Shown: in pieces, positions 1-64,000 of the stretch
Layout of the letters: each line of letters begins with the position of its first letter
Position numbering within the stretch: the first letter of the stretch is position 1
NCBI GenBank assembly: GCA_946965045.2
Contig: OX337228.1
Location: forward strand, 2,232,001 to 2,296,000
Origin: Epithemia pelagica
Lineage: Eukaryota; Protista; Bacillariophyta
Length of the DNA: 64,000 nucleotides
Direction: 5' to 3'
The notes under the pieces: model-generated
Database searches by the model: none
What the model saw: the letters and a program-made list of their open reading frames with translations, nothing else
What the model was told of the DNA's origin: nothing
Program-made: the position numbers and the translations under genes

Positions 1-2
1 TG

Positions 3-3000
3 CTTCAACACCTTAACATTCATCCTACGATTCCCTCACTGGATGACCAGGATTCGTCTCAAGAATTCAACGGTGCCCACCATGAACGAGTCGGCCCTAC
101 AGCAGACACGGTGGTTTCAACGGATCCACCACCCATGGCATACGTCCCGCGAGTCACGGAAAGTACCGTCGCGTCCCGTCCCCATAATATTCATATTCCG
201 TCGCAGCCACCATCCCCAGAGTCTCCACCTCAACGATACCGACCGGATCCGGATGCCTCTTTGTCGTCGGATCCTCTCAGTGGGTACAGTTCATATTCTC
301 GAGAAGTCATCTTAAACGGTGGTGATCAGTCCGTGTACCAACGATCCGTCAGTTTTGCGGATACCATTGAAGCGGCAGAGGAGGCGCTCTACGATGCCGA
401 CCTGTCTCCTGGTGGTAGTTTACTCGATGGCCGCCCTATCCCTACCGAGATCGTCACTCCTGGCCCTGGTCCAACCCCTACACCTGGTCTAGCCACACCA
501 CCCAGTCCTCCCGGTCCTACTCCACCTCCTACTGTTACCCTCGGTGTGAATGAAGTCTATGTGAGGTATCAAAGCACCTCTCGTGATGTTTTAGCTGGCT
601 TCGTGGTCCGTGGCGACTTTCACGGTGTGGCTCACCCCTATCTTCGTGGGTACATTGGGCCTGACCGATCGTCTCAACACTCGCACAAGAACTTCTACGC
701 TGTGCGTCGGGGCTGGAACCCGGGCATCTATACCTCCTGGGGAGATGCCTGGGTCCGTATTGCCGATTTTCGCTCCCTTACAGGCGACTCTCCCGAGTTC
801 GCAGGAGCGTCTACCTATGACGCCGCTGTGCGTTACCTGGGGTGGGACCCGCGCCTGTGTCCACCTCGCGGCCCGTTTCCACCTCTCCCATCCGTTCCCT
901 ACACCCAAGGCCCTTGGCCTCGCCCTATTGCCACCTTCACTCCCGAGGTGGTGGTCTCTCCTGTCCCTGTGACGGCACCCGCTTCGACCGATACCGCCTC
1001 ATTGGCCGTGCGCCTGGAATCTACTCTCCGGGACGCCTCCGTTCCCCCGGACACAGTTGCTCGGGTTGTTCGTGCCTTCCATGGGACTGCGGATCCTCCT
1101 CCTCCTTTGCCTGGTGTTGTCGGTTCGGGGGGTGGCAATGGTTTTACCGAAACACCCAGTGGCAAACTGCGGAGAGAACAAAAAGGGTTCCCGGAATTTC
1201 CGGCTACCGCCTTTACGGGAGAGCTGTTCGATCAGTTTTACGAGGTTGTACGCAACATCTTGTACATGCCTCACTGGCACCTCTCAAACGGCAGTACGAT
1301 CACTAGTCACACGACAACTCCTGAGAACGATCATGACCGTCTTGTGTCGCAGCAACTCCACTACCATTTGGTGGTAGCAATACAAGCAAAACGTAACCCC
1401 GTTGCACTTGGAGTTCTTTCGGAGTTGCAATCTGAGAAGGCCTATGGGGATGGAATCGTCCTTCTTGAGCGGTTACGGGCTATAGCCTACCCAACAACGA
1501 CAAGCTCCTTCTTCCATGACCTAGACACGTGGCAACGTCTCTCCCATCGCAACAAAGAGGATCTCACCACGTTTTATCGTCGGGCTAAGGAGGCACGAGC
1601 CCGCCTCCAAACCCACAAATATGAAGTGACCGACCTACAGTTCCGTGTTCGCTTTTATTACCTAGTGGTAAAGGGGCCCTATGGGCATGCAATGCGAACT
1701 CTCGAGGAGGAGTTCAAGTGCAACCGATTGGATCTATTCAATATGACAACCCAGGAACTGTTCATTAGCATACACCAAGAGTTTCGCGAAAACTGCTATA
1801 AATCCCGTACCACAATGGAAGTCTTGGATGGGAAGAGCAGTGGTCAAGGCGGTATCAAGGCACGACGTGTATCATCAAGCGCAGACGAGGAGGAAGACTA
1901 CACGGTTGTTGGTCCAAGCCTGACGGCGAGTGAGGCTAAACAGCAACACAAGGACTACAAGTGTCTAATGTGCAAGATACTCCGCAAGGGAAACAAGAAA
2001 GGGGGGCGAGGAATCCTCCCTACCTGGAAGTGCCCTCTCTTGAAAGAATGTGGTTTCACGGTCGAATATGATTATACCAAGGATAGTGTTATGAATCCGG
2101 AGGGGAAGCCTTCGTCATTCCCTTCTGGACGTCGGGGATCTACCGAAAGTAATCGGTCCGATGCTTCCAGCGGGGTCGGTCGACGTGTGCACGAGACGGT
2201 TCCTTCCAGCCCAGCTCCACAGGTCGAAACGGTTGGCAGTTCTGAGTCGTCCAATTGTAAGTTGTTGGGTCCCTCAAGGCTTCCATGTGACACGCTCTCA
2301 CTTACCTCCTGTCCTTCACCACAGAGTGATATACTCCCTGATTTGTCTGACGATTGGAGCGAAACTCCTTCTGACGATGATGGATCAGTTTCCTCTGGCC
2401 CATGGTTGATTGATAGTCGAGATAGTGATTGTAACGTGTTATTAGATGAAGATAGTTCCACCCCACTGTCGACCATTGAGGTTACACCAGTAACAGGTCG
2501 TCGCATCCATCCGTCGACTCCACCCATCGCCAGTCGTTCCCTTGTTTGTCCAGACTCTGGAGCTACTGCCGATATGTTCTGGGATCGTGCCTTGTTTGTA
2601 GACACCGAGTATGAAGAAGTTTCGGGTCAATTCGTCGAGATGGGAGATGGTTGCCGTGTTCCTATTGCAGGCCGTGGTTCTGTCCAATTCCACATGGACG
2701 GTCATAATGTCCGGTTAGCAGATTGCTACCACGTCCCCGACCTCGACGTTCACTTGATGTCGATCCGTGTTCACCGTCGCCGTGGTGCCGGCTGTTGTTT
2801 TGTCGCTGATGACCGGGGCATGTCGTTGACTTTTCCCACCTTTGTGGTATCGGTTGATGACCATTCGGACCCATTGATTCCTATTACGGCCTGTTCGCCA
2901 TCCTTATCTCTGGACGCCTTGTCTTACTGTGATGGTCATGGGAGTGTCTTGTACGGTCGCGCGTGTCATCTCGTTGGTCGCCGCATGAGTACTCGATCCC

Positions 3001-6000
3001 AAACTCAGAAAGACTCGTCGTTGCCCCATTCTTCGGTTGAGTCTCCCCCTCTTCCCTCGTGCTATGTTTCGGATACTGGTGTGGGTAAAACTCGCCGGCA
3101 TACCCCTTTTGAGTTGCATCGTTTGTTCGGCAACCGCACCGTGGGTGATTTTGCTCGGCTGCAGGAGGTTGGTAGTGGGTTGCAAGTGGTAGATGCTCAG
3201 GAGGCTGTGCCCACTGTGGGTGATTTCACCACCATCGACCAGCGTCGTCGCGGTCCTTCCCGTCGTCGTGAGCGTGCAAAGCTGGATTTGGTGGGTATGG
3301 ATATTGGTTACGGGTCCGGCACATCTCCGGGCGGCTACAACTATTGTTTGACTCTTGTGGACAGTGCTACGCGTATGGTATTTTGTTATGGTTTACAACG
3401 GCTTACGGGCGGTGATCTACAGGACGCCTTTTGGCGTTTCCTTATTGATGCTGGTGGCATTCCGCGGACGGTTCAGTGCGACTTCGACTCTCGGTTTCTC
3501 GGTGGCAGTATGGCTGGGTTCCTGAAGAGCCTCCGCGTGGTCGTTCGCTCTGCTTCTCCCCGTCGTCAATCTTCCAACGGCCTTGTCGAACGGACTTGGC
3601 GCACGGGCGTCCGCATGGCTCGTTCGTTTCTGGCAGAGGCGAAACTCCCTCGGGCCTATTGGTTTTGGGCCTTACGTGAATCCTTTCACCGGATGAATCT
3701 TCTCCCGGTCCAAGTGGAGTCGTCTCGTTGGTCGACTCCCCTCGAACTTTTCTATTCCTGTCGACCCGACTACCGGGTTCTCTTTCCCTTTGGGTCCATT
3801 GGTTATTTTCATCGGCCGACGGATGGTCGTCGCTCCCGACAGACCTTTGAAGCCCGTAGTTTTGTTGGCATCGCCGTGGGGCGCAGTGATTTTTGCAACG
3901 GGTTGATCTTCTACAACCCTGATTTGCGTGCTTTTTCGGTGTCCTCCGATTATTCGTTGGATTGTGACCGGAGTGTTCAGGACGCCTTCCCCTCTCAGGT
4001 GTACGATGGGGGGCTCCAACTCTCGTTATGGGCTCGTGACCACGAGTCGAAGTCTATTTACCCTCCCGGCACACCGATATTTTGGCGACCGCCCGGCACC
4101 ACCGACCGTTGTCAAGCGGTGGTCCTACAAGTTCCAACTTCACGAACTCCCACGTACAATATTCGTCCGACCAACCCTGCCTCCGATGATCTAGTGGAAG
4201 TCTCTAGCGACGCAGTATGGGGGGTAAATGACCTTAAACAAGGCCAACCACCGTCTCCATCGGCACCCGACGATAATCCACCGACTACGGAAGTTCCCAC
4301 GGAAGCCAATGACCCCTTGCGCCCATCCTGGCTTCGGGACCATGAGGCGGTGACAGTGCAGGTGGATGGTCATGGGTATGTTCAGGGTGAACTCCAGATT
4401 GACGAATATGGAGAGTGGGAATTTGTCAGTCGTGATAAACTTGTCAACAATCAACGACTTGTACTGCCCTTGCCAGATCTAGCACACGCCTACCGCGAGC
4501 AGTTACAGCTTGGTACTCTTATTCCGGGGTGGACGTTAGGGAAGCAGAAGGTGAGCGGACAATTTGTCTCAGCCAGTGGTCTAGATCACAAGAAAGCACC
4601 AGCTAGTCTGATGAACTTGGGGTCGCTCAGTTCCAATGACCGAAAGATTTGGTCAGAGTCTTATGGGGAGGAGCATGGGAGCCTGTGTGGAATGGACGTC
4701 TTCGACGAAATCGACGCAGCCACCTACGCCAGATACAAGGAGGCCGGGTTCACTACAATTCCCACCATGAACATATTCACCATCAAGCCAGACGAATTGG
4801 GGAACCCATATCGGGCTAAGAGCAGGATCGTGGTCCTTGGAAACCTGGAAGAACGGGTTTGGACCAATGCGGATCGCTACGCACCAGTACTACAATCCAC
4901 CAGTTGTCGTTTGCTGCTGTCCATGGCTGTGTCAATGGGAAGGGTGGCAAAACAAGGCGACTGTAAGAATGCCTTTTGCCAACCCGAATTACCGGAAGAT
5001 GAGGTAGTCATTTGTCAGCCACCAAAGGGATGTCCCATTAGCAAACCCGGAACCTACTGGCGGTTGAAGAAGACGCTCTATGGCCTGCGTCGGAGCCCAC
5101 GTCATTGGTACGATAAGTTTGTGGAAGTACTAATGACGGAACTTGGCTTCGAGCGTTGTACGAACGATCCATGCGTCTTGATTGGTAGAGCTACGGAAGA
5201 TGGTCCACCAATCTACGTGGGAGTATATGTGGACGACTTCATTTATTTCAGCAGTGACCCCGAGAGTGAGAAGTGGTTCGAAACTGCCCTTGGGAAGGTA
5301 CTCACTGTGGATTTCATGGGACCTGTAACTTACTTTCTTGGTTGTCGGTACCAATGGAATCGGACCCCTACTGGGGGGCTCAGCCTCCACGTCTCACAAC
5401 CCGGATTCACTGAACAATTGTTGCAAAAGTTTAACATGGCTGATTGCAATCCCGCAACGAGTCCTTATCGATCCGGAATACCAATCGACCGTATTGACAT
5501 CGCCACAACCACTCCAGAGAACAATCCACTCGTGACAACGTATCGATCCCTTATGGGGGGTCTCACCTGGCTAGCCATTAGCACTCGTCCAGATATCGCC
5601 GTGGCACACAAACTTTTGAGTCGACACATCACCAACCCTAGTCCTGGGCACATGGAGGCCGCCAAGCATGTCCTACGGTATCTGCGGGGTACACCAGACA
5701 ATGGCCTGATGTTTGTGGAGTATTCACGCGACAATCCTATCCATGGTTACATCTCTTGGCCACCGAATGTACCACCACCATCACACCATAGCAGTGGAAA
5801 GTACACCGATTCTAATTGGGGTCCCCAGGATGCATCTCGGCCATTGCCAGAGGAAGAGGAAACCCGCACCGTCACCGACGACGAGTGTAAGTCACTGCAA
5901 GGAGCGGTTATTGTCCGAAGTGGTGGACCAATTTGGTGGAAGGTTGAGCGGGAAGACCGGTGTAGTCGTAGCTCATGCGAAGCAGAGATCAAGTCGATGG

Positions 6001-6503
6001 ACTTGGCGACAAAGGAAGCGCAACATCTCATATATTTGATGGAAGAACTCGGTCTTTCGGATACACACACACCCATCCCATTATATAACGACAACAAAAG
6101 GTCAGTGGACTGGAGTGGCACGGGGGCCATCACCAAGCGCCTTCGACACATCAACATGCGACATGTCGCTATTCGCGACGCTATCCAAGCCAAAGAAGTG
6201 GTTGTCCACCATATCCCGGGTAATGTGAACCCAGCTGATTTGCTCACGAAAGAGCATCGAGACGTTGGTCATTTCCAAGAACTCCGTAACATCTTGGTTC
6301 CTCAGTTGACAGGAGTGGGGGGTGTTGGAAATACCAACGAAAGTGAGATCGCCCGGCGCGGTCAGAAGGCCAGTCACGAATTACCAAAGACAAGACCAAA
6401 GACGAGAGCTAAGCAAGTGAGTTGGGCCGACGTAGTGCGTGGACGAAGAGTAGAGCAAAGATCTTATAATTTTACATCCTTTGGAAAACCCACTCCGTTC
6501 TAA
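3..6503 (+). CDS. Gag-Pol polyprotein (5' partial; frame is open from the window start, so GTG at 111 is not the true start)
   Basis: Protease DSGATADMF; integrase DIGYG / LVDSATR / VQCDFD / SNGLVERTW; RT KSRIVVLG, GDCKNAF, LKKTLYGLRRSPRHW, VYVDDFI; RNase H YTDSNW, SSCEAE, NPADLLTK. No stop or frameshift over more than 2,130 codons. Confidence 0.95.
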   Translation, partial: LQHLNIHPTIPSLDDQDSSQEFNGAHHERVGPTADTVVSTDPPPMAYVPRVTESTVASRPHNIHIPSQPPSPESPPQRYRPDPDASLSSDPLSGYSSYSREVILNGGDQSVYQRSVSFADTIEAAEEALYDADLSPGGSLLDGRPIPTEIVTPGPGPTPTPGLATPPSPPGPTPPPTVTLGVNEVYVRYQSTSRDVLAGFVVRGDFHGVAHPYLRGYIGPDRSSQHSHKNFYAVRRGWNPGIYTSWGDAWVRIADFRSLTGDSPEFAGASTYDAAVRYLGWDPRLCPPRGPFPPLPSVPYTQGPWPRPIATFTPEVVVSPVPVTAPASTDTASLAVRLESTLRDASVPPDTVARVVRAFHGTADPPPPLPGVVGSGGGNGFTETPSGKLRREQKGFPEFPATAFTGELFDQFYEVVRNILYMPHWHLSNGSTITSHTTTPENDHDRLVSQQLHYHLVVAIQAKRNPVALGVLSELQSEKAYGDGIVLLERLRAIAYPTTTSSFFHDLDTWQRLSHRNKEDLTTFYRRAKEARARLQTHKYEVTDLQFRVRFYYLVVKGPYGHAMRTLEEEFKCNRLDLFNMTTQELFISIHQEFRENCYKSRTTMEVLDGKSSGQGGIKARRVSSSADEEEDYTVVGPSLTASEAKQQHKDYKCLMCKILRKGNKKGGRGILPTWKCPLLKECGFTVEYDYTKDSVMNPEGKPSSFPSGRRGSTESNRSDASSGVGRRVHETVPSSPAPQVETVGSSESSNCKLLGPSRLPCDTLSLTSCPSPQSDILPDLSDDWSETPSDDDGSVSSGPWLIDSRDSDCNVLLDEDSSTPLSTIEVTPVTGRRIHPSTPPIASRSLVCPDSGATADMFWDRALFVDTEYEEVSGQFVEMGDGCRVPIAGRGSVQFHMDGHNVRLADCYHVPDLDVHLMSIRVHRRRGAGCCFVADDRGMSLTFPTFVVSVDDHSDPLIPITACSPSLSLDALSYCDGHGSVLYGRACHLVGRRMSTRSQTQKDSSLPHSSVESPPLPSCYVSDTGVGKTRRHTPFELHRLFGNRTVGDFARLQEVGSGLQVVDAQEAVPTVGDFTTIDQRRRGPSRRRERAKLDLVGMDIGYGSGTSPGGYNYCLTLVDSATRMVFCYGLQRLTGGDLQDAFWRFLIDAGGIPRTVQCDFDSRFLGGSMAGFLKSLRVVVRSASPRRQSSNGLVERTWRTGVRMARSFLAEAKLPRAYWFWALRESFHRMNLLPVQVESSRWSTPLELFYSCRPDYRVLFPFGSIGYFHRPTDGRRSRQTFEARSFVGIAVGRSDFCNGLIFYNPDLRAFSVSSDYSLDCDRSVQDAFPSQVYDGGLQLSLWARDHESKSIYPPGTPIFWRPPGTTDRCQAVVLQVPTSRTPTYNIRPTNPASDDLVEVSSDAVWGVNDLKQGQPPSPSAPDDNPPTTEVPTEANDPLRPSWLRDHEAVTVQVDGHGYVQGELQIDEYGEWEFVSRDKLVNNQRLVLPLPDLAHAYREQLQLGTLIPGWTLGKQKVSGQFVSASGLDHKKAPASLMNLGSLSSNDRKIWSESYGEEHGSLCGMDVFDEIDAATYARYKEAGFTTIPTMNIFTIKPDELGNPYRAKSRIVVLGNLEERVWTNADRYAPVLQSTSCRLLLSMAVSMGRVAKQGDCKNAFCQPELPEDEVVICQPPKGCPISKPGTYWRLKKTLYGLRRSPRHWYDKFVEVLMTELGFERCTNDPCVLIGRATEDGPPIYVGVYVDDFIYFSSDPESEKWFETALGKVLTVDFMGPVTYFLGCRYQWNRTPTGGLSLHVSQPGFTEQLLQKFNMADCNPATSPYRSGIPIDRIDIATTTPENNPLVTTYRSLMGGLTWLAISTRPDIAVAHKLLSRHITNPSPGHMEAAKHVLRYLRGTPDNGLMFVEYSRDNPIHGYISWPPNVPPPSHHSSGKYTDSNWGPQDASRPLPEEEETRTVTDDECKSLQGAVIVRSGGPIWWKVEREDRCSRSSCEAEIKSMDLATKEAQHLIYLMEELGLSDTHTPIPLYNDNKRSVDWSGTGAITKRLRHINMRHVAIRDAIQAKEVVVHHIPGNVNPADLLTKEHRDVGHFQELRNILVPQLTGVGGVGNTNESEIARRGQKASHELPKTRPKTRAKQVSWADVVRGRRVEQRSYNFTSFGKPTPF
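6311..6322 (+). other. Polypurine tract
   Basis: aggagtgggggg lies immediately before the LTR start tgttggaa. Confidence 0.85.
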
Positions 6504-6505
6504 CA
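6323..6505 (+). repeat. 3' LTR, 183 bp
   Basis: Starts TGTTGGAA directly after the PPT and ends TTCTAACA (7/8 terminal inverted match, TG...CA). Confidence 0.85.
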
Positions 6506-6689
6506 ATTCCCCACCGCTTTTTTTGCCATTAATCATGACGTGTCGGGACTGTTTTGAGTCATGGTCATAGTTTCATGAGAAATATTGCTCTTCCTGTTTC
6601 GACCGCGATCCGCGGTGGTTGTTCAGATCTTTGTCTTTGTTGGTGGGTTGTCGAAGCAATACGACGACGACAATACCAAAGGGATCAAG

Positions 6690-9600
6690 ATGGGTCGCAG
6701 CAGCAACCACAACAATGCACATAGCAAGAAGAGCAACTCTGCTGCTCAAGAAGCCAAAGGGATGAGTGCGAAGGGGGCGGACGCGAAGAAAGATACGGAA
6801 GAGGAAGGTGTGACGGATGCCATTTCCGGCGGAAGCAGCGACAGTGAAAGTGGGAAGGACCCTTCAACACTTTATGTCATTGTTTGGTCCGTGGTAACCC
6901 TGATGTGCTTGCAAGTGCTTTACCAAGCATGTATGGAAGCGTACGATATTCGCTTGTATGCCATTCGTGAATATGGTCGAGTCATTCATGAATTCGACCC
7001 TTATTTCAACTACCGAGCCACTGAATATCTCTACGCAAATGGATGGAAGGCCTTTTCGCAGTGGTTCGACTACATGTCCTGGTATCCACTCGGACGACCA
7101 GTGGGTACTACTATCTACCCAGGCATGCAAGTGACATCGGTATGGATCAAGAATCATGTTTTGCCCAATTGGTCCATCAATGATATTTGCTGTTTTGTGC
7201 CCGCCTGGTTTGGCGTGACTGCGACTCTGGCCGTTGCCTTTTTGACCTATGTATGTACATCTGCGAACAACTACAAATGTTCTCTCAATACCATTCCGGT
7301 GGTCGGTCACATTTACCAAGTTGTTGTTCCACCGGTCATTCGCTTTGTCCTCCACTGGAGTCGCAAGTTGCTCGGAACTACCTTTGGTCTAGGAGTCTAT
7401 TATCGACGTGCGGCCCTCAGCTCGGGAATCTCTGCTCCTCCTGCTACTACCACAATTTTGACGTCATGGACTCCCTCTTTGTGTGCCACCGCGGCGGCTT
7501 GTATCATGAGCATTGTGCCTGCTCATTTATTGCGAAGTGTGGGGGGTGGCTATGACAATGAGAGCATTGCTATGACAGCCATGGTTTTGACTTTTGCCTG
7601 TTGGTGCAAGGCACTCGAGGACAATGTCTCACAATACGTCACAATCTTGTGGGGCACCATTACGGGGCTTGCCTACTTTTATATGGTGGCCGCCTGGGGT
7701 GGCTTTACCTTTGTCTTGAATCTCGTTGGTGTCCATGCTTCGTATTTGGTCTTTACGGGAAATTACTCCACCAAACTTCATCGGGCCTACACTTCCTTTT
7801 TTGCTGTGGGAACCATTTTGGCCATTCAAGTGCCGGTGGTAGGATGGACGCCCTTGAAATCATTGGAACAGTTGGGACCCTTTTTGGCCTTTGGAGGGAT
7901 GCAACTCATTGAGGTTTGCGAAGTCATGAAACGACAATACGAAAAGAAGCATGGTCGATCCATGTCCTTTGTGCAAGCTTGGAAGTTGCGTATACAGGTG
8001 TTTGCTGTCGCTGCTGTCCTTGCTTTGGCCGTTGTGTTTTTACTCTTACCTACAGGTTATTTTGGTCCGCTTAGTAGCCGCGTTCGGGGATTGTTTGTGA
8101 AACACACCAAAACTGGAAATCCTTTGGTCGATTCCGTTGCAGAGCATCAAGCGGCTAACCCATCGGCGTACTTCCAGTACCTCAATCAAGTTGTCTATCT
8201 TGCGCCCGTCGGCCTTGCCATGACTTTATTGGCCTTTACCAACGACGCGTCTTCATTTTTGGTGGTGTATTCGGTTGCTGCCTATTACTTTTCCCATCGC
8301 ATGGTCCGTCTTATTCTCTTGACTGCGCCTATTGCGTCTGCTCTGGGTGGTATCGCTATTGGTCGCATGATTGCATGGGGCCTCTCCGGTATCGTGCCGG
8401 TCGAACAGACGGTCGACCCCACGGCATCCGAACCGAGTAGCAGTGCCAAGTCAAGCAAAAACAAGCGCAAGAAGGGACGAAAAGGAAGCTGTTCCAAGAC
8501 GGATGAGGACAACCTTGGTTGGGCGTCCTATTCGGAGTCCTGGTGGAGTCGTATTGTTCGTGCCGCTGTCGTTGCGTTTGCTCTAAAGGAAGCCTTTCCT
8601 TTGGCGAAAGACTTCCGAGCAATGGCACACGAGCTTGCTGGACACCTCTCCCATCCAACTATTATTCAGAAGGCTCAAACACGTGATGGTCAAACAATCA
8701 AGGTGGATGACTATCGTGACGCTTACTTTTGGCTTCGTGATCACACGCCCGAAGATGCCCGAATCATGGCATGGTGGGACTACGGCTACCAAATCACAGG
8801 TATCTCCAATCGTACCACGATAGCCGATGGAAATACCTGGAACCACGAACATATTGCCTTTCTTGGGAGGACGCTGACAGCACCAGAAAAGGAGGCCCAC
8901 CGTATTGCCCGACATTTGGCCGACTTTGTTTTGGTATGGGCCGGTGGCGGTGGAGATGATTTGGCCAAGAGTCCGCATCTTCGCCGAATTGCAAACTCTG
9001 TCTATCGTGGACTTTGCTCAGAACCCACATGTCAAGAATTTGGCTTCTATTCTGACCGAACACCTACCCCGCAAATGGAACAGTCGTTGCTCTACAAGCT
9101 TTGTCTAGGTGGCCTGCGAGGTGATGTTCAAGTTGACAAGAATCGATTCCGTGAAGTATATCGATCGAAATATGGCAAAGTCCGAATCTATAAAATCATG
9201 AGTGTTTCCGCCGAGTCCAAGGAATGGGTGGCAAATCCCGACAATCGCGTGTGTGACGCTCCGGGCAGTTGGTTCTGCCGCGGCCAGTATCCACCCGCCC
9301 TAGAGAAGATTCTGAAGGAGAAGAAGGACTTCAAGCAACTGGAAGATTTCAACGCAAAGAGTGAGGATGACTCAGATTACCAAAGAGAATATTTTGACAA
9401 CTTGTTGAATCGAAAGACCTCTGAAGCAACGCCTCGAAAACAAAAGGCTGCTGCGGCGCCAACTTCGGATCTGAAAACGCAAGACCTCAACAACTTTAAA
9501 AATGAGATTGATGAAGAAGACATTGATATCATCAACGAGAATTGGGAAAACACCCCACTGACGACAATGATGTGGGAACTTATTGCTGAGAACAACTTTG

Positions 9601-9797
9601 ATGAGTTTTACCAGATCATTCAGGAAAATCCTTCTTTAGTGCATGTACGCAGCGAGGACGGACGAGGACCAATGTGGTGGGCTCACGAGCATGGACGAGG
9701 AAAGATGGTTCAGATAATGAAGAAGTTAAAGGTCCGTGAAGATCGCACGGATGAGAAAGGTATGACTCCTCTTGATGTATCCAAGCTCAAGAAGTAA
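6690..9797 (+). CDS. STT3: Oligosaccharyltransferase catalytic subunit STT3 with C-terminal ankyrin-like extension
   Basis: HEFDPYFNYR, YDNES, SVAEH, WWDYGYQ and DGNTWNHEH motifs; many TM segments. First ATG at 6690 (the track's TTG at 6585 is unlikely). Confidence 0.95.
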   Translation: MGRSSNHNNAHSKKSNSAAQEAKGMSAKGADAKKDTEEEGVTDAISGGSSDSESGKDPSTLYVIVWSVVTLMCLQVLYQACMEAYDIRLYAIREYGRVIHEFDPYFNYRATEYLYANGWKAFSQWFDYMSWYPLGRPVGTTIYPGMQVTSVWIKNHVLPNWSINDICCFVPAWFGVTATLAVAFLTYVCTSANNYKCSLNTIPVVGHIYQVVVPPVIRFVLHWSRKLLGTTFGLGVYYRRAALSSGISAPPATTTILTSWTPSLCATAAACIMSIVPAHLLRSVGGGYDNESIAMTAMVLTFACWCKALEDNVSQYVTILWGTITGLAYFYMVAAWGGFTFVLNLVGVHASYLVFTGNYSTKLHRAYTSFFAVGTILAIQVPVVGWTPLKSLEQLGPFLAFGGMQLIEVCEVMKRQYEKKHGRSMSFVQAWKLRIQVFAVAAVLALAVVFLLLPTGYFGPLSSRVRGLFVKHTKTGNPLVDSVAEHQAANPSAYFQYLNQVVYLAPVGLAMTLLAFTNDASSFLVVYSVAAYYFSHRMVRLILLTAPIASALGGIAIGRMIAWGLSGIVPVEQTVDPTASEPSSSAKSSKNKRKKGRKGSCSKTDEDNLGWASYSESWWSRIVRAAVVAFALKEAFPLAKDFRAMAHELAGHLSHPTIIQKAQTRDGQTIKVDDYRDAYFWLRDHTPEDARIMAWWDYGYQITGISNRTTIADGNTWNHEHIAFLGRTLTAPEKEAHRIARHLADFVLVWAGGGGDDLAKSPHLRRIANSVYRGLCSEPTCQEFGFYSDRTPTPQMEQSLLYKLCLGGLRGDVQVDKNRFREVYRSKYGKVRIYKIMSVSAESKEWVANPDNRVCDAPGSWFCRGQYPPALEKILKEKKDFKQLEDFNAKSEDDSDYQREYFDNLLNRKTSEATPRKQKAAAAPTSDLKTQDLNNFKNEIDEEDIDIINENWENTPLTTMMWELIAENNFDEFYQIIQENPSLVHVRSEDGRGPMWWAHEHGRGKMVQIMKKLKVREDRTDEKGMTPLDVSKLKK

Positions 9798-10029
9798 GGT
9801 GAGATGAAAGCATTTGTACCCTGGAAATAAATTCTACGTTCAATCCAATAGTCTCTAAAGTAGAGCCTTGGGAAGTCTATTAGGAGATGACAGGAATCAA
9901 ACCAATTTAGACCGAGTACCAGAAAACTGTTCCAATGGAAGAAAGATCCGAACGAAACTTGAAATTCACCAATTTGGAGAAAACTGAAATGGATGTTCAC
10001 GCCTGTTTGTAAATCAAGGGACTTTTGGA

Positions 10030-11067
10030 CTATTCCTCATCGTCGTGTTCGTTTCGCACAATGGGTTTCAAATTTGGATCATGGAAAGAGCAACACGACT
10101 CGCCTTCGCCCTCATCTCCCCCCTCCTCGAGACCTTTTGTGCATGTCGTTGCAACCATGCGTTGGTTAGCTTTCAAACTTTGTCTTTCCCCCTTTGAGCA
10201 TGCAGCATTCAACAGTACCCATGCATCTTGCTCCTTCTCAATCCATTCATACAAAAATTCTTCAAAAAGCTTTACGTAGGCCTCGTCACCCAGTCCCGCG
10301 TTGGTCCGAACCCATTCCAAAGCCGCAAAAGGAACCATAGTGGATGGTTTGAGCTTCTTTTTCGCTTTCAGATCGGCGAGGTCGTGTAGTGGAAGAAAGA
10401 TCAAGCTGTCACTGTGGATTCTATTTCGGTCCATGTAACGAGCTGCAACACCCTTTCGTCCTTGGGATATCTGGGATGTGATTTCGGAAGTTTCAAATTT
10501 GATAAAGCCATCATGGTGTCCATTCGCAAGCAAACACCACAGAAGGAGGTCATCCTTCTTCTTCTTAGAAGAAGTCCCTGGGCTACCTCTATACTGCTCT
10601 TTGAATCCCTCACCACACAATTCATTCATACTATGATTTCTCATTTGACGCCCGAAATCAGCATGCTCCCAGGCATGAAGGTATATCTTTTGCTTGTATT
10701 TTCCAGGGTAAGTTCCAATTTGTCGTAACTCAGCCACGTGTTTGACTGCTTCTCGAGCCGCCCTGTTGCCAGGTCGAGCGATTGAGTACGCCTGAAAGAA
10801 CAAAGGCAAGCTCTTGCGCACTTGAAGTTTACTTGGATAGATTGTCATGAGGCTTCGATCGACGAGCCGTGGTTTGCTGCCAAACAACAGTTTGACAACA
10901 AGATCAGGAGCATAGAAATACAGCAACAGCCCTCCCACAGTCACTAAGATCCACATAGTCTTTAGATACTTGAGGATCTGATCTTTCAAAGCCCCGTCAG
11001 CAAAAGCACCGAGAGTTTCCTCCTGTTCTTTTTCCATATCCCTCTGGGCTCTCATCTGACGCAACAT
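10030..11067 (-). CDS. Uncharacterised single-pass membrane protein, 345 aa
   Basis: ATG-initiated long ORF with one hydrophobic segment (MWILVTVGGLLLYFYAP). No family recognised. Confidence 0.7.
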   Translation of the reverse strand: MLRQMRAQRDMEKEQEETLGAFADGALKDQILKYLKTMWILVTVGGLLLYFYAPDLVVKLLFGSKPRLVDRSLMTIYPSKLQVRKSLPLFFQAYSIARPGNRAAREAVKHVAELRQIGTYPGKYKQKIYLHAWEHADFGRQMRNHSMNELCGEGFKEQYRGSPGTSSKKKKDDLLLWCLLANGHHDGFIKFETSEITSQISQGRKGVAARYMDRNRIHSDSLIFLPLHDLADLKAKKKLKPSTMVPFAALEWVRTNAGLGDEAYVKLFEEFLYEWIEKEQDAWVLLNAACSKGERQSLKANQRMVATTCTKGLEEGGDEGEGESCCSFHDPNLKPIVRNEHDDEE

Positions 11068-11431
11068 GCGTTGGTGTTTGGATATGGGTTTCTTCTTTTT
11101 CGTGCTCTTGTTCGGAGGCCCCGCATCTTTCCCAGGGAGCTGGAATCGTATACACGCGTCGTCGGATCACACGATCGCCCTCCTTGATTGTCTCCCAGCC
11201 CGTGTCGTTATCTGCCATTTCTCAAAACGATTAGCTATATGCAAGAGGGAGGCCGATTGTGTTCGTCCTCTTTGGAACGAATCCACAGAAAATAGTGCTC
11301 CAAAGAAACTTGCATGCATATTTTGTGCGACTACGGAAGATCTTTGAAGAACTCCAAATTCCAAATGCCAAACCCGCGGCAAGAGTCAATCGAATCCCTC
11401 AATATCAAGATACCTCGTTGTTCCATCCAAT

Positions 11432-12235
11432 ATGATGAGATTATGGCGCTATGCAGCTTTCGGCTCCTTGCTAATGGAAGTTGTGGGCGGCTTTCTATTG
11501 AATCCGGTTCCCAATAGTAGTATATCGTGGCGGAAAGATGTGCTGGAGAACGCAAGTCCCCGTTGCTCGTCCCAGCTGTACCGCTCCAAGAAGCCAAGCA
11601 CCGAGAAGGGGGAAGAAGATGATAAGGCACTTCCGGACGGTTCTGTTCGCTTCCTTGGTCGTGGGGAGGATGCGATTGTAAGACCTGGATGTGTCTTGGT
11701 TGCTCCGTCCAATGAGTTTCACCATTTTTATCGCCGATCGGCCATTTTCATTTATGGCATGGGCGAAGATCCAGATGAGGAAAATGTTTATGTAATTCGA
11801 GGTCTGATTATTGATCACCCAACTCCTTTCACTCTTGCCGAAATGATGGAACAAAATCCTGTTGTACCGAACAATCCTTTGGGGACCAATTTCTTGTTTC
11901 GAGGGGGCGACAAGGGGCAGGAGGGAGTCATTTTGTTACACGACCAGGACGATATGGGCCAAAATGAGATTGGTTTATCTGGTATCTATGAAGGCGGGTG
12001 GCAGATCGCATTGGACAGCTGTGCCGAAGGATCAAAAGACACAAAGAATTTCAAGGCATTCTTCAACTACTGTGAATTCACGGAGGATGAGCTTGAGGAT
12101 CTGCTAAGTTCCGCTGAAGATGGAGACTCGTGGGCCTCGGTGGAAGTCCAACCAAGTGTCATTTTAGATCCAGATTGGGATCGAGGGGATGCCTGGAGTA
12201 GGCTGAGAAACACCCTGCAGAAAATGAATGTATAA
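11432..12235 (+). CDS. DUF179 / YqgE-AlgH family protein, possibly plastid-targeted
   Basis: GCVLVAP, RRSAIFI, GLIIDHPT and LFRGG motifs. N-terminal signal-like peptide followed by G-F-L suggests a bipartite presequence (inference). Confidence 0.75.
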   Translation: MMRLWRYAAFGSLLMEVVGGFLLNPVPNSSISWRKDVLENASPRCSSQLYRSKKPSTEKGEEDDKALPDGSVRFLGRGEDAIVRPGCVLVAPSNEFHHFYRRSAIFIYGMGEDPDEENVYVIRGLIIDHPTPFTLAEMMEQNPVVPNNPLGTNFLFRGGDKGQEGVILLHDQDDMGQNEIGLSGIYEGGWQIALDSCAEGSKDTKNFKAFFNYCEFTEDELEDLLSSAEDGDSWASVEVQPSVILDPDWDRGDAWSRLRNTLQKMNV

Positions 12236-12409
12236 GCGTATGATATGTTGTATGCACCATTTTGTAGGATGATGATATACCATGATGACGAGCAAGCGAA
12301 GAACCTGGGGGCTATGCTATGACACGATCATTTAGTTTAGTTTGTAACAGAGGCGGAACAACATTCACCTCCATACTTCCCCTTCTCAGAAACAAGCTTC
12401 ATCTACACA

Positions 12410-14534
12410 TTATTGTGGAGGTTTCTCTTGAGATTTTTCTGGCGTGTTTGCAACATCTTCCCCTGCCGGCTTTGCATCGGAGCTCCCAGCCGAACGTCCC
12501 TTACTTTCTTCTGCCTCGGCAGGATCTCGTCCTTCCTCATCACCGAGCTGTTGTTGTTGTTGCTGCTGTTGCTGCTCCATCAGTTTCTTATTCTTTTCTT
12601 CCGCATACTTATCAAGGCTGTTGGCGGGTCTGTGCTTCTTGATATGGGCCTTTCCAGGGAGTTCCAAGCCACGTTTCCTTGCGGTCTGAACATAAGACTT
12701 GTAGTAGCACCGAATTCGATCTCGGATAGCCACAAAATTGAAATCATCTGGATCAAACGTATAGTTGTGTTGTTCCGCAACGGCAAGGAGCTGTTCGGTC
12801 AACCAGTTGTTATATTGCTTTTGTTCAGCTGTGTAGTTCTTGGACGAATGTTCCAAATAATCATCGCGATTGGCGATCAAAAACCGTTCCAACTAAAAGC
12901 AGAAACAACAATGGTTGAGATATCCTGATAGAAAGAAAGATGTGTCCAGATCCCAGCAGGATTGTGCTTACCTCAGGATAGTGTTTCCAAGAAAACTTCC
13001 GTCGCAACACTGTCTTTTCCTCGATATGAGGCTGTTGCACGTACGTGTACGGAGCAGCATGGTAAGGATCACCTGGTCTAGGCGGTTGTGGAGGAGGAGG
13101 TACACCACCATACATGAAACGAGAAGAATACGGTTGCCCAGGCGGCGGGGGCCTGGACATGGATGGACCAGGTGGAGGCGGACTTGATGGCCATTCCTGT
13201 GAAGGAGGTCCAAAGGAGCCATGTCCCGGAGGTGGAGGACCAAAATAGCGACGAGCAGGCTGCAAAGAGCTGGAGTCATGAGAAATTCCGCTTTCGTGAG
13301 AGTCAAAAGAATGACGCTCAACCACGGCTGGATGAGACTGCGGTGGCCCAAACTCTGGGTCAACACCCCTTGGCCAACCTGGTGGTACAGGACCGCCTCG
13401 ACCAGGAGGAGGATATGGCTGATATGCCGCGTTCCGGCCTGGAGGTGGGGCGTTGTAGTGGTAAGGCGGTGGAGCTCCACGTGGGTCTTCGCCATAAGGC
13501 GGGTAATAAGGTGGCATAGGAGTCACAGCCTTGGGTCCTTTCACTGGAGGGGGCACGCTGCGCGGTGGTGGTGGTACCTCTGGAAAAGATGGATGCACAT
13601 GTACTTCAGATTTCCGCTTGTTCGATGAAGTGTTATCTGTGGTGGGTGTGATGACTGGGCTTGTTCGAGTAGTACGTCGGAGCGGGGATGTCGGTGGTAC
13701 CGACGACACATGACTACCAGAATCTGATTTTTTCGACTTTTGCCCTGGCTTCGTTTCCATATCTGAGCTGACCTTTGCCAACAAGGCGAGTGGGTCACCG
13801 CCCTTGTCTTCCTCATCACCTTCATTGTCTTCCCTGGAATGCGTCCTGTCAAACTCAGGTTCGTCGTCTTCTCGGTCCAAATCACTAGGTTTCTTCTGGG
13901 TCTCCGGGGAAGGTGGCTCCCATGGTGCTGGTCCGGCATTCCTGGGGATTGGAGGCAGATGCTGTCGGTGAAGTGGCATCACAAGTCGAGAAGTGCGTGG
14001 GGGACCTGGGGGCAAGCTGCGACTTCTTCCAGCAAAGGGAGAGTCAGGAAAGAACGTGTTGCTCCTGCTTTCTCCGTAAGCCCGATGATGCGAACGAGGA
14101 GTTCCTGCGTTGGAAGCCCCTCGAGCCGAATAGGGAGGTGTGCCCCGATGAATGATTTGAGAACGATGCGTGGGGGCTGGTCTCCCCCCACGGTACGGAG
14201 TCGATGCCATGGGCGGATGCTGACGATCGAACGGGTGAGCAGCATGAGGGTGGTGCGGCGGTGCCCCGTGTGTAGGGCTCATCGATCGCGAATGAGGGAC
14301 ATCGTGATAGAAGAAGTCAGAGTCGCTCCGTGACACCATTGGGCTGTGGTGGGGATGACTTGAATGAGGCGGGCCGGATGGGGGGACACCGCTGCTGCCT
14401 CTCGGAGTGCCATAGTATGGGCCAGGGTAGGACGGAGGAGCATGGGCATCAGGGCTTCCATAATAGGGATCATAGGAACTTGAATAGGAGTGTGGTGGGC
14501 GAGACCGCCAGTCGTTTCTTCCAGTGGTGGCCAT
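12410..14534 (-). CDS. Pro-rich protein with C-terminal KFSWKHYPELE...IRDRIRCYYKS domain (paralog 1), 2 exons
   Basis: Exons 14534-12972 and 12892-12410; GTAAGC...TTTAG intron 12971-12893 (79 nt) joins YPE|LERFL in frame; 682 codons. Confidence 0.88.
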
Positions 14535-16665
14535 GGCGTCAATTCAATCGTTCGAAGGTGCGCAACCTCACAAAAATGGCTGTTCACCTATTAACACGGG
14601 TCCTTTCGACCGATTGCAGCTGTGAATCAACTCGAGCTGCCGAAATAATGGCTTCAATGCAATGAACAGCAACAATAGTCAGCTTTGCTTGACTTTGTAA
14701 CAACGTTTCCGTTTCACTAACGTTCCGCTCAGTCGTTGTCCTTTGTCCTTTTCCTTCGTCGTGGCAGGAACAAGAGAAAACCCGATCCCACCTTCATAGA
14801 CATGATTGATATCCGTTGACAAGCATGAGTACCACGCGCAACCTAGCAGTCCAACGAACAGAAATGCCACATATCACGGAAAAGATTTGGAGATCATGTC
14901 GCTTGGATTTGGGACATCTTTATTAGATCTTCAGGTTCGTATATATTTCCAACACTATTTGGTACTCGCGCCATCCCCTAGTCTGCCACAATCTATACAG
15001 TTCATCACCTATGCTGTCTATTGTAGTGTACCAAGGTTGTTCGTGGAAGGAGGTGGAGGAGAGGTGGAAGTTTTCCCCTCGATATCGGAATGGACGTTCC
15101 GCGCCGGGTCCAAGACCCCAACTCTCAGCGGGTCAATCACTTCGTATCCCGGAAAATTAAAATTTCAAAGCTACAACTATCGAATATAATATACTTTGTC
15201 CTTCGAGGTTTGAAAGATCAAAATCACGCGCCATACACCAACGCTTGGGATGTCACTGATTGTTGCCGACCAACACCAATCGATCGGTCTCCCGTCGGTG
15301 CTTGGGTTGGCTACCATCGCAGAAGATGCACGTAAGCGTAAAGAGACTATCATGCGCTCTCTCTAGCTAGAGAACCTCTACCTAGACTCCGAAAACGGTA
15401 GAGGGTAGAGGGTAAAGCACTCTCATTTGCCCGTGGTGCTTTAGACGCAAAAGAAACACTTCCAATATTACACCAAACACCAAACTCCATGCACCAGCGC
15501 TTTCACTTTCACGTCCGCGTAGTTGTGAAATTGATCACATAAGGCTTCATTTTAATGTTGATCGCATTGCAGTGAACAGTGAACGATGAACTTGGAACGT
15601 GCTTGTCACGACACACAAGATTCAACGGTACCAAGTACCAAGGTCTTTTAGTTTTTGTAGCCACGGGTTTCATATTTTGATCGCCAAATTCGTTGGCGTA
15701 TCATAGATACCCCACGGGGACGGGACGAGAGACCATTTACACCTCTCGGCGCTCGGAAGACTGTGAGCTAGAGGAGTAGCTAAGGAATGCTCTAGTACGC
15801 AATGAACCTTCAATGATGCAGGCAGCTCGATACGACATGAGGAATAACAAAGAACCGGCCGTCCCTAGCAGCATTATTTGAACTTACTCCTAGATAGTGC
15901 CTACCTAGTGCCTCTCTAGAGAAATGGGGCGGAAGCTTGTGGTTGTGGCTTGTGGCGGGTGGCTACCATGGAAATACACTCCCGATTCCCGATTCCCGAT
16001 CCTGATGGGGGTAAATACAGCTGGTGCTCTGCTCTCCAGCGGTCTATTTCCTTCAAAGTACAATCCTTTTTATAGTAATTATATGCTGCTGAGAAAAGTG
16101 GATGTATCTGTACTGACTGTCTGTTGTCGTTCTGGACAGACGGAGGTCAAGGCGACAGACGAGGACGCACCTCGGCAAAACAAGGCAACTCCGCATTCCC
16201 ACGGACGGTCCGTTTTGGATACCCAGAGGCAACATCGAAGAAGAGCCTTCCCGCTTGAATCGGGGAAGCCAAAACATCGAAAGGCCTTTTCGCCTGATCA
16301 CATTGGTTCGACGTCTTCCCTGTGTCCCTTCCTTTTTAGAGACAAGGTAATTGGCAGCATTTCCGCGTATTGCTCGATTGACACCGGCAGAGGCCACCTG
16401 ATGACTGGTATGGAGTTGGGACTCCACAGTACTCTTCAGCTTCTGTCGAGACCGAACCGTCGCTGACGCTCATACTAGTGTCTTGATTGAGACGTATCGG
16501 AGGCTTCCTTTTGCTGTTATCTTTGTCGCATGATTCTTGTAGCCCCCAGAGCAAACTCATTTCCCGTTGCTTCTCTTCATTTTTCCGTTTCACTTTATTG
16601 TCATGGTTCAACACATGCCGTTTTACTTATACTGTGCGCCCTGCGCAGAGCCGCAACCAGAGATT

Positions 16666-18620
16666 ATGACTTCGACTTCTCTCGAGGCTTCTGACTCCAG
16701 AGAGAATGAGAATGGAGATACACGTATCGCGGAAGAGTATGGGCCCAAAATTGGAAGAAAGGGGGACCCTCGCATGGTATGTGAAATGCGGACGCGCAAA
16801 TTGATTGCACAAGCAAAAGTTTTTCTCAACATATGTAATTGTTTTCATGCGGTTGTTTGTCATAAACCACCTAGCATCGGTAAGTCATCGTCAAGTCGAG
16901 CCAAGATAGCGTGAAAGGATTCATAGGGTTGGTCATTCTAATTATTTGCTTTATTTGTAGAGCTGTTGCTGCTCGTCTTGCAGATCCTGAGCTCTCACTA
17001 TTTGAGGCGTTGAAGGTTGGAGGCTTTGAGTATCAAGACGATACTGAACCAACTGCCAGCGATAGTGAAAACATCACTCTTGGACAACGAAAAAACCAGC
17101 TTTCAAGACGCCTCCGTTTAGCAAAGAAAGCTGAGGGTCCGTCTATGGAAAACAACGCTGAAACTAGCTTGGATGAGTCCTCCTCCTCGACGCGAACAAA
17201 GAATGGCACTCGCAAAAGTAAACAAAGAGTTACGTCTAAGCAAACCAAACGGACCAGCCCTGAAATCATGACCACTCGCAAGCGCGATCCAGAAATGTCA
17301 TCAGAGATTCTTGGTGATACAGACTCTAAGAGTATCGAAGAGCTAAAAGATCGTCTTTCACCTGAGAATCATAAACGTCGCAGAGAAGAGCAGTCTGCAT
17401 TAGCTGCGAAGTACCATCCAGACTTCCGCCATATTATCATTCCACGGGGAGCCGGTGGTTTGTCATTCTCAGAGTCAAGTCAACCGCGTGAGTTAGATCG
17501 AGTAAAGGATAAGAACAAGTCATGGGTTGAGGATCAACTCATATCAAATGGATTCTCTGACCTTAGACACGGTCAGAAGCCTCGCTCTTCAATGCCACCT
17601 CCGTCAATCTCTAACGTTGCGATACGAAGCTTGAACGCCACTGCAAAGTCTGTTGGAATAACACTCGAGCAACTGGCCCTTGCTCTTTCCACTAGTAAAA
17701 ACTTGATGCAAATTCTTTCAGGAGCAAATTCCGAAGAATGTGATGAAGACACGACGAAGAAGCAAGAGCTTGCTCTTCGTTTGCATGAATACGAGACCAA
17801 AACGCTTTATTCAAGATGCATGTTGCTGTCTGGGTATGGGCACGAAGAAGCAAGTGAAGGAAACCAGGTTCAACTAAGATTTGCGCTCGAAGCCTGGCAG
17901 AAAGAAGGCAAGCGGCTACAAGAATTAATCCGTAACAGCACGGATGTGATCTGTGATGAAGCACCCACGGGGCAATATCAGAACCCAGTCAACACAATGC
18001 ATAGTATTGAAGCGGCACGTCTTGTATCCTCTCATTCTAACGATCACGGAGGTGATTCTTCTCAGTCAACTCAGACTCATTTGCATCGCTCTATCTCAGA
18101 CTCGTCTGGACGTCACATACATAAATTAGAAGGAAAGTGTGGACATCGAGCTATACTTCATCAACCAAAAGGAGGGACACCTCACATCGATTTCGTTGTC
18201 GGCGACAAAGTCGAGTGCTATGGTGACGTGCGACCTTCACCGGATGCCCCAAACAACCATTGGCCTAGCCAATACCGATGCGACGAACTTGATTGTACGA
18301 CCGCAGACCTGTGTTCTAAAGCTCGTGCAGAAGACCCTGAGAGCTCATCCGGTGGAGATGGGATAAGATCAAATAAGGCCAAGGTACTCGACTTGAGCAG
18401 TGTCGATTTGACCACGCCAGAGTGGTCGCTGGACTTCAATGACGATGTTCTGATGGGCTTGTTCCGACTGGGTGACAAAGGTTCCGACAAAAGCTCAGAC
18501 CAGTCTCGAAGTTCAGAGCCGCAACTTGAACCGCAATTACCGGAGATTGTCACGGATGATAGCCAGTCGGGAGATACTAAGAACAGTGTGTCTATGACGC
18601 AGGACATGTTCAAGATATAG
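16666..18620 (+). CDS. Uncharacterised GRKGDPRMHRAVAARL-motif protein, 3 exons including a 5-nt micro-exon
   Basis: Exons 16666-16776, 16875-16879 and 16961-18620 total 1,776 nt, in frame. Both introns are GT-AG. Confidence 0.8.
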
Positions 18621-18842
18621 AATGCTTGTTCAAGTAATTGTCTGCTCGCAGCGTTGGGAACGATGCAAACATTGTAAGGTACCAGTGACTATGCATAGGT
18701 CTTAGATTTTTCTCGCCCCTTGGGACTAACTTTTTTTCTAAAATAGAAGAAGTGAACTTCATGCACTATTAAACAGTGTTTCACAAGAAGAGAAACATTC
18801 GACAATGGGAACAAAGGTAGCTACGAAGGCATTCAAAATAAC

Positions 18843-20630
18843 CTACGGTGCCTTGGTTTCTCTCTTTTTTCGTAGGTGAGCTGGTAGAAGGGATAGGACG
18901 TCCTTGTCCAATCTAGCCTTCTTTCCTCTATCTTTTGGAGAATCCTCTTCACCATGATCGACGCCACCGGAAAAATCCTCCATTATGGGATACGTGTCAA
19001 CGACTGGGCAGTGTCCGTCGTCAACGTTGGTGTGCTCATGATCAACAAGATAAGGGGCATTCTCCATATCAGGATTTACATCGCTTGGTTCATCCACTGG
19101 ATAGGGAACATCGGCCATATCACCTTCGTGCGTAGGATATGGTTCATCCACGGGATAAGGAACATTGGCCATATCTCCTTCGTGCAAAGGATATTGATCG
19201 CGGTCATCATTTTCATACACACAGAAGCCTTCCACGGGATAAGGCACACTGTACATATCTTCCAAGACTTCGTTAGGCGCATTTGGTCCATCGCTTGGGT
19301 TTTCGCTTCTTGGTTGTACATACGGGCCACCTTGAGAACGTCCGGCGTCATCTTCAGTTGTATGTCCAGAAACAGCTCCACCAGAATCTTTTCTTTCCTC
19401 ATTGCAGTCAACGTAACGGGAGAATGGAGGTGCCAACGCCTCCTCCACTGAAGATGAATTAAAATCCCGATTCACTGAAGGTTTGTCTTCATGATTGACT
19501 GTCAATGTTTCCTCTTTCACATTCGATTGGTCTTCGTCAACGGAGTTCAGGACATGTTCGGCCCGAAGGGCGGCAATGCGATCCTGAACCGTCAAGGGTC
19601 TTCGCATTTCTGTACATGTCTGTGGGACAGGCTTCTTTTTGACCACACTGCCTCTGTGTAACGAAGTATTTTCTAAACTAGTCCACGCGCCTGATGGTGA
19701 GCGTCGAACTAGTTGGCTGGGTAAGAAAAAGCCCGCAACAATCCATTCTTTCATTTGAAAAAGAGGGAAAGGACCTTGAACGATACCAGCCTGGTCCCGA
19801 TATTGCCATTGCTCCTCCGTAGAGGTCCGCTCCGTCTGACATTCCGCAAGGTTCTCCAAACGCTGCTGGGTTGCAGTTTGTCTGTCCTGGAAATCAATGT
19901 CGTCATCGTCGGCCCAAATATCTGCTGCGAGGTTTTGCCTGCCGTATCGTTTCGGCCGATTCACGGATAGCAATGAATCGGATGCCCTCTTTTGCTTAGA
20001 ACCAGTTCTGATCATTCTTTCTTTATCAGAAATAGCCAAGTTCTGGCTGACGTTTGGAGTTTGTCCATTCGATTCATGGTTGCTTCCTTTAGAAGTTCTC
20101 CTGTTCTTGTTATCAGAGCTCAGCTTGGGTGGATTCTCTACGTATGATGGCTTCAGAGGAGGCTGTCCAGGAAGCCCGGCTTGACAGAGATCAGTTGTTG
20201 TTCCACCATTGGGAGTGTGATACAAACTAGGTTTACCTGGAGGAGGCTCACCATAAGGATTCAAAACGGCATCATAATAAACAGACAGGGACGGATTCTG
20301 CAGGGGTTTCCATGTTGATGCAGCGCTCGAACCTTTGGGAAAGTTAGCAGCCTGGGATGATTTTATTGATTGATTTGAATTTTTCTCTTGCTGCACAATC
20401 TTAAGCTCCTTCTTCAATCTATCAATCTTTGACTGAATGTTGTGGGGACGGATTTCTGCATCCTTGTGTTGTCGTTCCAAGTTTCGAATCTCATCTCGAA
20501 CGGAGGCAACTGTCTTCGTCTCTTTAACCTTGGCATCTCGAGCAGCTATGCGTTGTTCTTTGTTCTTTTGTAAATCTCGTTTACGCTTTTGTCTGTGCCA
20601 GTTGTTCAATCCACCGCCACTGCCCCCCAT
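18843..20630 (-). CDS. WBP11-like N-terminal domain plus GYF domain protein
   Basis: NNWHRQKRKRDLQKNKEQR...YYDAVLNPYGEPPPGKP resembles the WBP11 N-terminus; WQYRDQAGIVQGPFPLFQMKEWIVAGFF is a GYF domain. Confidence 0.8.
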   Translation of the reverse strand: MGGSGGGLNNWHRQKRKRDLQKNKEQRIAARDAKVKETKTVASVRDEIRNLERQHKDAEIRPHNIQSKIDRLKKELKIVQQEKNSNQSIKSSQAANFPKGSSAASTWKPLQNPSLSVYYDAVLNPYGEPPPGKPSLYHTPNGGTTTDLCQAGLPGQPPLKPSYVENPPKLSSDNKNRRTSKGSNHESNGQTPNVSQNLAISDKERMIRTGSKQKRASDSLLSVNRPKRYGRQNLAADIWADDDDIDFQDRQTATQQRLENLAECQTERTSTEEQWQYRDQAGIVQGPFPLFQMKEWIVAGFFLPSQLVRRSPSGAWTSLENTSLHRGSVVKKKPVPQTCTEMRRPLTVQDRIAALRAEHVLNSVDEDQSNVKEETLTVNHEDKPSVNRDFNSSSVEEALAPPFSRYVDCNEERKDSGGAVSGHTTEDDAGRSQGGPYVQPRSENPSDGPNAPNEVLEDMYSVPYPVEGFCVYENDDRDQYPLHEGDMANVPYPVDEPYPTHEGDMADVPYPVDEPSDVNPDMENAPYLVDHEHTNVDDGHCPVVDTYPIMEDFSGGVDHGEEDSPKDRGKKARLDKDVLSLLPAHLRKKRETKAP

Positions 20631-20830
20631 TGTGCCCAGGACTCAGAACGCTGTCTAAAAATATTAACGAATACTCTACCTAGCTAGTAGAGAGAAAAAC
20701 TAAAGAATCCAGCGGTAACATGAGTAGCGCTTGCTTCATAGCCCTGCTAGCCCCCAAACGGAAATGGCAGCTACTCCTCTAACCAAAGAGTGGAGTAACC
20801 TTAGGAGTAATAGTCTACTCCTACGAATAC

Positions 20831-21577
20831 CTACCCGTTTTTCGCTTTCCTCGTCTTCTTCGAGGCTTGGACAAACGACTTGTAATAGCATCGAATACGG
20901 TCTCGAAGCGCCGCGAAGGTGAAATCCTCGAATACGTAGCCATGCGACGATGCCACCTCGAGAAGTCCCTGTGTCAGCGTGTTATTGTAGTGTTTTTGTT
21001 CCGCCGTGTAGTTCAGTTTGCTGGAGAATGTAAGGTATTCCTTTCGATGTTCTACTAAGTACCTCTCCAGTTCGGGATAGTTCTTCCACGGAAACTTTCG
21101 TTTGAGTACACCCTTGACTACTGCTCTGGACGTAGTTCCCACATGCTTGGCTGCATTGGGTCTTTTGGGAGTAGTATGAGTCGGAGAACTTGAGACGACT
21201 GCAGTAACGGCAGTCTTCCCATGTGCTAAGGTCCTTGGACTTAACGGAACTTCTGGTAATGGCAAAGTAGGTGGCATTTGGAGTTGGAGCGGTGTGGGGG
21301 AAGTGACATGTGGCATGGTAGGTGGCATTTGGAGCGGTGTGGGGGAAGGAATATCCTGGGAACATACTGAAACAGTCCTAGCACGAGAATTGGCAGAGCC
21401 GCCGATGATTTCAGGTGTCCTGGCATCGGTAACTTTTTCGCACCGACTCGAAGGATTGTCGGTTGTGAATGTGCCAGGTTCGTTCGCTTTCTTTTGGTTC
21501 ACCATGGGAATCTGTGCCTCTCTGTGAGATCGTGACTTTAGGCTAAGCAAGAGAAACGCAACATCTTGATTATCCAT
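20831..21577 (-). CDS. KFPWKNYPELE...LRDRIRCYYKS domain protein (paralog 2), intronless
   Basis: Same domain as 12410-14534 and 37640-38705. Likely ATG at 21577 (MDNQDVAFLLLSLK); earlier in-frame ATGs exist up to 21628. Confidence 0.85.
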   Translation of the reverse strand: MDNQDVAFLLLSLKSRSHREAQIPMVNQKKANEPGTFTTDNPSSRCEKVTDARTPEIIGGSANSRARTVSVCSQDIPSPTPLQMPPTMPHVTSPTPLQLQMPPTLPLPEVPLSPRTLAHGKTAVTAVVSSSPTHTTPKRPNAAKHVGTTSRAVVKGVLKRKFPWKNYPELERYLVEHRKEYLTFSSKLNYTAEQKHYNNTLTQGLLEVASSHGYVFEDFTFAALRDRIRCYYKSFVQASKKTRKAKNG

Positions 21578-21988
21578 GACATCATAAATGTTCTGCGAAT
21601 GGAGACAGCGATGCATACCAATATGCAAGGGACTTGTTTCGAAGGAGGGCTACTGGGGAAAGAAAGGATGGTGAGTTTCGCACGTCAGAGATGCGAATCG
21701 GCAAGAATCCAGAGTATAAAGGAATCGATTTTGTCTGCCATAAAAGTCTTACGTTCACTCGAGGCCCGAAGATCGAAGATATTGACGAAGCCGCCAACAA
21801 CAACACTTCTCCTCTACTGGTGGGAATTTTGAGATGGAGAAGAAATTCTTTTTGTGAGGCGAGGCGCATTCATTACATCACGCGCGTCTGGATATTCGCA
21901 CGAAAGTCGCGGTTGTCTTCCGCCACCAATCGGAAGTAGGGCATAAGTGACGTCATAGCTCAATACTTGGTCGTCCATCTCCACCAAG

Positions 21989-22723
21989 TACCCCCTCGCG
22001 GGTGTGGCTTTGAGGGTGTAATTTCGTGTAGCCACCCCCTTCCCTAAGAGCAAATAATAACCTATTTCTTGACGGTGGGCATATCTCCACCACGATAACA
22101 ACACGGGCCATGGTGTTGCACAGGTTGTTGTGCACCTATGTGGACTCTTGAAACCTGTCTTCCCAGTCATAGACCTCTAACCAATAGTGTAGAATGCATC
22201 TGCATCACCAAAGTTTAAAGGTTAAGGCTGTTATGCATCAGACTCATAGGCGCCATGCCTCGTGGCACAGGCACGGACGCGACGTCTCACAATTTCGAAC
22301 GAAGCAACTCAAAGGGACAATATGGCTCTTATCTTGCATTGTTTGAACACCTATTGATCTACAATACTCATAACAGTAGTAGTTGCGCGCTGCATTGATA
22401 GCAAAACATCAACTCTCATGTATTTTTATGCCATCATGGTCTCCTATTGTGCCTGTATTACGCGTCACTGTATTGGTCATTTCCTAGAGTGGCCCGAATC
22501 CACTGTGTCCCTCACAATGCACTGCCATGGTACCCAGATGAAGCATATGATGGTCGGATCATGATGGGGTGGCCATTGGAGGTCACCAGCAACAACAAAG
22601 TTTGATTGTCGTGTTGTTATCGTGGTGGAGGAAATGAGATATGCCTACCGTCAAGATCCAGCGAACAGAGAAGGGGGTGTTTCAACGAAATTACTCCCTC
22701 AAAAACACCCCCGCTGGGGGGTA
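21989..22723. mobile_element. Non-autonomous TIR element (MITE 1), 735 bp, 10-bp TSD, Mutator-like
   Basis: Ends TACCCCC...GGGGGGTA; ~115-bp imperfect TIRs; direct repeat ctccaccaag at 21979-21988 and 22724-22733. Confidence 0.8.
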
Positions 22724-23480
22724 CTCCACCAAGTTGTACGTGAAGAACACCCCCTAGCGGGGATGGCTAAGAGGGTTTAATTTCGTGTAGCCACCCCCAT
22801 CTCTCTGGTGTCCGGCCTAGTCGGCAGGCATATCTCACTTTCACAACCACGATAACAACACGACAATCAAACTTTGTTGTTGCTGGTGACCTCCTATGAT
22901 CACCCCATCATGATCCGACCATCGTGTGATTCATATTAGTACCATGGTAGTGCATTGTGAGCGGCACAGTGCATGAGGGTCACTCTAGGCAAGGATGAAA
23001 ATAGTGGCCCAGCATTATGGCACGACACGAGACCATGATGACCCCAAAAACACATGGGAATAGAGGTCCTGCTGTCGATACACTCCGTTACTACTGCTAT
23101 ATATTTTGTGTACCATTAGGTGTCGAAACAATGAATGATAGGAGCCATACATCCCTCTGAGATGCTTCGTTCGAAATGGTGAGGCGTTGCTTCCGTATGA
23201 CCGTGCCACGAGGCATGGTGCCTGTGAACCAGCTCCACAATAGACTCAACCTTCATATTTTGGCCATGCAGATGTATCCTACGCTATTGGTTAGAGGCCT
23301 ATGACTCGCCCGACAGGTACCAAGTGTCAAAATAGGTGCACAACAACAGGTGCAACAGCGAGGTCCGTGTTGTTGTCGCGATGGATGGAATGAGATATGC
23401 CTGCCAACTAGAAACAGGTTATTTTTCTACCAGAGAGATGGGGGTGTTTCAACGAAATTACAACCTCAAAAACACCCCCG

Positions 23481-24030
23481 CTAGTGCCGCGCCGGGTGAG
23501 GCGGCCAAAACCTCGAAAATAGCGGCCAAATGACCATGATGGACATCTAGCGTAACTCACTCAATATAGGACGCCCATGCCCCAATATCGAGCGACGTCT
23601 TCTTCAAACAATGCTCTCGGCCCCTGCGGGCCACTTTTGCTATAGCGGCCATGGTTATCGAGTTCTAACTCACCATTGTAGGGTCATTTTTTTTTCGTCC
23701 ACGTAATGGCCGCTAGATTGCCCTTTGGCCGCTACATTGATGGTACTATAAGTCGACCACTACGTGCCCTACCATCAAATGGTGCCTACGATGTGTCTAT
23801 CGTAGTGTAAGGAAGAGCACTTTCAGGTCATATGGGCTATCGGTGGGCGTGATAGCGCAAACAAACCCCTGCTCGATTTGGCTCGTTTTTGTTGGAACGA
23901 GATTTTCATCCGTAACTCGATGTACTGCCGAAGCTCCAATATGGTAGTTCTACAGTTCATACTTGAAGGGCTTTTACTTTAGGGTCTACCTTCGTGAAAC
24001 CAAGTATCATAACTATCGTAGGTGCCATGG
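23481..24030 (+). repeat. Unique outer part of left TIR
   Basis: Reverse complement of ~36478-37028; T-run is 9 nt on the left versus 10 nt on the right. Confidence 0.92.
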
Positions 24031-26343
24031 TTATCGCAAAATAGTCGTCCATCGATGAGGATTTTCATCTCTCGCGACACGAGCCACAATCGATCCTCAT
24101 CGTCAGTTTCCGCCACTCGTCTCGTTCAATCTTGATTCTCTGCCCCTCCTACTTTGTAGCATTTTAGTTTAGGACCTACTTGAGCGTAACGAGGTATCAG
24201 ATTGACCGTAGGCGCCATGGTCATTGAGAATGGGCCATCCATTGATGGAGGCATTTTTCTCGATGTAGCACGTCGCACACAACATTTCGAGACCGAAGGA
24301 CGTTGCTACTCGTCTCGTTCAATATTGACTCGCTTGCCTTCCTACTTTGTAGCATTTTAGTTTAGGACCTACTTGAGCGTAACGAGGTTTCAGATTGACC
24401 GTAGGCGCCATGGTCATTGAGAAGGTGCCATCCATTGATGGAGGCATTTTTCTCGATGTAGCACGTAGCACACAACATTTCGAGACCGAAGGACGTTGCT
24501 AATCGTCTCGTTCAATATTGACTCGCTTGCCTTCCTACTTTGTAGCATTTTAGTTTAGAACATACTTGAGCGTACCCAAGTCTCAGATTGACCGTAGGCG
24601 CCATGGTTATTGAGAATGGGCCATCCATTGATGGAGGCATTTTTCTCGATGTAGCACGTAGCACACAACATTTCGAGACCGAAGGACGTTGCTACTCGTC
24701 TCGTTCCATATTGACTCGCTTGCCTTCCTACTTTGTAGCATTTTAGTTTAGAACATACTTGAGCGTAACGAGGTATCAGATTGACCGTAGGCGCCATGGT
24801 CATTGAGAATGGGCCATCCATTGATGGAGGCATTTTTCTCGATGTAGCACGTAGCACACAACATTTCGAGACCGAAGGACGTTGCTACTCGTCTCGTTCC
24901 ATATTGACTCGCTGCCCCTCCTACTTTGTAGCATTTTAGTTTAGAACCGACTTGAGCGTAACGAGGTATCAGATTGACCGTAGGCGCCATGGTCATTGAG
25001 AAGGTGCCATCCATTGATGGAGGCATTTTTCCCGATGTAGCACGTAGCACACAACATTTCGAGACCGAAGGACGTTGCTACTCGTCTCGTTCAATCTTGA
25101 CTCTCTGCCCCTCCTACTTTGTAACATTTTAGTTTAGAACATACTTGAGCGTAACGAGGTATCAGATTGACCGTAGGCGCCATGGTCATTGAGAAGTCGC
25201 CATCCATTGATGGAGGCATTTTTCTCGATGTAGCACGTAGCACACAACATTTCGAGACCGAAGGACGTTGCTACTCGTCTCGTTCCATATTGACTCGCTT
25301 GCCTTCCTACTTTGTAGCATTTTAGTTTAGAACATACTTGAGCGTAACGAGGTATCAGATTGACCGTAGGCGCCATGGTCATTGAGAATGGGCCATCCAT
25401 TGATGGAGGCATTTTTCTCGATGTAGCACGTAGCACACAACATTTCGAGACCGAAGGACGTTGCTACTCGTCTCGTTCCATATTGACTCGCTGCCCCTCC
25501 TACTTTGTAGCATTTTAGTTTAGGACCGACTTGAGCGTAACGAGGTTTCAGATTGACCGTAGGCGCCATGGTCATTGAGAAGGTGCCATCCATTGATGGA
25601 GGCATTTTTCTCGATGTAGCACGTCGCACACAACATTTCGAGACCGAAGGACGTTGCTACTTGTCTCGTTCCATATTGACTCGCTTGCCTTCCTACTTTG
25701 TAGCATTTTAGTTTAGAACATACTTGAGCGTAACGAGGTATCAGATTGACCGTAGGCGCCATGGTCATTGAGAAGGTGCCATCCATTGATGGAGGCATTT
25801 TTCCCGATGTAGCACGTAGCACACAACATTTCGAGACCGAAGGACGTTGCTACTCGTCTCGTTCAAAATTGACTCGCTGCCCCTCCTGCTTTGTAGCATT
25901 TTAGTTTAGAACATACTTGAGCGTAACGAGGTATCAGATTGACCGTAGGCGCCATGGTCATTGAGAAGGTGCCATCCATTGATGGAGGCATTTTTCCCGA
26001 TGTAGCACGTAGCACACAACATTTCGAGACCGAAGGACGTTGCTACTCGTCTCGTTCAATCTTGACTCTCTGCCCCTCCTACTTTGTAGCATTTTAGTTT
26101 AGGACCTACTTGAGCGTAACGAGGTATCAGATTGACCGTAGGCGCCATGGTCATTGAGAAGGTGCCATCCATTGATGGAGGCATTTTTCTCGATGTAGCA
26201 CGTAGCACACAACATTTCGAGACCGAAGGACGTTGCTACTCGTCTCGTTCCATATTGACTCGCTTGCCTTCCTACTTTGTAGCATTTTAGTTTAGGACCT
26301 ACTTGAGCGTAACGAGGTATCAGATTGACCGTAGGTGCCATGG
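24030..26343. repeat. Left 193-bp tandem array, about 12 units
   Basis: Marker GCCATGG ends at 24220, 24413, 24606, 24799, 24992, 25185, 25378, 25571, 25764, 25957, 26150 and 26343 (exact 193-bp period). The outermost unit is degenerate. Confidence 0.97.
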
Positions 26344-26498
26344 TGTTTATTATCCTAGTAGCGACCATCAACGGAAGTGGTGTTTCCATTTGGTAGTTTG
26401 CCCTTTGAATCCGTAAGTTTCTATGACTTCTGAGTGATGATTCAAGGAAGTTGAAGAATAGTCAATGCTATTTTGATTTATATCTAGTTCAACGTTGT

Positions 26499-27020
26499 TT
26501 AGGACTGCATGTAGTTGTCGTAAAGATTCTCGCAGTCATCTTGTTGGGTCTCGGCAAAGTCGAAAGAAAGATCGCTATCAACAGCAGTTCCACGGGAGGA
26601 TACAGTCTGAGCACTACGCATCGAGATGCTGCTCATGATTGAGAAACGTGATGCAGGCTTTTCGATCTCCTCGTTGACTGGGCTAAGGTCGTCGGCAAAC
26701 TTGATTTTCAGGTGGCGTACTGGAGTCTTGTCTCCACCATTCAATCCTTCTTCCTCTAAATTGTCGCGAATCTTGGTGATTGATTCTTCAACGGTTCCAA
26801 GAACAACTACGGTTTTGTCCCCACATTCTTGATCCAATCCTTCCGAGAGCAATTCTGCCTTTCCAATGGTTGCTGTCTCTGCCTTGATTTTGGTTTTCTT
26901 GAGGGCACCTTGTTCAGTTGGGCGCACGGCAGATTTTGACACACTGGTTCGAACAACACTTGTGTGTGTGCGGTTTTGAAGGCGCGCACTAACACGGCGC
27001 TTGTCGATATAGAGTGACAT
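26499..27020 (-). CDS. Uncharacterised cargo ORF A, 173 aa
   Basis: ATG-initiated, charged and Ser-rich, ends ~150 bp from the left array. No family recognised. Confidence 0.45.
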   Translation of the reverse strand: MSLYIDKRRVSARLQNRTHTSVVRTSVSKSAVRPTEQGALKKTKIKAETATIGKAELLSEGLDQECGDKTVVVLGTVEESITKIRDNLEEEGLNGGDKTPVRHLKIKFADDLSPVNEEIEKPASRFSIMSSISMRSAQTVSSRGTAVDSDLSFDFAETQQDDCENLYDNYMQS

Positions 27021-27522
27021 TGTGTTGTTGCTTTTGTTGTTGTAGTTGCAGTTGTTCTTGATGTGTTTCTCGTTGACGCCGTTTTATGAAGGTCGCTGTC
27101 GGCTCTGTCTCTCGTTGATGTTTGATTGATGTGACGTCTCACCATAAAATCGGATCTCGTATGGGAAGCCGGCTTGCGGCTCAACGCTCAACGGAAGAAA
27201 ATTTTCTTAAGTAGCTTGTCACACTTTTGTAATTGCTCCCGAGTGGCAATAGTAGGAAGTCCCCAACCGTTCCCCCAAATCAAATGAAGTTTACTACATG
27301 TCGTCTGAGAAATCGATTTTACGACGTAAGAGCTTTTCCGAAGGAGAGGAGAGAATCGATAGGCCACCTGAATGAAGTGCTCACCTGAGGAAAGAGCTTT
27401 TGTTTGCAAATCAAAACGAGCGTAGAAGTAAGTGGTTCCGCGGCATCTAAATCATTGCTTACAATGGTGGCAATAACCTCGACTCATTGATTCTCTCTAT
27501 GCTTAGGACGGATCAAAGTACA

Positions 27523-28059
27523 ATGTCCGAACACGAGAATGAATCGCGCAATCGGATTCTCCTTCCTAACGGCTTTCACCTCGTACAAGATACGGGGAGC
27601 AACATCGAGCTCCAAGGAAGCCGCTTAACCATCTACGGTGAAGCGGGTGTGAACGTACACCTTCAAGACGCCACTCTCGGGGAGAAAGGAGAAAAGGGGA
27701 CACTTGTTGTGGATCGAGGCGTGATTCTTTTACAGCGCTCCAGGTATGGTACCAACGGTGGAATGCTATCAATTTGCGCGTTTGGCCGTGACAAGAAGGA
27801 CGATTCGATGCCTGACATCGTCATCCCAGTCGGATCGGTTCACAACAAAATTCGCTCCAAGAAGTTCCGTTCCAAAAATGGGTCCCTTGTCAAAGGAGAA
27901 CTCACCATTGAGACCTCTCACTCCTTGGATACCAAGGTGACAATGGGACCCATGATCATTACTGTGCGAATGAGTCTTACTGGGATGAATGCATTCATGT
28001 CGCTCTATGACAAAGCAACGGAGACGTGGCCCAACCAGGAAAGTGTTAAAATCACGTAA
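27523..28059 (+). CDS. Uncharacterised cargo ORF B, about 178 aa, predicted beta-rich
   Basis: ATG at 27523 (alternative ATG at 27499); globular-looking composition; convergent with the transposase. Confidence 0.6.
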   Translation: MSEHENESRNRILLPNGFHLVQDTGSNIELQGSRLTIYGEAGVNVHLQDATLGEKGEKGTLVVDRGVILLQRSRYGTNGGMLSICAFGRDKKDDSMPDIVIPVGSVHNKIRSKKFRSKNGSLVKGELTIETSHSLDTKVTMGPMIITVRMSLTGMNAFMSLYDKATETWPNQESVKIT

Positions 28060-28174
28060 GCGGGTAACAAATGATAGTTAGTATTCTTATTCATGGTGGT
28101 TTCCTAATTTCATAATATGTAGAGAGGCGCAAACATGTAGAATGAGTGTAGTTCTTGTGCACACAGAAGTTTCA

Positions 28175-31100
28175 TTAAGTCGCATTTCCTCCTTTCGCCG
28201 CAGCAAAGTTCATGGCGTGCTGCTCGATACAAGTTCGTTGTTTCCCATATCGAATGCCCACAGATGGCTTGCACACTGGTGTTCCCACGTAGGTTATCGA
28301 GCGCCAAGTCTTGGTGAACATGCGGCATTGTGGATGGCCACACATGGCTCGCGTGTCATTCTTACAAATAACACATTTACGCTTCATGCCTCTTTGGTCT
28401 GATGAAGAAACGTTGTCCTGTTCAACAACGCTGTGACAAACGACCGAATCAATTGTAAGCTCAGAAAATACGGACGCGGGTGATATACTGCTTGAACAGG
28501 TTTGGCCAACACTTGATGGCACAGTTACGGAGGCATCCGTACACACCGAAAGGTTGTTTGTCACTGGCAAGCTTTCAAGCACACCCGCTCTTCGTTCAAC
28601 TGAACTGCGTTCGGAATATGGATTGTTGATTAAGTCATAAGCCAGCATATCCGCAAAGTCGTGGATTGAGGTATTCAGGAAAGGTTCCACTTGCATGTGA
28701 AAACGCAGTGCAAGATAACAATCAACCACCGTCATACCGAAGACTGTCGTCACAATCCGAAACCACGGATTTTTAGTTAACCATAGTTCTTCGAGGCGTA
28801 GAAGACCCTGACGGATGTGATTGTGCCGGTCAATTGCATTGGCGTGCCGAAAGTATTTTGAAATACAGTCGGGACGCTCGACTCTCCGCTGCTTGATATT
28901 TCCAAACACATCTGTGAAGCGAGCAATGTATGGTGCGCCCGGTTGAGTATGCCCGGCATCTTTGGTCATGACAAAGAGAAGAACCTTCCTTGTATTGTAC
29001 TTGTACCCAACCGCTACGAGCTTCACTCCAGTGACAGGGGCAGTACACTCCATGACAAGGTAGGCTCCGGATGGAAAAGACTTCATCTGCTTCTCGATCT
29101 GTTTCTTGGGAAACCATGAGTGCGCTGTCTTCACAGCACCAATGAACTCATGTCCATCCGTGTTCAGCCCTTTCTCTTTGTCCACGTAGAACGGAAAGGA
29201 AGTGCGATTGCGTCGATCGTCCTGTTCCCTCCACGAACACTTGAGGCATTCAGCGACCTGGACACTTCCAAACCAGGAGTCGCCTAAATACAGGTAGCGC
29301 TTGGAGGCCTTTCCAGCTTCGTGGCGTGCGCTTGACAGCTGTCCACTGTATTGTGAACCTTCGACAAGCCGCAGTGTGCAGCCGCCCGATGGACCAGACT
29401 TCGCAACAAACTTCTTACGCCGCATTGGGACTCTTCCTTCTTGGATTTCAAGATGGGTCAGACACCCTGTCGTGGTGTCGGCGACCACCTGTGAATGAAA
29501 TAAGGTAGTAAGGTCAGACACATTAAGTCTTCAAAACATTGTCTGTCTGGTGTTAGCTTACCTTGAACTCCGTCCCAAGAGGTTTGGGCTTGCGGGCAAT
29601 AAATGAGATATGCGGCAACAAAGATTGCTTGGTCGTTCGTGGTCGAAACGCACTCATCGACTCGTCAAGCACTTGAACCACGGACGACGCAATTATTTGT
29701 CGGCGGTTCTCATTGAACCCATCAATCAGGGGACGGATTTCATTCCATTTGTCATTCGGATCCGTCCCCCTGAAGGCATGATAGAGATGCGTCTTAATGT
29801 CGTTGAACCTACTCTCTGCCATGATGTTGTCGCCTTTCGTTCCAAAATTTACATGTGGTGATAACCGACGAGTGCTAGGATCCTGGAAAAGAGCCTTTCC
29901 TCCTACACCAAGGGGACTTGCCGCGACGATAATCCCCCAAACTTTCCACCACTCGCCTTCCGTAACCATTCGAATTTTCTTCTTTTTATCACGCTTTTGA
30001 TTCAATCGATCTAAACTAAGATTAAGGACTCTCAACTGATTTTGCCAGTTCCCTGTACAGAGGCCGATTGCAAGAAAGTGAGACTGTTGAACTTCTGCGA
30101 TGTAGAAACAAAGAGTAGTGCTGACTTACCTGGCCAGAAGTGCATCAACAAGTCAAGAAATGGAAAGGAGTATTTTTCATTCTCGTGGCTTATTTCACTT
30201 TTACTCATCCTTTTGCCGAAGTTGTAGCCAACGATTGCATTCTTCTCATAGTCCGACACTGGATGATCCGGCGATGAATCCTCGACTATCTTCCACTCAA
30301 ATCTTCTTTTGTCCTCTTTCCTTCGTAGCTGTTGACCCGTTAAATCGGTCGTTGGCTCACTCTCTCCGTCAAAAAGCACAGTCCATAGGTTTCCTTTTGC
30401 CACTGGATTCTTCTTCCCGTCGACAACTGTTCCCCATTGAGCATTGTTGCCATTCTTGTGAACTCGATCTCCAATGTCGATTCCTTTTTTCTTGGGAGGC
30501 TTGACGACTACGGTCCAGTTGCTTTCAATAAGATGGTCTTTGGTAAGCTTGTATTGCTCCATTTTATGCCTGTGACGATCTTCGTCTCTTTCAACCAAAG
30601 CCCCGAAAGCCAATTGGCGTGCTTGTGCTTGTTCTTGTTCAGCTCCGTCATCCTCGTCATCATAGACAAGTTCCACGGGTACATCTTCTTCGAGTTCTTC
30701 ATCGGCAGCTGCATCTTCATCCTGATCTTCATGTTCGTTGTCACTATCTTCATCATCATTTTGCCTGGTCGTTGGTGGGTTGTTCTGATTGTTCGGAGGT
30801 GCATCTTGACCTTGAGCGTTGTCCAGGATCGCCGCTTGTGCCAAAACTTCAATTTCTTCATCGTCGCTTACATCTGTTAATATCACTCCACCAACAGTGC
30901 GAGGAGCCTCTGAAGTCGTTGTCGTTGCTGCGGTCGTTGCAGTGGTCGTTGCCGTGGTCGTTGCCGTGGTCGTTGGTGCAGCAGTCGTTGTCATTACCGA
31001 TTGCATTGGTGTGGTTGTTCCTGCTGTCGATGCCGCTGCCGTCGGCCTTGCTGTCGTCTCGACTGGGGTGTTCGTTGTCGTTGTCGCGCTCGTTGTCGCG

Positions 31101-31510
31101 CTCGTTGTCGCGCTCGTTGTCGCGCTCGTTGTCGTTGTCGTGGTTGCCGTTGGCATTGACGTGGATGTTGCTGTCCTCGATGCCGTTGTCATTGTCCTTG
31201 CTGCGGTTTCGGCTGGAACTGGAGTATTTGATACTGTGGTTGTTGTTGAGATCGTAGGTCGAGGTCCGGTTGCTGCAACTGGATCTGGTTGTCCAGGAAA
31301 ACCTTCATCTTTCTTGGGGAATCGAAGCTGTGGGGAAGAGCGTTCATTTCTTAGCTCTGTTAGATTTCCTCTTTCGTCCACTCCAGCGACCATCCACTTA
31401 TGAAATTCGACTGCTTCAACAATAATGCATGGGATGTCTCCACGCCTCATGAAACATCTCGATCCAATCCCCAAACCACATGATTTAGGCCTCGGCGGCG
31501 GTGGTTCCAT
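28175..31510 (-). CDS. piggyBac-like (DDE_Tnp_1_7-type) transposase, 3 exons, about 1,061 aa
   Basis: Exons 31510-30130, 30052-29562 and 29488-28175; GT-AG introns of 77 and 73 nt restore FWPG|NWQNQL and TEFK|VVAD. Catalytic triad VLDES, GDSWF, AIDRHN; RKPKPLG motif; C-terminal Cys/His finger CVIC...CGHPQC...C...C..H. Confidence 0.9.
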
Positions 31511-31948
31511 TGCTGTATCGTTCTCGTGCGTTTTGGTCTTCTCAAGTTTCTAAGAGGTTATTGAGAATTGCTGTTTGTGTGTCCAATCTCCATTAGCGGT
31601 CAAAAGCATCTTTTCGACTTGCAAGCAAGCACATGGTTGATTGTTGAATGAACTGTGGAACGATGTTGGAGGGAAGATGTAGTTTTTGTGGAGCAGTCGC
31701 TACAAAAGCGCGTGTTCCGCATGCCCGCCCGCCTTAATTAAACGACAAGAATGTTCTAAACATAATGAAATATGTAACAAAATTTAACGTTTTAACCGTA
31801 TTCCCGTTGAATCGAAAGATTTTTTCCAAGTGTGGTCTGATTTGTTTTTTTGTCAAGTGGTCTGCAGACCAGGCAATGACGAACGCTCTCTGTCTGAGAA
31901 ACGCTCGAAAACCCAAGACTCTCTGAGAAACCCCTACTCTACAAAAAG

Positions 31949-34729
31949 ATGGAGAGGAGAACAATGAAAACACGAAGTCAATCTGAATCGCGTCTTAAGG
32001 CGCTTGCTCATGTTGCAGTTGCTGCCTCGGAGGCGGAGTCGGAGCCACATTCACCATCACCTATGGCAGCAGCAGACGAAGCAACAATGGCAGCAACAGA
32101 AGAAGCGAGAGCAAGCCATCGGTTTCTTACAGACGAAGACCTCCATAAAGTCAACGAGAAAAAGCATGCAGACAGTCGTCGCGGCAAGCTAAAGGACGAC
32201 AATGCATACACGGACTCGGCGTCGGCTTTGAAACAGCGCCTCAGCGAGCAACGGAAAAAGGATTATGCGGAGGCTGTCGCTGCAGTAAAGAAAGTCAAGG
32301 CCTATGGACGGGATCCATGGGACAATTTCATCCGAGGACTGAAGTTTCTGTCCACTTCGATCAAGGATGGCACTGTGCTGATCAACGCATACGGAGTGTT
32401 TGTGGCAAAGAAGATTGGCGTCACATTTTCGGTGACAGATGCGCCCATTCGCAAATCAGGCACAGGCATCAAGAACTCTAATACGGCCCCCAAGAAAAAT
32501 GACTACGGACTGGAAGTTGGGGAAGTTGTGCCCAAGTCCGTTGGGATTGGGATCCCAACCAAGCAAACTCGAAACAACTCGTGCCTCAAGTTTCGACAGT
32601 TCAGCTTCTCCCTCAAGAATGATCCGATCTTCAAGATTATGCTGGGGACAAAACACATCTTCACAGTCAAGAAGTCGGGCCTCAAGGCCGAAGAGGGAAA
32701 AGAAGGCCCCGGGTTTGGTCTTTTTTCTGTACAAGAGCACAAAGTAGGTGAGGTGATTGGTGTGTATGCAGGGTTGGATATCACCTCTCGGACCGTCGGT
32801 CGGACCGAGTACGCAATTCAGTTTGGAGAGCACGGAGAACGCATCGTTCAAGCCGACAACGAGGATTTCTTTTTCATGGGGTTTCATTTGATGAATGATC
32901 CCCAGTATCACCTCTACGATACAGAAGAAGGACCTGACGAAGCACACCAGGACTACAACGTGCGTATCGACAAGAATCTGCTAGTTCGTGTGATCAAGGA
33001 GATCGCGGAGGGGGACGAGCTGTTTTTATTCTACAACCTTAGCTCGGACACCAAGACAATCGCAGCCTCAAAGGAAGGCGGTGAGGAGCCTGATGAGGAT
33101 GTGCAGAAGAAGCGAGGTCGATCCAGCCAGGATGATTCTCCGAAGAAGGTGAAGAAGATGAAGATGGGTGGTTCTGGTGGTAATGCTCCTGCTCCTGATG
33201 TTGCCATTCAACAGCACTACCAACCGCACGACCTTCAACTGCACCATCCTGTTCCCGCCGCTGCTGCTCCTGATGTTGCCATTCAACAGCACTACCAACC
33301 GCACGACCTTCAACTGCACCATCCTGTTCCCACTGCTGCTGTTCCTCATGATGTTGCCACTCAACAGCACTACCAACCGCACGACCTTCAACTGCACCAT
33401 CCTGTTCCCGCCGCTGCTGCTCCTGATGTTGCCATTCAACAGCACTACCAACCGCACGACCTTCAACTGCACCATCCTGTTCCTGTCGCTGCTGTTCCTC
33501 ATGATGTTGCCACTCAACAGCACCACTACAATTCTCCGCAAATACACCACCTTCAACCACACCATCATCCTCAGTACCACAGTCCACCATACCATCATCC
33601 TCCACATTCCCACTACACGCCCGGGCATTTCTATGATGAGCATCATCGGCCCCATGTCTTGGTGGCTCAGGGGCAGCTCCCTTATGAAGGATACGGGCAG
33701 GTTCAGCCACAACCAAGCATTCCATATGACGCCCCGATACTCAATCAAAACCCCAGTCCGGAGGACTCTCACCAGGTGGAAGCGGTTGAGGAGGAAGCAA
33801 ATCCGGCAGAGAAAGCAAAAGAACTGAATAAAAACTATGGCCACTTGTTGATCAATTATGAGGGTGATCCACGAGGACGTTTTTTGGTCGCTCCGACAGA
33901 GCTTCTTGGATTGTTGCGTGATGTCTGGTCTCTCGGAACGGAGAAGCATGGGGACGACAAGATTTCGAAGAGAATGCGGGGTGTGCAACAATACACCCCA
34001 CAAATCCAAATGCGCATGTTTGACGGTGAAGGATTAGTGGCACATGACGAATTCACACCCTGGGGGAAGAAGCAGGTAGCTGAAATTGTGGCAACATTCA
34101 AGAAGACTCTTGCTCAAGCCCTTGTGGACATGGAGTACGCAGAGGATGACTCCTTTGCTGAAGGTATCCAGATCCACCTGTCGCTCCTCAAGACCACATT
34201 TGAAAAGGTGCAAGAGCCACATCTGGATTTCAAATGGGATGTGGTCACGCCAAGTCCGGACGAGGAACAGGGTTCGACTGAACAGAAAGGGACACCCCAA
34301 GGCAACGTCAAGACTCGTGGAAAGGGACGAAAAAAGGCGCCGTTCCGAGAACGTGTCCCATTTGCTGTTTTTGTGCCCCTGACGGAGGACGGAATGACTT
34401 TAGAATTGTGGCGGCACCGCAAGGACCACAAGAAGAATAGGCATCAGTTGGGTGAGGTGGTCGACGTTCCCTATGGAACGTTCCTCATGATGCGAGGCGA
34501 TACTGTTCACGCCGGAGGCTTCTTGACCAGTGCCCAAGGCAATCCACGTGCCCATTTCTACATGTATCAAGGGCGTGATCAAACCATTCATCCATATCTT
34601 CCCAAAAACGAGTACCAGTTACCACCCTACTACAACTCAGAAGATCGTCTCGCAGCATATTACCGGCACAGTCAGCATGTCCACTATAAATCTCCAAAGA
34701 AAGTTCGTGGCGCACTTCTTCTAAAATAA
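31949..34729 (+). CDS. SET domain + Gln/His-repeat linker + 2OG-Fe(II) dioxygenase-like fusion protein, 926 aa
   Basis: SET motifs GFGLFS, GEVIGVYAG, HLMND and IKEIAEGDELFLFYN (~32704-33040). Dioxygenase motifs QEPHLD, FVPL, PYGTFLMMRGDTVHAGG and NPRAH (~34190-34560). Uninterrupted ORF. Confidence 0.85.
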   Translation: MERRTMKTRSQSESRLKALAHVAVAASEAESEPHSPSPMAAADEATMAATEEARASHRFLTDEDLHKVNEKKHADSRRGKLKDDNAYTDSASALKQRLSEQRKKDYAEAVAAVKKVKAYGRDPWDNFIRGLKFLSTSIKDGTVLINAYGVFVAKKIGVTFSVTDAPIRKSGTGIKNSNTAPKKNDYGLEVGEVVPKSVGIGIPTKQTRNNSCLKFRQFSFSLKNDPIFKIMLGTKHIFTVKKSGLKAEEGKEGPGFGLFSVQEHKVGEVIGVYAGLDITSRTVGRTEYAIQFGEHGERIVQADNEDFFFMGFHLMNDPQYHLYDTEEGPDEAHQDYNVRIDKNLLVRVIKEIAEGDELFLFYNLSSDTKTIAASKEGGEEPDEDVQKKRGRSSQDDSPKKVKKMKMGGSGGNAPAPDVAIQQHYQPHDLQLHHPVPAAAAPDVAIQQHYQPHDLQLHHPVPTAAVPHDVATQQHYQPHDLQLHHPVPAAAAPDVAIQQHYQPHDLQLHHPVPVAAVPHDVATQQHHYNSPQIHHLQPHHHPQYHSPPYHHPPHSHYTPGHFYDEHHRPHVLVAQGQLPYEGYGQVQPQPSIPYDAPILNQNPSPEDSHQVEAVEEEANPAEKAKELNKNYGHLLINYEGDPRGRFLVAPTELLGLLRDVWSLGTEKHGDDKISKRMRGVQQYTPQIQMRMFDGEGLVAHDEFTPWGKKQVAEIVATFKKTLAQALVDMEYAEDDSFAEGIQIHLSLLKTTFEKVQEPHLDFKWDVVTPSPDEEQGSTEQKGTPQGNVKTRGKGRKKAPFRERVPFAVFVPLTEDGMTLELWRHRKDHKKNRHQLGEVVDVPYGTFLMMRGDTVHAGGFLTSAQGNPRAHFYMYQGRDQTIHPYLPKNEYQLPPYYNSEDRLAAYYRHSQHVHYKSPKKVRGALLLK
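33191..33524 (+). repeat. Coding minisatellite, 75/78-bp units, about 4.4 copies
   Basis: Units APDVAIQQHYQPHDLQLHHPVPAAA (25 aa) and VPHDVATQQHYQPHDLQLHHPVPAAA (26 aa), all in frame. Confidence 0.95.
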
Positions 34730-34869
34730 AAAAACTATAAGTTTATGCTTGCGTGATAGACTTTCGTCTGTTGTTGTAATCCATGACCTCCCCACTTCCA
34801 TTTCTCGTCTCAATCGTCCCCTGTCTCCGACATCTTCAGACGACACTTAAAAATTGATTTGAAGCTTGC

Positions 34870-36478
34870 CCAATCTCGTGTGCTTTGTGCTACATCGGGA
34901 AAAATGCCTCCATCAATGGATGGCCTATTCTCAATGACCATGGCGCCTACGGTCAATCTGAGACCTGGGTACACTCAGGGAGATCCTAAACTAAAATGCT
35001 ACAAAGTAGGAGGGGCAGAGAGTCAATATGGAACGAGACGAGTAGCAACGTCCTTCGGTCTCGAAATGTTGTGTGCTACGTGCTACATCGAGAAAAATGC
35101 CTCCATCAATGGATGGCCCATTCTCAATGACCATGGCGCCTACGGTCAATCTGAGACTTGGGTACGCTCAAGTAGGTTCTAACCTAAAATGCTACAAAGT
35201 AGAAGGCAAGCGAGTCAATATTGAACGAGACGAGTAGCAACGTCCTTCGGTCTCGAAATGTTGTGTGCTACGTGCTACATCGGGAAAAATGCCTCCATCA
35301 ATGGATGGCCCATTCTCAATGACCATGGCGCCTACGGTCAATCCGACACTTGGGTACGCTCAAGTAGGTCCTAAACTAAAATGCTACAAAGTAGGAAGGC
35401 AAGCGAGTCAATATTGAACGAGACGAGTAGCAACGTCCTTCGGTCTCGAAATGTTGTGTGCTACGTGCTACATCGAGAAAAATGCCTCCATCAATGGATG
35501 GCCCATTCTCAATGACCATGGCGCCTACGGTCAATCTGAGACTTGGGTACGCTCAAGTAGGTTCTAACCTAAAATGCTACAAAGTAGGAAGGCAAGCGAG
35601 TCAATATTGAACGAGACGATTAGCAACGTCCTTCGGTCTCGAAATGTTGTGTGCTACGTGCTACATCGGGAAAAATGCCTCCATCAATGGATGGCCCATT
35701 CTCAATAACCATGGCGCCTACGGTCAATCTGATACCTCGTTACGCTCAAGTAGGTTCTAAACTAAAATGCTACAAAGTAGGAAGGCAAGCGAGTCAATAT
35801 TGAACAAGACGAGTAGCAACGTCCTTCGGTCTCGAAATGTTGTGTGCTACGTGCTACATCGAGAAAAATGCCTCCATCAATGGATGGCCCATTCTCAATG
35901 ACCATGGCGCCTACGGTCAATCTGATACCTCGTTACGCTCAAGTAGGTCCTAAACTAAAATGCTACAAAGTAGGAAGGCAAGCGAGTCAATATTGAACGA
36001 GACGAGTAGCAACGTCCTTCGGTCTCGAAATGTTGTGTGCTACGTGCTACATCGAGAAAAATGCCTCCATCAATGGATGGCCCATTCTCAATGACCATGG
36101 CGCCTACGGTCAATCTGAGACTTGGGTACGCTCAAGTAGGTCCTAAACTAAAATGCTACAAAGTAGGAAGGCAAGCGAGTCAATATTGAACGAGACGAGT
36201 AGCAACGTCCTTCGGTCTCGAAATGTTGTGTGCTACGTGCTACATCGAGAAAAATGTCTACATCAATGGATGGCCCATTCTCAATGACCATGGCACCTAC
36301 GGTCAATCTGATACCTCGTTACGCTCAAGTAGGTCCTAAACTAAAATGCTACAAAGTAGGAGGGGCAGAGAATCAAGATTGAACGAGACGAGTAGCGGAA
36401 ACTGACGATGAGGATCGATTGTGGTTCGTGTCGCGAGAGATGAAAATCCTCATCGATGGACGACTATTTTGCGATAAC
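34870..36478. repeat. Right 193-bp tandem array, about 8 units, inverted relative to the left array
   Basis: Marker CCATGG starts at 34938, 35131, 35323, 35516, 35709, 35902, 36095 and 36288, plus a degenerate copy at 36478. Confidence 0.97.
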
Positions 36479-37028
36479 CATGGCACCTACGATAGTTATG
36501 ATACTTGGTTTCACGAAGGTAGACCCTAAAGTAAAAGCCCTTCAAGTATGAACTGTAGAACTACCATATTGGAGCTTCGGCAGTACATCGAGTTACGGAT
36601 GAAAATCTCGTTCCAACAAAAACGAGCCAAATCGAGCAGGGGTTTGTTTGCGCTATCACGCCCACCGATAGCCCATATGACCTGAAAGTGCTCTTCCTTA
36701 CACTACGATAGACACATCGTAGGCACCATTTGATGGTAGGGCACGTAGTGGTCGACTTATAGTACCATCAATGTAGCGGCCAAAGGGCAATCTAGCGGCC
36801 ATTACGTGGACGAAAAAAAAAATGACCCTACAATGGTGAGTTAGAACTCGATAACCATGGCCGCTATAGCAAAAGTGGCCCGCAGGGGCCGAGAGCATTG
36901 TTTGAAGAAGACGTCGCTCGATATTGGGGCATGGGCGTCCTATATTGAGTGAGTTACGCTAGATGTCCATCATGGTCATTTGGCCGCTATTTTCGAGGTT
37001 TTGGCCGCCTCACCCGGCGCGGCACTAG
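36478..37028 (-). repeat. Unique outer part of right TIR
   Basis: Reverse complement of 23481-24030; ends GGCGCGGCACTAG. Confidence 0.92.
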
Positions 37029-37639
37029 GGGGTGACGTGAAGAAAGAGAAGTGCGAATCACTCCCCAGCGATCATCAGACAAATGAAATTTCCCACTTCC
37101 CGAAGCTCGAGTCCAAGTACTTTTTGACACTGTGTAAACCCAACACCTCGAAAACGGACCGCGATCGAACACGCAGACGCGTGCGACCGAACACATGTTC
37201 CACTGGAGGGGCATAAGTAGGGCTTTTGTAACTCCCAGGCTCTATAGACTCGAAACATATGCCTCTTGACGGATGTAAGACACACTCTAATGTTTGAATT
37301 CCTAACGCGTTTTCCCTTGAGCGAATGGTTTCACTGATTGACCAATCAGAAGGCTTAGCGTGGGTTCTCTACCCAGAAAAACCTGTATTCTCGTTGTGAC
37401 AAGCAACAACCCATCGGTGCCAATCAAAAGGTTGCGCACTTCACCATGCACCTTCGTTGAATTCCTACCGAGAAAAGACATGCCAATAAGCTGTGGGCTT
37501 GACACTTGATCCATTAATCGACTTCGTTTCTCTTTGGCAGTCAACGATACCATACGATAGAAACATCCGAAGCTGCTTTACCATCCCACCTTTCCAATCG
37601 TCGCTCTCCTTGATCTCTCCAAGACGGCCTTAAGACAAT

Positions 37640-38705
37640 ATGAATCCCCGCTTGAAAAGCATCGCTCACCTCCCATCAGTTGAGTCTGAAGATGATTCCG
37701 CTTTCCACGTTTGCATTCGGTCCCCTCCAAGCCGCCACGCATCTCCAACTTCCTCGGAATCTTCAGTTGAACACGAAGCGGCCCTTCTGCTATCTATATC
37801 AAGCATATGCGACCGTGAAGTGAAAGACAGGGGATTCGACGCCATCTTTGATGATATGCCTCGGTTTCCTTCACTCGTTTCAGGTTCGCGGTCGGAAGAT
37901 CAATCTCCCCTGAAGCCACGACCGGAACTAGTTCAGCAAGAAAAAACAGACCTTTGTGCTCTCCGCGCTCGAACAGTCTCTATTGATTCTCCAAGACTTA
38001 CAGCCATGGAAGTTGACCGCACGGCTTCTCCAGTTCTGCTTCCCGCCGCGAGAGCCACGGCTCCGGAACCGGTGATAGTTTCTCCGCTGACCCCTCATGC
38101 CACGGTGCGGCGTCTGCCTGCTCGTAAGCCCTCTATTCGCTTAGCCAGACAAAGCCGTCGTGAGTCAATAGTTGAGGAACCCGAAGAGAAGAATGAGGCA
38201 AAGAGCGCGAATCTTGCTCCGAAAAGTGTGAAGGGAAGAACGCTCCAAGCCGCTCCTCCGAAAGGGGTTCCGATCAAGAAGATTGGCCGGAAGAAGTTCT
38301 CTTGGAAATGTTATCCAGAGGTGAGTGTATCGGGTTCCTCAATGAATCCCTTTCTGTTGAATTCGTCAAGACTCACGCTTTATTCATGTGCAGTTGGAAC
38401 AATTCCTGATTACGAACCGGGAAGAGTATCTTAGGCATTCAGCACTGAACTATACGATTCAACAGAAGCAGTACAACAATCGTTTGACTGATGAGCTTCT
38501 TGAGTTGGCAACTCGATATGGATATATCTTCGACACCCAGGAATTCTCTTTCGTCACTGTACGTGACCGCATTCGGTGCTACTACAAGTCCTATGTTCAA
38601 TCAGCCAAGAAAAGAGGCGTTCTTATGGGCTATGCCGCAAGAAAAGCTGGGCTTCTGAAGGAAGACAGTATTGCTGGATCCGCCAAGCTTGTTACGTCTT
38701 TATGA
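37640..38705 (+). CDS. KFSWKCYPELE...VRDRIRCYYKS domain protein (paralog 3), 2 exons
   Basis: Exons 37640-38320 and 38394-38705; GTGAGT...CAG intron of 73 nt at the same YPE|LE position as paralog 1; 331 codons. Confidence 0.88.
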
Positions 38706-39572
38706 GGTTCTACTCAAGATGCAGGGGACGCCATCTCTTCCATTTTCCACGGGAAAGAAGCTATTACGATTGTTCTTGTATCATCCCAAATCGGCGAGGT
38801 TTACGGTTCACATCCTGTCTGCTTATATATGACGTATGGGTGGAAAAAACACTTAAGAACTTCTACATGCCATGAATACCGCGAGTATTACGGAGTTTGG
38901 TACCATTATGAATAAGCTACATAGATGCATTCGTTCATTTTATGTGTGATGTTTACAACAGTTGCCAACAACCAGTGGATACAAAATTAATGTGCCGAAG
39001 AGAGGGGGTGAAGTCATTTCTAAGTTTGTTGGAGAGAAGAACTACTTTTGCATACTCCCGTTCTTCAATCGGTAGGTTCTTCACGTTCCACAGAAGAGAA
39101 AGGAATAGTATTGTGTCCAAAGTCAAAAAGCTTTCTACCTTCCGCGCAATGCGAATCGATCGTCACGGAATCCTTTTGACTGCGGTATTACTGCTCTGGA
39201 GAGACAACTTCTTCTCTCGAGAGCGCTCAATGATGCCCTACATCTTCATCCTTCCTTGCTGTAGGACAAGACAAGCGTATCAAATTTACTTCAGACACAA
39301 CAAAGCATGAAGTTCGCTTTTGATTGGTGGTGACACGAGCCAACACAAGCTACAATACCCGTTTAAAACGGCGATCCCCAACGAAAGCCAATCCCCAGCG
39401 ATTCCCCCGCACGCGTGCGCTTGTGTCGGTGTGCGTTCACTTATCCTTATCCCTACTTGTAGTTTAATCATGTTCTGGTCTCACCCAACAAGGCCCATAT
39501 TCGCAACCAGTGTTGTGGCAAGTGAGTTGTGCATGAAGTATTGAGTCCAAGTTGAACGAAACAAACAAGTCA

Positions 39573-41603
39573 ATGGAGCAACCAGCAGGCTCGAATGCCT
39601 TGTGGCAGAAATTTGCCGCAGACTCTCAGCAGCAACATGGCTCTTCAGCGTTCACAAGCCGTGAAGCTACCAATGGGTTGATGAACCCTCCCATTCGACG
39701 GCAACCAAGCACTCTCTCCAACAGCAACAATATGTTGCATCGAGGACTGAGTAATAGTCATCGAATGGCGTCGTCTCACCAGCTTTCCAGCAGTAGCTCA
39801 CTTTCAAGCACATCAAGACAAAGACTCCAGAAAACAGAAAGTAGTGGCGGTGGCATGTCGAACGCAGTTTTCCCCATGAGTCAGCCCAATCGAACCAGTT
39901 CTGGGATTCTTGGCAACAACGCTGTATTTAGCACATCGCAAAGTCGCATACAGCAAGGTGTTTCTGACGTGAGTTCCAATAGCTCAATGGAAAACTCTGC
40001 TTTCTCTTCCGTCTCGAACCCGCAAACAAAAAACAGCTTAATGAGTGGGTTCCTCAGTCAAAGAAAACTTGGGACTGGCTTGTCGTCCAACAGAAATTCG
40101 TCACAAGTTCTATCTATGGAAAACAGTGACAGTCCATTGGTGGCCGCCCTTTCTCGAAAAATGAAATCAAGCTCTTCAATCAATCAGCAGCAGCAACAAC
40201 AACAAGGGACTGGTCCTTCCAGCTCCGGTTTCCCCATATCCCAACTTTTGGCGGCCAAGAAGCCACATTCCAGCGCGTCTCTTTCTTTGACTGGAAACCG
40301 TCCCTCTGTTGGAAATTTTGCCCCGAACATGTCACCTCCAGCTTTACCTGGCTCAAGCTCAAATAGAACAACCTCCATTTTGAATGCTAGACTCTCCGTT
40401 TCCGCAGATAGCTCAAGGTCCGGCAGTTTGAGGAACTCTGTGTCCATGTCCGCTATTGGGAAAGGTGGAAGCTTGGGCTCAAGCTCGTCTATTAGTAGCA
40501 GATTGTTTCCAGGTGGCGTTCCGTCTCCTTCGACACGTCAAAATATTTCCATAAATCAGTCCTCTTCAATGGGACAAAACCAAACTTTTAATCCTTCTCT
40601 GACATCGAGACTTTCTCAATCTACCAGCAACTTGGGAACTGTCATGAGATCACCATCGCAAGGATCAAATATGACAGCTGTCCAGTCGAATATGGCCATG
40701 CTTTTGAATCGAAATCAACAAAAACCTACCAGCGACTTAGCTTCAATTCTTCGAAAGCAACAACCACAGGCTGTCCAGAGTCGTAAACGTTCTTTGTCGC
40801 AAACGAATCTAGTCACAAATCCGACGGTCTCCAAAACGTCTCGATTTTTGACAAGTGCAACCGCCAGACGGAACAGCGCTGTAATGAGTTCGGATTCCCT
40901 TCTTCACAATAGCTGCAAGCTCTACCCGAAGACCCTTGTTGTATTGGAGTCGGCTCTGGCCTTTGATCCAGAGGCCATCCGAAGATCTGTCCCGTTGATC
41001 GTTGGCAGTCCTTCTGAAAGCAACAAAGAGGGAGAGGACACGAAAGAGCAGGAACAAGGGATGACGCCCCACTTTCCGGCTGCTGCGACCGCAGGGCTAC
41101 GGGACGCCGTGCCGTCCAGCTTCAAATCATCTGCTTGGTATTCGTATCCTTTCAACATTGCTATGAAACATGAAGCGGGATTAGATGTTTTGCAGTTCCT
41201 CGCAAAAGAAGGGCCTGATGTTCTAGCTAAACCTGATGGAGACGAAGAAGCGGCGTCGTTGGGTATTGCCTTAGGGATGGAAAAACCATCGTTGGATATT
41301 ATCCGGCTGATTTTATCCAACAACCCAGCGACAAAGAAGGTCTCCGACCGGCAGTCCAATTTCCCCCTTCATATTGCTGTTCGTGCTCCTCTAGGATCTG
41401 ATGCCCAACGATTGGAATTGGTTCGGTTGATCTACTTTGCGCATCCTTCGGCTATCAAAGAGAAGAATTTCCGTGGAGAAACTCCTTTGGATATCGCTGT
41501 TAGAAGTCCATTTTCGTGCGACGACGTTATTGACTTTCTGCAACAAAACAGCGCACCGGACGAAGAAAGTGAATTGATTGATGCACCAACACCTTTCTCA
41601 TGA
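39573..41603 (+). CDS. Ser/Gln-rich protein with C-terminal ankyrin-like repeats
   Basis: Low-complexity N-terminus; SNFPLHIAV and RGETPLDIAV repeats. First ATG at 39573. Confidence 0.75.
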   Translation: MEQPAGSNALWQKFAADSQQQHGSSAFTSREATNGLMNPPIRRQPSTLSNSNNMLHRGLSNSHRMASSHQLSSSSSLSSTSRQRLQKTESSGGGMSNAVFPMSQPNRTSSGILGNNAVFSTSQSRIQQGVSDVSSNSSMENSAFSSVSNPQTKNSLMSGFLSQRKLGTGLSSNRNSSQVLSMENSDSPLVAALSRKMKSSSSINQQQQQQQGTGPSSSGFPISQLLAAKKPHSSASLSLTGNRPSVGNFAPNMSPPALPGSSSNRTTSILNARLSVSADSSRSGSLRNSVSMSAIGKGGSLGSSSSISSRLFPGGVPSPSTRQNISINQSSSMGQNQTFNPSLTSRLSQSTSNLGTVMRSPSQGSNMTAVQSNMAMLLNRNQQKPTSDLASILRKQQPQAVQSRKRSLSQTNLVTNPTVSKTSRFLTSATARRNSAVMSSDSLLHNSCKLYPKTLVVLESALAFDPEAIRRSVPLIVGSPSESNKEGEDTKEQEQGMTPHFPAAATAGLRDAVPSSFKSSAWYSYPFNIAMKHEAGLDVLQFLAKEGPDVLAKPDGDEEAASLGIALGMEKPSLDIIRLILSNNPATKKVSDRQSNFPLHIAVRAPLGSDAQRLELVRLIYFAHPSAIKEKNFRGETPLDIAVRSPFSCDDVIDFLQQNSAPDEESELIDAPTPFS

Positions 41604-41715
41604 CAGGAAGATTCCCACTCTCTACAAATATGTGCATTAAATAGACGTTAAATGTTCGAATACCCTAAGGATAAACGATTCAAAAGATAGGGATGAATGA
41701 ATGAAAGTGGAAGTT

Positions 41716-43745
41716 CTAAACGCCTTCCCCCTCATCGTCTGAGTCGTCTTCAAACTCCACAAACGATCGAATCAAATCGGTCAGTCTGTCAAAAGTATTT
41801 GGGTCGATCTCAAGGCTGCCAAGATTGTAAAAGTTTCCGTAATCTGTTTCCCATATAAAGTGATTCTCGCCATCCGCATGCTTGGGCGTTGAAGCTTGTC
41901 CAACACTGGAGGGAAGCCGTCTTTGAGGACCCTGTAACTGAACAAACTTTGAGAGTGCCATGCGATATTTCGAGGACAGTGGAGTGGGAGAAACTACTTT
42001 CATGGCATACAAGACGTGATGTGTTGATATAGGTCGCGAATGCAAACCTGATTCTCGCAAAGGACCAGTTGTTGCTGCAACCTGCAGGAGTTGCTTCAGA
42101 TCACTGGGACTGTACCCTTCGGTTTCCATTGATAAGTGAGCCACATCCAAATTTGGATCTTTCGGAACTGATCTCAACCAATGCCGTAAAATCAACTCCC
42201 GACCAGCGAAATCAGGTAAATCAACAAAAAAGGAACGTGACAGTCGGCGCAATATCGCCGAATCAACATCGAAAGGACGGTTTGTTGTAGCCGCAACGAG
42301 AATTTTTCTGCCTTCGCTGCTATCCGAAACGCCTGCAATCCCATCCAAATACTGCATGAAGTCACATTTCAGATCTCTCGTAACGTCGTGCTCCCATTCG
42401 CTTCGTTCTCTAAACAGTCCATCGACCTCATCTATGCAGAGGATACATGGCGAAAGCTTTTGCGCCAACGAGAAAAGAGACCGACATTGCTGGTTGGTCT
42501 CACCAACATATTTGCGGAGCAATATCGAAGGTGAAACAACAAGACATGGTAATCCACATTCTGCTGACAAACCTTTGATTAGCAAGCTTTTGCCACAGCC
42601 AGGGAAGCCGTATAGAAGAACCCCCACATAAGATGAACAGTTCTCGAACAAGCTGTCGTATCCCGGGAATGGACTTGTTTCAGTTATTGATTTCGCTACC
42701 GACATGAGCGACCTTTTGATTTGGTCTAAGCCCACTATTTCATTCCATGAGCTGCTTCGCGGACCTCGTGCCCACAAGCATTGCTGAAGAATTGAAAATT
42801 CTCTTTGTGATAGCGATGAAAGCACGGTTTCGACGGATGGCTTGAATCCTTCTCCCTTATGACTCCTAAGAGGAAGTCCAGCTAACGTGAGCTTTTGTAC
42901 CATTTGAAGCGTGGGTGCGTGGGGAAGGCGCACTTTGCTTTGTTCATTGTGATCTTGACCTTCGGTACTCAGATGTGCTTTCTCTAAAAAGCAGATTGCA
43001 TCCTGAACTTGATCGGATGAAAAAGATGAAGAATCGGGTCCGTATATTTCCTCTTTGTAATCTTCGACAACTTCTACCTACGAACCAGAAACGAGGAGGA
43101 CATGATTAGTAGGAGTAGGATTTGACAGTTGACAGTCGTGTTTTTTGTATGAATATAACTCACCGCGGCAGACCAAAATGCATGAACCAGGTAAGCGATG
43201 ATAGCAATCTGAGCTCCAGATGCAAAGTGCTTTCCCCATTTTTGAAATATTCCAATAATTGCCTGTACCACAAACGAAGTAGGTGTTGATGAAGAAGAAG
43301 GTGAACACGATGCTTCCCTTTTCGCAATCGGATCAAGAAGGTTTTCGAATGGCTTGTTTTCATCCTCTTTCTCTTTAGATAGTGAAGTAGAAGCAGTTTC
43401 CTCATAAACAGGAAACACTCTCGAAGTCCCTTCACCCTGGGTCGATGCTCCATCGTATTGTATCCCTCCAGGCTGTTTGTCGCGTCGATTACGTCTTACA
43501 AAAGAGAGGAGTCCTTTCACATTGAACCAACTGTCACTCATGCCGCTCGATCGTCCACCTGCAGCTTCAGCGAAGGACGGATGAGCAAATTGAAGGCACA
43601 GAAGCACAGCGACGAAGAGTTCTGAAGAGATTCCATGGTATCCCCATCGTGACCTTCTTCGTTTTCTCGTTGTAAAGGACTGAATAGTGCAGGTAGGGTG
43701 ATCAGCCTTTTTCAGGCGATCGTTCTGGGTTGCTGAACATCCCAT
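41716..43745 (-). CDS. Membrane-anchored AAA+ ATPase (Msp1/ATAD1-spastin group), 2 exons
   Basis: Exons 43745-43164 and 43077-41716 (86-nt GT-AG intron). Walker A GFPGCGKS, pore loop KYVGET, Walker B IDEVD, SRH ATTNRPFDVDSAILRRL. Confidence 0.88.
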
Positions 43746-44330
43746 CTGACCAGACGAGTTCTTCGCAATGATCAGGACACCAGGAAACCTATAATTGGGC
43801 TGTTAAACAGTGGCGAAATCCCTTGATCTGTTCGGGTTTGCTTTTCTGTTGACAAGTAGATTGTCGTCGATGGTCAAGAGTCGAGATTCGAGATTGGAAC
43901 GAGGATATAGGAGGTACTCCTAGCTACCTAGGAGTAGTAGACTATTGACATTCTACACCTACACCTATTCCTCAAACCCTAATACTCCCACTCCTAGCTC
44001 TTTATTTGGACTATAGTATGGTACACTATTCTACTACCCCTCCTGTCGACACTGCGAAAGAGAGGATAGTTCTACGGATGTTCAGCTTTGCCTCCTAAAA
44101 GAAGCATTGAGACAGCTATTCTAGAAACAAAGTAAGCGTTAAGGCAGGTGTATTATTAATCCACGGCCACTTTACTGAGAGACGGCTGTGGGTAATTTTG
44201 GACACTTATGGACAAAATGTCCATCGGTGCTCTGATTCTGAGCAGGGGAAAGTGCTATCCTTGACCTTCGCAATTTTCGCGCTCTGGATATATCGTCAGT
44301 TGTGGACGGGGAGTAGACTTGGATATATCG

Positions 44331-46891
44331 TCAGTTGCGGACGGGGACTAGACTACTTCTTCGAACCACATTCGATTTCCTCCGTCGAGTTATGTCACCC
44401 AAGATCGATGTGCGTGGTTTAGACGATTGTATCGGTTTTCTTCCCAAAATGTCAGCAGTGACTGAATTCACCCACCATGTTTCCATTGTGAGAGTAATTC
44501 GTCCCACCTCTTTCCCGTTTTTAATCAGTATCTCGTCAATCGAAGTGGAAGTGATGGGATCTTCTAATGAGGAAGCAGGCAGAAGCGTTGGATGGATCTC
44601 GCTCTCCTCTGGTTTTCTATGACGTGACAGTACTGCCATTATGCTCTTCCCGGCAGCGCGAAATCTCGATCTCGGTGAAGACGCAGTGAATTCATTTTGG
44701 CTTTGTTGAATACCTGCCCTCGCTTGGCACTTTGAAAGAATTGATGGCAAGTTCAGACGGACGGAACCAATCACGGAATCCTCCATGGCTGGGTTATAGT
44801 CAGCCACTACCAAGTGCAACATTGCACCAGTCAGATCAACTGGAGAACCGTCTGGGTGATGAAGAGAAATCTTGTATTTTATCTCCTCTTCCCCTACCCA
44901 AGAAGGAGAGAACGTGGAAAATTTCCGTGATGTCGAGGGCCATCCATTGATTCTCCGTTTGCCTCGTTCCACCCGACGACGAAGTCTCGGCCTGAATCTC
45001 CATTTAGAGGTTGTCATCAAAAGTGCTTCTTCTGGGTACGAAACAACAGCTACATAAGGGTTGGGGGGGATACCTTCTTTGTTGTATAAATCGACGGATA
45101 TATTTGACAAAAAAAACTCCACCCGCTCATTCTCCGCTTCGTTTTCAGATGCAGCGGTAGCCCTGTGGTCACCAATTCGGAAAGATTTTTTGATCCGATT
45201 GGCAGCCGCTCCAACCCTCCCTCTAACTGGACGAATTCGGAAAGGCCGGTTAAGTTCAATTGTGAAAGCGGCACGCACTGGTTTGTGATCAGACGTGCTG
45301 TAGTCCGGAATGGGCTCGTAAACAATCGGACAGATCGACTTATCTAAATCAGGTCCGGCCTTCCACAGGACTCTGTCGCAATAACTGGGACGACGTTTCT
45401 CCTGCCATTCAAAACCGCGTTTCACAACAGTCTTGAAGGTCGGGGGAAAATTGCACATTGGTGTCTTGTAACCGACCAAACACTTTTTCTGTGCCAAGGC
45501 CATGTGCAGTTCATCCGACTTGTTCAGACCATACCAGTTCTCTCTATCGACCATGCCTTGAATAGCTCTCCTGTGCGCATCCTTTGGTAAACTTGGGTCC
45601 AACACAGTTCTGAAGTTCAAATCACCAAAAGTAAACGTAAAGTGTGATGTCTGGCTCACATCAAGCCATCGCGAGTTCTTGGTACCTCCAAGAATCTCAC
45701 CAAGGGAAGAACAGCGTGCCTTGAATTTGGAGTGGCCCTCATGGGCCTCCAGGTGTGCCGACATAAAACTCAGGCGCGTAGAACCATTCACCAGTAGTTC
45801 TGCAACAATGCCACCTTTGTTTGCCAACCCAGCTCGACCTGTATTGCATGCGGCCACGTGCAGCACTTCAACATCAATGGTATTGCTATTGCAATACACT
45901 TCATGGAAGGAGCAAAGAGTAGAATGAGCAAGGACCGTAAAACAATACGATTAAAAGAAAAATAGTGCATCTGTGTAGGGTGCTCACCTTCAAGACGGAT
46001 CTGTCCCCGTTGATAGCTTACGATGCGTTCATAAGATGGAAGACGAGCATCTAGTAGTGCATGCAATGTCGCCGTTCCGCCACCCCAGTCACGACGTTGA
46101 AGAGCGAGATGCCGACTATGACGCGTTTTCTTTTTCGTATAGTCTCTGTCTTGAGTTAAGTGGGCAATCTTTTGTACTCCCTTCCCTAGACCCCTCCCCA
46201 CCGACCGTGCACCACGTTGAAATGGTTCCACAACAGGTGAACGAAGCACACTGTTTTCTCGTTGGTGGTCAGGGTTGTCCGGCTCCAAAGCAGAGGCTCC
46301 TTGGACAGTAGACGGGGAAATGGGGAGATCAAACGTTGCCTCCTGCATGCCGACTACGATAAGATCGAATTGCTCCGTCTCGTCCAAATTCAAGTGGCAC
46401 GACATTTTGTCACTCTCCGGGTCTCGACTATGATCAATTGGATCTGTCGCCGTAACTTTCGCTGTCAAGACCTTAGCCCAAGCAGCAAGAGATTCCGACA
46501 TTTTCTTCCTCTTTTCCGGAGATAAAACTTCACCGTTCGGAGGAGGTGGTGGTATTTTAGAGGGTTTGGGCAAAAATGAATCATTTTGAGACGGGATAGG
46601 GAGATCGTCCGAATTAGAGGTCGAAGAGTCATCCTCGTCACCATAATCTGCGTCGTCCGATATCCATTTTAGTGGTAGCGGTGATGATGGGCCGTATGTA
46701 TCCTCAGCGCGCTCCATCGACATGATGACCGGATAGCTTGGGTTTGGACGAATTACTTGATTGCAAATGCCATCTCGGGGAATCCATGCATGCAGCGAGT
46801 CATCATCCGGTGGCTTATTGCCCAAGTTCGCCGTACACACCAATAAACGTATCTGGTCTGATACGAAACCCTGGTAACTCTTGTCTGTCAT
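44331..46891 (-). CDS. Inositol polyphosphate 5-phosphatase (EEP fold) with probable C-terminal C2-like region, 2 exons
   Basis: Exons 46891-45988 and 45898-44331. Motifs TANLGN, VGMQE, ANKGG, SAHLEAH, FGDLNFR, PTFK, PSYCDRVLW and SDHKPV. Confidence 0.92.
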
Positions 46892-47317
46892 GTTCACAAT
46901 GGTAACGAATCATGGATGATCTTCCATGTTTGGCGCAGAATTGTGCCGAGTTGTGAGGACAGTTGCATGGACCCGAAAGATTTTCTGTCGTGGCAAAGTA
47001 TATGAACGAATAGTACAAGTACAACACATTGGGGTAGTTAGCGGCTCATTCATCTCCGTCCAACGGACGGCACGAACCATGACGTGACGAGGTGGTCAGT
47101 GAAAATATACGCGATCGGCGATCGGTCAAGGTCATCGTCACGTCAAGCGTCAAGTGCAAGAAGACACACACATGCACATGCCGGGTTTGGGTGGGCCCGA
47201 CGCGCGAGGGAACTGAATGAGATCGTTATCGGACTGGTCATTCATGAGTCTACATCGAGGACAGTACTGTCGACAAATAGCCCCGACAACGGAGACTCGG
47301 ATTATTGAGAAACGACA

Positions 47318-50300
47318 ATGACGACATGGCAGGAACCAACCGGCCGCGAAAGGGCCATCGAAGCATTGATGGATCGAGATAAAGATGGCGACTATTTTCG
47401 TGTTCGCAAAGTTATGGTACGTAGAATTATGGTCGTAGAAGTGTCGTGTCTCCAGAATGAGGAATCCTTCCGCCATTTGCACTCATCGTATGAGTACCTG
47501 CTCTTTTTCAGGAGGAAGCTGTTCCTGCAGCTCTCAATAGCCGCCCCAATAAAGTCACGAAAGCTGCCTTGGTGGATCAAGCGTTTTGCTTGCAAGAGTA
47601 TGTAATTGATTCAGCCACCAGCCATGCACTCCAATTTGGCCGAGAAATGCCTCGAAAGCTCTCCGAAGATCAGGCCTCTCTGCTTGAAATGAAAAGCCAT
47701 GTGTGGAAACATCAGTCCTCTTTAAGAGACGCGAAACAACCAGGATTGACTCGAGTTAGCCCTCCACCGGCTCTGTATAGAACTCTTGAGTCCTTTTTGA
47801 AGTCAAAAGCCGGGGATTTGAAGAGATTTATAACCAAGCACAGCTTGATTGAACATGGTTCTATGAAGAAAGGTGGGGCGGACACAGGTTCGTCGGATAC
47901 GGAGTCTAGTGAACCGAAGGAATACAATTCAACGGCTGCATGTGAGGAAATGGTCAACAATCTGACGAAGTTGATCGACACAGAAGAAAGTGATAAAGTA
48001 TATTCAGGAATGTGGATCACAATCCTTTCCATCTTGATGTTGGATCAGCAATCTTCGGATATTAGGGACGAGGAAAGAACTCAAGAAGCTTCAACATCGG
48101 CATCTAGTTCTGCGGTAGGCGCAGAAGCTATGCCTCCTTTGTTTCTTCAGATTGGGGCGCTATTGCCTTTCTTTCGAGTTCCTCCGAATGAAGCAGACGA
48201 AGGAAAGTCTGGTGAGGAAGCTGATGATCCCAATTTTGATCTTGATCCTCATCTTCTTAGCTACTTTGCCAAGGCAGCTTCGGTATATCAAGAGCGTTTA
48301 GAGATTATTGACGCTCGGAAACAGCTTCTAGCATCTAATCTGGTCAAATCAAATGACGATAACATCGAAACATCTTTCGATGTCTCGGCTACACACAGCC
48401 AGGAACAAGTGGACGATGAAGACGCCAATCAAGCGATAGAAAACGAGGCATCGACTTTTTCCGAGCAAACTGGTGAAGCAGCAAATTGGGAAACTCAACA
48501 AGAAAGTGGCAGCGATGAAGATGACAACAATGAAGAAACTGGTGTTGCCAATGATTCGCCAGCCGAGGAAGTTGATCCGCAATCGTCGGATGGTTCTGAA
48601 TCTTCGTCTTCTTCAGGGGGGTCGTCATCTTCGTCATCTGATGAGCAAAACGATGATTCGCAACCAGAAATCCCAGAGGCTGCCGCTTTTGTTGAATCGG
48701 AACGTGATATCAGCACCGATGATGACGATGACGCAGTATTGCGTGAAGCTTTGGGGATCAGCCTCGGGCGAGATGAGGGAACTTCAGAAGCCGTACGCGT
48801 CATCTTGGCTGACTCAGTTGTTCCCATGGAAGACGAGTCCATGGCTTTGCATTCTGCTGTCGAAACCCCTGTGTCAGAAGATGCTTCGGCTTCTGCTAAC
48901 GTTGTGTCTGAGGAAGAGAACGATCCCCTAGATGAACCCACGTCTGGAGAAGGTGACGAAGAAATTCCACTTCCGCAACTCCCCATCCCACCAGTGTTGT
49001 ACCCTTGGAAACAACCACGAGATACGAACTCATCACTTTCTGGTGATGGCGATACATCTCAAGGATACTCTTCCCCAATGGACCCATCGAATTTATCTGA
49101 CTTTTCTTGTATTCCTTCATCTTGTGCTTTGCTTCATCTACTGAAGTATGCGGAGCTTGTAATGCAACGCCATGACGCCACCGCAAACTTGGTTGAACCT
49201 CCATTCAGGACTGTCCCTGGTGGAATGGGACATGAGCTGTTCTCAATGAAGAAGGATTCGCGACAAGACACTGGTCATCGGAATTCGCTCACTGACGGAG
49301 TTTCTGTGTTTCAGTTGCTGTTGACCACAGTACTATGTATTGCCGAGAAACGAGCTCATGCGGTTGAACAGTTCTACCAGACATCCTCTCGTGAAAAGAT
49401 GGCGACCCGTGGTGGTGATAATACTTCTCATGCATCCGGAGAAGAACAGGACGACCCCGCTTTGACTTTTGCGTTGAACTATGTGGAAGATGATGTATCC
49501 CTCACTGTTGAGTCTTTGGAAAATAAGGGTATGAGGAGGAAAGCTGCAGCTGCTGCCCACGATGCAGAAGCTCTACTAAAAACGTTGCGAAAGCGAACCG
49601 CTGCATGGAAGTCTTATGTTGTTCTTTATTCCCGTTGCTTGTTGGCTTCCTTAAAATGCTTGACATCATTTTTGCAATGTATTACAAGAGTGTGGCTGAA
49701 TGGGACTATGAAAGGCGGAAGACGACAATCTTCAAATGGCTTAACTGTACAGGGATTGAATGAATTTCTTCCTCCAGAATGCGTCTCGCGTCTTTCTGAA
49801 GTTCTCAGTACTCTGATGGAAAATCTGATCAGCGAACCAGATGAAGCCCTTTGTGTTCAGGATATTTACTTTGCTGCTCTGTCTGCGTGGTCGGAGTGCG
49901 TTCCTTTTCTGTATTCGTCGGTAACAGAGAAGACTGGTCTTCTTTCTGAACTTCTCGACGAGGTTAAAGGGGCTGATTTCGCAACGCTGAAGGATCTTGA
50001 CGGGATGCCCCAGTCGAGCGAACATGGTCAACTTCTGAAGCTTCGCTGCGTATCGAGAAGAATGCGTGTTAAGGATGTTATTGAAACATTTATACCTGCC
50101 CTTATCCCGTGGATGATGGAAGGCCCCGAGGGGGGCAATGTGGGGATGCCAAACCAGGAGAGTCAGTGGCTGTGGAAACTTGGTTCTACAACGGAACCTT
50201 CCTCCACATCTGAGACCGTATTTTCCTCGAGCGCGCTAATTATGAAATTTGCTAGTGCTCAACTCGCTTGTGCAGATGTAGAGTTGCGAAAATGTTTTTA

Positions 50301-53300
50301 TGCACTCTGTCATCGGATGCATTCGGTAGCAATAATGTTTGATGGGCTTTACGCAGCGACTGAAACCGAAACAGAGAAGACCTCAAACATGACATCTCAC
50401 AAGAATAAAGACGGCCCGGGTAACGGTGTTGTTCTGAACAAGACACCGTCCAGTAGCTTTGTGTTTGATGTTACAAAATGTTCTGACTCCATCGCCATCT
50501 TGACGGGGTTTGATTCAGCTGGCGGAAATGGATCAACTGCTTTGCAGCGTGCGTCGAAAGTTTGGGGCACTGTACATTCCAGTCAGTACTTCAAGCCTAA
50601 GACAGGCGTTCATCGTTGGGCAGTTCGACTGGACAAATGTGAGCGCGGACACGTCTTTGTTGGTGTTGCGACAGCGAGGGCCAATGTCAGGACGTATGTT
50701 GGAGGTGACAAACACGGTTGGGGAATGATTGGGACTCAGACTTTGTGGCACGATAGACGAAAGGTAGACACTCACTCAAGGAAGCTCTTTTGTATTTGGT
50801 GATTGATCTCACTAATTGTTGCTTTACACAGATTCGAGGAGATTATGGATCTTCATTCCGAACGGGTTCAATCGTCATAGTTACACTTGATACTAATCTC
50901 GGCACCATTAGTCTTGGTCTTTGGAGGGATGCACCTGCAGGGTCTCAGGATCCCTTGGCGCATACGTTACTGTCACCGAGAAGACAAGGTCGTGCAGGTA
51001 CTATCGAGGATTGGGGAATCGCATTTGAGGGCTTGCCACTTGATGCCAGAATGTACCCAGCCGTAGGACTTTATCAGCGTGACGATCGAGTAACGCTTCT
51101 CTCTGTAGATAGCGATGTCAATGGCAAAAGCGGTTCGATGGATTTAATCGGTGGGAAGTCGTTCTTCCCACCTTTTGATCACAACACTCAAACTTCCTTG
51201 AAGGAAAAATACGAGCAGGTCAGACTTCACAACAGCTTGGTTAATTGGGATGGAACAGAGTATGTCGCAAAGATATTGGAAAGGGCCGTGGATATGCTCA
51301 ACCAAACTCCTGAATTCGCAAACAACGTCTTGCCATCCGTTCTAGCTAGCCTTTGTCTGTTACCAGGATCTGTTCCGGTTCTGTCACAAAGGTCAGCTGT
51401 ATCATTGCTTCCTCACATTCGCCGGTGTCTAGAAGCAGTACGGTCGCGCCACGCGTCGGATCATGGTCAAGTGCAAGAGTGTCATCTCATTGAGGGAGAA
51501 TGGGTTATCCGTGCGACTTCGGGCGATGGAGACCTCGAAGAATACATCGTTAAGTTTGAGGCAACTCTCGACGAAGAAAACAAGTACATCGGATTTGAAG
51601 GGAGTGGGATTGGAACAACTGGCAAATCGAAGAATGGGCTTGTATCTATTTATGGCGTAGTTAAGGGTCTCTCGATATCTTTTTTGGAAGAGTGGTCCGA
51701 CGAAGGAAACAAAGGTGCAAACACCCGCGATGACAGCTCTTCCTGTGTTGTTCACGGCACCATATCACTGGATGGAACAAGGTTGGAGGGTCGGTACAGA
51801 AACATGGAGTTCGGAACTACAGGAAAGGTAGCTGGTATCAGAAAGAGAAATCAAGATAGTCAGCAATTCGATGGAAGCGAAAGGAGAGCTGTGAACATGG
51901 AGCTTCTCCTTTGTTTGGCTCACAGCCACTTGGCTGCCGTAGTGTCAGACGATGCTGCAAAAGATGGGCTTACTCTGCTTGCTGACGGAGAAGCATTGTC
52001 CATAAGCGAGCCACATTTAGCTTCACTCGCTGCTCTTTTGAAGAAACCATTTCTTTCTGATTCATCTTTTCATGGATCTTCTGATTGGCTTGGTAGTCAC
52101 ATGACAGATCTCGTTAAGCTGTACGCGCCCCCTTCATCTTCATCAGAGTTATGTGGGATGGAAAGCGGGTATGCGCTGGAAAATCTGAAAGGTATTCTTG
52201 CGGGTTCAAATTGTGGAGACGTTTGTAACTTTGACAAGCTTACTGAGATGGTTGAAGATGCGGATGTCGTTGTTTCGAAGGCACTAGGTAAACGAGGGTC
52301 GCTCTCGGCTATCAATCCTGGACGATACAATGAATCCAGGAAAGGGGTTATATGTGCTTTGCTCTTTCATTGCAATCTCATAGAGCGACTAACTTCATTC
52401 GGTGATGAGAAAGATATGTTGGTATCGGACCAATCAATTGTTCTTGTTTGGCAGACAGCCTTGCTTATAATGGAAGACGGTATCCGGGAGGCTTTAAGCG
52501 ATTCCCGAAACGGCATTGGGGACTCCTTCAAACAGCGCTGCGACGTAATTTCTGTCACGTCAAAGTTTCTACTTGATCTTGAAATTGACCCGCAGATTTG
52601 CGATATAGGCGCAGCCAGCGACATACGACAATTCTACATGTCCGTGAACGATGAATCAAGCATACTGTTTCTGAAACAGAAAATGAAACACGCTACTGCT
52701 TCGAGCGCGTTGCAACTTATTGCGCTCCAGAGTACAAAAGAGGTTCTTTCCAATTCTCTTACCTCTGTTGGCACTGAGTCAGTTGCCTTGGGTCTATGCA
52801 AACTCATGGCGCAACTCCCTGGTGGTTTGGCGGCGTCGAGACGAGCGGACTCGAAAAGTGGTCAACGTCATCTCCCTGGTGGCTCAGGCGCGGATGTATC
52901 TGTAAGACGTCAGATGTCGAAGTCTCTTTCGGAGATGTTCTTGTTCTTTTTGAACCAGACTGATCATGTTGTACGGCACAGAGGCGGAGGAGCTGTCCGG
53001 GACCATTCTGATTCTTTTGTGCTGGCGTCCTTGTGTGTTTTCATGCTCTGCCTTGACGGAACGGGAGTCCAAGGAATTCTCGTTTCGTTCCTCTCCAAAA
53101 TGAAAGATGTCCTGGCTCAGTATCGTCCTGCGTTGGACACGATAGATCGGAGTCGGGCAGAAGAAGGGCATGTTACGGTTGTGAAGACATTAACCGAGCG
53201 TGATGTAGCTTATGCGATTCTGAGATGTGCAACAGCCGCAGTCCATGTTTGTTTTTATCAGCTTTCCAACGATAGCGCAGATATGGACGGTTCCGTTACC

Positions 53301-56300
53301 ATTGAATACCCCGTGAATTGGTTTCGATCGGAACTTGCCCGTGGTTTGACATACTTGGAGGATGTGTTTGGCAAGTTGGCGTCGAAGCGCGTCGAAGCAT
53401 GTGGCCTCGAAGAATGGGAACGTTGGATTCACCGCGAAGAAAGGAAAGTGCCAGATAAGGTGAAAAGAGGACGTATTCCCGCGTTTAAGAATGGCCCTCA
53501 TAGCTTGATCGATGTGGGAACAATACAGCACCTTGATTTCAATAGTGGGCCGAAATCGTCATTTCGACATGAAGGCAGAAAGTACAGTGGAGGTCCGGAA
53601 CATCGTCATTTGTCACATTGGTTACACATTCTCCGTGCCACGATTCGAAAGGATTCACCTTTCCGTGAGTGCCTTCTGAATGACACGGCTCTCGCAAGTA
53701 TTCTACTGCGTGTACTTGGAGTCGACCATGTTCGTGCAACTAGCACAGGACAAATCAACAAGGTTGAGATACGGCGACGTGATAAAGGTCTGCTTCCGGC
53801 CCGATACCGTGCAAGGATTGCGTTTTTTCTGGGTCTTGGTGTAATGCAGTCCATGAGTGCAAATCCAGATCTTATTGAGGGTCTTTTCTACCTCGCTGGA
53901 TTGGATCTTCTTGCGACTGGGGCTGACGAGGAGGAATATCTTGTTTCTAGGGAGGCTGTATCGTTATTACGAAAGCTTTTCAGCCCAGAGAATGAACCTT
54001 GGCGTCAATGCATTACTGGCGTTTTATCATCCTTAATGAGGCGGAAAAGCGTGGTAAAACGACTTGGTTTGCACTCATTCTTATCGGGGATAGTGACAAG
54101 CGTTGCTCGTTTATCGTTTGTTTTATTGAAACCCGTCGTCGCTGCGCCGCTCAACCATGATGGAGGGAGGATATCTTCTTCTGGAATCCATACTATGATA
54201 CCAGTTGGAGCTGACGCTGTTGTATCTGGGCTCATGAGATCATCCGCAGAGGGTGGAATAATTAGCAACATCGACGACAAGAATGGAATTTGTGAGGTGA
54301 TCTTGATCAGTCGCTCTGAGGAGACCGATGGTGACGATGTCGTGGGCGGAGGTTCGAACAACCTCAAACGACATGGATTAACCGTAAGAGCGCTTCGGAC
54401 CCCTGTTGCAGACGTCATCCTGGCGCAGGAAGTCCCTCTTCACCTGGATGATCGGTCCATCCCTTCTGATCTGATATCCTCGATGCTTGAAGAAACTCTA
54501 GACTCGCTACTATCTGCTGTTTCACCCGATTCCCCAGCTCTGACATCGGAGAATGGCATGGATAAAACCCCGGGCGAGGATGACCCGCCAAGTTTAGGAA
54601 CAGAAAGCGAATCAGACAGAGCTAGGGATCAGACGTCCGAGCAAGAACCACATGAAAGAATAGAAGATGGAGATTCAAGTTTGTTGGCATCAAAAGATGT
54701 ACCCGAACATGGTCGAGAGTCCGCAACTTCTTTTGAAGAAGAAACTGGTCCATCACCCTCTGGTACAAGGGAGGCTTCTTCACCACCACCCAGTAAAACA
54801 TCAGAACCCACGTCTGCGACAGAACAGTCAGGTTCGATCCTCTCTTCTAAGGGAGAATCTTCACTCCATGGGATTGGATCTGGTGTTTATGGTCTTTCTC
54901 TTGATGTGATGACAATTAGATCTGCGATTGTGATTCTGTCAAATGAAGAAATCGTTAAACGTTTTATGGACGACAAACGTTGCTCTACCATCTTTCTCAA
55001 AATTCTCCACCTCGCATGGCCAGAGGAAAAAGAATTGTCGAAAAGCAAGGACTCAATACTTGGTGCAAGACAGGCCGACATCACATGCTTACCACTGCAC
55101 GAGACAAAGATGTGCCACATGATGCTAATGCTCCGAAGTTTGTTTTTTCGTGAACAGGTGCTTTTGAAGACACCAGGGGATGTTTGGACCAGTCGTGTCG
55201 CCGAATATGCAAGTATTGTGAAAAAACTTGCTGAAACCGATCACCCGGTTCTTTCTTCTTCGACAAGTGATGCACGTGTGAGCAACCCCGATGGCCCATC
55301 GAACTCGAACCGCAACACTTCTCAGTCAAACAGTGCAAGCCAAAGCGAAGAGGAAGAAGATGATCAAGACGAGGCAAGTGCGTTAGCCGCTCAGCATCTT
55401 CGTGAGGCGGCAATTGCACAAATGGGAGAACTTGGAATACCAAGAAGCTATGCCGAGCTGGCACTAAGACGTATTGGCGGAACCAACATCGAAGCTGCAG
55501 TACATTTTTGCCTCGAAAATGGCTCAGAAATCGAACGCCTTTTGGCGGAAGAAATTCAGCGACAAGCTTCTGAGCACGGGGGAAGGACACGTCCTCGTGA
55601 AGATAGCCACCTTTTACAGCAACTGATGGAAATGGGCTTCCCTAGAAGATGGTGCACAGAGGCGTTGTCTGCAACCGGAAATAATGTGGATGAGGCTCTG
55701 ACGTGGATTCTGAATAACAATGAAACCCTGGAAAGTCTTGATGCCTCCGATGAAGAAGAGGAGGAGGAGGAAGAGGAAGATGCGAGCGCGGACGCAGGGG
55801 GTGACGAAGACGAGGACGAAAGTGAGGATGAATCAGAGGATGGAAACCAGGATTCAAAGGAAAATACCGAAGGTGTAGCGACATCTTTTGATCGAGAGCC
55901 AGGGTGGATGTCACCAGTGACACCCCTCAAAGTTGTCTCTGGAAGAGCTTCCATCGACAGCTCTTCCCTTGAAGTATCAGGGCAGTCTAGCGGGGGCTTC
56001 GCCTCTGTTGGAGTCAAGGGTATTCTCCTGAAGAGTGGGAAATGGTATTACGAAGTTATCTTGGGAACTGCTGGTTGTATTCAACTTGGTACGAATTTTG
56101 AAAAACCCCATTGGTACGACGAGTTGGTGGTTGGTTCACTAACAGCTCTTGTGTTTCTCTGGTAAGGATTTGGGGATGCGTCCTTTGCAGGTCATTGCAA
56201 TGCCGACCGAGGAGACGGTTGTGGCGACTCGAGTAGCTCATTCAGTTTTGATGGCTGGCGACGGTTGCGATGGCACATGACCGCAACCGAATGGGGGTGT

Positions 56301-59300
56301 CGGTGGAAGGAGGGTGATGTCATTGGTTGCATGGTCGACATTGACGAGAGAGTCATGTCATTCACGTTAAATGGGGAAGGAGAAAGCATTGGCATGGGTG
56401 TAGCTTTCACTGGTTTCAGTTTCTGTGGAGGATTGTACCCGGTTGTAAGCTTTAACAGACGGGAACGGCTACGGCTTATCCTCGGCGGAAGCGGAGCTCC
56501 GTTTAGGTTTGCGCCACCAGATGGATATCGTGGGGTCGGGGAGGCCCTGTTAGCATCAGTGGAAGAACGCGATATTCTGGTCCGGAAAGAAGATATCTTA
56601 GGACTAAGTGGCGAGCTTTCAGAGGGCCAAAAGTACCTTCCGGATTTTTCCGATGAGGAGCACGGTAATGAGCTTTTCTCCTGGTCTCATAGATACTATG
56701 GGTCTGATGCTTCTGTGCACTTGGGATCGTCACGGACAAAAGCTACGTCAGGTGATGCGAGCCAGGTGACGAACCCTGCGGAACAGGTTTCTCGGCGAGT
56801 CGATGGTGCATGGTGCAATGTTCCCAGAGTCAGTTGCGAAACAGGTCGTGAACTTTTAGACACACTTGTGGAAGGCTACAAGACCGTTCATGCAGAAATT
56901 GCGTACGATGTTTTTGTGGAATCTGTTTGTTCGGCGGTTATTTTGTGCCGAAAGTTGCTGTTCCATGCTATCATTTCCACAGGCCACTTCAATGTATCAA
57001 AGTTTTCTCATTTTCGAAGTGAACCCACCTCCATTCTCAATCGCTTGTGGAAAGTAATAGAAACTGCGTGCAGCGTAAAAAACTGGTCTGGGGAAGCTGG
57101 AGCAATGGCTATGGCAGCAGAAGCGTTGGGACTTGGCATTCAGTTACAGAGTCGACATGGTTTTGAACGTCTTGGAGTGTCATCGGAAGAGCTTGTTGCT
57201 GCACGACCAGCGTTCACTCAGCTCCTTACTTCCTTGATGAGAAGTCACCCTGAACGTTCGGAGACAAGCAATTTATTTGCTGCCGCAGCTGAGTGGAACG
57301 GGGGGCCCGCAGTTTTTTTGCGGCACGGAATAGAAAGTGCAATCGCAGAATCGGAGGACTTTTGTAGAGTTGTGCTATCATCTGCTCGGAGGTCTGTGCG
57401 TCTTCTAGCAGGAATAGAGGATTCAGACGCCCGAAGCAGTCACAACACGGAAGATGAAGCCGAGTCCTCAGGTGTGGTGCATGAAGACAAGCTGAATCAG
57501 CCTGATGCGAGATTCCTGTCTTTTGTGACTGGAATACTTCTAAATGCTCGGATAAATGCCCCGTTTCGTTCTGAATCGCTTGAAGTGGGTCTTTTTCAGG
57601 CGTGGAGCGTTGGGTTATTGTCGGCTTCTTTGCCCTGGCGCATGGTTTCTGCCCTCACTGTGAGCACAATTCTCGAACGCACCCCTACAGTCTTCGCGAA
57701 AGCGTTGACACCAACTCTTGCTCGTTTCTATGGAAGACTCCATGGAACTCTCGCACGACGAGCATGGGCTGAAAGGGCTGCGTATCCAATTTGTTCGAGA
57801 TATTTCCAGGCTATGTTGGAGTTACTATTCTCGGTTCGTAAGAGTGTGAAGGGGTTGAGTGGATTACCGGACTACTTCTCGCGTTACTGGGGTGTATACG
57901 AAGTTGAAGCGTCATCTCCACGATGCTTGCCGTCGGAAGACCCAGAATCAATGGATTGGCAATCGGAAGAGGGATGGATTGCAAATGAAGAGGTTTGGAC
58001 TGGTCACTTGATCTACGACGAACTTTCATGGTCGAAGCCAGGAAGAAGCTCGGTGCGTCCTCTTACGGACGGAGAAGGTCCACCCATGTTACGGGAAGGA
58101 TGCACGGTAATGAGAGGACCTGACTGGCCAAAGGCTAGTAACAGGAACGAAGACGGTTTCGATGTTTATGAAACCGCGAAGAAGAAGCGTGATCATGAAG
58201 TAAAGTTGTCTAAGGATGCGTCGTCTTCGAATGAAGATATTCCTAAGTCGGAATATGAAGAATCCGGTAGAGAGACTGCTGAGCTTCCGAAGTCTGATGC
58301 GAGCAAATCGAAGGATGAAGAGAAACCAGAGGAAAATCCTGGTAGCAAGAAGGCGAAGAAGAAAATCCCCCACCCTAAGTTACCCTTGGGTCGGATTGTT
58401 TCTATTGAACCGTGGAATGGAGTTCCTGCAGTGGGCCGTCGTGTGCGTTGGCAACTTACAGGGGACGAAGAAGTGTATCGTTTTGGTGGTGATGGTGGTA
58501 AACATGATATTGTCCATGTCGAGACCAATGGACGTGGTACCAAAGTTATCAAGAAGTATCCTTTTCCTGAAACCTCGGAACAGTGCGCTGCGCGACGAGG
58601 TTTTGGCACCAAGAAATCATACAGTTTGCTGCTGCGTTTCAAAAGGCCCTTGGATACAACGAGAAGAATGACAAGCGCCATAATGGAACTTCCGGACTTT
58701 GGCGCCGCCGTCAAAGTCTCGGTTCGCCTCAACAGCGATGGGTCAGTGGCTGTTCGAGAAGAAGAAATCCTTTTCGGGAGTAAGGATTCTGGTTGGGAAG
58801 CCCGATTCGGACAACCGTCTTTTGTACCGGGTTCAGAATATACTCTTCGAGTAAAAGAAAGGCATCAAAGCCAAGATCTTATGTCCCCTTTCTCGTCCTT
58901 TTCTGAAAACATGGAAGGAACTTCAGTGTTCAAAGCCTCCGTCCTTCGAAACCCGGAAAATGGAATGCCACTAAAAGTTTCAAGCACTATGCGCATTACC
59001 AGAGGTCGTCGCGATCGAGAACAAACTATACCGAGTGGTTGCTTTCCTTCACCATTGGTGTTTGACAAGAATTGCCACGCTGCAAACCTAACTGTCAGCA
59101 AAGATGGCCGCTCGGTTGCATGTACTTCCACAGATGGCAAGTATCTACTGCATGGACCATGATTACAAGTTTTCCATTTTCTTTCTAACGTTATTGTATA
59201 TTGCACTACAGGGAGAGGGTGTGCGTTTGCTGAGATTGGTTTTTCGAAGTAAGTAGTTTGATGTTTGGTTTATCCTTCCAACGCCTTTTTTCTCACAATA

Positions 59301-62300
59301 TTTCTCGTTTTTCCTCAAAGGGGTTTTCACTATTGGGAAGTGAAAATTGAAAGCTGCGAGAGCGGGAGCATTTTCATTGGATGCTCCGAGAAACCTCCAA
59401 CTGAGGGCACTAACCGATTTAATCGATGGCTTGGTTGGGGCTTCGTTAACTTCCGAGCCACTTACACTAGTGGATCAGAAAAAGTCTACGGCGTTCACGC
59501 CAATGCCGGAGATACAGTTGGTGTTGTACTTGATTGTGATGCTGGAAGGGTGGCTTTCTTCTACGATGGACTGAAATACGGTGAACATATCATAAATGAT
59601 CTTGGATGCGCCTTTGAGAACCTATCGCCCTTTGGTTTCAGTGTGGAGGGATGTGGCACTGGTGGACAAGGACAAGGTGCCACTAGCGGCTTCCCTCGTT
59701 CCCCTGCTCAAGGTTTTGTTCGACCGAAAACTCTTTACCCGGTTGTGGGATTGCGAAATCACGGTGATCGTGTCACGTTACGTCCCGGCTGGACCTCGAC
59801 TTTCGGAGTTGACGGCCCCCGAACGATAGAAAACGTGCTAGGTGTTTTGGACACTGTAGAATCGTACATACGAAGTGATTCGTCGTTTCCTGCTGCGATA
59901 GTCGATGAAGGCTTCCATGAATACCAAAAGTGGTGTTCGGAATCCTCACGCCAAACTATTTCGCGTGGAAATCGCGTTTACAGGATTGAGATGGACACAA
60001 GTGCTGCGGCTTGCGCGACTGCCTCAGCAGCGTTGGGGCTGACCACAGTGTTGCTTCCTGGTGATCGTTTGAAGCTGAAGAGGAGCGCAGGTCGAAAGCT
60101 GGAGCTCGCGGAGGACGCAGTGATTCTTGGACAGCATCAATTACGGTTGTACTACAAGATTGTTGCCCAGAAGAACGAAGGCCAATCTCTTACAGAAGGA
60201 GGCGAGCTCCCGCACTTTTTCGAAGAATGCGACATGGTAGACGGGGTGGAGTTCGTAACCTCGCCTGAACATACTCGACCGGAATTGCCTTTGTTAGATC
60301 GCTTCAAATGGCGTATGCAGTGCGGACTCAAGGTTGTTTACAGTGGCGGAGCCGTGATTCGGGGTGATCTTGAAATTAATGACGCATCCCCAAATCTCGG
60401 GACTGTCCCAGCAGAAACCATTATTGCCCCAGAAGACATTATCGAACGGAGAGTAAATTCTTGTGGTGTTGTTCGTTTCAGGGTACGGTTCGGGGAACTC
60501 GAAGGGTACATTTCTGCAAATATACGAGGTGGCACTGAAGAGCCAATCGTCCAAGTCGATTGTGAAGACATCGAATCTGTAGTCCCTTCGGCCAACTTTC
60601 CGACCCCTTATGAATGCGCCGATAAATGGTTGAGGGATGCCACGGCTTTAGGACTTCCTTTCGATGAACAGCCAAACGTCCGCTGGAGGATTCCCGACAA
60701 GCATACGTTCAAAGCATTATTGGCTCGGTCTTGCCCCAAGGGAGTAAATACGAAGGCTTTTGATGAGAAGCTAGTCGCTGCTCTCAGTGCTTTAGGAGAT
60801 TCGACCGTCTCAGCAGACACGTTTGATTGTAAATTCTCAGACGTCGTGTTTGCTTTTTCGGGAACCTTCGATGTCCCTGAGGATACCGTAGTCCCACATA
60901 CGACGCTTTTTACTGGGTCCGAGTCGGCGGCGACCATGTTGACTAAGTTTGATTCGCTTGATGTACCTCTCCCATGTCTTGACGCTGTCCTTGCACGTTT
61001 GGCAGTTCTTCGAGTATTGAATATGCGTGCTCAATTTGCTTTACCATGGATTCCATTGAGACCAGCTCAGGAAGGATCAGCCCTGTTAGGCGGATTACAT
61101 GGTCTTGGAACTCCGGTTGATAAAGCTGGTCGCGCGACAGCAAGTTTACGTGATCGGAAAGACTGGTTGTTGTCTTCTTTACCAATGAAGATGAGGTCTT
61201 GTCGCGGCCTTTTCTTTACGTCCGTCAAACGTGCTCTTCTTTCTAACATCACTGAAGTCACCACTACGTGAGTCTTCTTAAAAAAATGTCCATGGATTAT
61301 ATGGTGATTTGTCCCCTCACGCTTTTTTCTTTCAACAGTCCAACACCTCTTAGTCACGACGAGTACGAACTACCTCGAGAGATTCGCACGGTTCGCATCA
61401 ATAGGATGCGGGCAGCGAGAGCTATGGAATCTTCAGACGCAAATCTACGGAGAAAATATTCTCTGTTCTTTCAAATAATGAACGAAACGAAGAGTTGGGG
61501 AGGCGCTGCGCTTCGACGAGGATATGTGGCGAAGGGCCACGGTGGTCAAAAGCGGGCGTTTAAGGTGAAGTTTGTGGGTGAAGGAGTCAATGATTATTCT
61601 GGACCATACCGTGAAGTTTTTGCTGAGGCCATGAATGAAGTGCTAAAGCTCGATGCAAAAGGTAACGGCGTTCTTGCTGTGTTGGAACCTTCGCCTAACA
61701 CTCTTTCAGCAATTGGCGAAGACCAAGGCCTATACGTTTTCTCGTCTAATGGCCAAAATCTTTTGGACTTGAAACCTTTGCTTCCAGTTGATGGTATCGA
61801 CAAGAGGGAGCTTCACATGCGAGATGTGTTCGCGAGTCTTTTGTCTGCAAGAAACGAAGCCACGAGGGAAGTAGAGGAGGCGTTGGTGTTCTTAGGACGT
61901 TTGACTGGTACTGCATACCGACACGGTATTCAGCTTGATTTGCCACTTCCACAGTCGACCTTCTGGAATATGATAGTTGAAACAGAAGACGTGCCTTCGT
62001 CGTCCCAGCTGGAGGAGATAGATGTCCTGGCCGCGAAAGGTAACCAAGCCACACCTATTCTCTGGTGGCAAAAGCGAATGCTGAACTTCTTTGTTGAAGG
62101 ATTGAGCAACGTCATTCCCGTTGAAATTCTTCCTTTGTTTTGCGCACATGAGCTGCAAGATACTCTTTGCGGTAGTTCTGATGTTGACGTGGAAACGTTG
62201 AAGCGGGTTGTTGAATACGAAGGTTATGATGGTGACGAACCAGTCATCCAGAATTTTTGGACTGTTCTTCGGGAATCGACCTCACATGACCGGAAAGCGT

Positions 62301-62590
62301 TCTTACAATATGTTTGGGCAAGGAGTCGTTTGCCTTCACGCGTGGCGGATTTTGAGACACCATTCAAAATAATAAAGGATACCGCTAATTCTGGGGAACG
62401 TGCGGACATGGCTCTCCCCAGTGCTTCGACGTGTTTCTTTTCACTTACCCTCCCGATGTACAGCAGTGTTGAAATTCTTCGACAAAAACTGTTGTTCGCT
62501 ATTCATAATGTGACTACAATGGAAACTGACTTCCAAACAAATTTGTCTGAGGTGGCAGAGGGTTACCGCGCACTAGCGGGAGTACCATAG
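47318..62590 (+). CDS. Giant HECT E3 ubiquitin ligase (SPRY, 2xUBA, SPRY, MIB/HERC2, SPRY, HECT), 7 exons, about 4,937 aa
   Basis: Exons 47318-47416, 47512-50763, 50832-56088, 56167-59136, 59212-59248, 59321-61267 and 61339-62590 total 14,814 nt, in frame. SPRY (GVHRWAV, GKWYYEV, GFHYWEV); UBA (MGELGIP, LMEMGFP); MIB/HERC2 (VMRGPDWP...YRFG); HECT (FVGEGVNDYSGPYRE...LPSASTCF). Confidence 0.9.
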
Positions 62591-62656
62591 ACAGTAAGCA
62601 AAATCATGGGATTCAAAATATAGACATGTAATCATCTTCATTCTTTGTTAACCATA

Positions 62657-64000
62657 TTAATTTAGCTCTTGAGCAATGTTGCTCGCTTGGTTCGGTTCGC
62701 ATCGCGAATTGTTAGCGATGTGTTTCAATTTGGCTTCCAGCGCTACCATGAAAAACTGAATCGCCGTACTGCGCTTCTTCATTACGCACGAGAATAGAGC
62801 AACGGCCTCACGAATTTGTTTTTCAGTTCGCGAAAGTTCCAGAATAACGTCACTCACGAGATGGCGGTCATCTTGATGAAAACAAAATAGCAGGTTCTCC
62901 TCCCAGTTGTAGAACACCTCACTGAGCGCGTCTAAAGTTGACTTTTCCGACCTTGCCTTCTTGACAAAACAGAGGGCTTGCTCACGATCGGTTTCATGTA
63001 GCATCGAAATATTCACTTCTTTATGTTGGGAGACGGGTACACGGTCTTGAAAGTGGTCAATCATGCCTAACAAATCATTCATACCAGCATTTTCCATGTC
63101 ACTGGATTCAACGAAAAGGTTGTCGAACGACGACGTTAACTCGCTGGTGATGAGTGCTTGCCACAAACACGCTGTTTCCGGCGATAATCTCTCATTCGTA
63201 CGAGATGAAACTTGGATGCGACTGTGGCAACGCAAAACATCGTCATCATCGCTCTGGAAGCCAGCCTCGTGTCTATCCAGGTCGTCGATAAAAGGGCATT
63301 CGATCTTGACTGCAACTTCATCGATCTGGGGGCACTCTTTGGCATAAAGGTCGTTGTCTTCAGACTCATCATGGTCCGACAGCTGAGCGTCTCTAACTTC
63401 TCCATTAACAATTTGCGTTAAAGTTGCCTGAATACCTTGCCTCTTCACTCCAAAGAGTCGTGATTGCGCCTTCTCCACCATGTGGTTCGCTAATGGGTTT
63501 CTCGGTTCAGCATGGTCCAATTTGTCATCGAGTTCTTTAGAATCAGGGAGGAACCACGATTTTTCAACGTTTTCTCCAATTTTCATGAGCCGTTCTCGTT
63601 TTTTCCACATGTCGCGGCGGTGTGCTTTGAGTCGCCGCCGCAAGCTGTCTTCTTCACTGGAATAGCGTTCCACAAGTTTTTCCAACTTTTGTAGTCGGCT
63701 TATCAATGCCTTCTCAATCGCAACATCTGACTGGGACATATCCAAGGGAATCTTCTCTTCGTTTTTAAATCGACCTTGCATACACGGGCAACTCTTACAT
63801 TGTTGGCAAGTCATCGATCGAGGTCTTATCTTTTCGTTCTGTACCCGACTAGTGGACGTCACCTTGCTTCGGTCGGAAATATCTGAGGATTTAGAATCCT
63901 TTCGTCTTTCACCACACGTTTCTTTTTCACACAGAAGAGATTTCTTTCCTGATCCAGCCGTTCTGCCCCTAGCTCGTGATTTTGTTGAATCACTCGATTT
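62657..64000 (-). CDS. Uncharacterised coiled-coil protein, 5' partial
   Basis: Frame stays open from 63862 to the window end; charged helical composition. No family recognised. Confidence 0.7.
   Translation of the reverse strand, partial: KSSDSTKSRARGRTAGSGKKSLLCEKETCGERRKDSKSSDISDRSKVTSTSRVQNEKIRPRSMTCQQCKSCPCMQGRFKNEEKIPLDMSQSDVAIEKALISRLQKLEKLVERYSSEEDSLRRRLKAHRRDMWKKRERLMKIGENVEKSWFLPDSKELDDKLDHAEPRNPLANHMVEKAQSRLFGVKRQGIQATLTQIVNGEVRDAQLSDHDESEDNDLYAKECPQIDEVAVKIECPFIDDLDRHEAGFQSDDDDVLRCHSRIQVSSRTNERLSPETACLWQALITSELTSSFDNLFVESSDMENAGMNDLLGMIDHFQDRVPVSQHKEVNISMLHETDREQALCFVKKARSEKSTLDALSEVFYNWEENLLFCFHQDDRHLVSDVILELSRTEKQIREAVALFSCVMKKRSTAIQFFMVALEAKLKHIANNSRCEPNQASNIAQELN

Follow-up and report, generated by a model that had tools for sequence, protein, structure and literature searches.

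A recently mobile 13.5-kb piggyBac-type transposon with CTAG-type target sites in the diatom Epithemia pelagica

Described relatives and how the new element compares

Canonical piggyBac transposons insert at TTAA and are bounded by terminal inverted repeats (TIRs) of 12–19 bp that start with a conserved C (CCYT) (PMC5381638, PMC2872659). Among genome-engineering tools, piggyBac holds a major place. The need for TTAA is seen as a drawback, and large mining efforts filter on TTAA (PMC13461360), so that a lineage using CTAG would be discarded. A giant piggyBac element of 180 kb, Teratorn, is fused to a herpesvirus in medaka (PMC5601938). SET proteins are carried by oomycete DNA transposons, the HarbingerS and MuDR families of Phytophthora (cited in PMC12730594). 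Fungal DNA transposons of the KDZ, hAT, Harbinger, EnSpm, Helitron and other groups encode TET/JBP dioxygenases, which are thought to counter epigenetic silencing; piggyBac is not mentioned once among the dioxygenase carriers in that paper (PMC12730594). Large piggyBac cargo carriers, SET-carrying transposons and dioxygenase-carrying transposons were therefore each known beforehand, and a preliminary description of the locus analyzed here, which had proposed a new system, was overstated in this respect (PMC5601938, PMC12730594). Our own literature search found no paper on a CTAG-targeting or a SET/dioxygenase-carrying piggyBac.

We analyzed a stretch of 64,000 nucleotides of the E. pelagica genome (contig OX337228.1), referred to as the window. 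The transposon found in it shares with piggyBac and piggyBat the transposase core, the three Asp residues and the C-terminal Cys-rich domain. As in piggyBac, the duplication is 4 bp long with a central TA, and the empty site is compatible with seamless excision. In contrast to canonical piggyBac, the target is CTAG, CTAT or ATAG instead of TTAA, the TIRs consist of ~630 bp plus arrays of 0.6–2.7 kb and begin with TGCC, and the number of genes is four, not one; the transposase is extended by ~460 aa at its N-terminus, and its gene has two introns. Teratorn illustrates that piggyBac-superfamily transposases are able to mobilise very large multi-gene elements; its cargo, however, is a whole viral genome and its target site is unlike CTAG, whereas the cargo here comprises three small cellular-type genes conserved in sister families. 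Like the oomycete elements, the present one is a stramenopile DNA transposon with a SET protein beside the transposase, but those elements belong to another transposase superfamily, and the citing paper's description of them reports no dioxygenase fusion. A captured 2OG-Fe(II) dioxygenase is the feature in common with the fungal DNA transposons, whereas neither the fold nor the sequence of the domain found in our element is of the TET/JBP kind, and it is fused to SET. Long inverted arms of tandem repeats, variable in copy number and with units of tens of bp, are known from Drosophila FB elements, and subterminal repeats from CACTA/En-Spm. Such foldback and subterminal-repeat elements resemble ours in their tandem-repeat inverted arms, whose repeated motifs plausibly represent multiple transposase-binding sites; the unit here is 188–193 bp, in contrast to tens of bp in FB, and the transposase superfamily is different.

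Boundaries, target sites and inverted arms

The preliminary description had outlined a unit at window positions 23481–37028. It does contain the element, yet its outermost four bases on each side are the target-site duplication: the CTAG at 23481–23484 is repeated identically at the right end (37025–37028), and flank comparison with the empty site revealed a single CTAG there. The element proper thus extends from 23485 to 37024 (13,540 bp). The 64-kb window contains the terminal 32-mer exactly two times, with 0 occurrences expected. Five further copies (L002–L006) were found at unrelated loci of an independent public assembly; they enclose these genes and have identical termini and different flanks. 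All six copies, including that of the window, are 98.6–99.6% identical over the 8.5-kb interior. Among the five complete copies, the duplication was CTAG/CTAG in three (window, L003 and L006), CTAT/CTAT in L002 and ATAG/ATAG in L005, and one half-copy carried CTAC. CTAG also flanks the ends of sister families. All duplications observed are 4 bp long with a central TA, and TTAA was absent from the element ends. A 2-bp TA duplication combined with one extra TIR base was ruled out, because in the copies with CTAT and ATAG the outer bases form direct repeats and are not complementary.

The public assembly also contains an allelic empty site for the window insertion (L010, 9386–9389), with one CTAG at the junction and zero extra bases. 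Over 11.4 kb, the left and right flanks of L010 are 99.85% and 99.97% identical to those of the window. The empty allele fits a new insertion and a seamless excision equally and does not tell the two apart. The recent mobility suggested before is supported by the six copies, the clean 4-bp duplications and the allelic empty site. We conclude that the window element is a real, recently mobile piggyBac-type transposon of 13.5 kb.

Including the target-site duplication, the inverted arms cover 23481–26344 (2.86 kb) and 34872–37028 (2.16 kb), which agrees with the near-identical arms of 2.9 and 2.1 kb noted earlier, and their 193-bp arrays were recovered with TRF. The left TIR begins with a non-array part (23485–24111, forward strand), whose start, TGCCGCGCC, is the terminus common to all copies. 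It is followed by the left subterminal array (24112–26344, forward strand; TRF period 193, 95% matches), each unit of which contains GCCATGGTYATYG. The right array (34872–36396, reverse strand; 95% matches) is inverted relative to the left one, and the non-array part of the right TIR (36394–37024, reverse strand), delimited by arm comparison and copy termini, ends with GGCGCGGCA. The unit counts, 11.6 on the left and 7.9 on the right, are those of the assembly. The non-array terminal parts measure 627–631 bp, rather than the ~550 bp of unique sequence per arm first given, and differ from each other by one substitution and one T-run indel (4 gap positions). The inner ~260 bp of the left terminal part correspond to a degenerate array unit (23956–24213) that is 74–77% identical to the array unit. 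The 13-nt motif occurs 23 times (0.31 expected), exclusively in the arms, with one occurrence per 193-bp unit and two in each terminal part.

The array units are homologous to the 188–190-bp units of sister families, so that the unit length is 188–193 bp across all families. Of the arrays once called satellite-like, the tandem organization stands, but in ~280 kb of examined sequence the 193-bp unit was found nowhere beyond the element arms. An independent satellite built of this unit was therefore dropped, the unit being confined to element arms in the sequence examined. There was no clear sign of concerted evolution of the arms: differences within copies amount to 1–5 substitutions, and those between copies also to 1–5 when L005 is excluded (overall between-copy mean, 5.2). 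An Rfam search of 21000–39000 gave no non-coding RNAs.

The transposase and the accessory genes

Four intact ORFs had been reported. The element does have four coding units, but the transposase is not a single ORF: by sequence reading, three ORF pieces are joined by two GT..AG introns into a three-exon gene for 1,061 aa on the reverse strand. Exon 1 (30130–31510), recognized as an ORF with its translation, encodes the ~460-aa N-terminal extension. Its features are a conserved block at the N-terminus and two tracts, one rich in Thr/Ala and the other acidic; residues 7–119 and 395–460 are conserved in sister families, and no Pfam domain was found in it. Intron 1 (30053–30129, 77 nt) and intron 2 (29489–29561, 73 nt) keep their positions in the sister elements L007 and L008, intron 2 also with canonical GT..AG. 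The only runs with the sequence (X1–X3) gave long colinear contigs without splice joints and behave as DNA, so that nothing on expression or splicing follows from them.

Exon 2 (29562–30052) carries the DDE_Tnp_1_7 core (PF13843; E = 1.5e-8, 34.8 bits, cut-off 22.4) with the first putative catalytic Asp, D590 (LDESM). The same domain occurs in many of the 55 homologues of exon 3. Exon 3 (28175–29488) contains, according to the homologue alignment and the family profile, the C-terminal Cys-rich domain and the putative second and third catalytic Asp, D694 and D844 (D70 and D220 of the exon 3 piece), neither of which varies among 24 homologues. A single-sequence phmmer search of the PDB with exons 2 and 3 retrieved no piggyBac structure; the family profile alone found one, a colinear match to piggyBat 9c0f (E = 5.7e-5) that takes in the DE, D and Cys-rich motifs. 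In this alignment, LDESM with D590 is paired with lDEG and GDSWFGS with D694 is paired with mDNYYNS, and the Cys pattern from ~C996 aligns with the Cys-rich tail of piggyBat. The third Asp, D844, was assigned by its invariance among homologues. The Pfam match and the profile match to piggyBat uphold the piggyBac-like assignment made earlier. Judged by homology, the predicted transposase belongs to the piggyBac superfamily, in a lineage with a 4-bp CTAG-type target instead of TTAA.

The largest cargo gene (31949–34729, forward strand) encodes a 926-aa protein in which Pfam, an AlphaFold2 model and a fold search revealed a SET-like domain and a 2OG-Fe(II) dioxygenase-fold domain, separated by a linker of 25-aa Q/H/P repeats (nt 33185–33523). 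The SET-like domain (aa ~255–363) was recognized by Pfam, by the paralogue P0002 and by an Atlas lead. The window protein matches SET (PF00856) across the full profile with E = 0.003 and 18.4 bits, below the Pfam cut-off of 22.4; P0002, whose N-terminus is 45% identical to the cargo protein over the SET region, lies above the cut-off with E = 7.6e-6. On sequence reading, the GxG and the terminal ...FYN motifs are present, and the usual NH(S/C) reads ND. P0002 is a full-length paralogue, 42–45% identical, at locus L001, where no piggyBac transposase was found within 10 kb. L001 lacks the transposase, both ORF A and ORF B, and any arm sequence, and was therefore ruled out as a further element copy; a Pfam scan of the P0002 neighbours was uninformative.

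The dioxygenase domain (aa ~616–885) was modelled with a pLDDT of 83 and a pTM of 0.79. In Foldseek and VIA-align searches, every top match in PDB and Swiss-Prot was a 2OG oxygenase (Z reaching 11.9 across ~196 residues), the best being the PhyH-like AsqJ, FtmOx1 and KanJ and P4H-like prolyl hydroxylases. Among 44 homologues, H758, D760 and H854 do not vary and R867 hardly varies (≥90%), and the VHAGG...PR segment aligns to its FtmOx1 counterpart at a sub-threshold E of 0.13. Pfam gave no TET_JBP match in the 44 family members, and no TET/JBP structure was among the best fold matches listed. No JmjC domain was matched in the cargo protein or in family members either, the best folds being PhyH-like and prolyl hydroxylases instead. 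We conclude from the model that the domain is PhyH/AsqJ/P4H-like in predicted fold and neither TET/JBP nor JmjC. The earlier designation SET-dioxygenase was accordingly right at the level of fold, the dioxygenase being of PhyH/P4H-like and not of a known demethylase type. At least 222 homologues of the domain occur in marine protists, among them MMETSP transcripts and a protein of the diatom Epithemia, the nearest named homologue. Since the enzymes nearest in fold have small molecules or prolines as substrates, not methyl-lysine or DNA, a role in chromatin is only suggested, by the fusion to SET.

ORF A (26499–27020, reverse strand; 173 aa) is probably largely disordered. Five of the six copies carry it unbroken, and in L004 its tblastn match is split; it is kept in sister families with 54–64% identity and a dN/dS of about 0.3. 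ORF B (27523–28059, forward strand; 178 aa from the first ATG) is beta-rich and intact in all six copies, with 70–77% identity to sister families and a dN/dS of 0.17–0.21. Its homologues were found in this genome only, always in these elements. Pfam and Atlas searches for a family of either ORF gave nothing above noise, and an AlphaFold2 model of ORF B from an 8-sequence alignment was unusable (pLDDT 36).

Conservation, alternative explanations and a possible mechanism

The window copy and L006 retain all four genes intact, and each of the other four copies has at least one broken gene. At least three copies out of six (L002, L003 and L004) have a SET-dioxygenase gene interrupted by stops or frameshifts, and L005 shows frameshift and indel differences. 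The cargo accompanies the transposase in every copy and in all three diverged sister families (including L007 and L008/L009). In these families, the transposases are 62–70% identical, and the four genes, their order, the arm arrays and the CTAG flank are all kept. Between families, dN/dS is 0.17–0.34 for all four genes, values that are rough because dS (0.7–1.8) is near saturation. These comparisons show that the four genes and the array-built arms are conserved across three diverged families, the genes being under purifying selection.

Kilobase-long inverted arms of tandem repeats are error-prone in assembly, and the two arms differ in array unit number, as might be expected if the structure were no mobile element but had arisen in assembly or by inverted duplication at the locus. 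Such an origin is scarcely credible, however, given the five additional copies in an independent assembly, whose termini are identical, whose flanks differ and whose 4-bp duplications match, the precise empty site and the Logan contigs from three runs, which span the interior colinearly. The transposon could be genuine and its three extra genes passive passengers, captured from the host and without a role in the life cycle. The P0002 paralogue with no piggyBac transposase nearby fits host-gene capture, and the broken genes in four of six copies point the same way. We nevertheless consider this improbable: passive cargo would be expected to decay or vanish at a dS of about 1, whereas the order and orientation of the three genes persist in three families with divergent transposases, their dN/dS is as low as that of the transposase, and ORF B is found in these elements alone. 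It is also very improbable that the SET-dioxygenase is mainly a host-beneficial, domesticated or co-opted chromatin enzyme merely housed in a transposon shell. P0002 lies outside any recognized element, and marine protists widely carry and express homologues of the dioxygenase domain, but the gene is disrupted among the copies as in neutrally decaying transposons and, as the insertion polymorphism indicates, moves with the element.

By far the best explanation is, in our view, an intact autonomous cut-and-paste transposon of a CTAG-type lineage of the piggyBac superfamily, with accessory genes kept for the element's own success. In such an element, the transposase would bind repeated sites within the arms, the GCCATGGTYATYG motif of the units and terminal parts being the candidate binding site. 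Excision would proceed by the piggyBac hairpin route and leave 4-nt overhangs, which would make seamless donor repair possible, and reinsertion would take place at NTAN sites with a preference for CTAG. ORF A, ORF B and the SET-dioxygenase fusion would be retained because they raise the element's success. With slightly better than even chances, the putative function of the fusion is to modify chromatin proteins at or around the element, countering silencing or assisting transposition. A more far-reaching reading, which we regard as rather unlikely, is that of a self-contained chromatin system: the fusion, perhaps jointly with the products of ORF A and ORF B, would have as its target nucleosomes positioned over the ~190-bp arm arrays, and the transposase would stand for a piggyBac lineage whose specificity has shifted naturally from TTAA to CTAG. 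If this were true, the local chromatin state would shield the element from host silencing or license its excision.

A recently active natural CTAG clade that tolerates elements of 11–14 kb and has an intact transposase offers a handle on how target choice is encoded. The dioxygenase domain represents a member of an unannotated family of at least 222 marine protist proteins. Transposon-encoded epigenetic enzymes were known from the oomycete SET transposons, as the citing paper describes them, and from the fungal TET/JBP transposons; the element extends them, with a putative enzyme, to diatom-type algae and to piggyBac.

Boundaries, copies and insertion site

The inverted arms of the element occupy positions 23481-26344 (left) and 34872-37028 (right) of the window, each counted with an outer CTAG, and their longest gap-free pairing comprises 1,620 nt at 96%. 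Each arm combines a non-array terminal part of approximately 627-631 bp with a tandem array of 193-bp units, which number 11.6 in the left arm and 7.9 in the right arm and match at 95%. The two terminal parts in the window differ by one substitution and an indel in a run of T. The terminal 32-mer occurs at just two sites in the 64-kb window, which are the ends of the element, while none is expected by chance. The ORFs listed in the preliminary description were found between the arms, and no RNA gene, either of an Rfam family or of another kind, was found in the element region.

A search for other copies of the arms and their flanks, proposed in the preliminary description, revealed five more copies (L002-L006) on five other contigs of the public assembly ENA ERZ21939226, which was reached through a protein look-up. 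The flanks of the copies are unrelated to one another, and all copies have the terminus TGCCGCGCC...GGCGCGGCA in common. Since each complete copy bears a perfect 4-bp direct repeat outside this terminus, the element proper is 23485-37024 (13,540 bp). The initial delimitation to 23481-37028 thus captured the two inverted arms, but the outermost four bases at either end belong to the target-site duplication, as the copy comparison revealed. The repeat is CTAG/CTAG for the window copy, L003 and L006, CTAT/CTAT for L002, and ATAG/ATAG for L005. In copy L004, one arm is missing its outer 346 bp, and CTAC stands at the other end. The interiors of the copies (8.5 kb) are 98.6-99.6% identical, and the arms show just 1-10 substitutions per ~630 bp, with array lengths of 3 to 14 units per arm. 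The full set of four genes is unbroken only in the window copy and L006.

An allelic site without the element (L010) is likewise present in this assembly; it matches window positions 22809-23484 with 99.85% and 37025-48434 with 99.97% identity, the two matches sharing exactly one CTAG. Because of this unoccupied site, the window insertion is polymorphic: the element is either newly inserted here or was seamlessly excised in the other haplotype or assembly. The empty site also rules out that the element as a whole was misassembled.

The insertion resides in a small foldback-type repeat (window 21989-23484) composed of two inverted arms of ~740 bp, 77% identical, with the junction CACCCCCG-CTAG-GGGGTG at the insertion. 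The same repeat, with its arms in permuted order, is present at 271-1788 of L001, the locus of a cargo gene paralogue. Homology between the window and L010 ends at window position 22809; leftwards, L010 (1740-8713) differs and carries a Copia-type (RVT_2) retrotransposon in place of the window's left flank. This break is a second structural polymorphism, less than 1 kb from the empty site. In a small sample, the flanks of the window copy, L003 and the sister-family loci L007, L008 and L009 give a hint of a longer target with a roughly palindromic layout around CTAG: 'ctac' stands before the CTAG in L003, L008 and L009, and 'gtgg' or 'gggg' after it in the window, L003 and L007.

The transposase

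The transposase is encoded by three minus-strand ORFs which, after removal of two short GT..AG introns (30129-30053 and 29561-29489, both on the minus strand), form a 3,186-nt CDS for 1,061 amino acids. Two sister families have both introns at the same positions; the splice sites there are canonical, and the intron sequence has diverged. Exon 2 matched the Pfam family DDE_Tnp_1_7 above the cut-off, and exon 3 has 55 homologues, many of them annotated as DDE_Tnp_1_7. A profile of 24 homologues aligned colinearly with the solved piggyBat transposase (E = 5.7e-5), and the alignment spans the first Asp (lDE), the second Asp (D-aromatic-aromatic-x-S) and the Cys-rich tail. Residues D590, D694 and D844 are candidates for the catalytic triad. 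Based on transposase homology, we place the window element in the piggyBac superfamily. Single-sequence searches against the PDB found no piggyBac structure, a measure of how far this transposase lineage has diverged.

The first ~460 residues form an extension without a recognisable domain, in which a conserved block at the N-terminus is accompanied by a Thr/Ala-rich and an acidic tract. The Thr/Ala-rich tract is encoded by 12-bp and 6-bp tandem repeats in exon 1 (window 30917-31141), whose opposite strand contains long spurious ORFs. A second piggyBac-type transposase (P0010, 47% identical) is encoded on ctg1336l, the contig of copy L002, and the genome harbors several further piggyBac-type families at ~40% identity (P0006-P0009).

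The cargo genes

The SET-dioxygenase has 926 residues and two folded parts. Residues ~255-363 gave a weak match that spans the entire SET profile (E = 0.003; 18.4 bits versus a cut-off of 22.4). A paralogue, P0002, which is 45% identical to the cargo protein over 346 N-terminal residues, passes the SET cut-off at the equivalent position, and a language-model search also led to SET families. Residues ~255-363 thus probably constitute a SET domain, as predicted from sequence. The predicted SET and dioxygenase domains are connected by a Q/H/P-rich linker of 25-residue repeats, encoded by a 75-bp tandem repeat (4.4 copies; window 33185-33523) that varies by indels between element copies, with 51 gap positions in L005.

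For the C-terminal ~310 residues, none of the 44 homologues inspected had a Pfam family. An AlphaFold2 model of this region, built on a 44-sequence alignment, was confident (pLDDT 83, pTM 0.79). Its leading structural matches were all 2OG-Fe(II) dioxygenases (Foldseek probability 1.0; VIA-align Z up to 11.9 over ~196 residues), namely AsqJ, OkaE, AusE, FtmOx1, KanJ and SnoN, followed by prolyl hydroxylases. Across the family, H758-x-D760 and H854 are invariant, with R867 nearly so. A VHAGG...PR segment aligned, in a sub-threshold match, with the equivalent segment of FtmOx1, which bears the distal iron-binding His of that enzyme. On the basis of the model, we assign the region to a predicted 2OG-Fe(II) dioxygenase fold of the PhyH/P4H-like group. 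The nearest folds act on small molecules or prolines; TET/JBP and JmjC identities were both rejected by Pfam and fold tests.

With at least 222 members, the family to which the region belongs is unannotated and has no Pfam model; its proteins have a predicted 2OG-Fe(II) dioxygenase fold and an invariant QxPHxD...H motif. The family includes P0075-P0223 (homologues of window 33626-34726), the hypothetical protein KAL7564762.1 from the diatom Epithemia clementina, MMETSP transcripts, and one member with a Med26/TFIIS-type domain. P0002 itself is a full-length SET-dioxygenase paralogue (967 residues, 42-45% identical; L001 10001-12904), and the sequence within 10 kb of it contains neither a piggyBac transposase nor ORF A, ORF B or arm repeats. 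It may be the host gene from which the cargo derives, or else belong to another element.

ORF A (173 residues) and ORF B (178 residues) matched nothing known in Pfam or the Atlas. Homologues of ORF B were found in this genome only, and its structure prediction failed.

Conserved architecture and proposed mechanism

The window element was compared with two sister families, one represented by L007 and the other by L008 and L009. Compared with the window, identity is 62-70% for the transposases of these families, 54-64% for ORF A, 70-77% for ORF B and 52-55% for the SET-dioxygenase. The four genes occur in identical order and orientation, and CTAG flanks every readable end. Pairwise dN/dS was 0.17-0.34 for all four genes, which shows purifying selection on each of them; the values are rough because dS is 0.7-1.8. 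The subterminal arrays of the sister families have units of 188-190 bp. Aligned across all three families, the array units are homologous (mean column identity 60%) and share invariant blocks. Each array unit of the window family carries a 13-nt motif once, and each terminal part carries it twice, always in constant orientation relative to the end (23 observed versus 0.31 expected). Judged from the shared gene order, the selection, the homologous arrays and the motif, genes and arrays are maintained parts of the element rather than accidents of one copy.

The termini, the 4-bp duplication, the empty site, the copy set and an intact piggyBac-type transposase gene were all observed. Established piggyBac biochemistry (PMC7351741) suggests that excision would proceed via hairpins to complementary 4-nt overhangs, which would re-anneal seamlessly for any tetranucleotide. 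Integration would still use a 4-bp stagger centred on TA, with an altered preference for the outer bases. The arm repeats may serve as multiple transposase-binding sites. SET genes in Phytophthora transposons and TET/JBP genes in fungal transposons have been interpreted as anti-silencing devices (PMC12730594). By analogy, the SET-dioxygenase, perhaps together with ORF A and ORF B, may modify chromatin proteins in the element's favour.

In a survey of 157 piggyBac-like elements, the target was TTAA, with only sporadic and probably mutational exceptions, and the TIRs started with a conserved C (PMC5381638; see also PMC2872659). The window element shows neither of these hallmarks. In contrast to canonical piggyBac, the three families described here consistently have CTAG-type sites, and the ends start with TGCC and comprise ~630 bp plus arrays. 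Teratorn provides a precedent for large piggyBac cargo (PMC5601938); in the literature, we found no paper on a CTAG-targeting piggyBac or on a piggyBac with SET or dioxygenase genes. Both transposon biologists and tool builders should find the element of solid interest.
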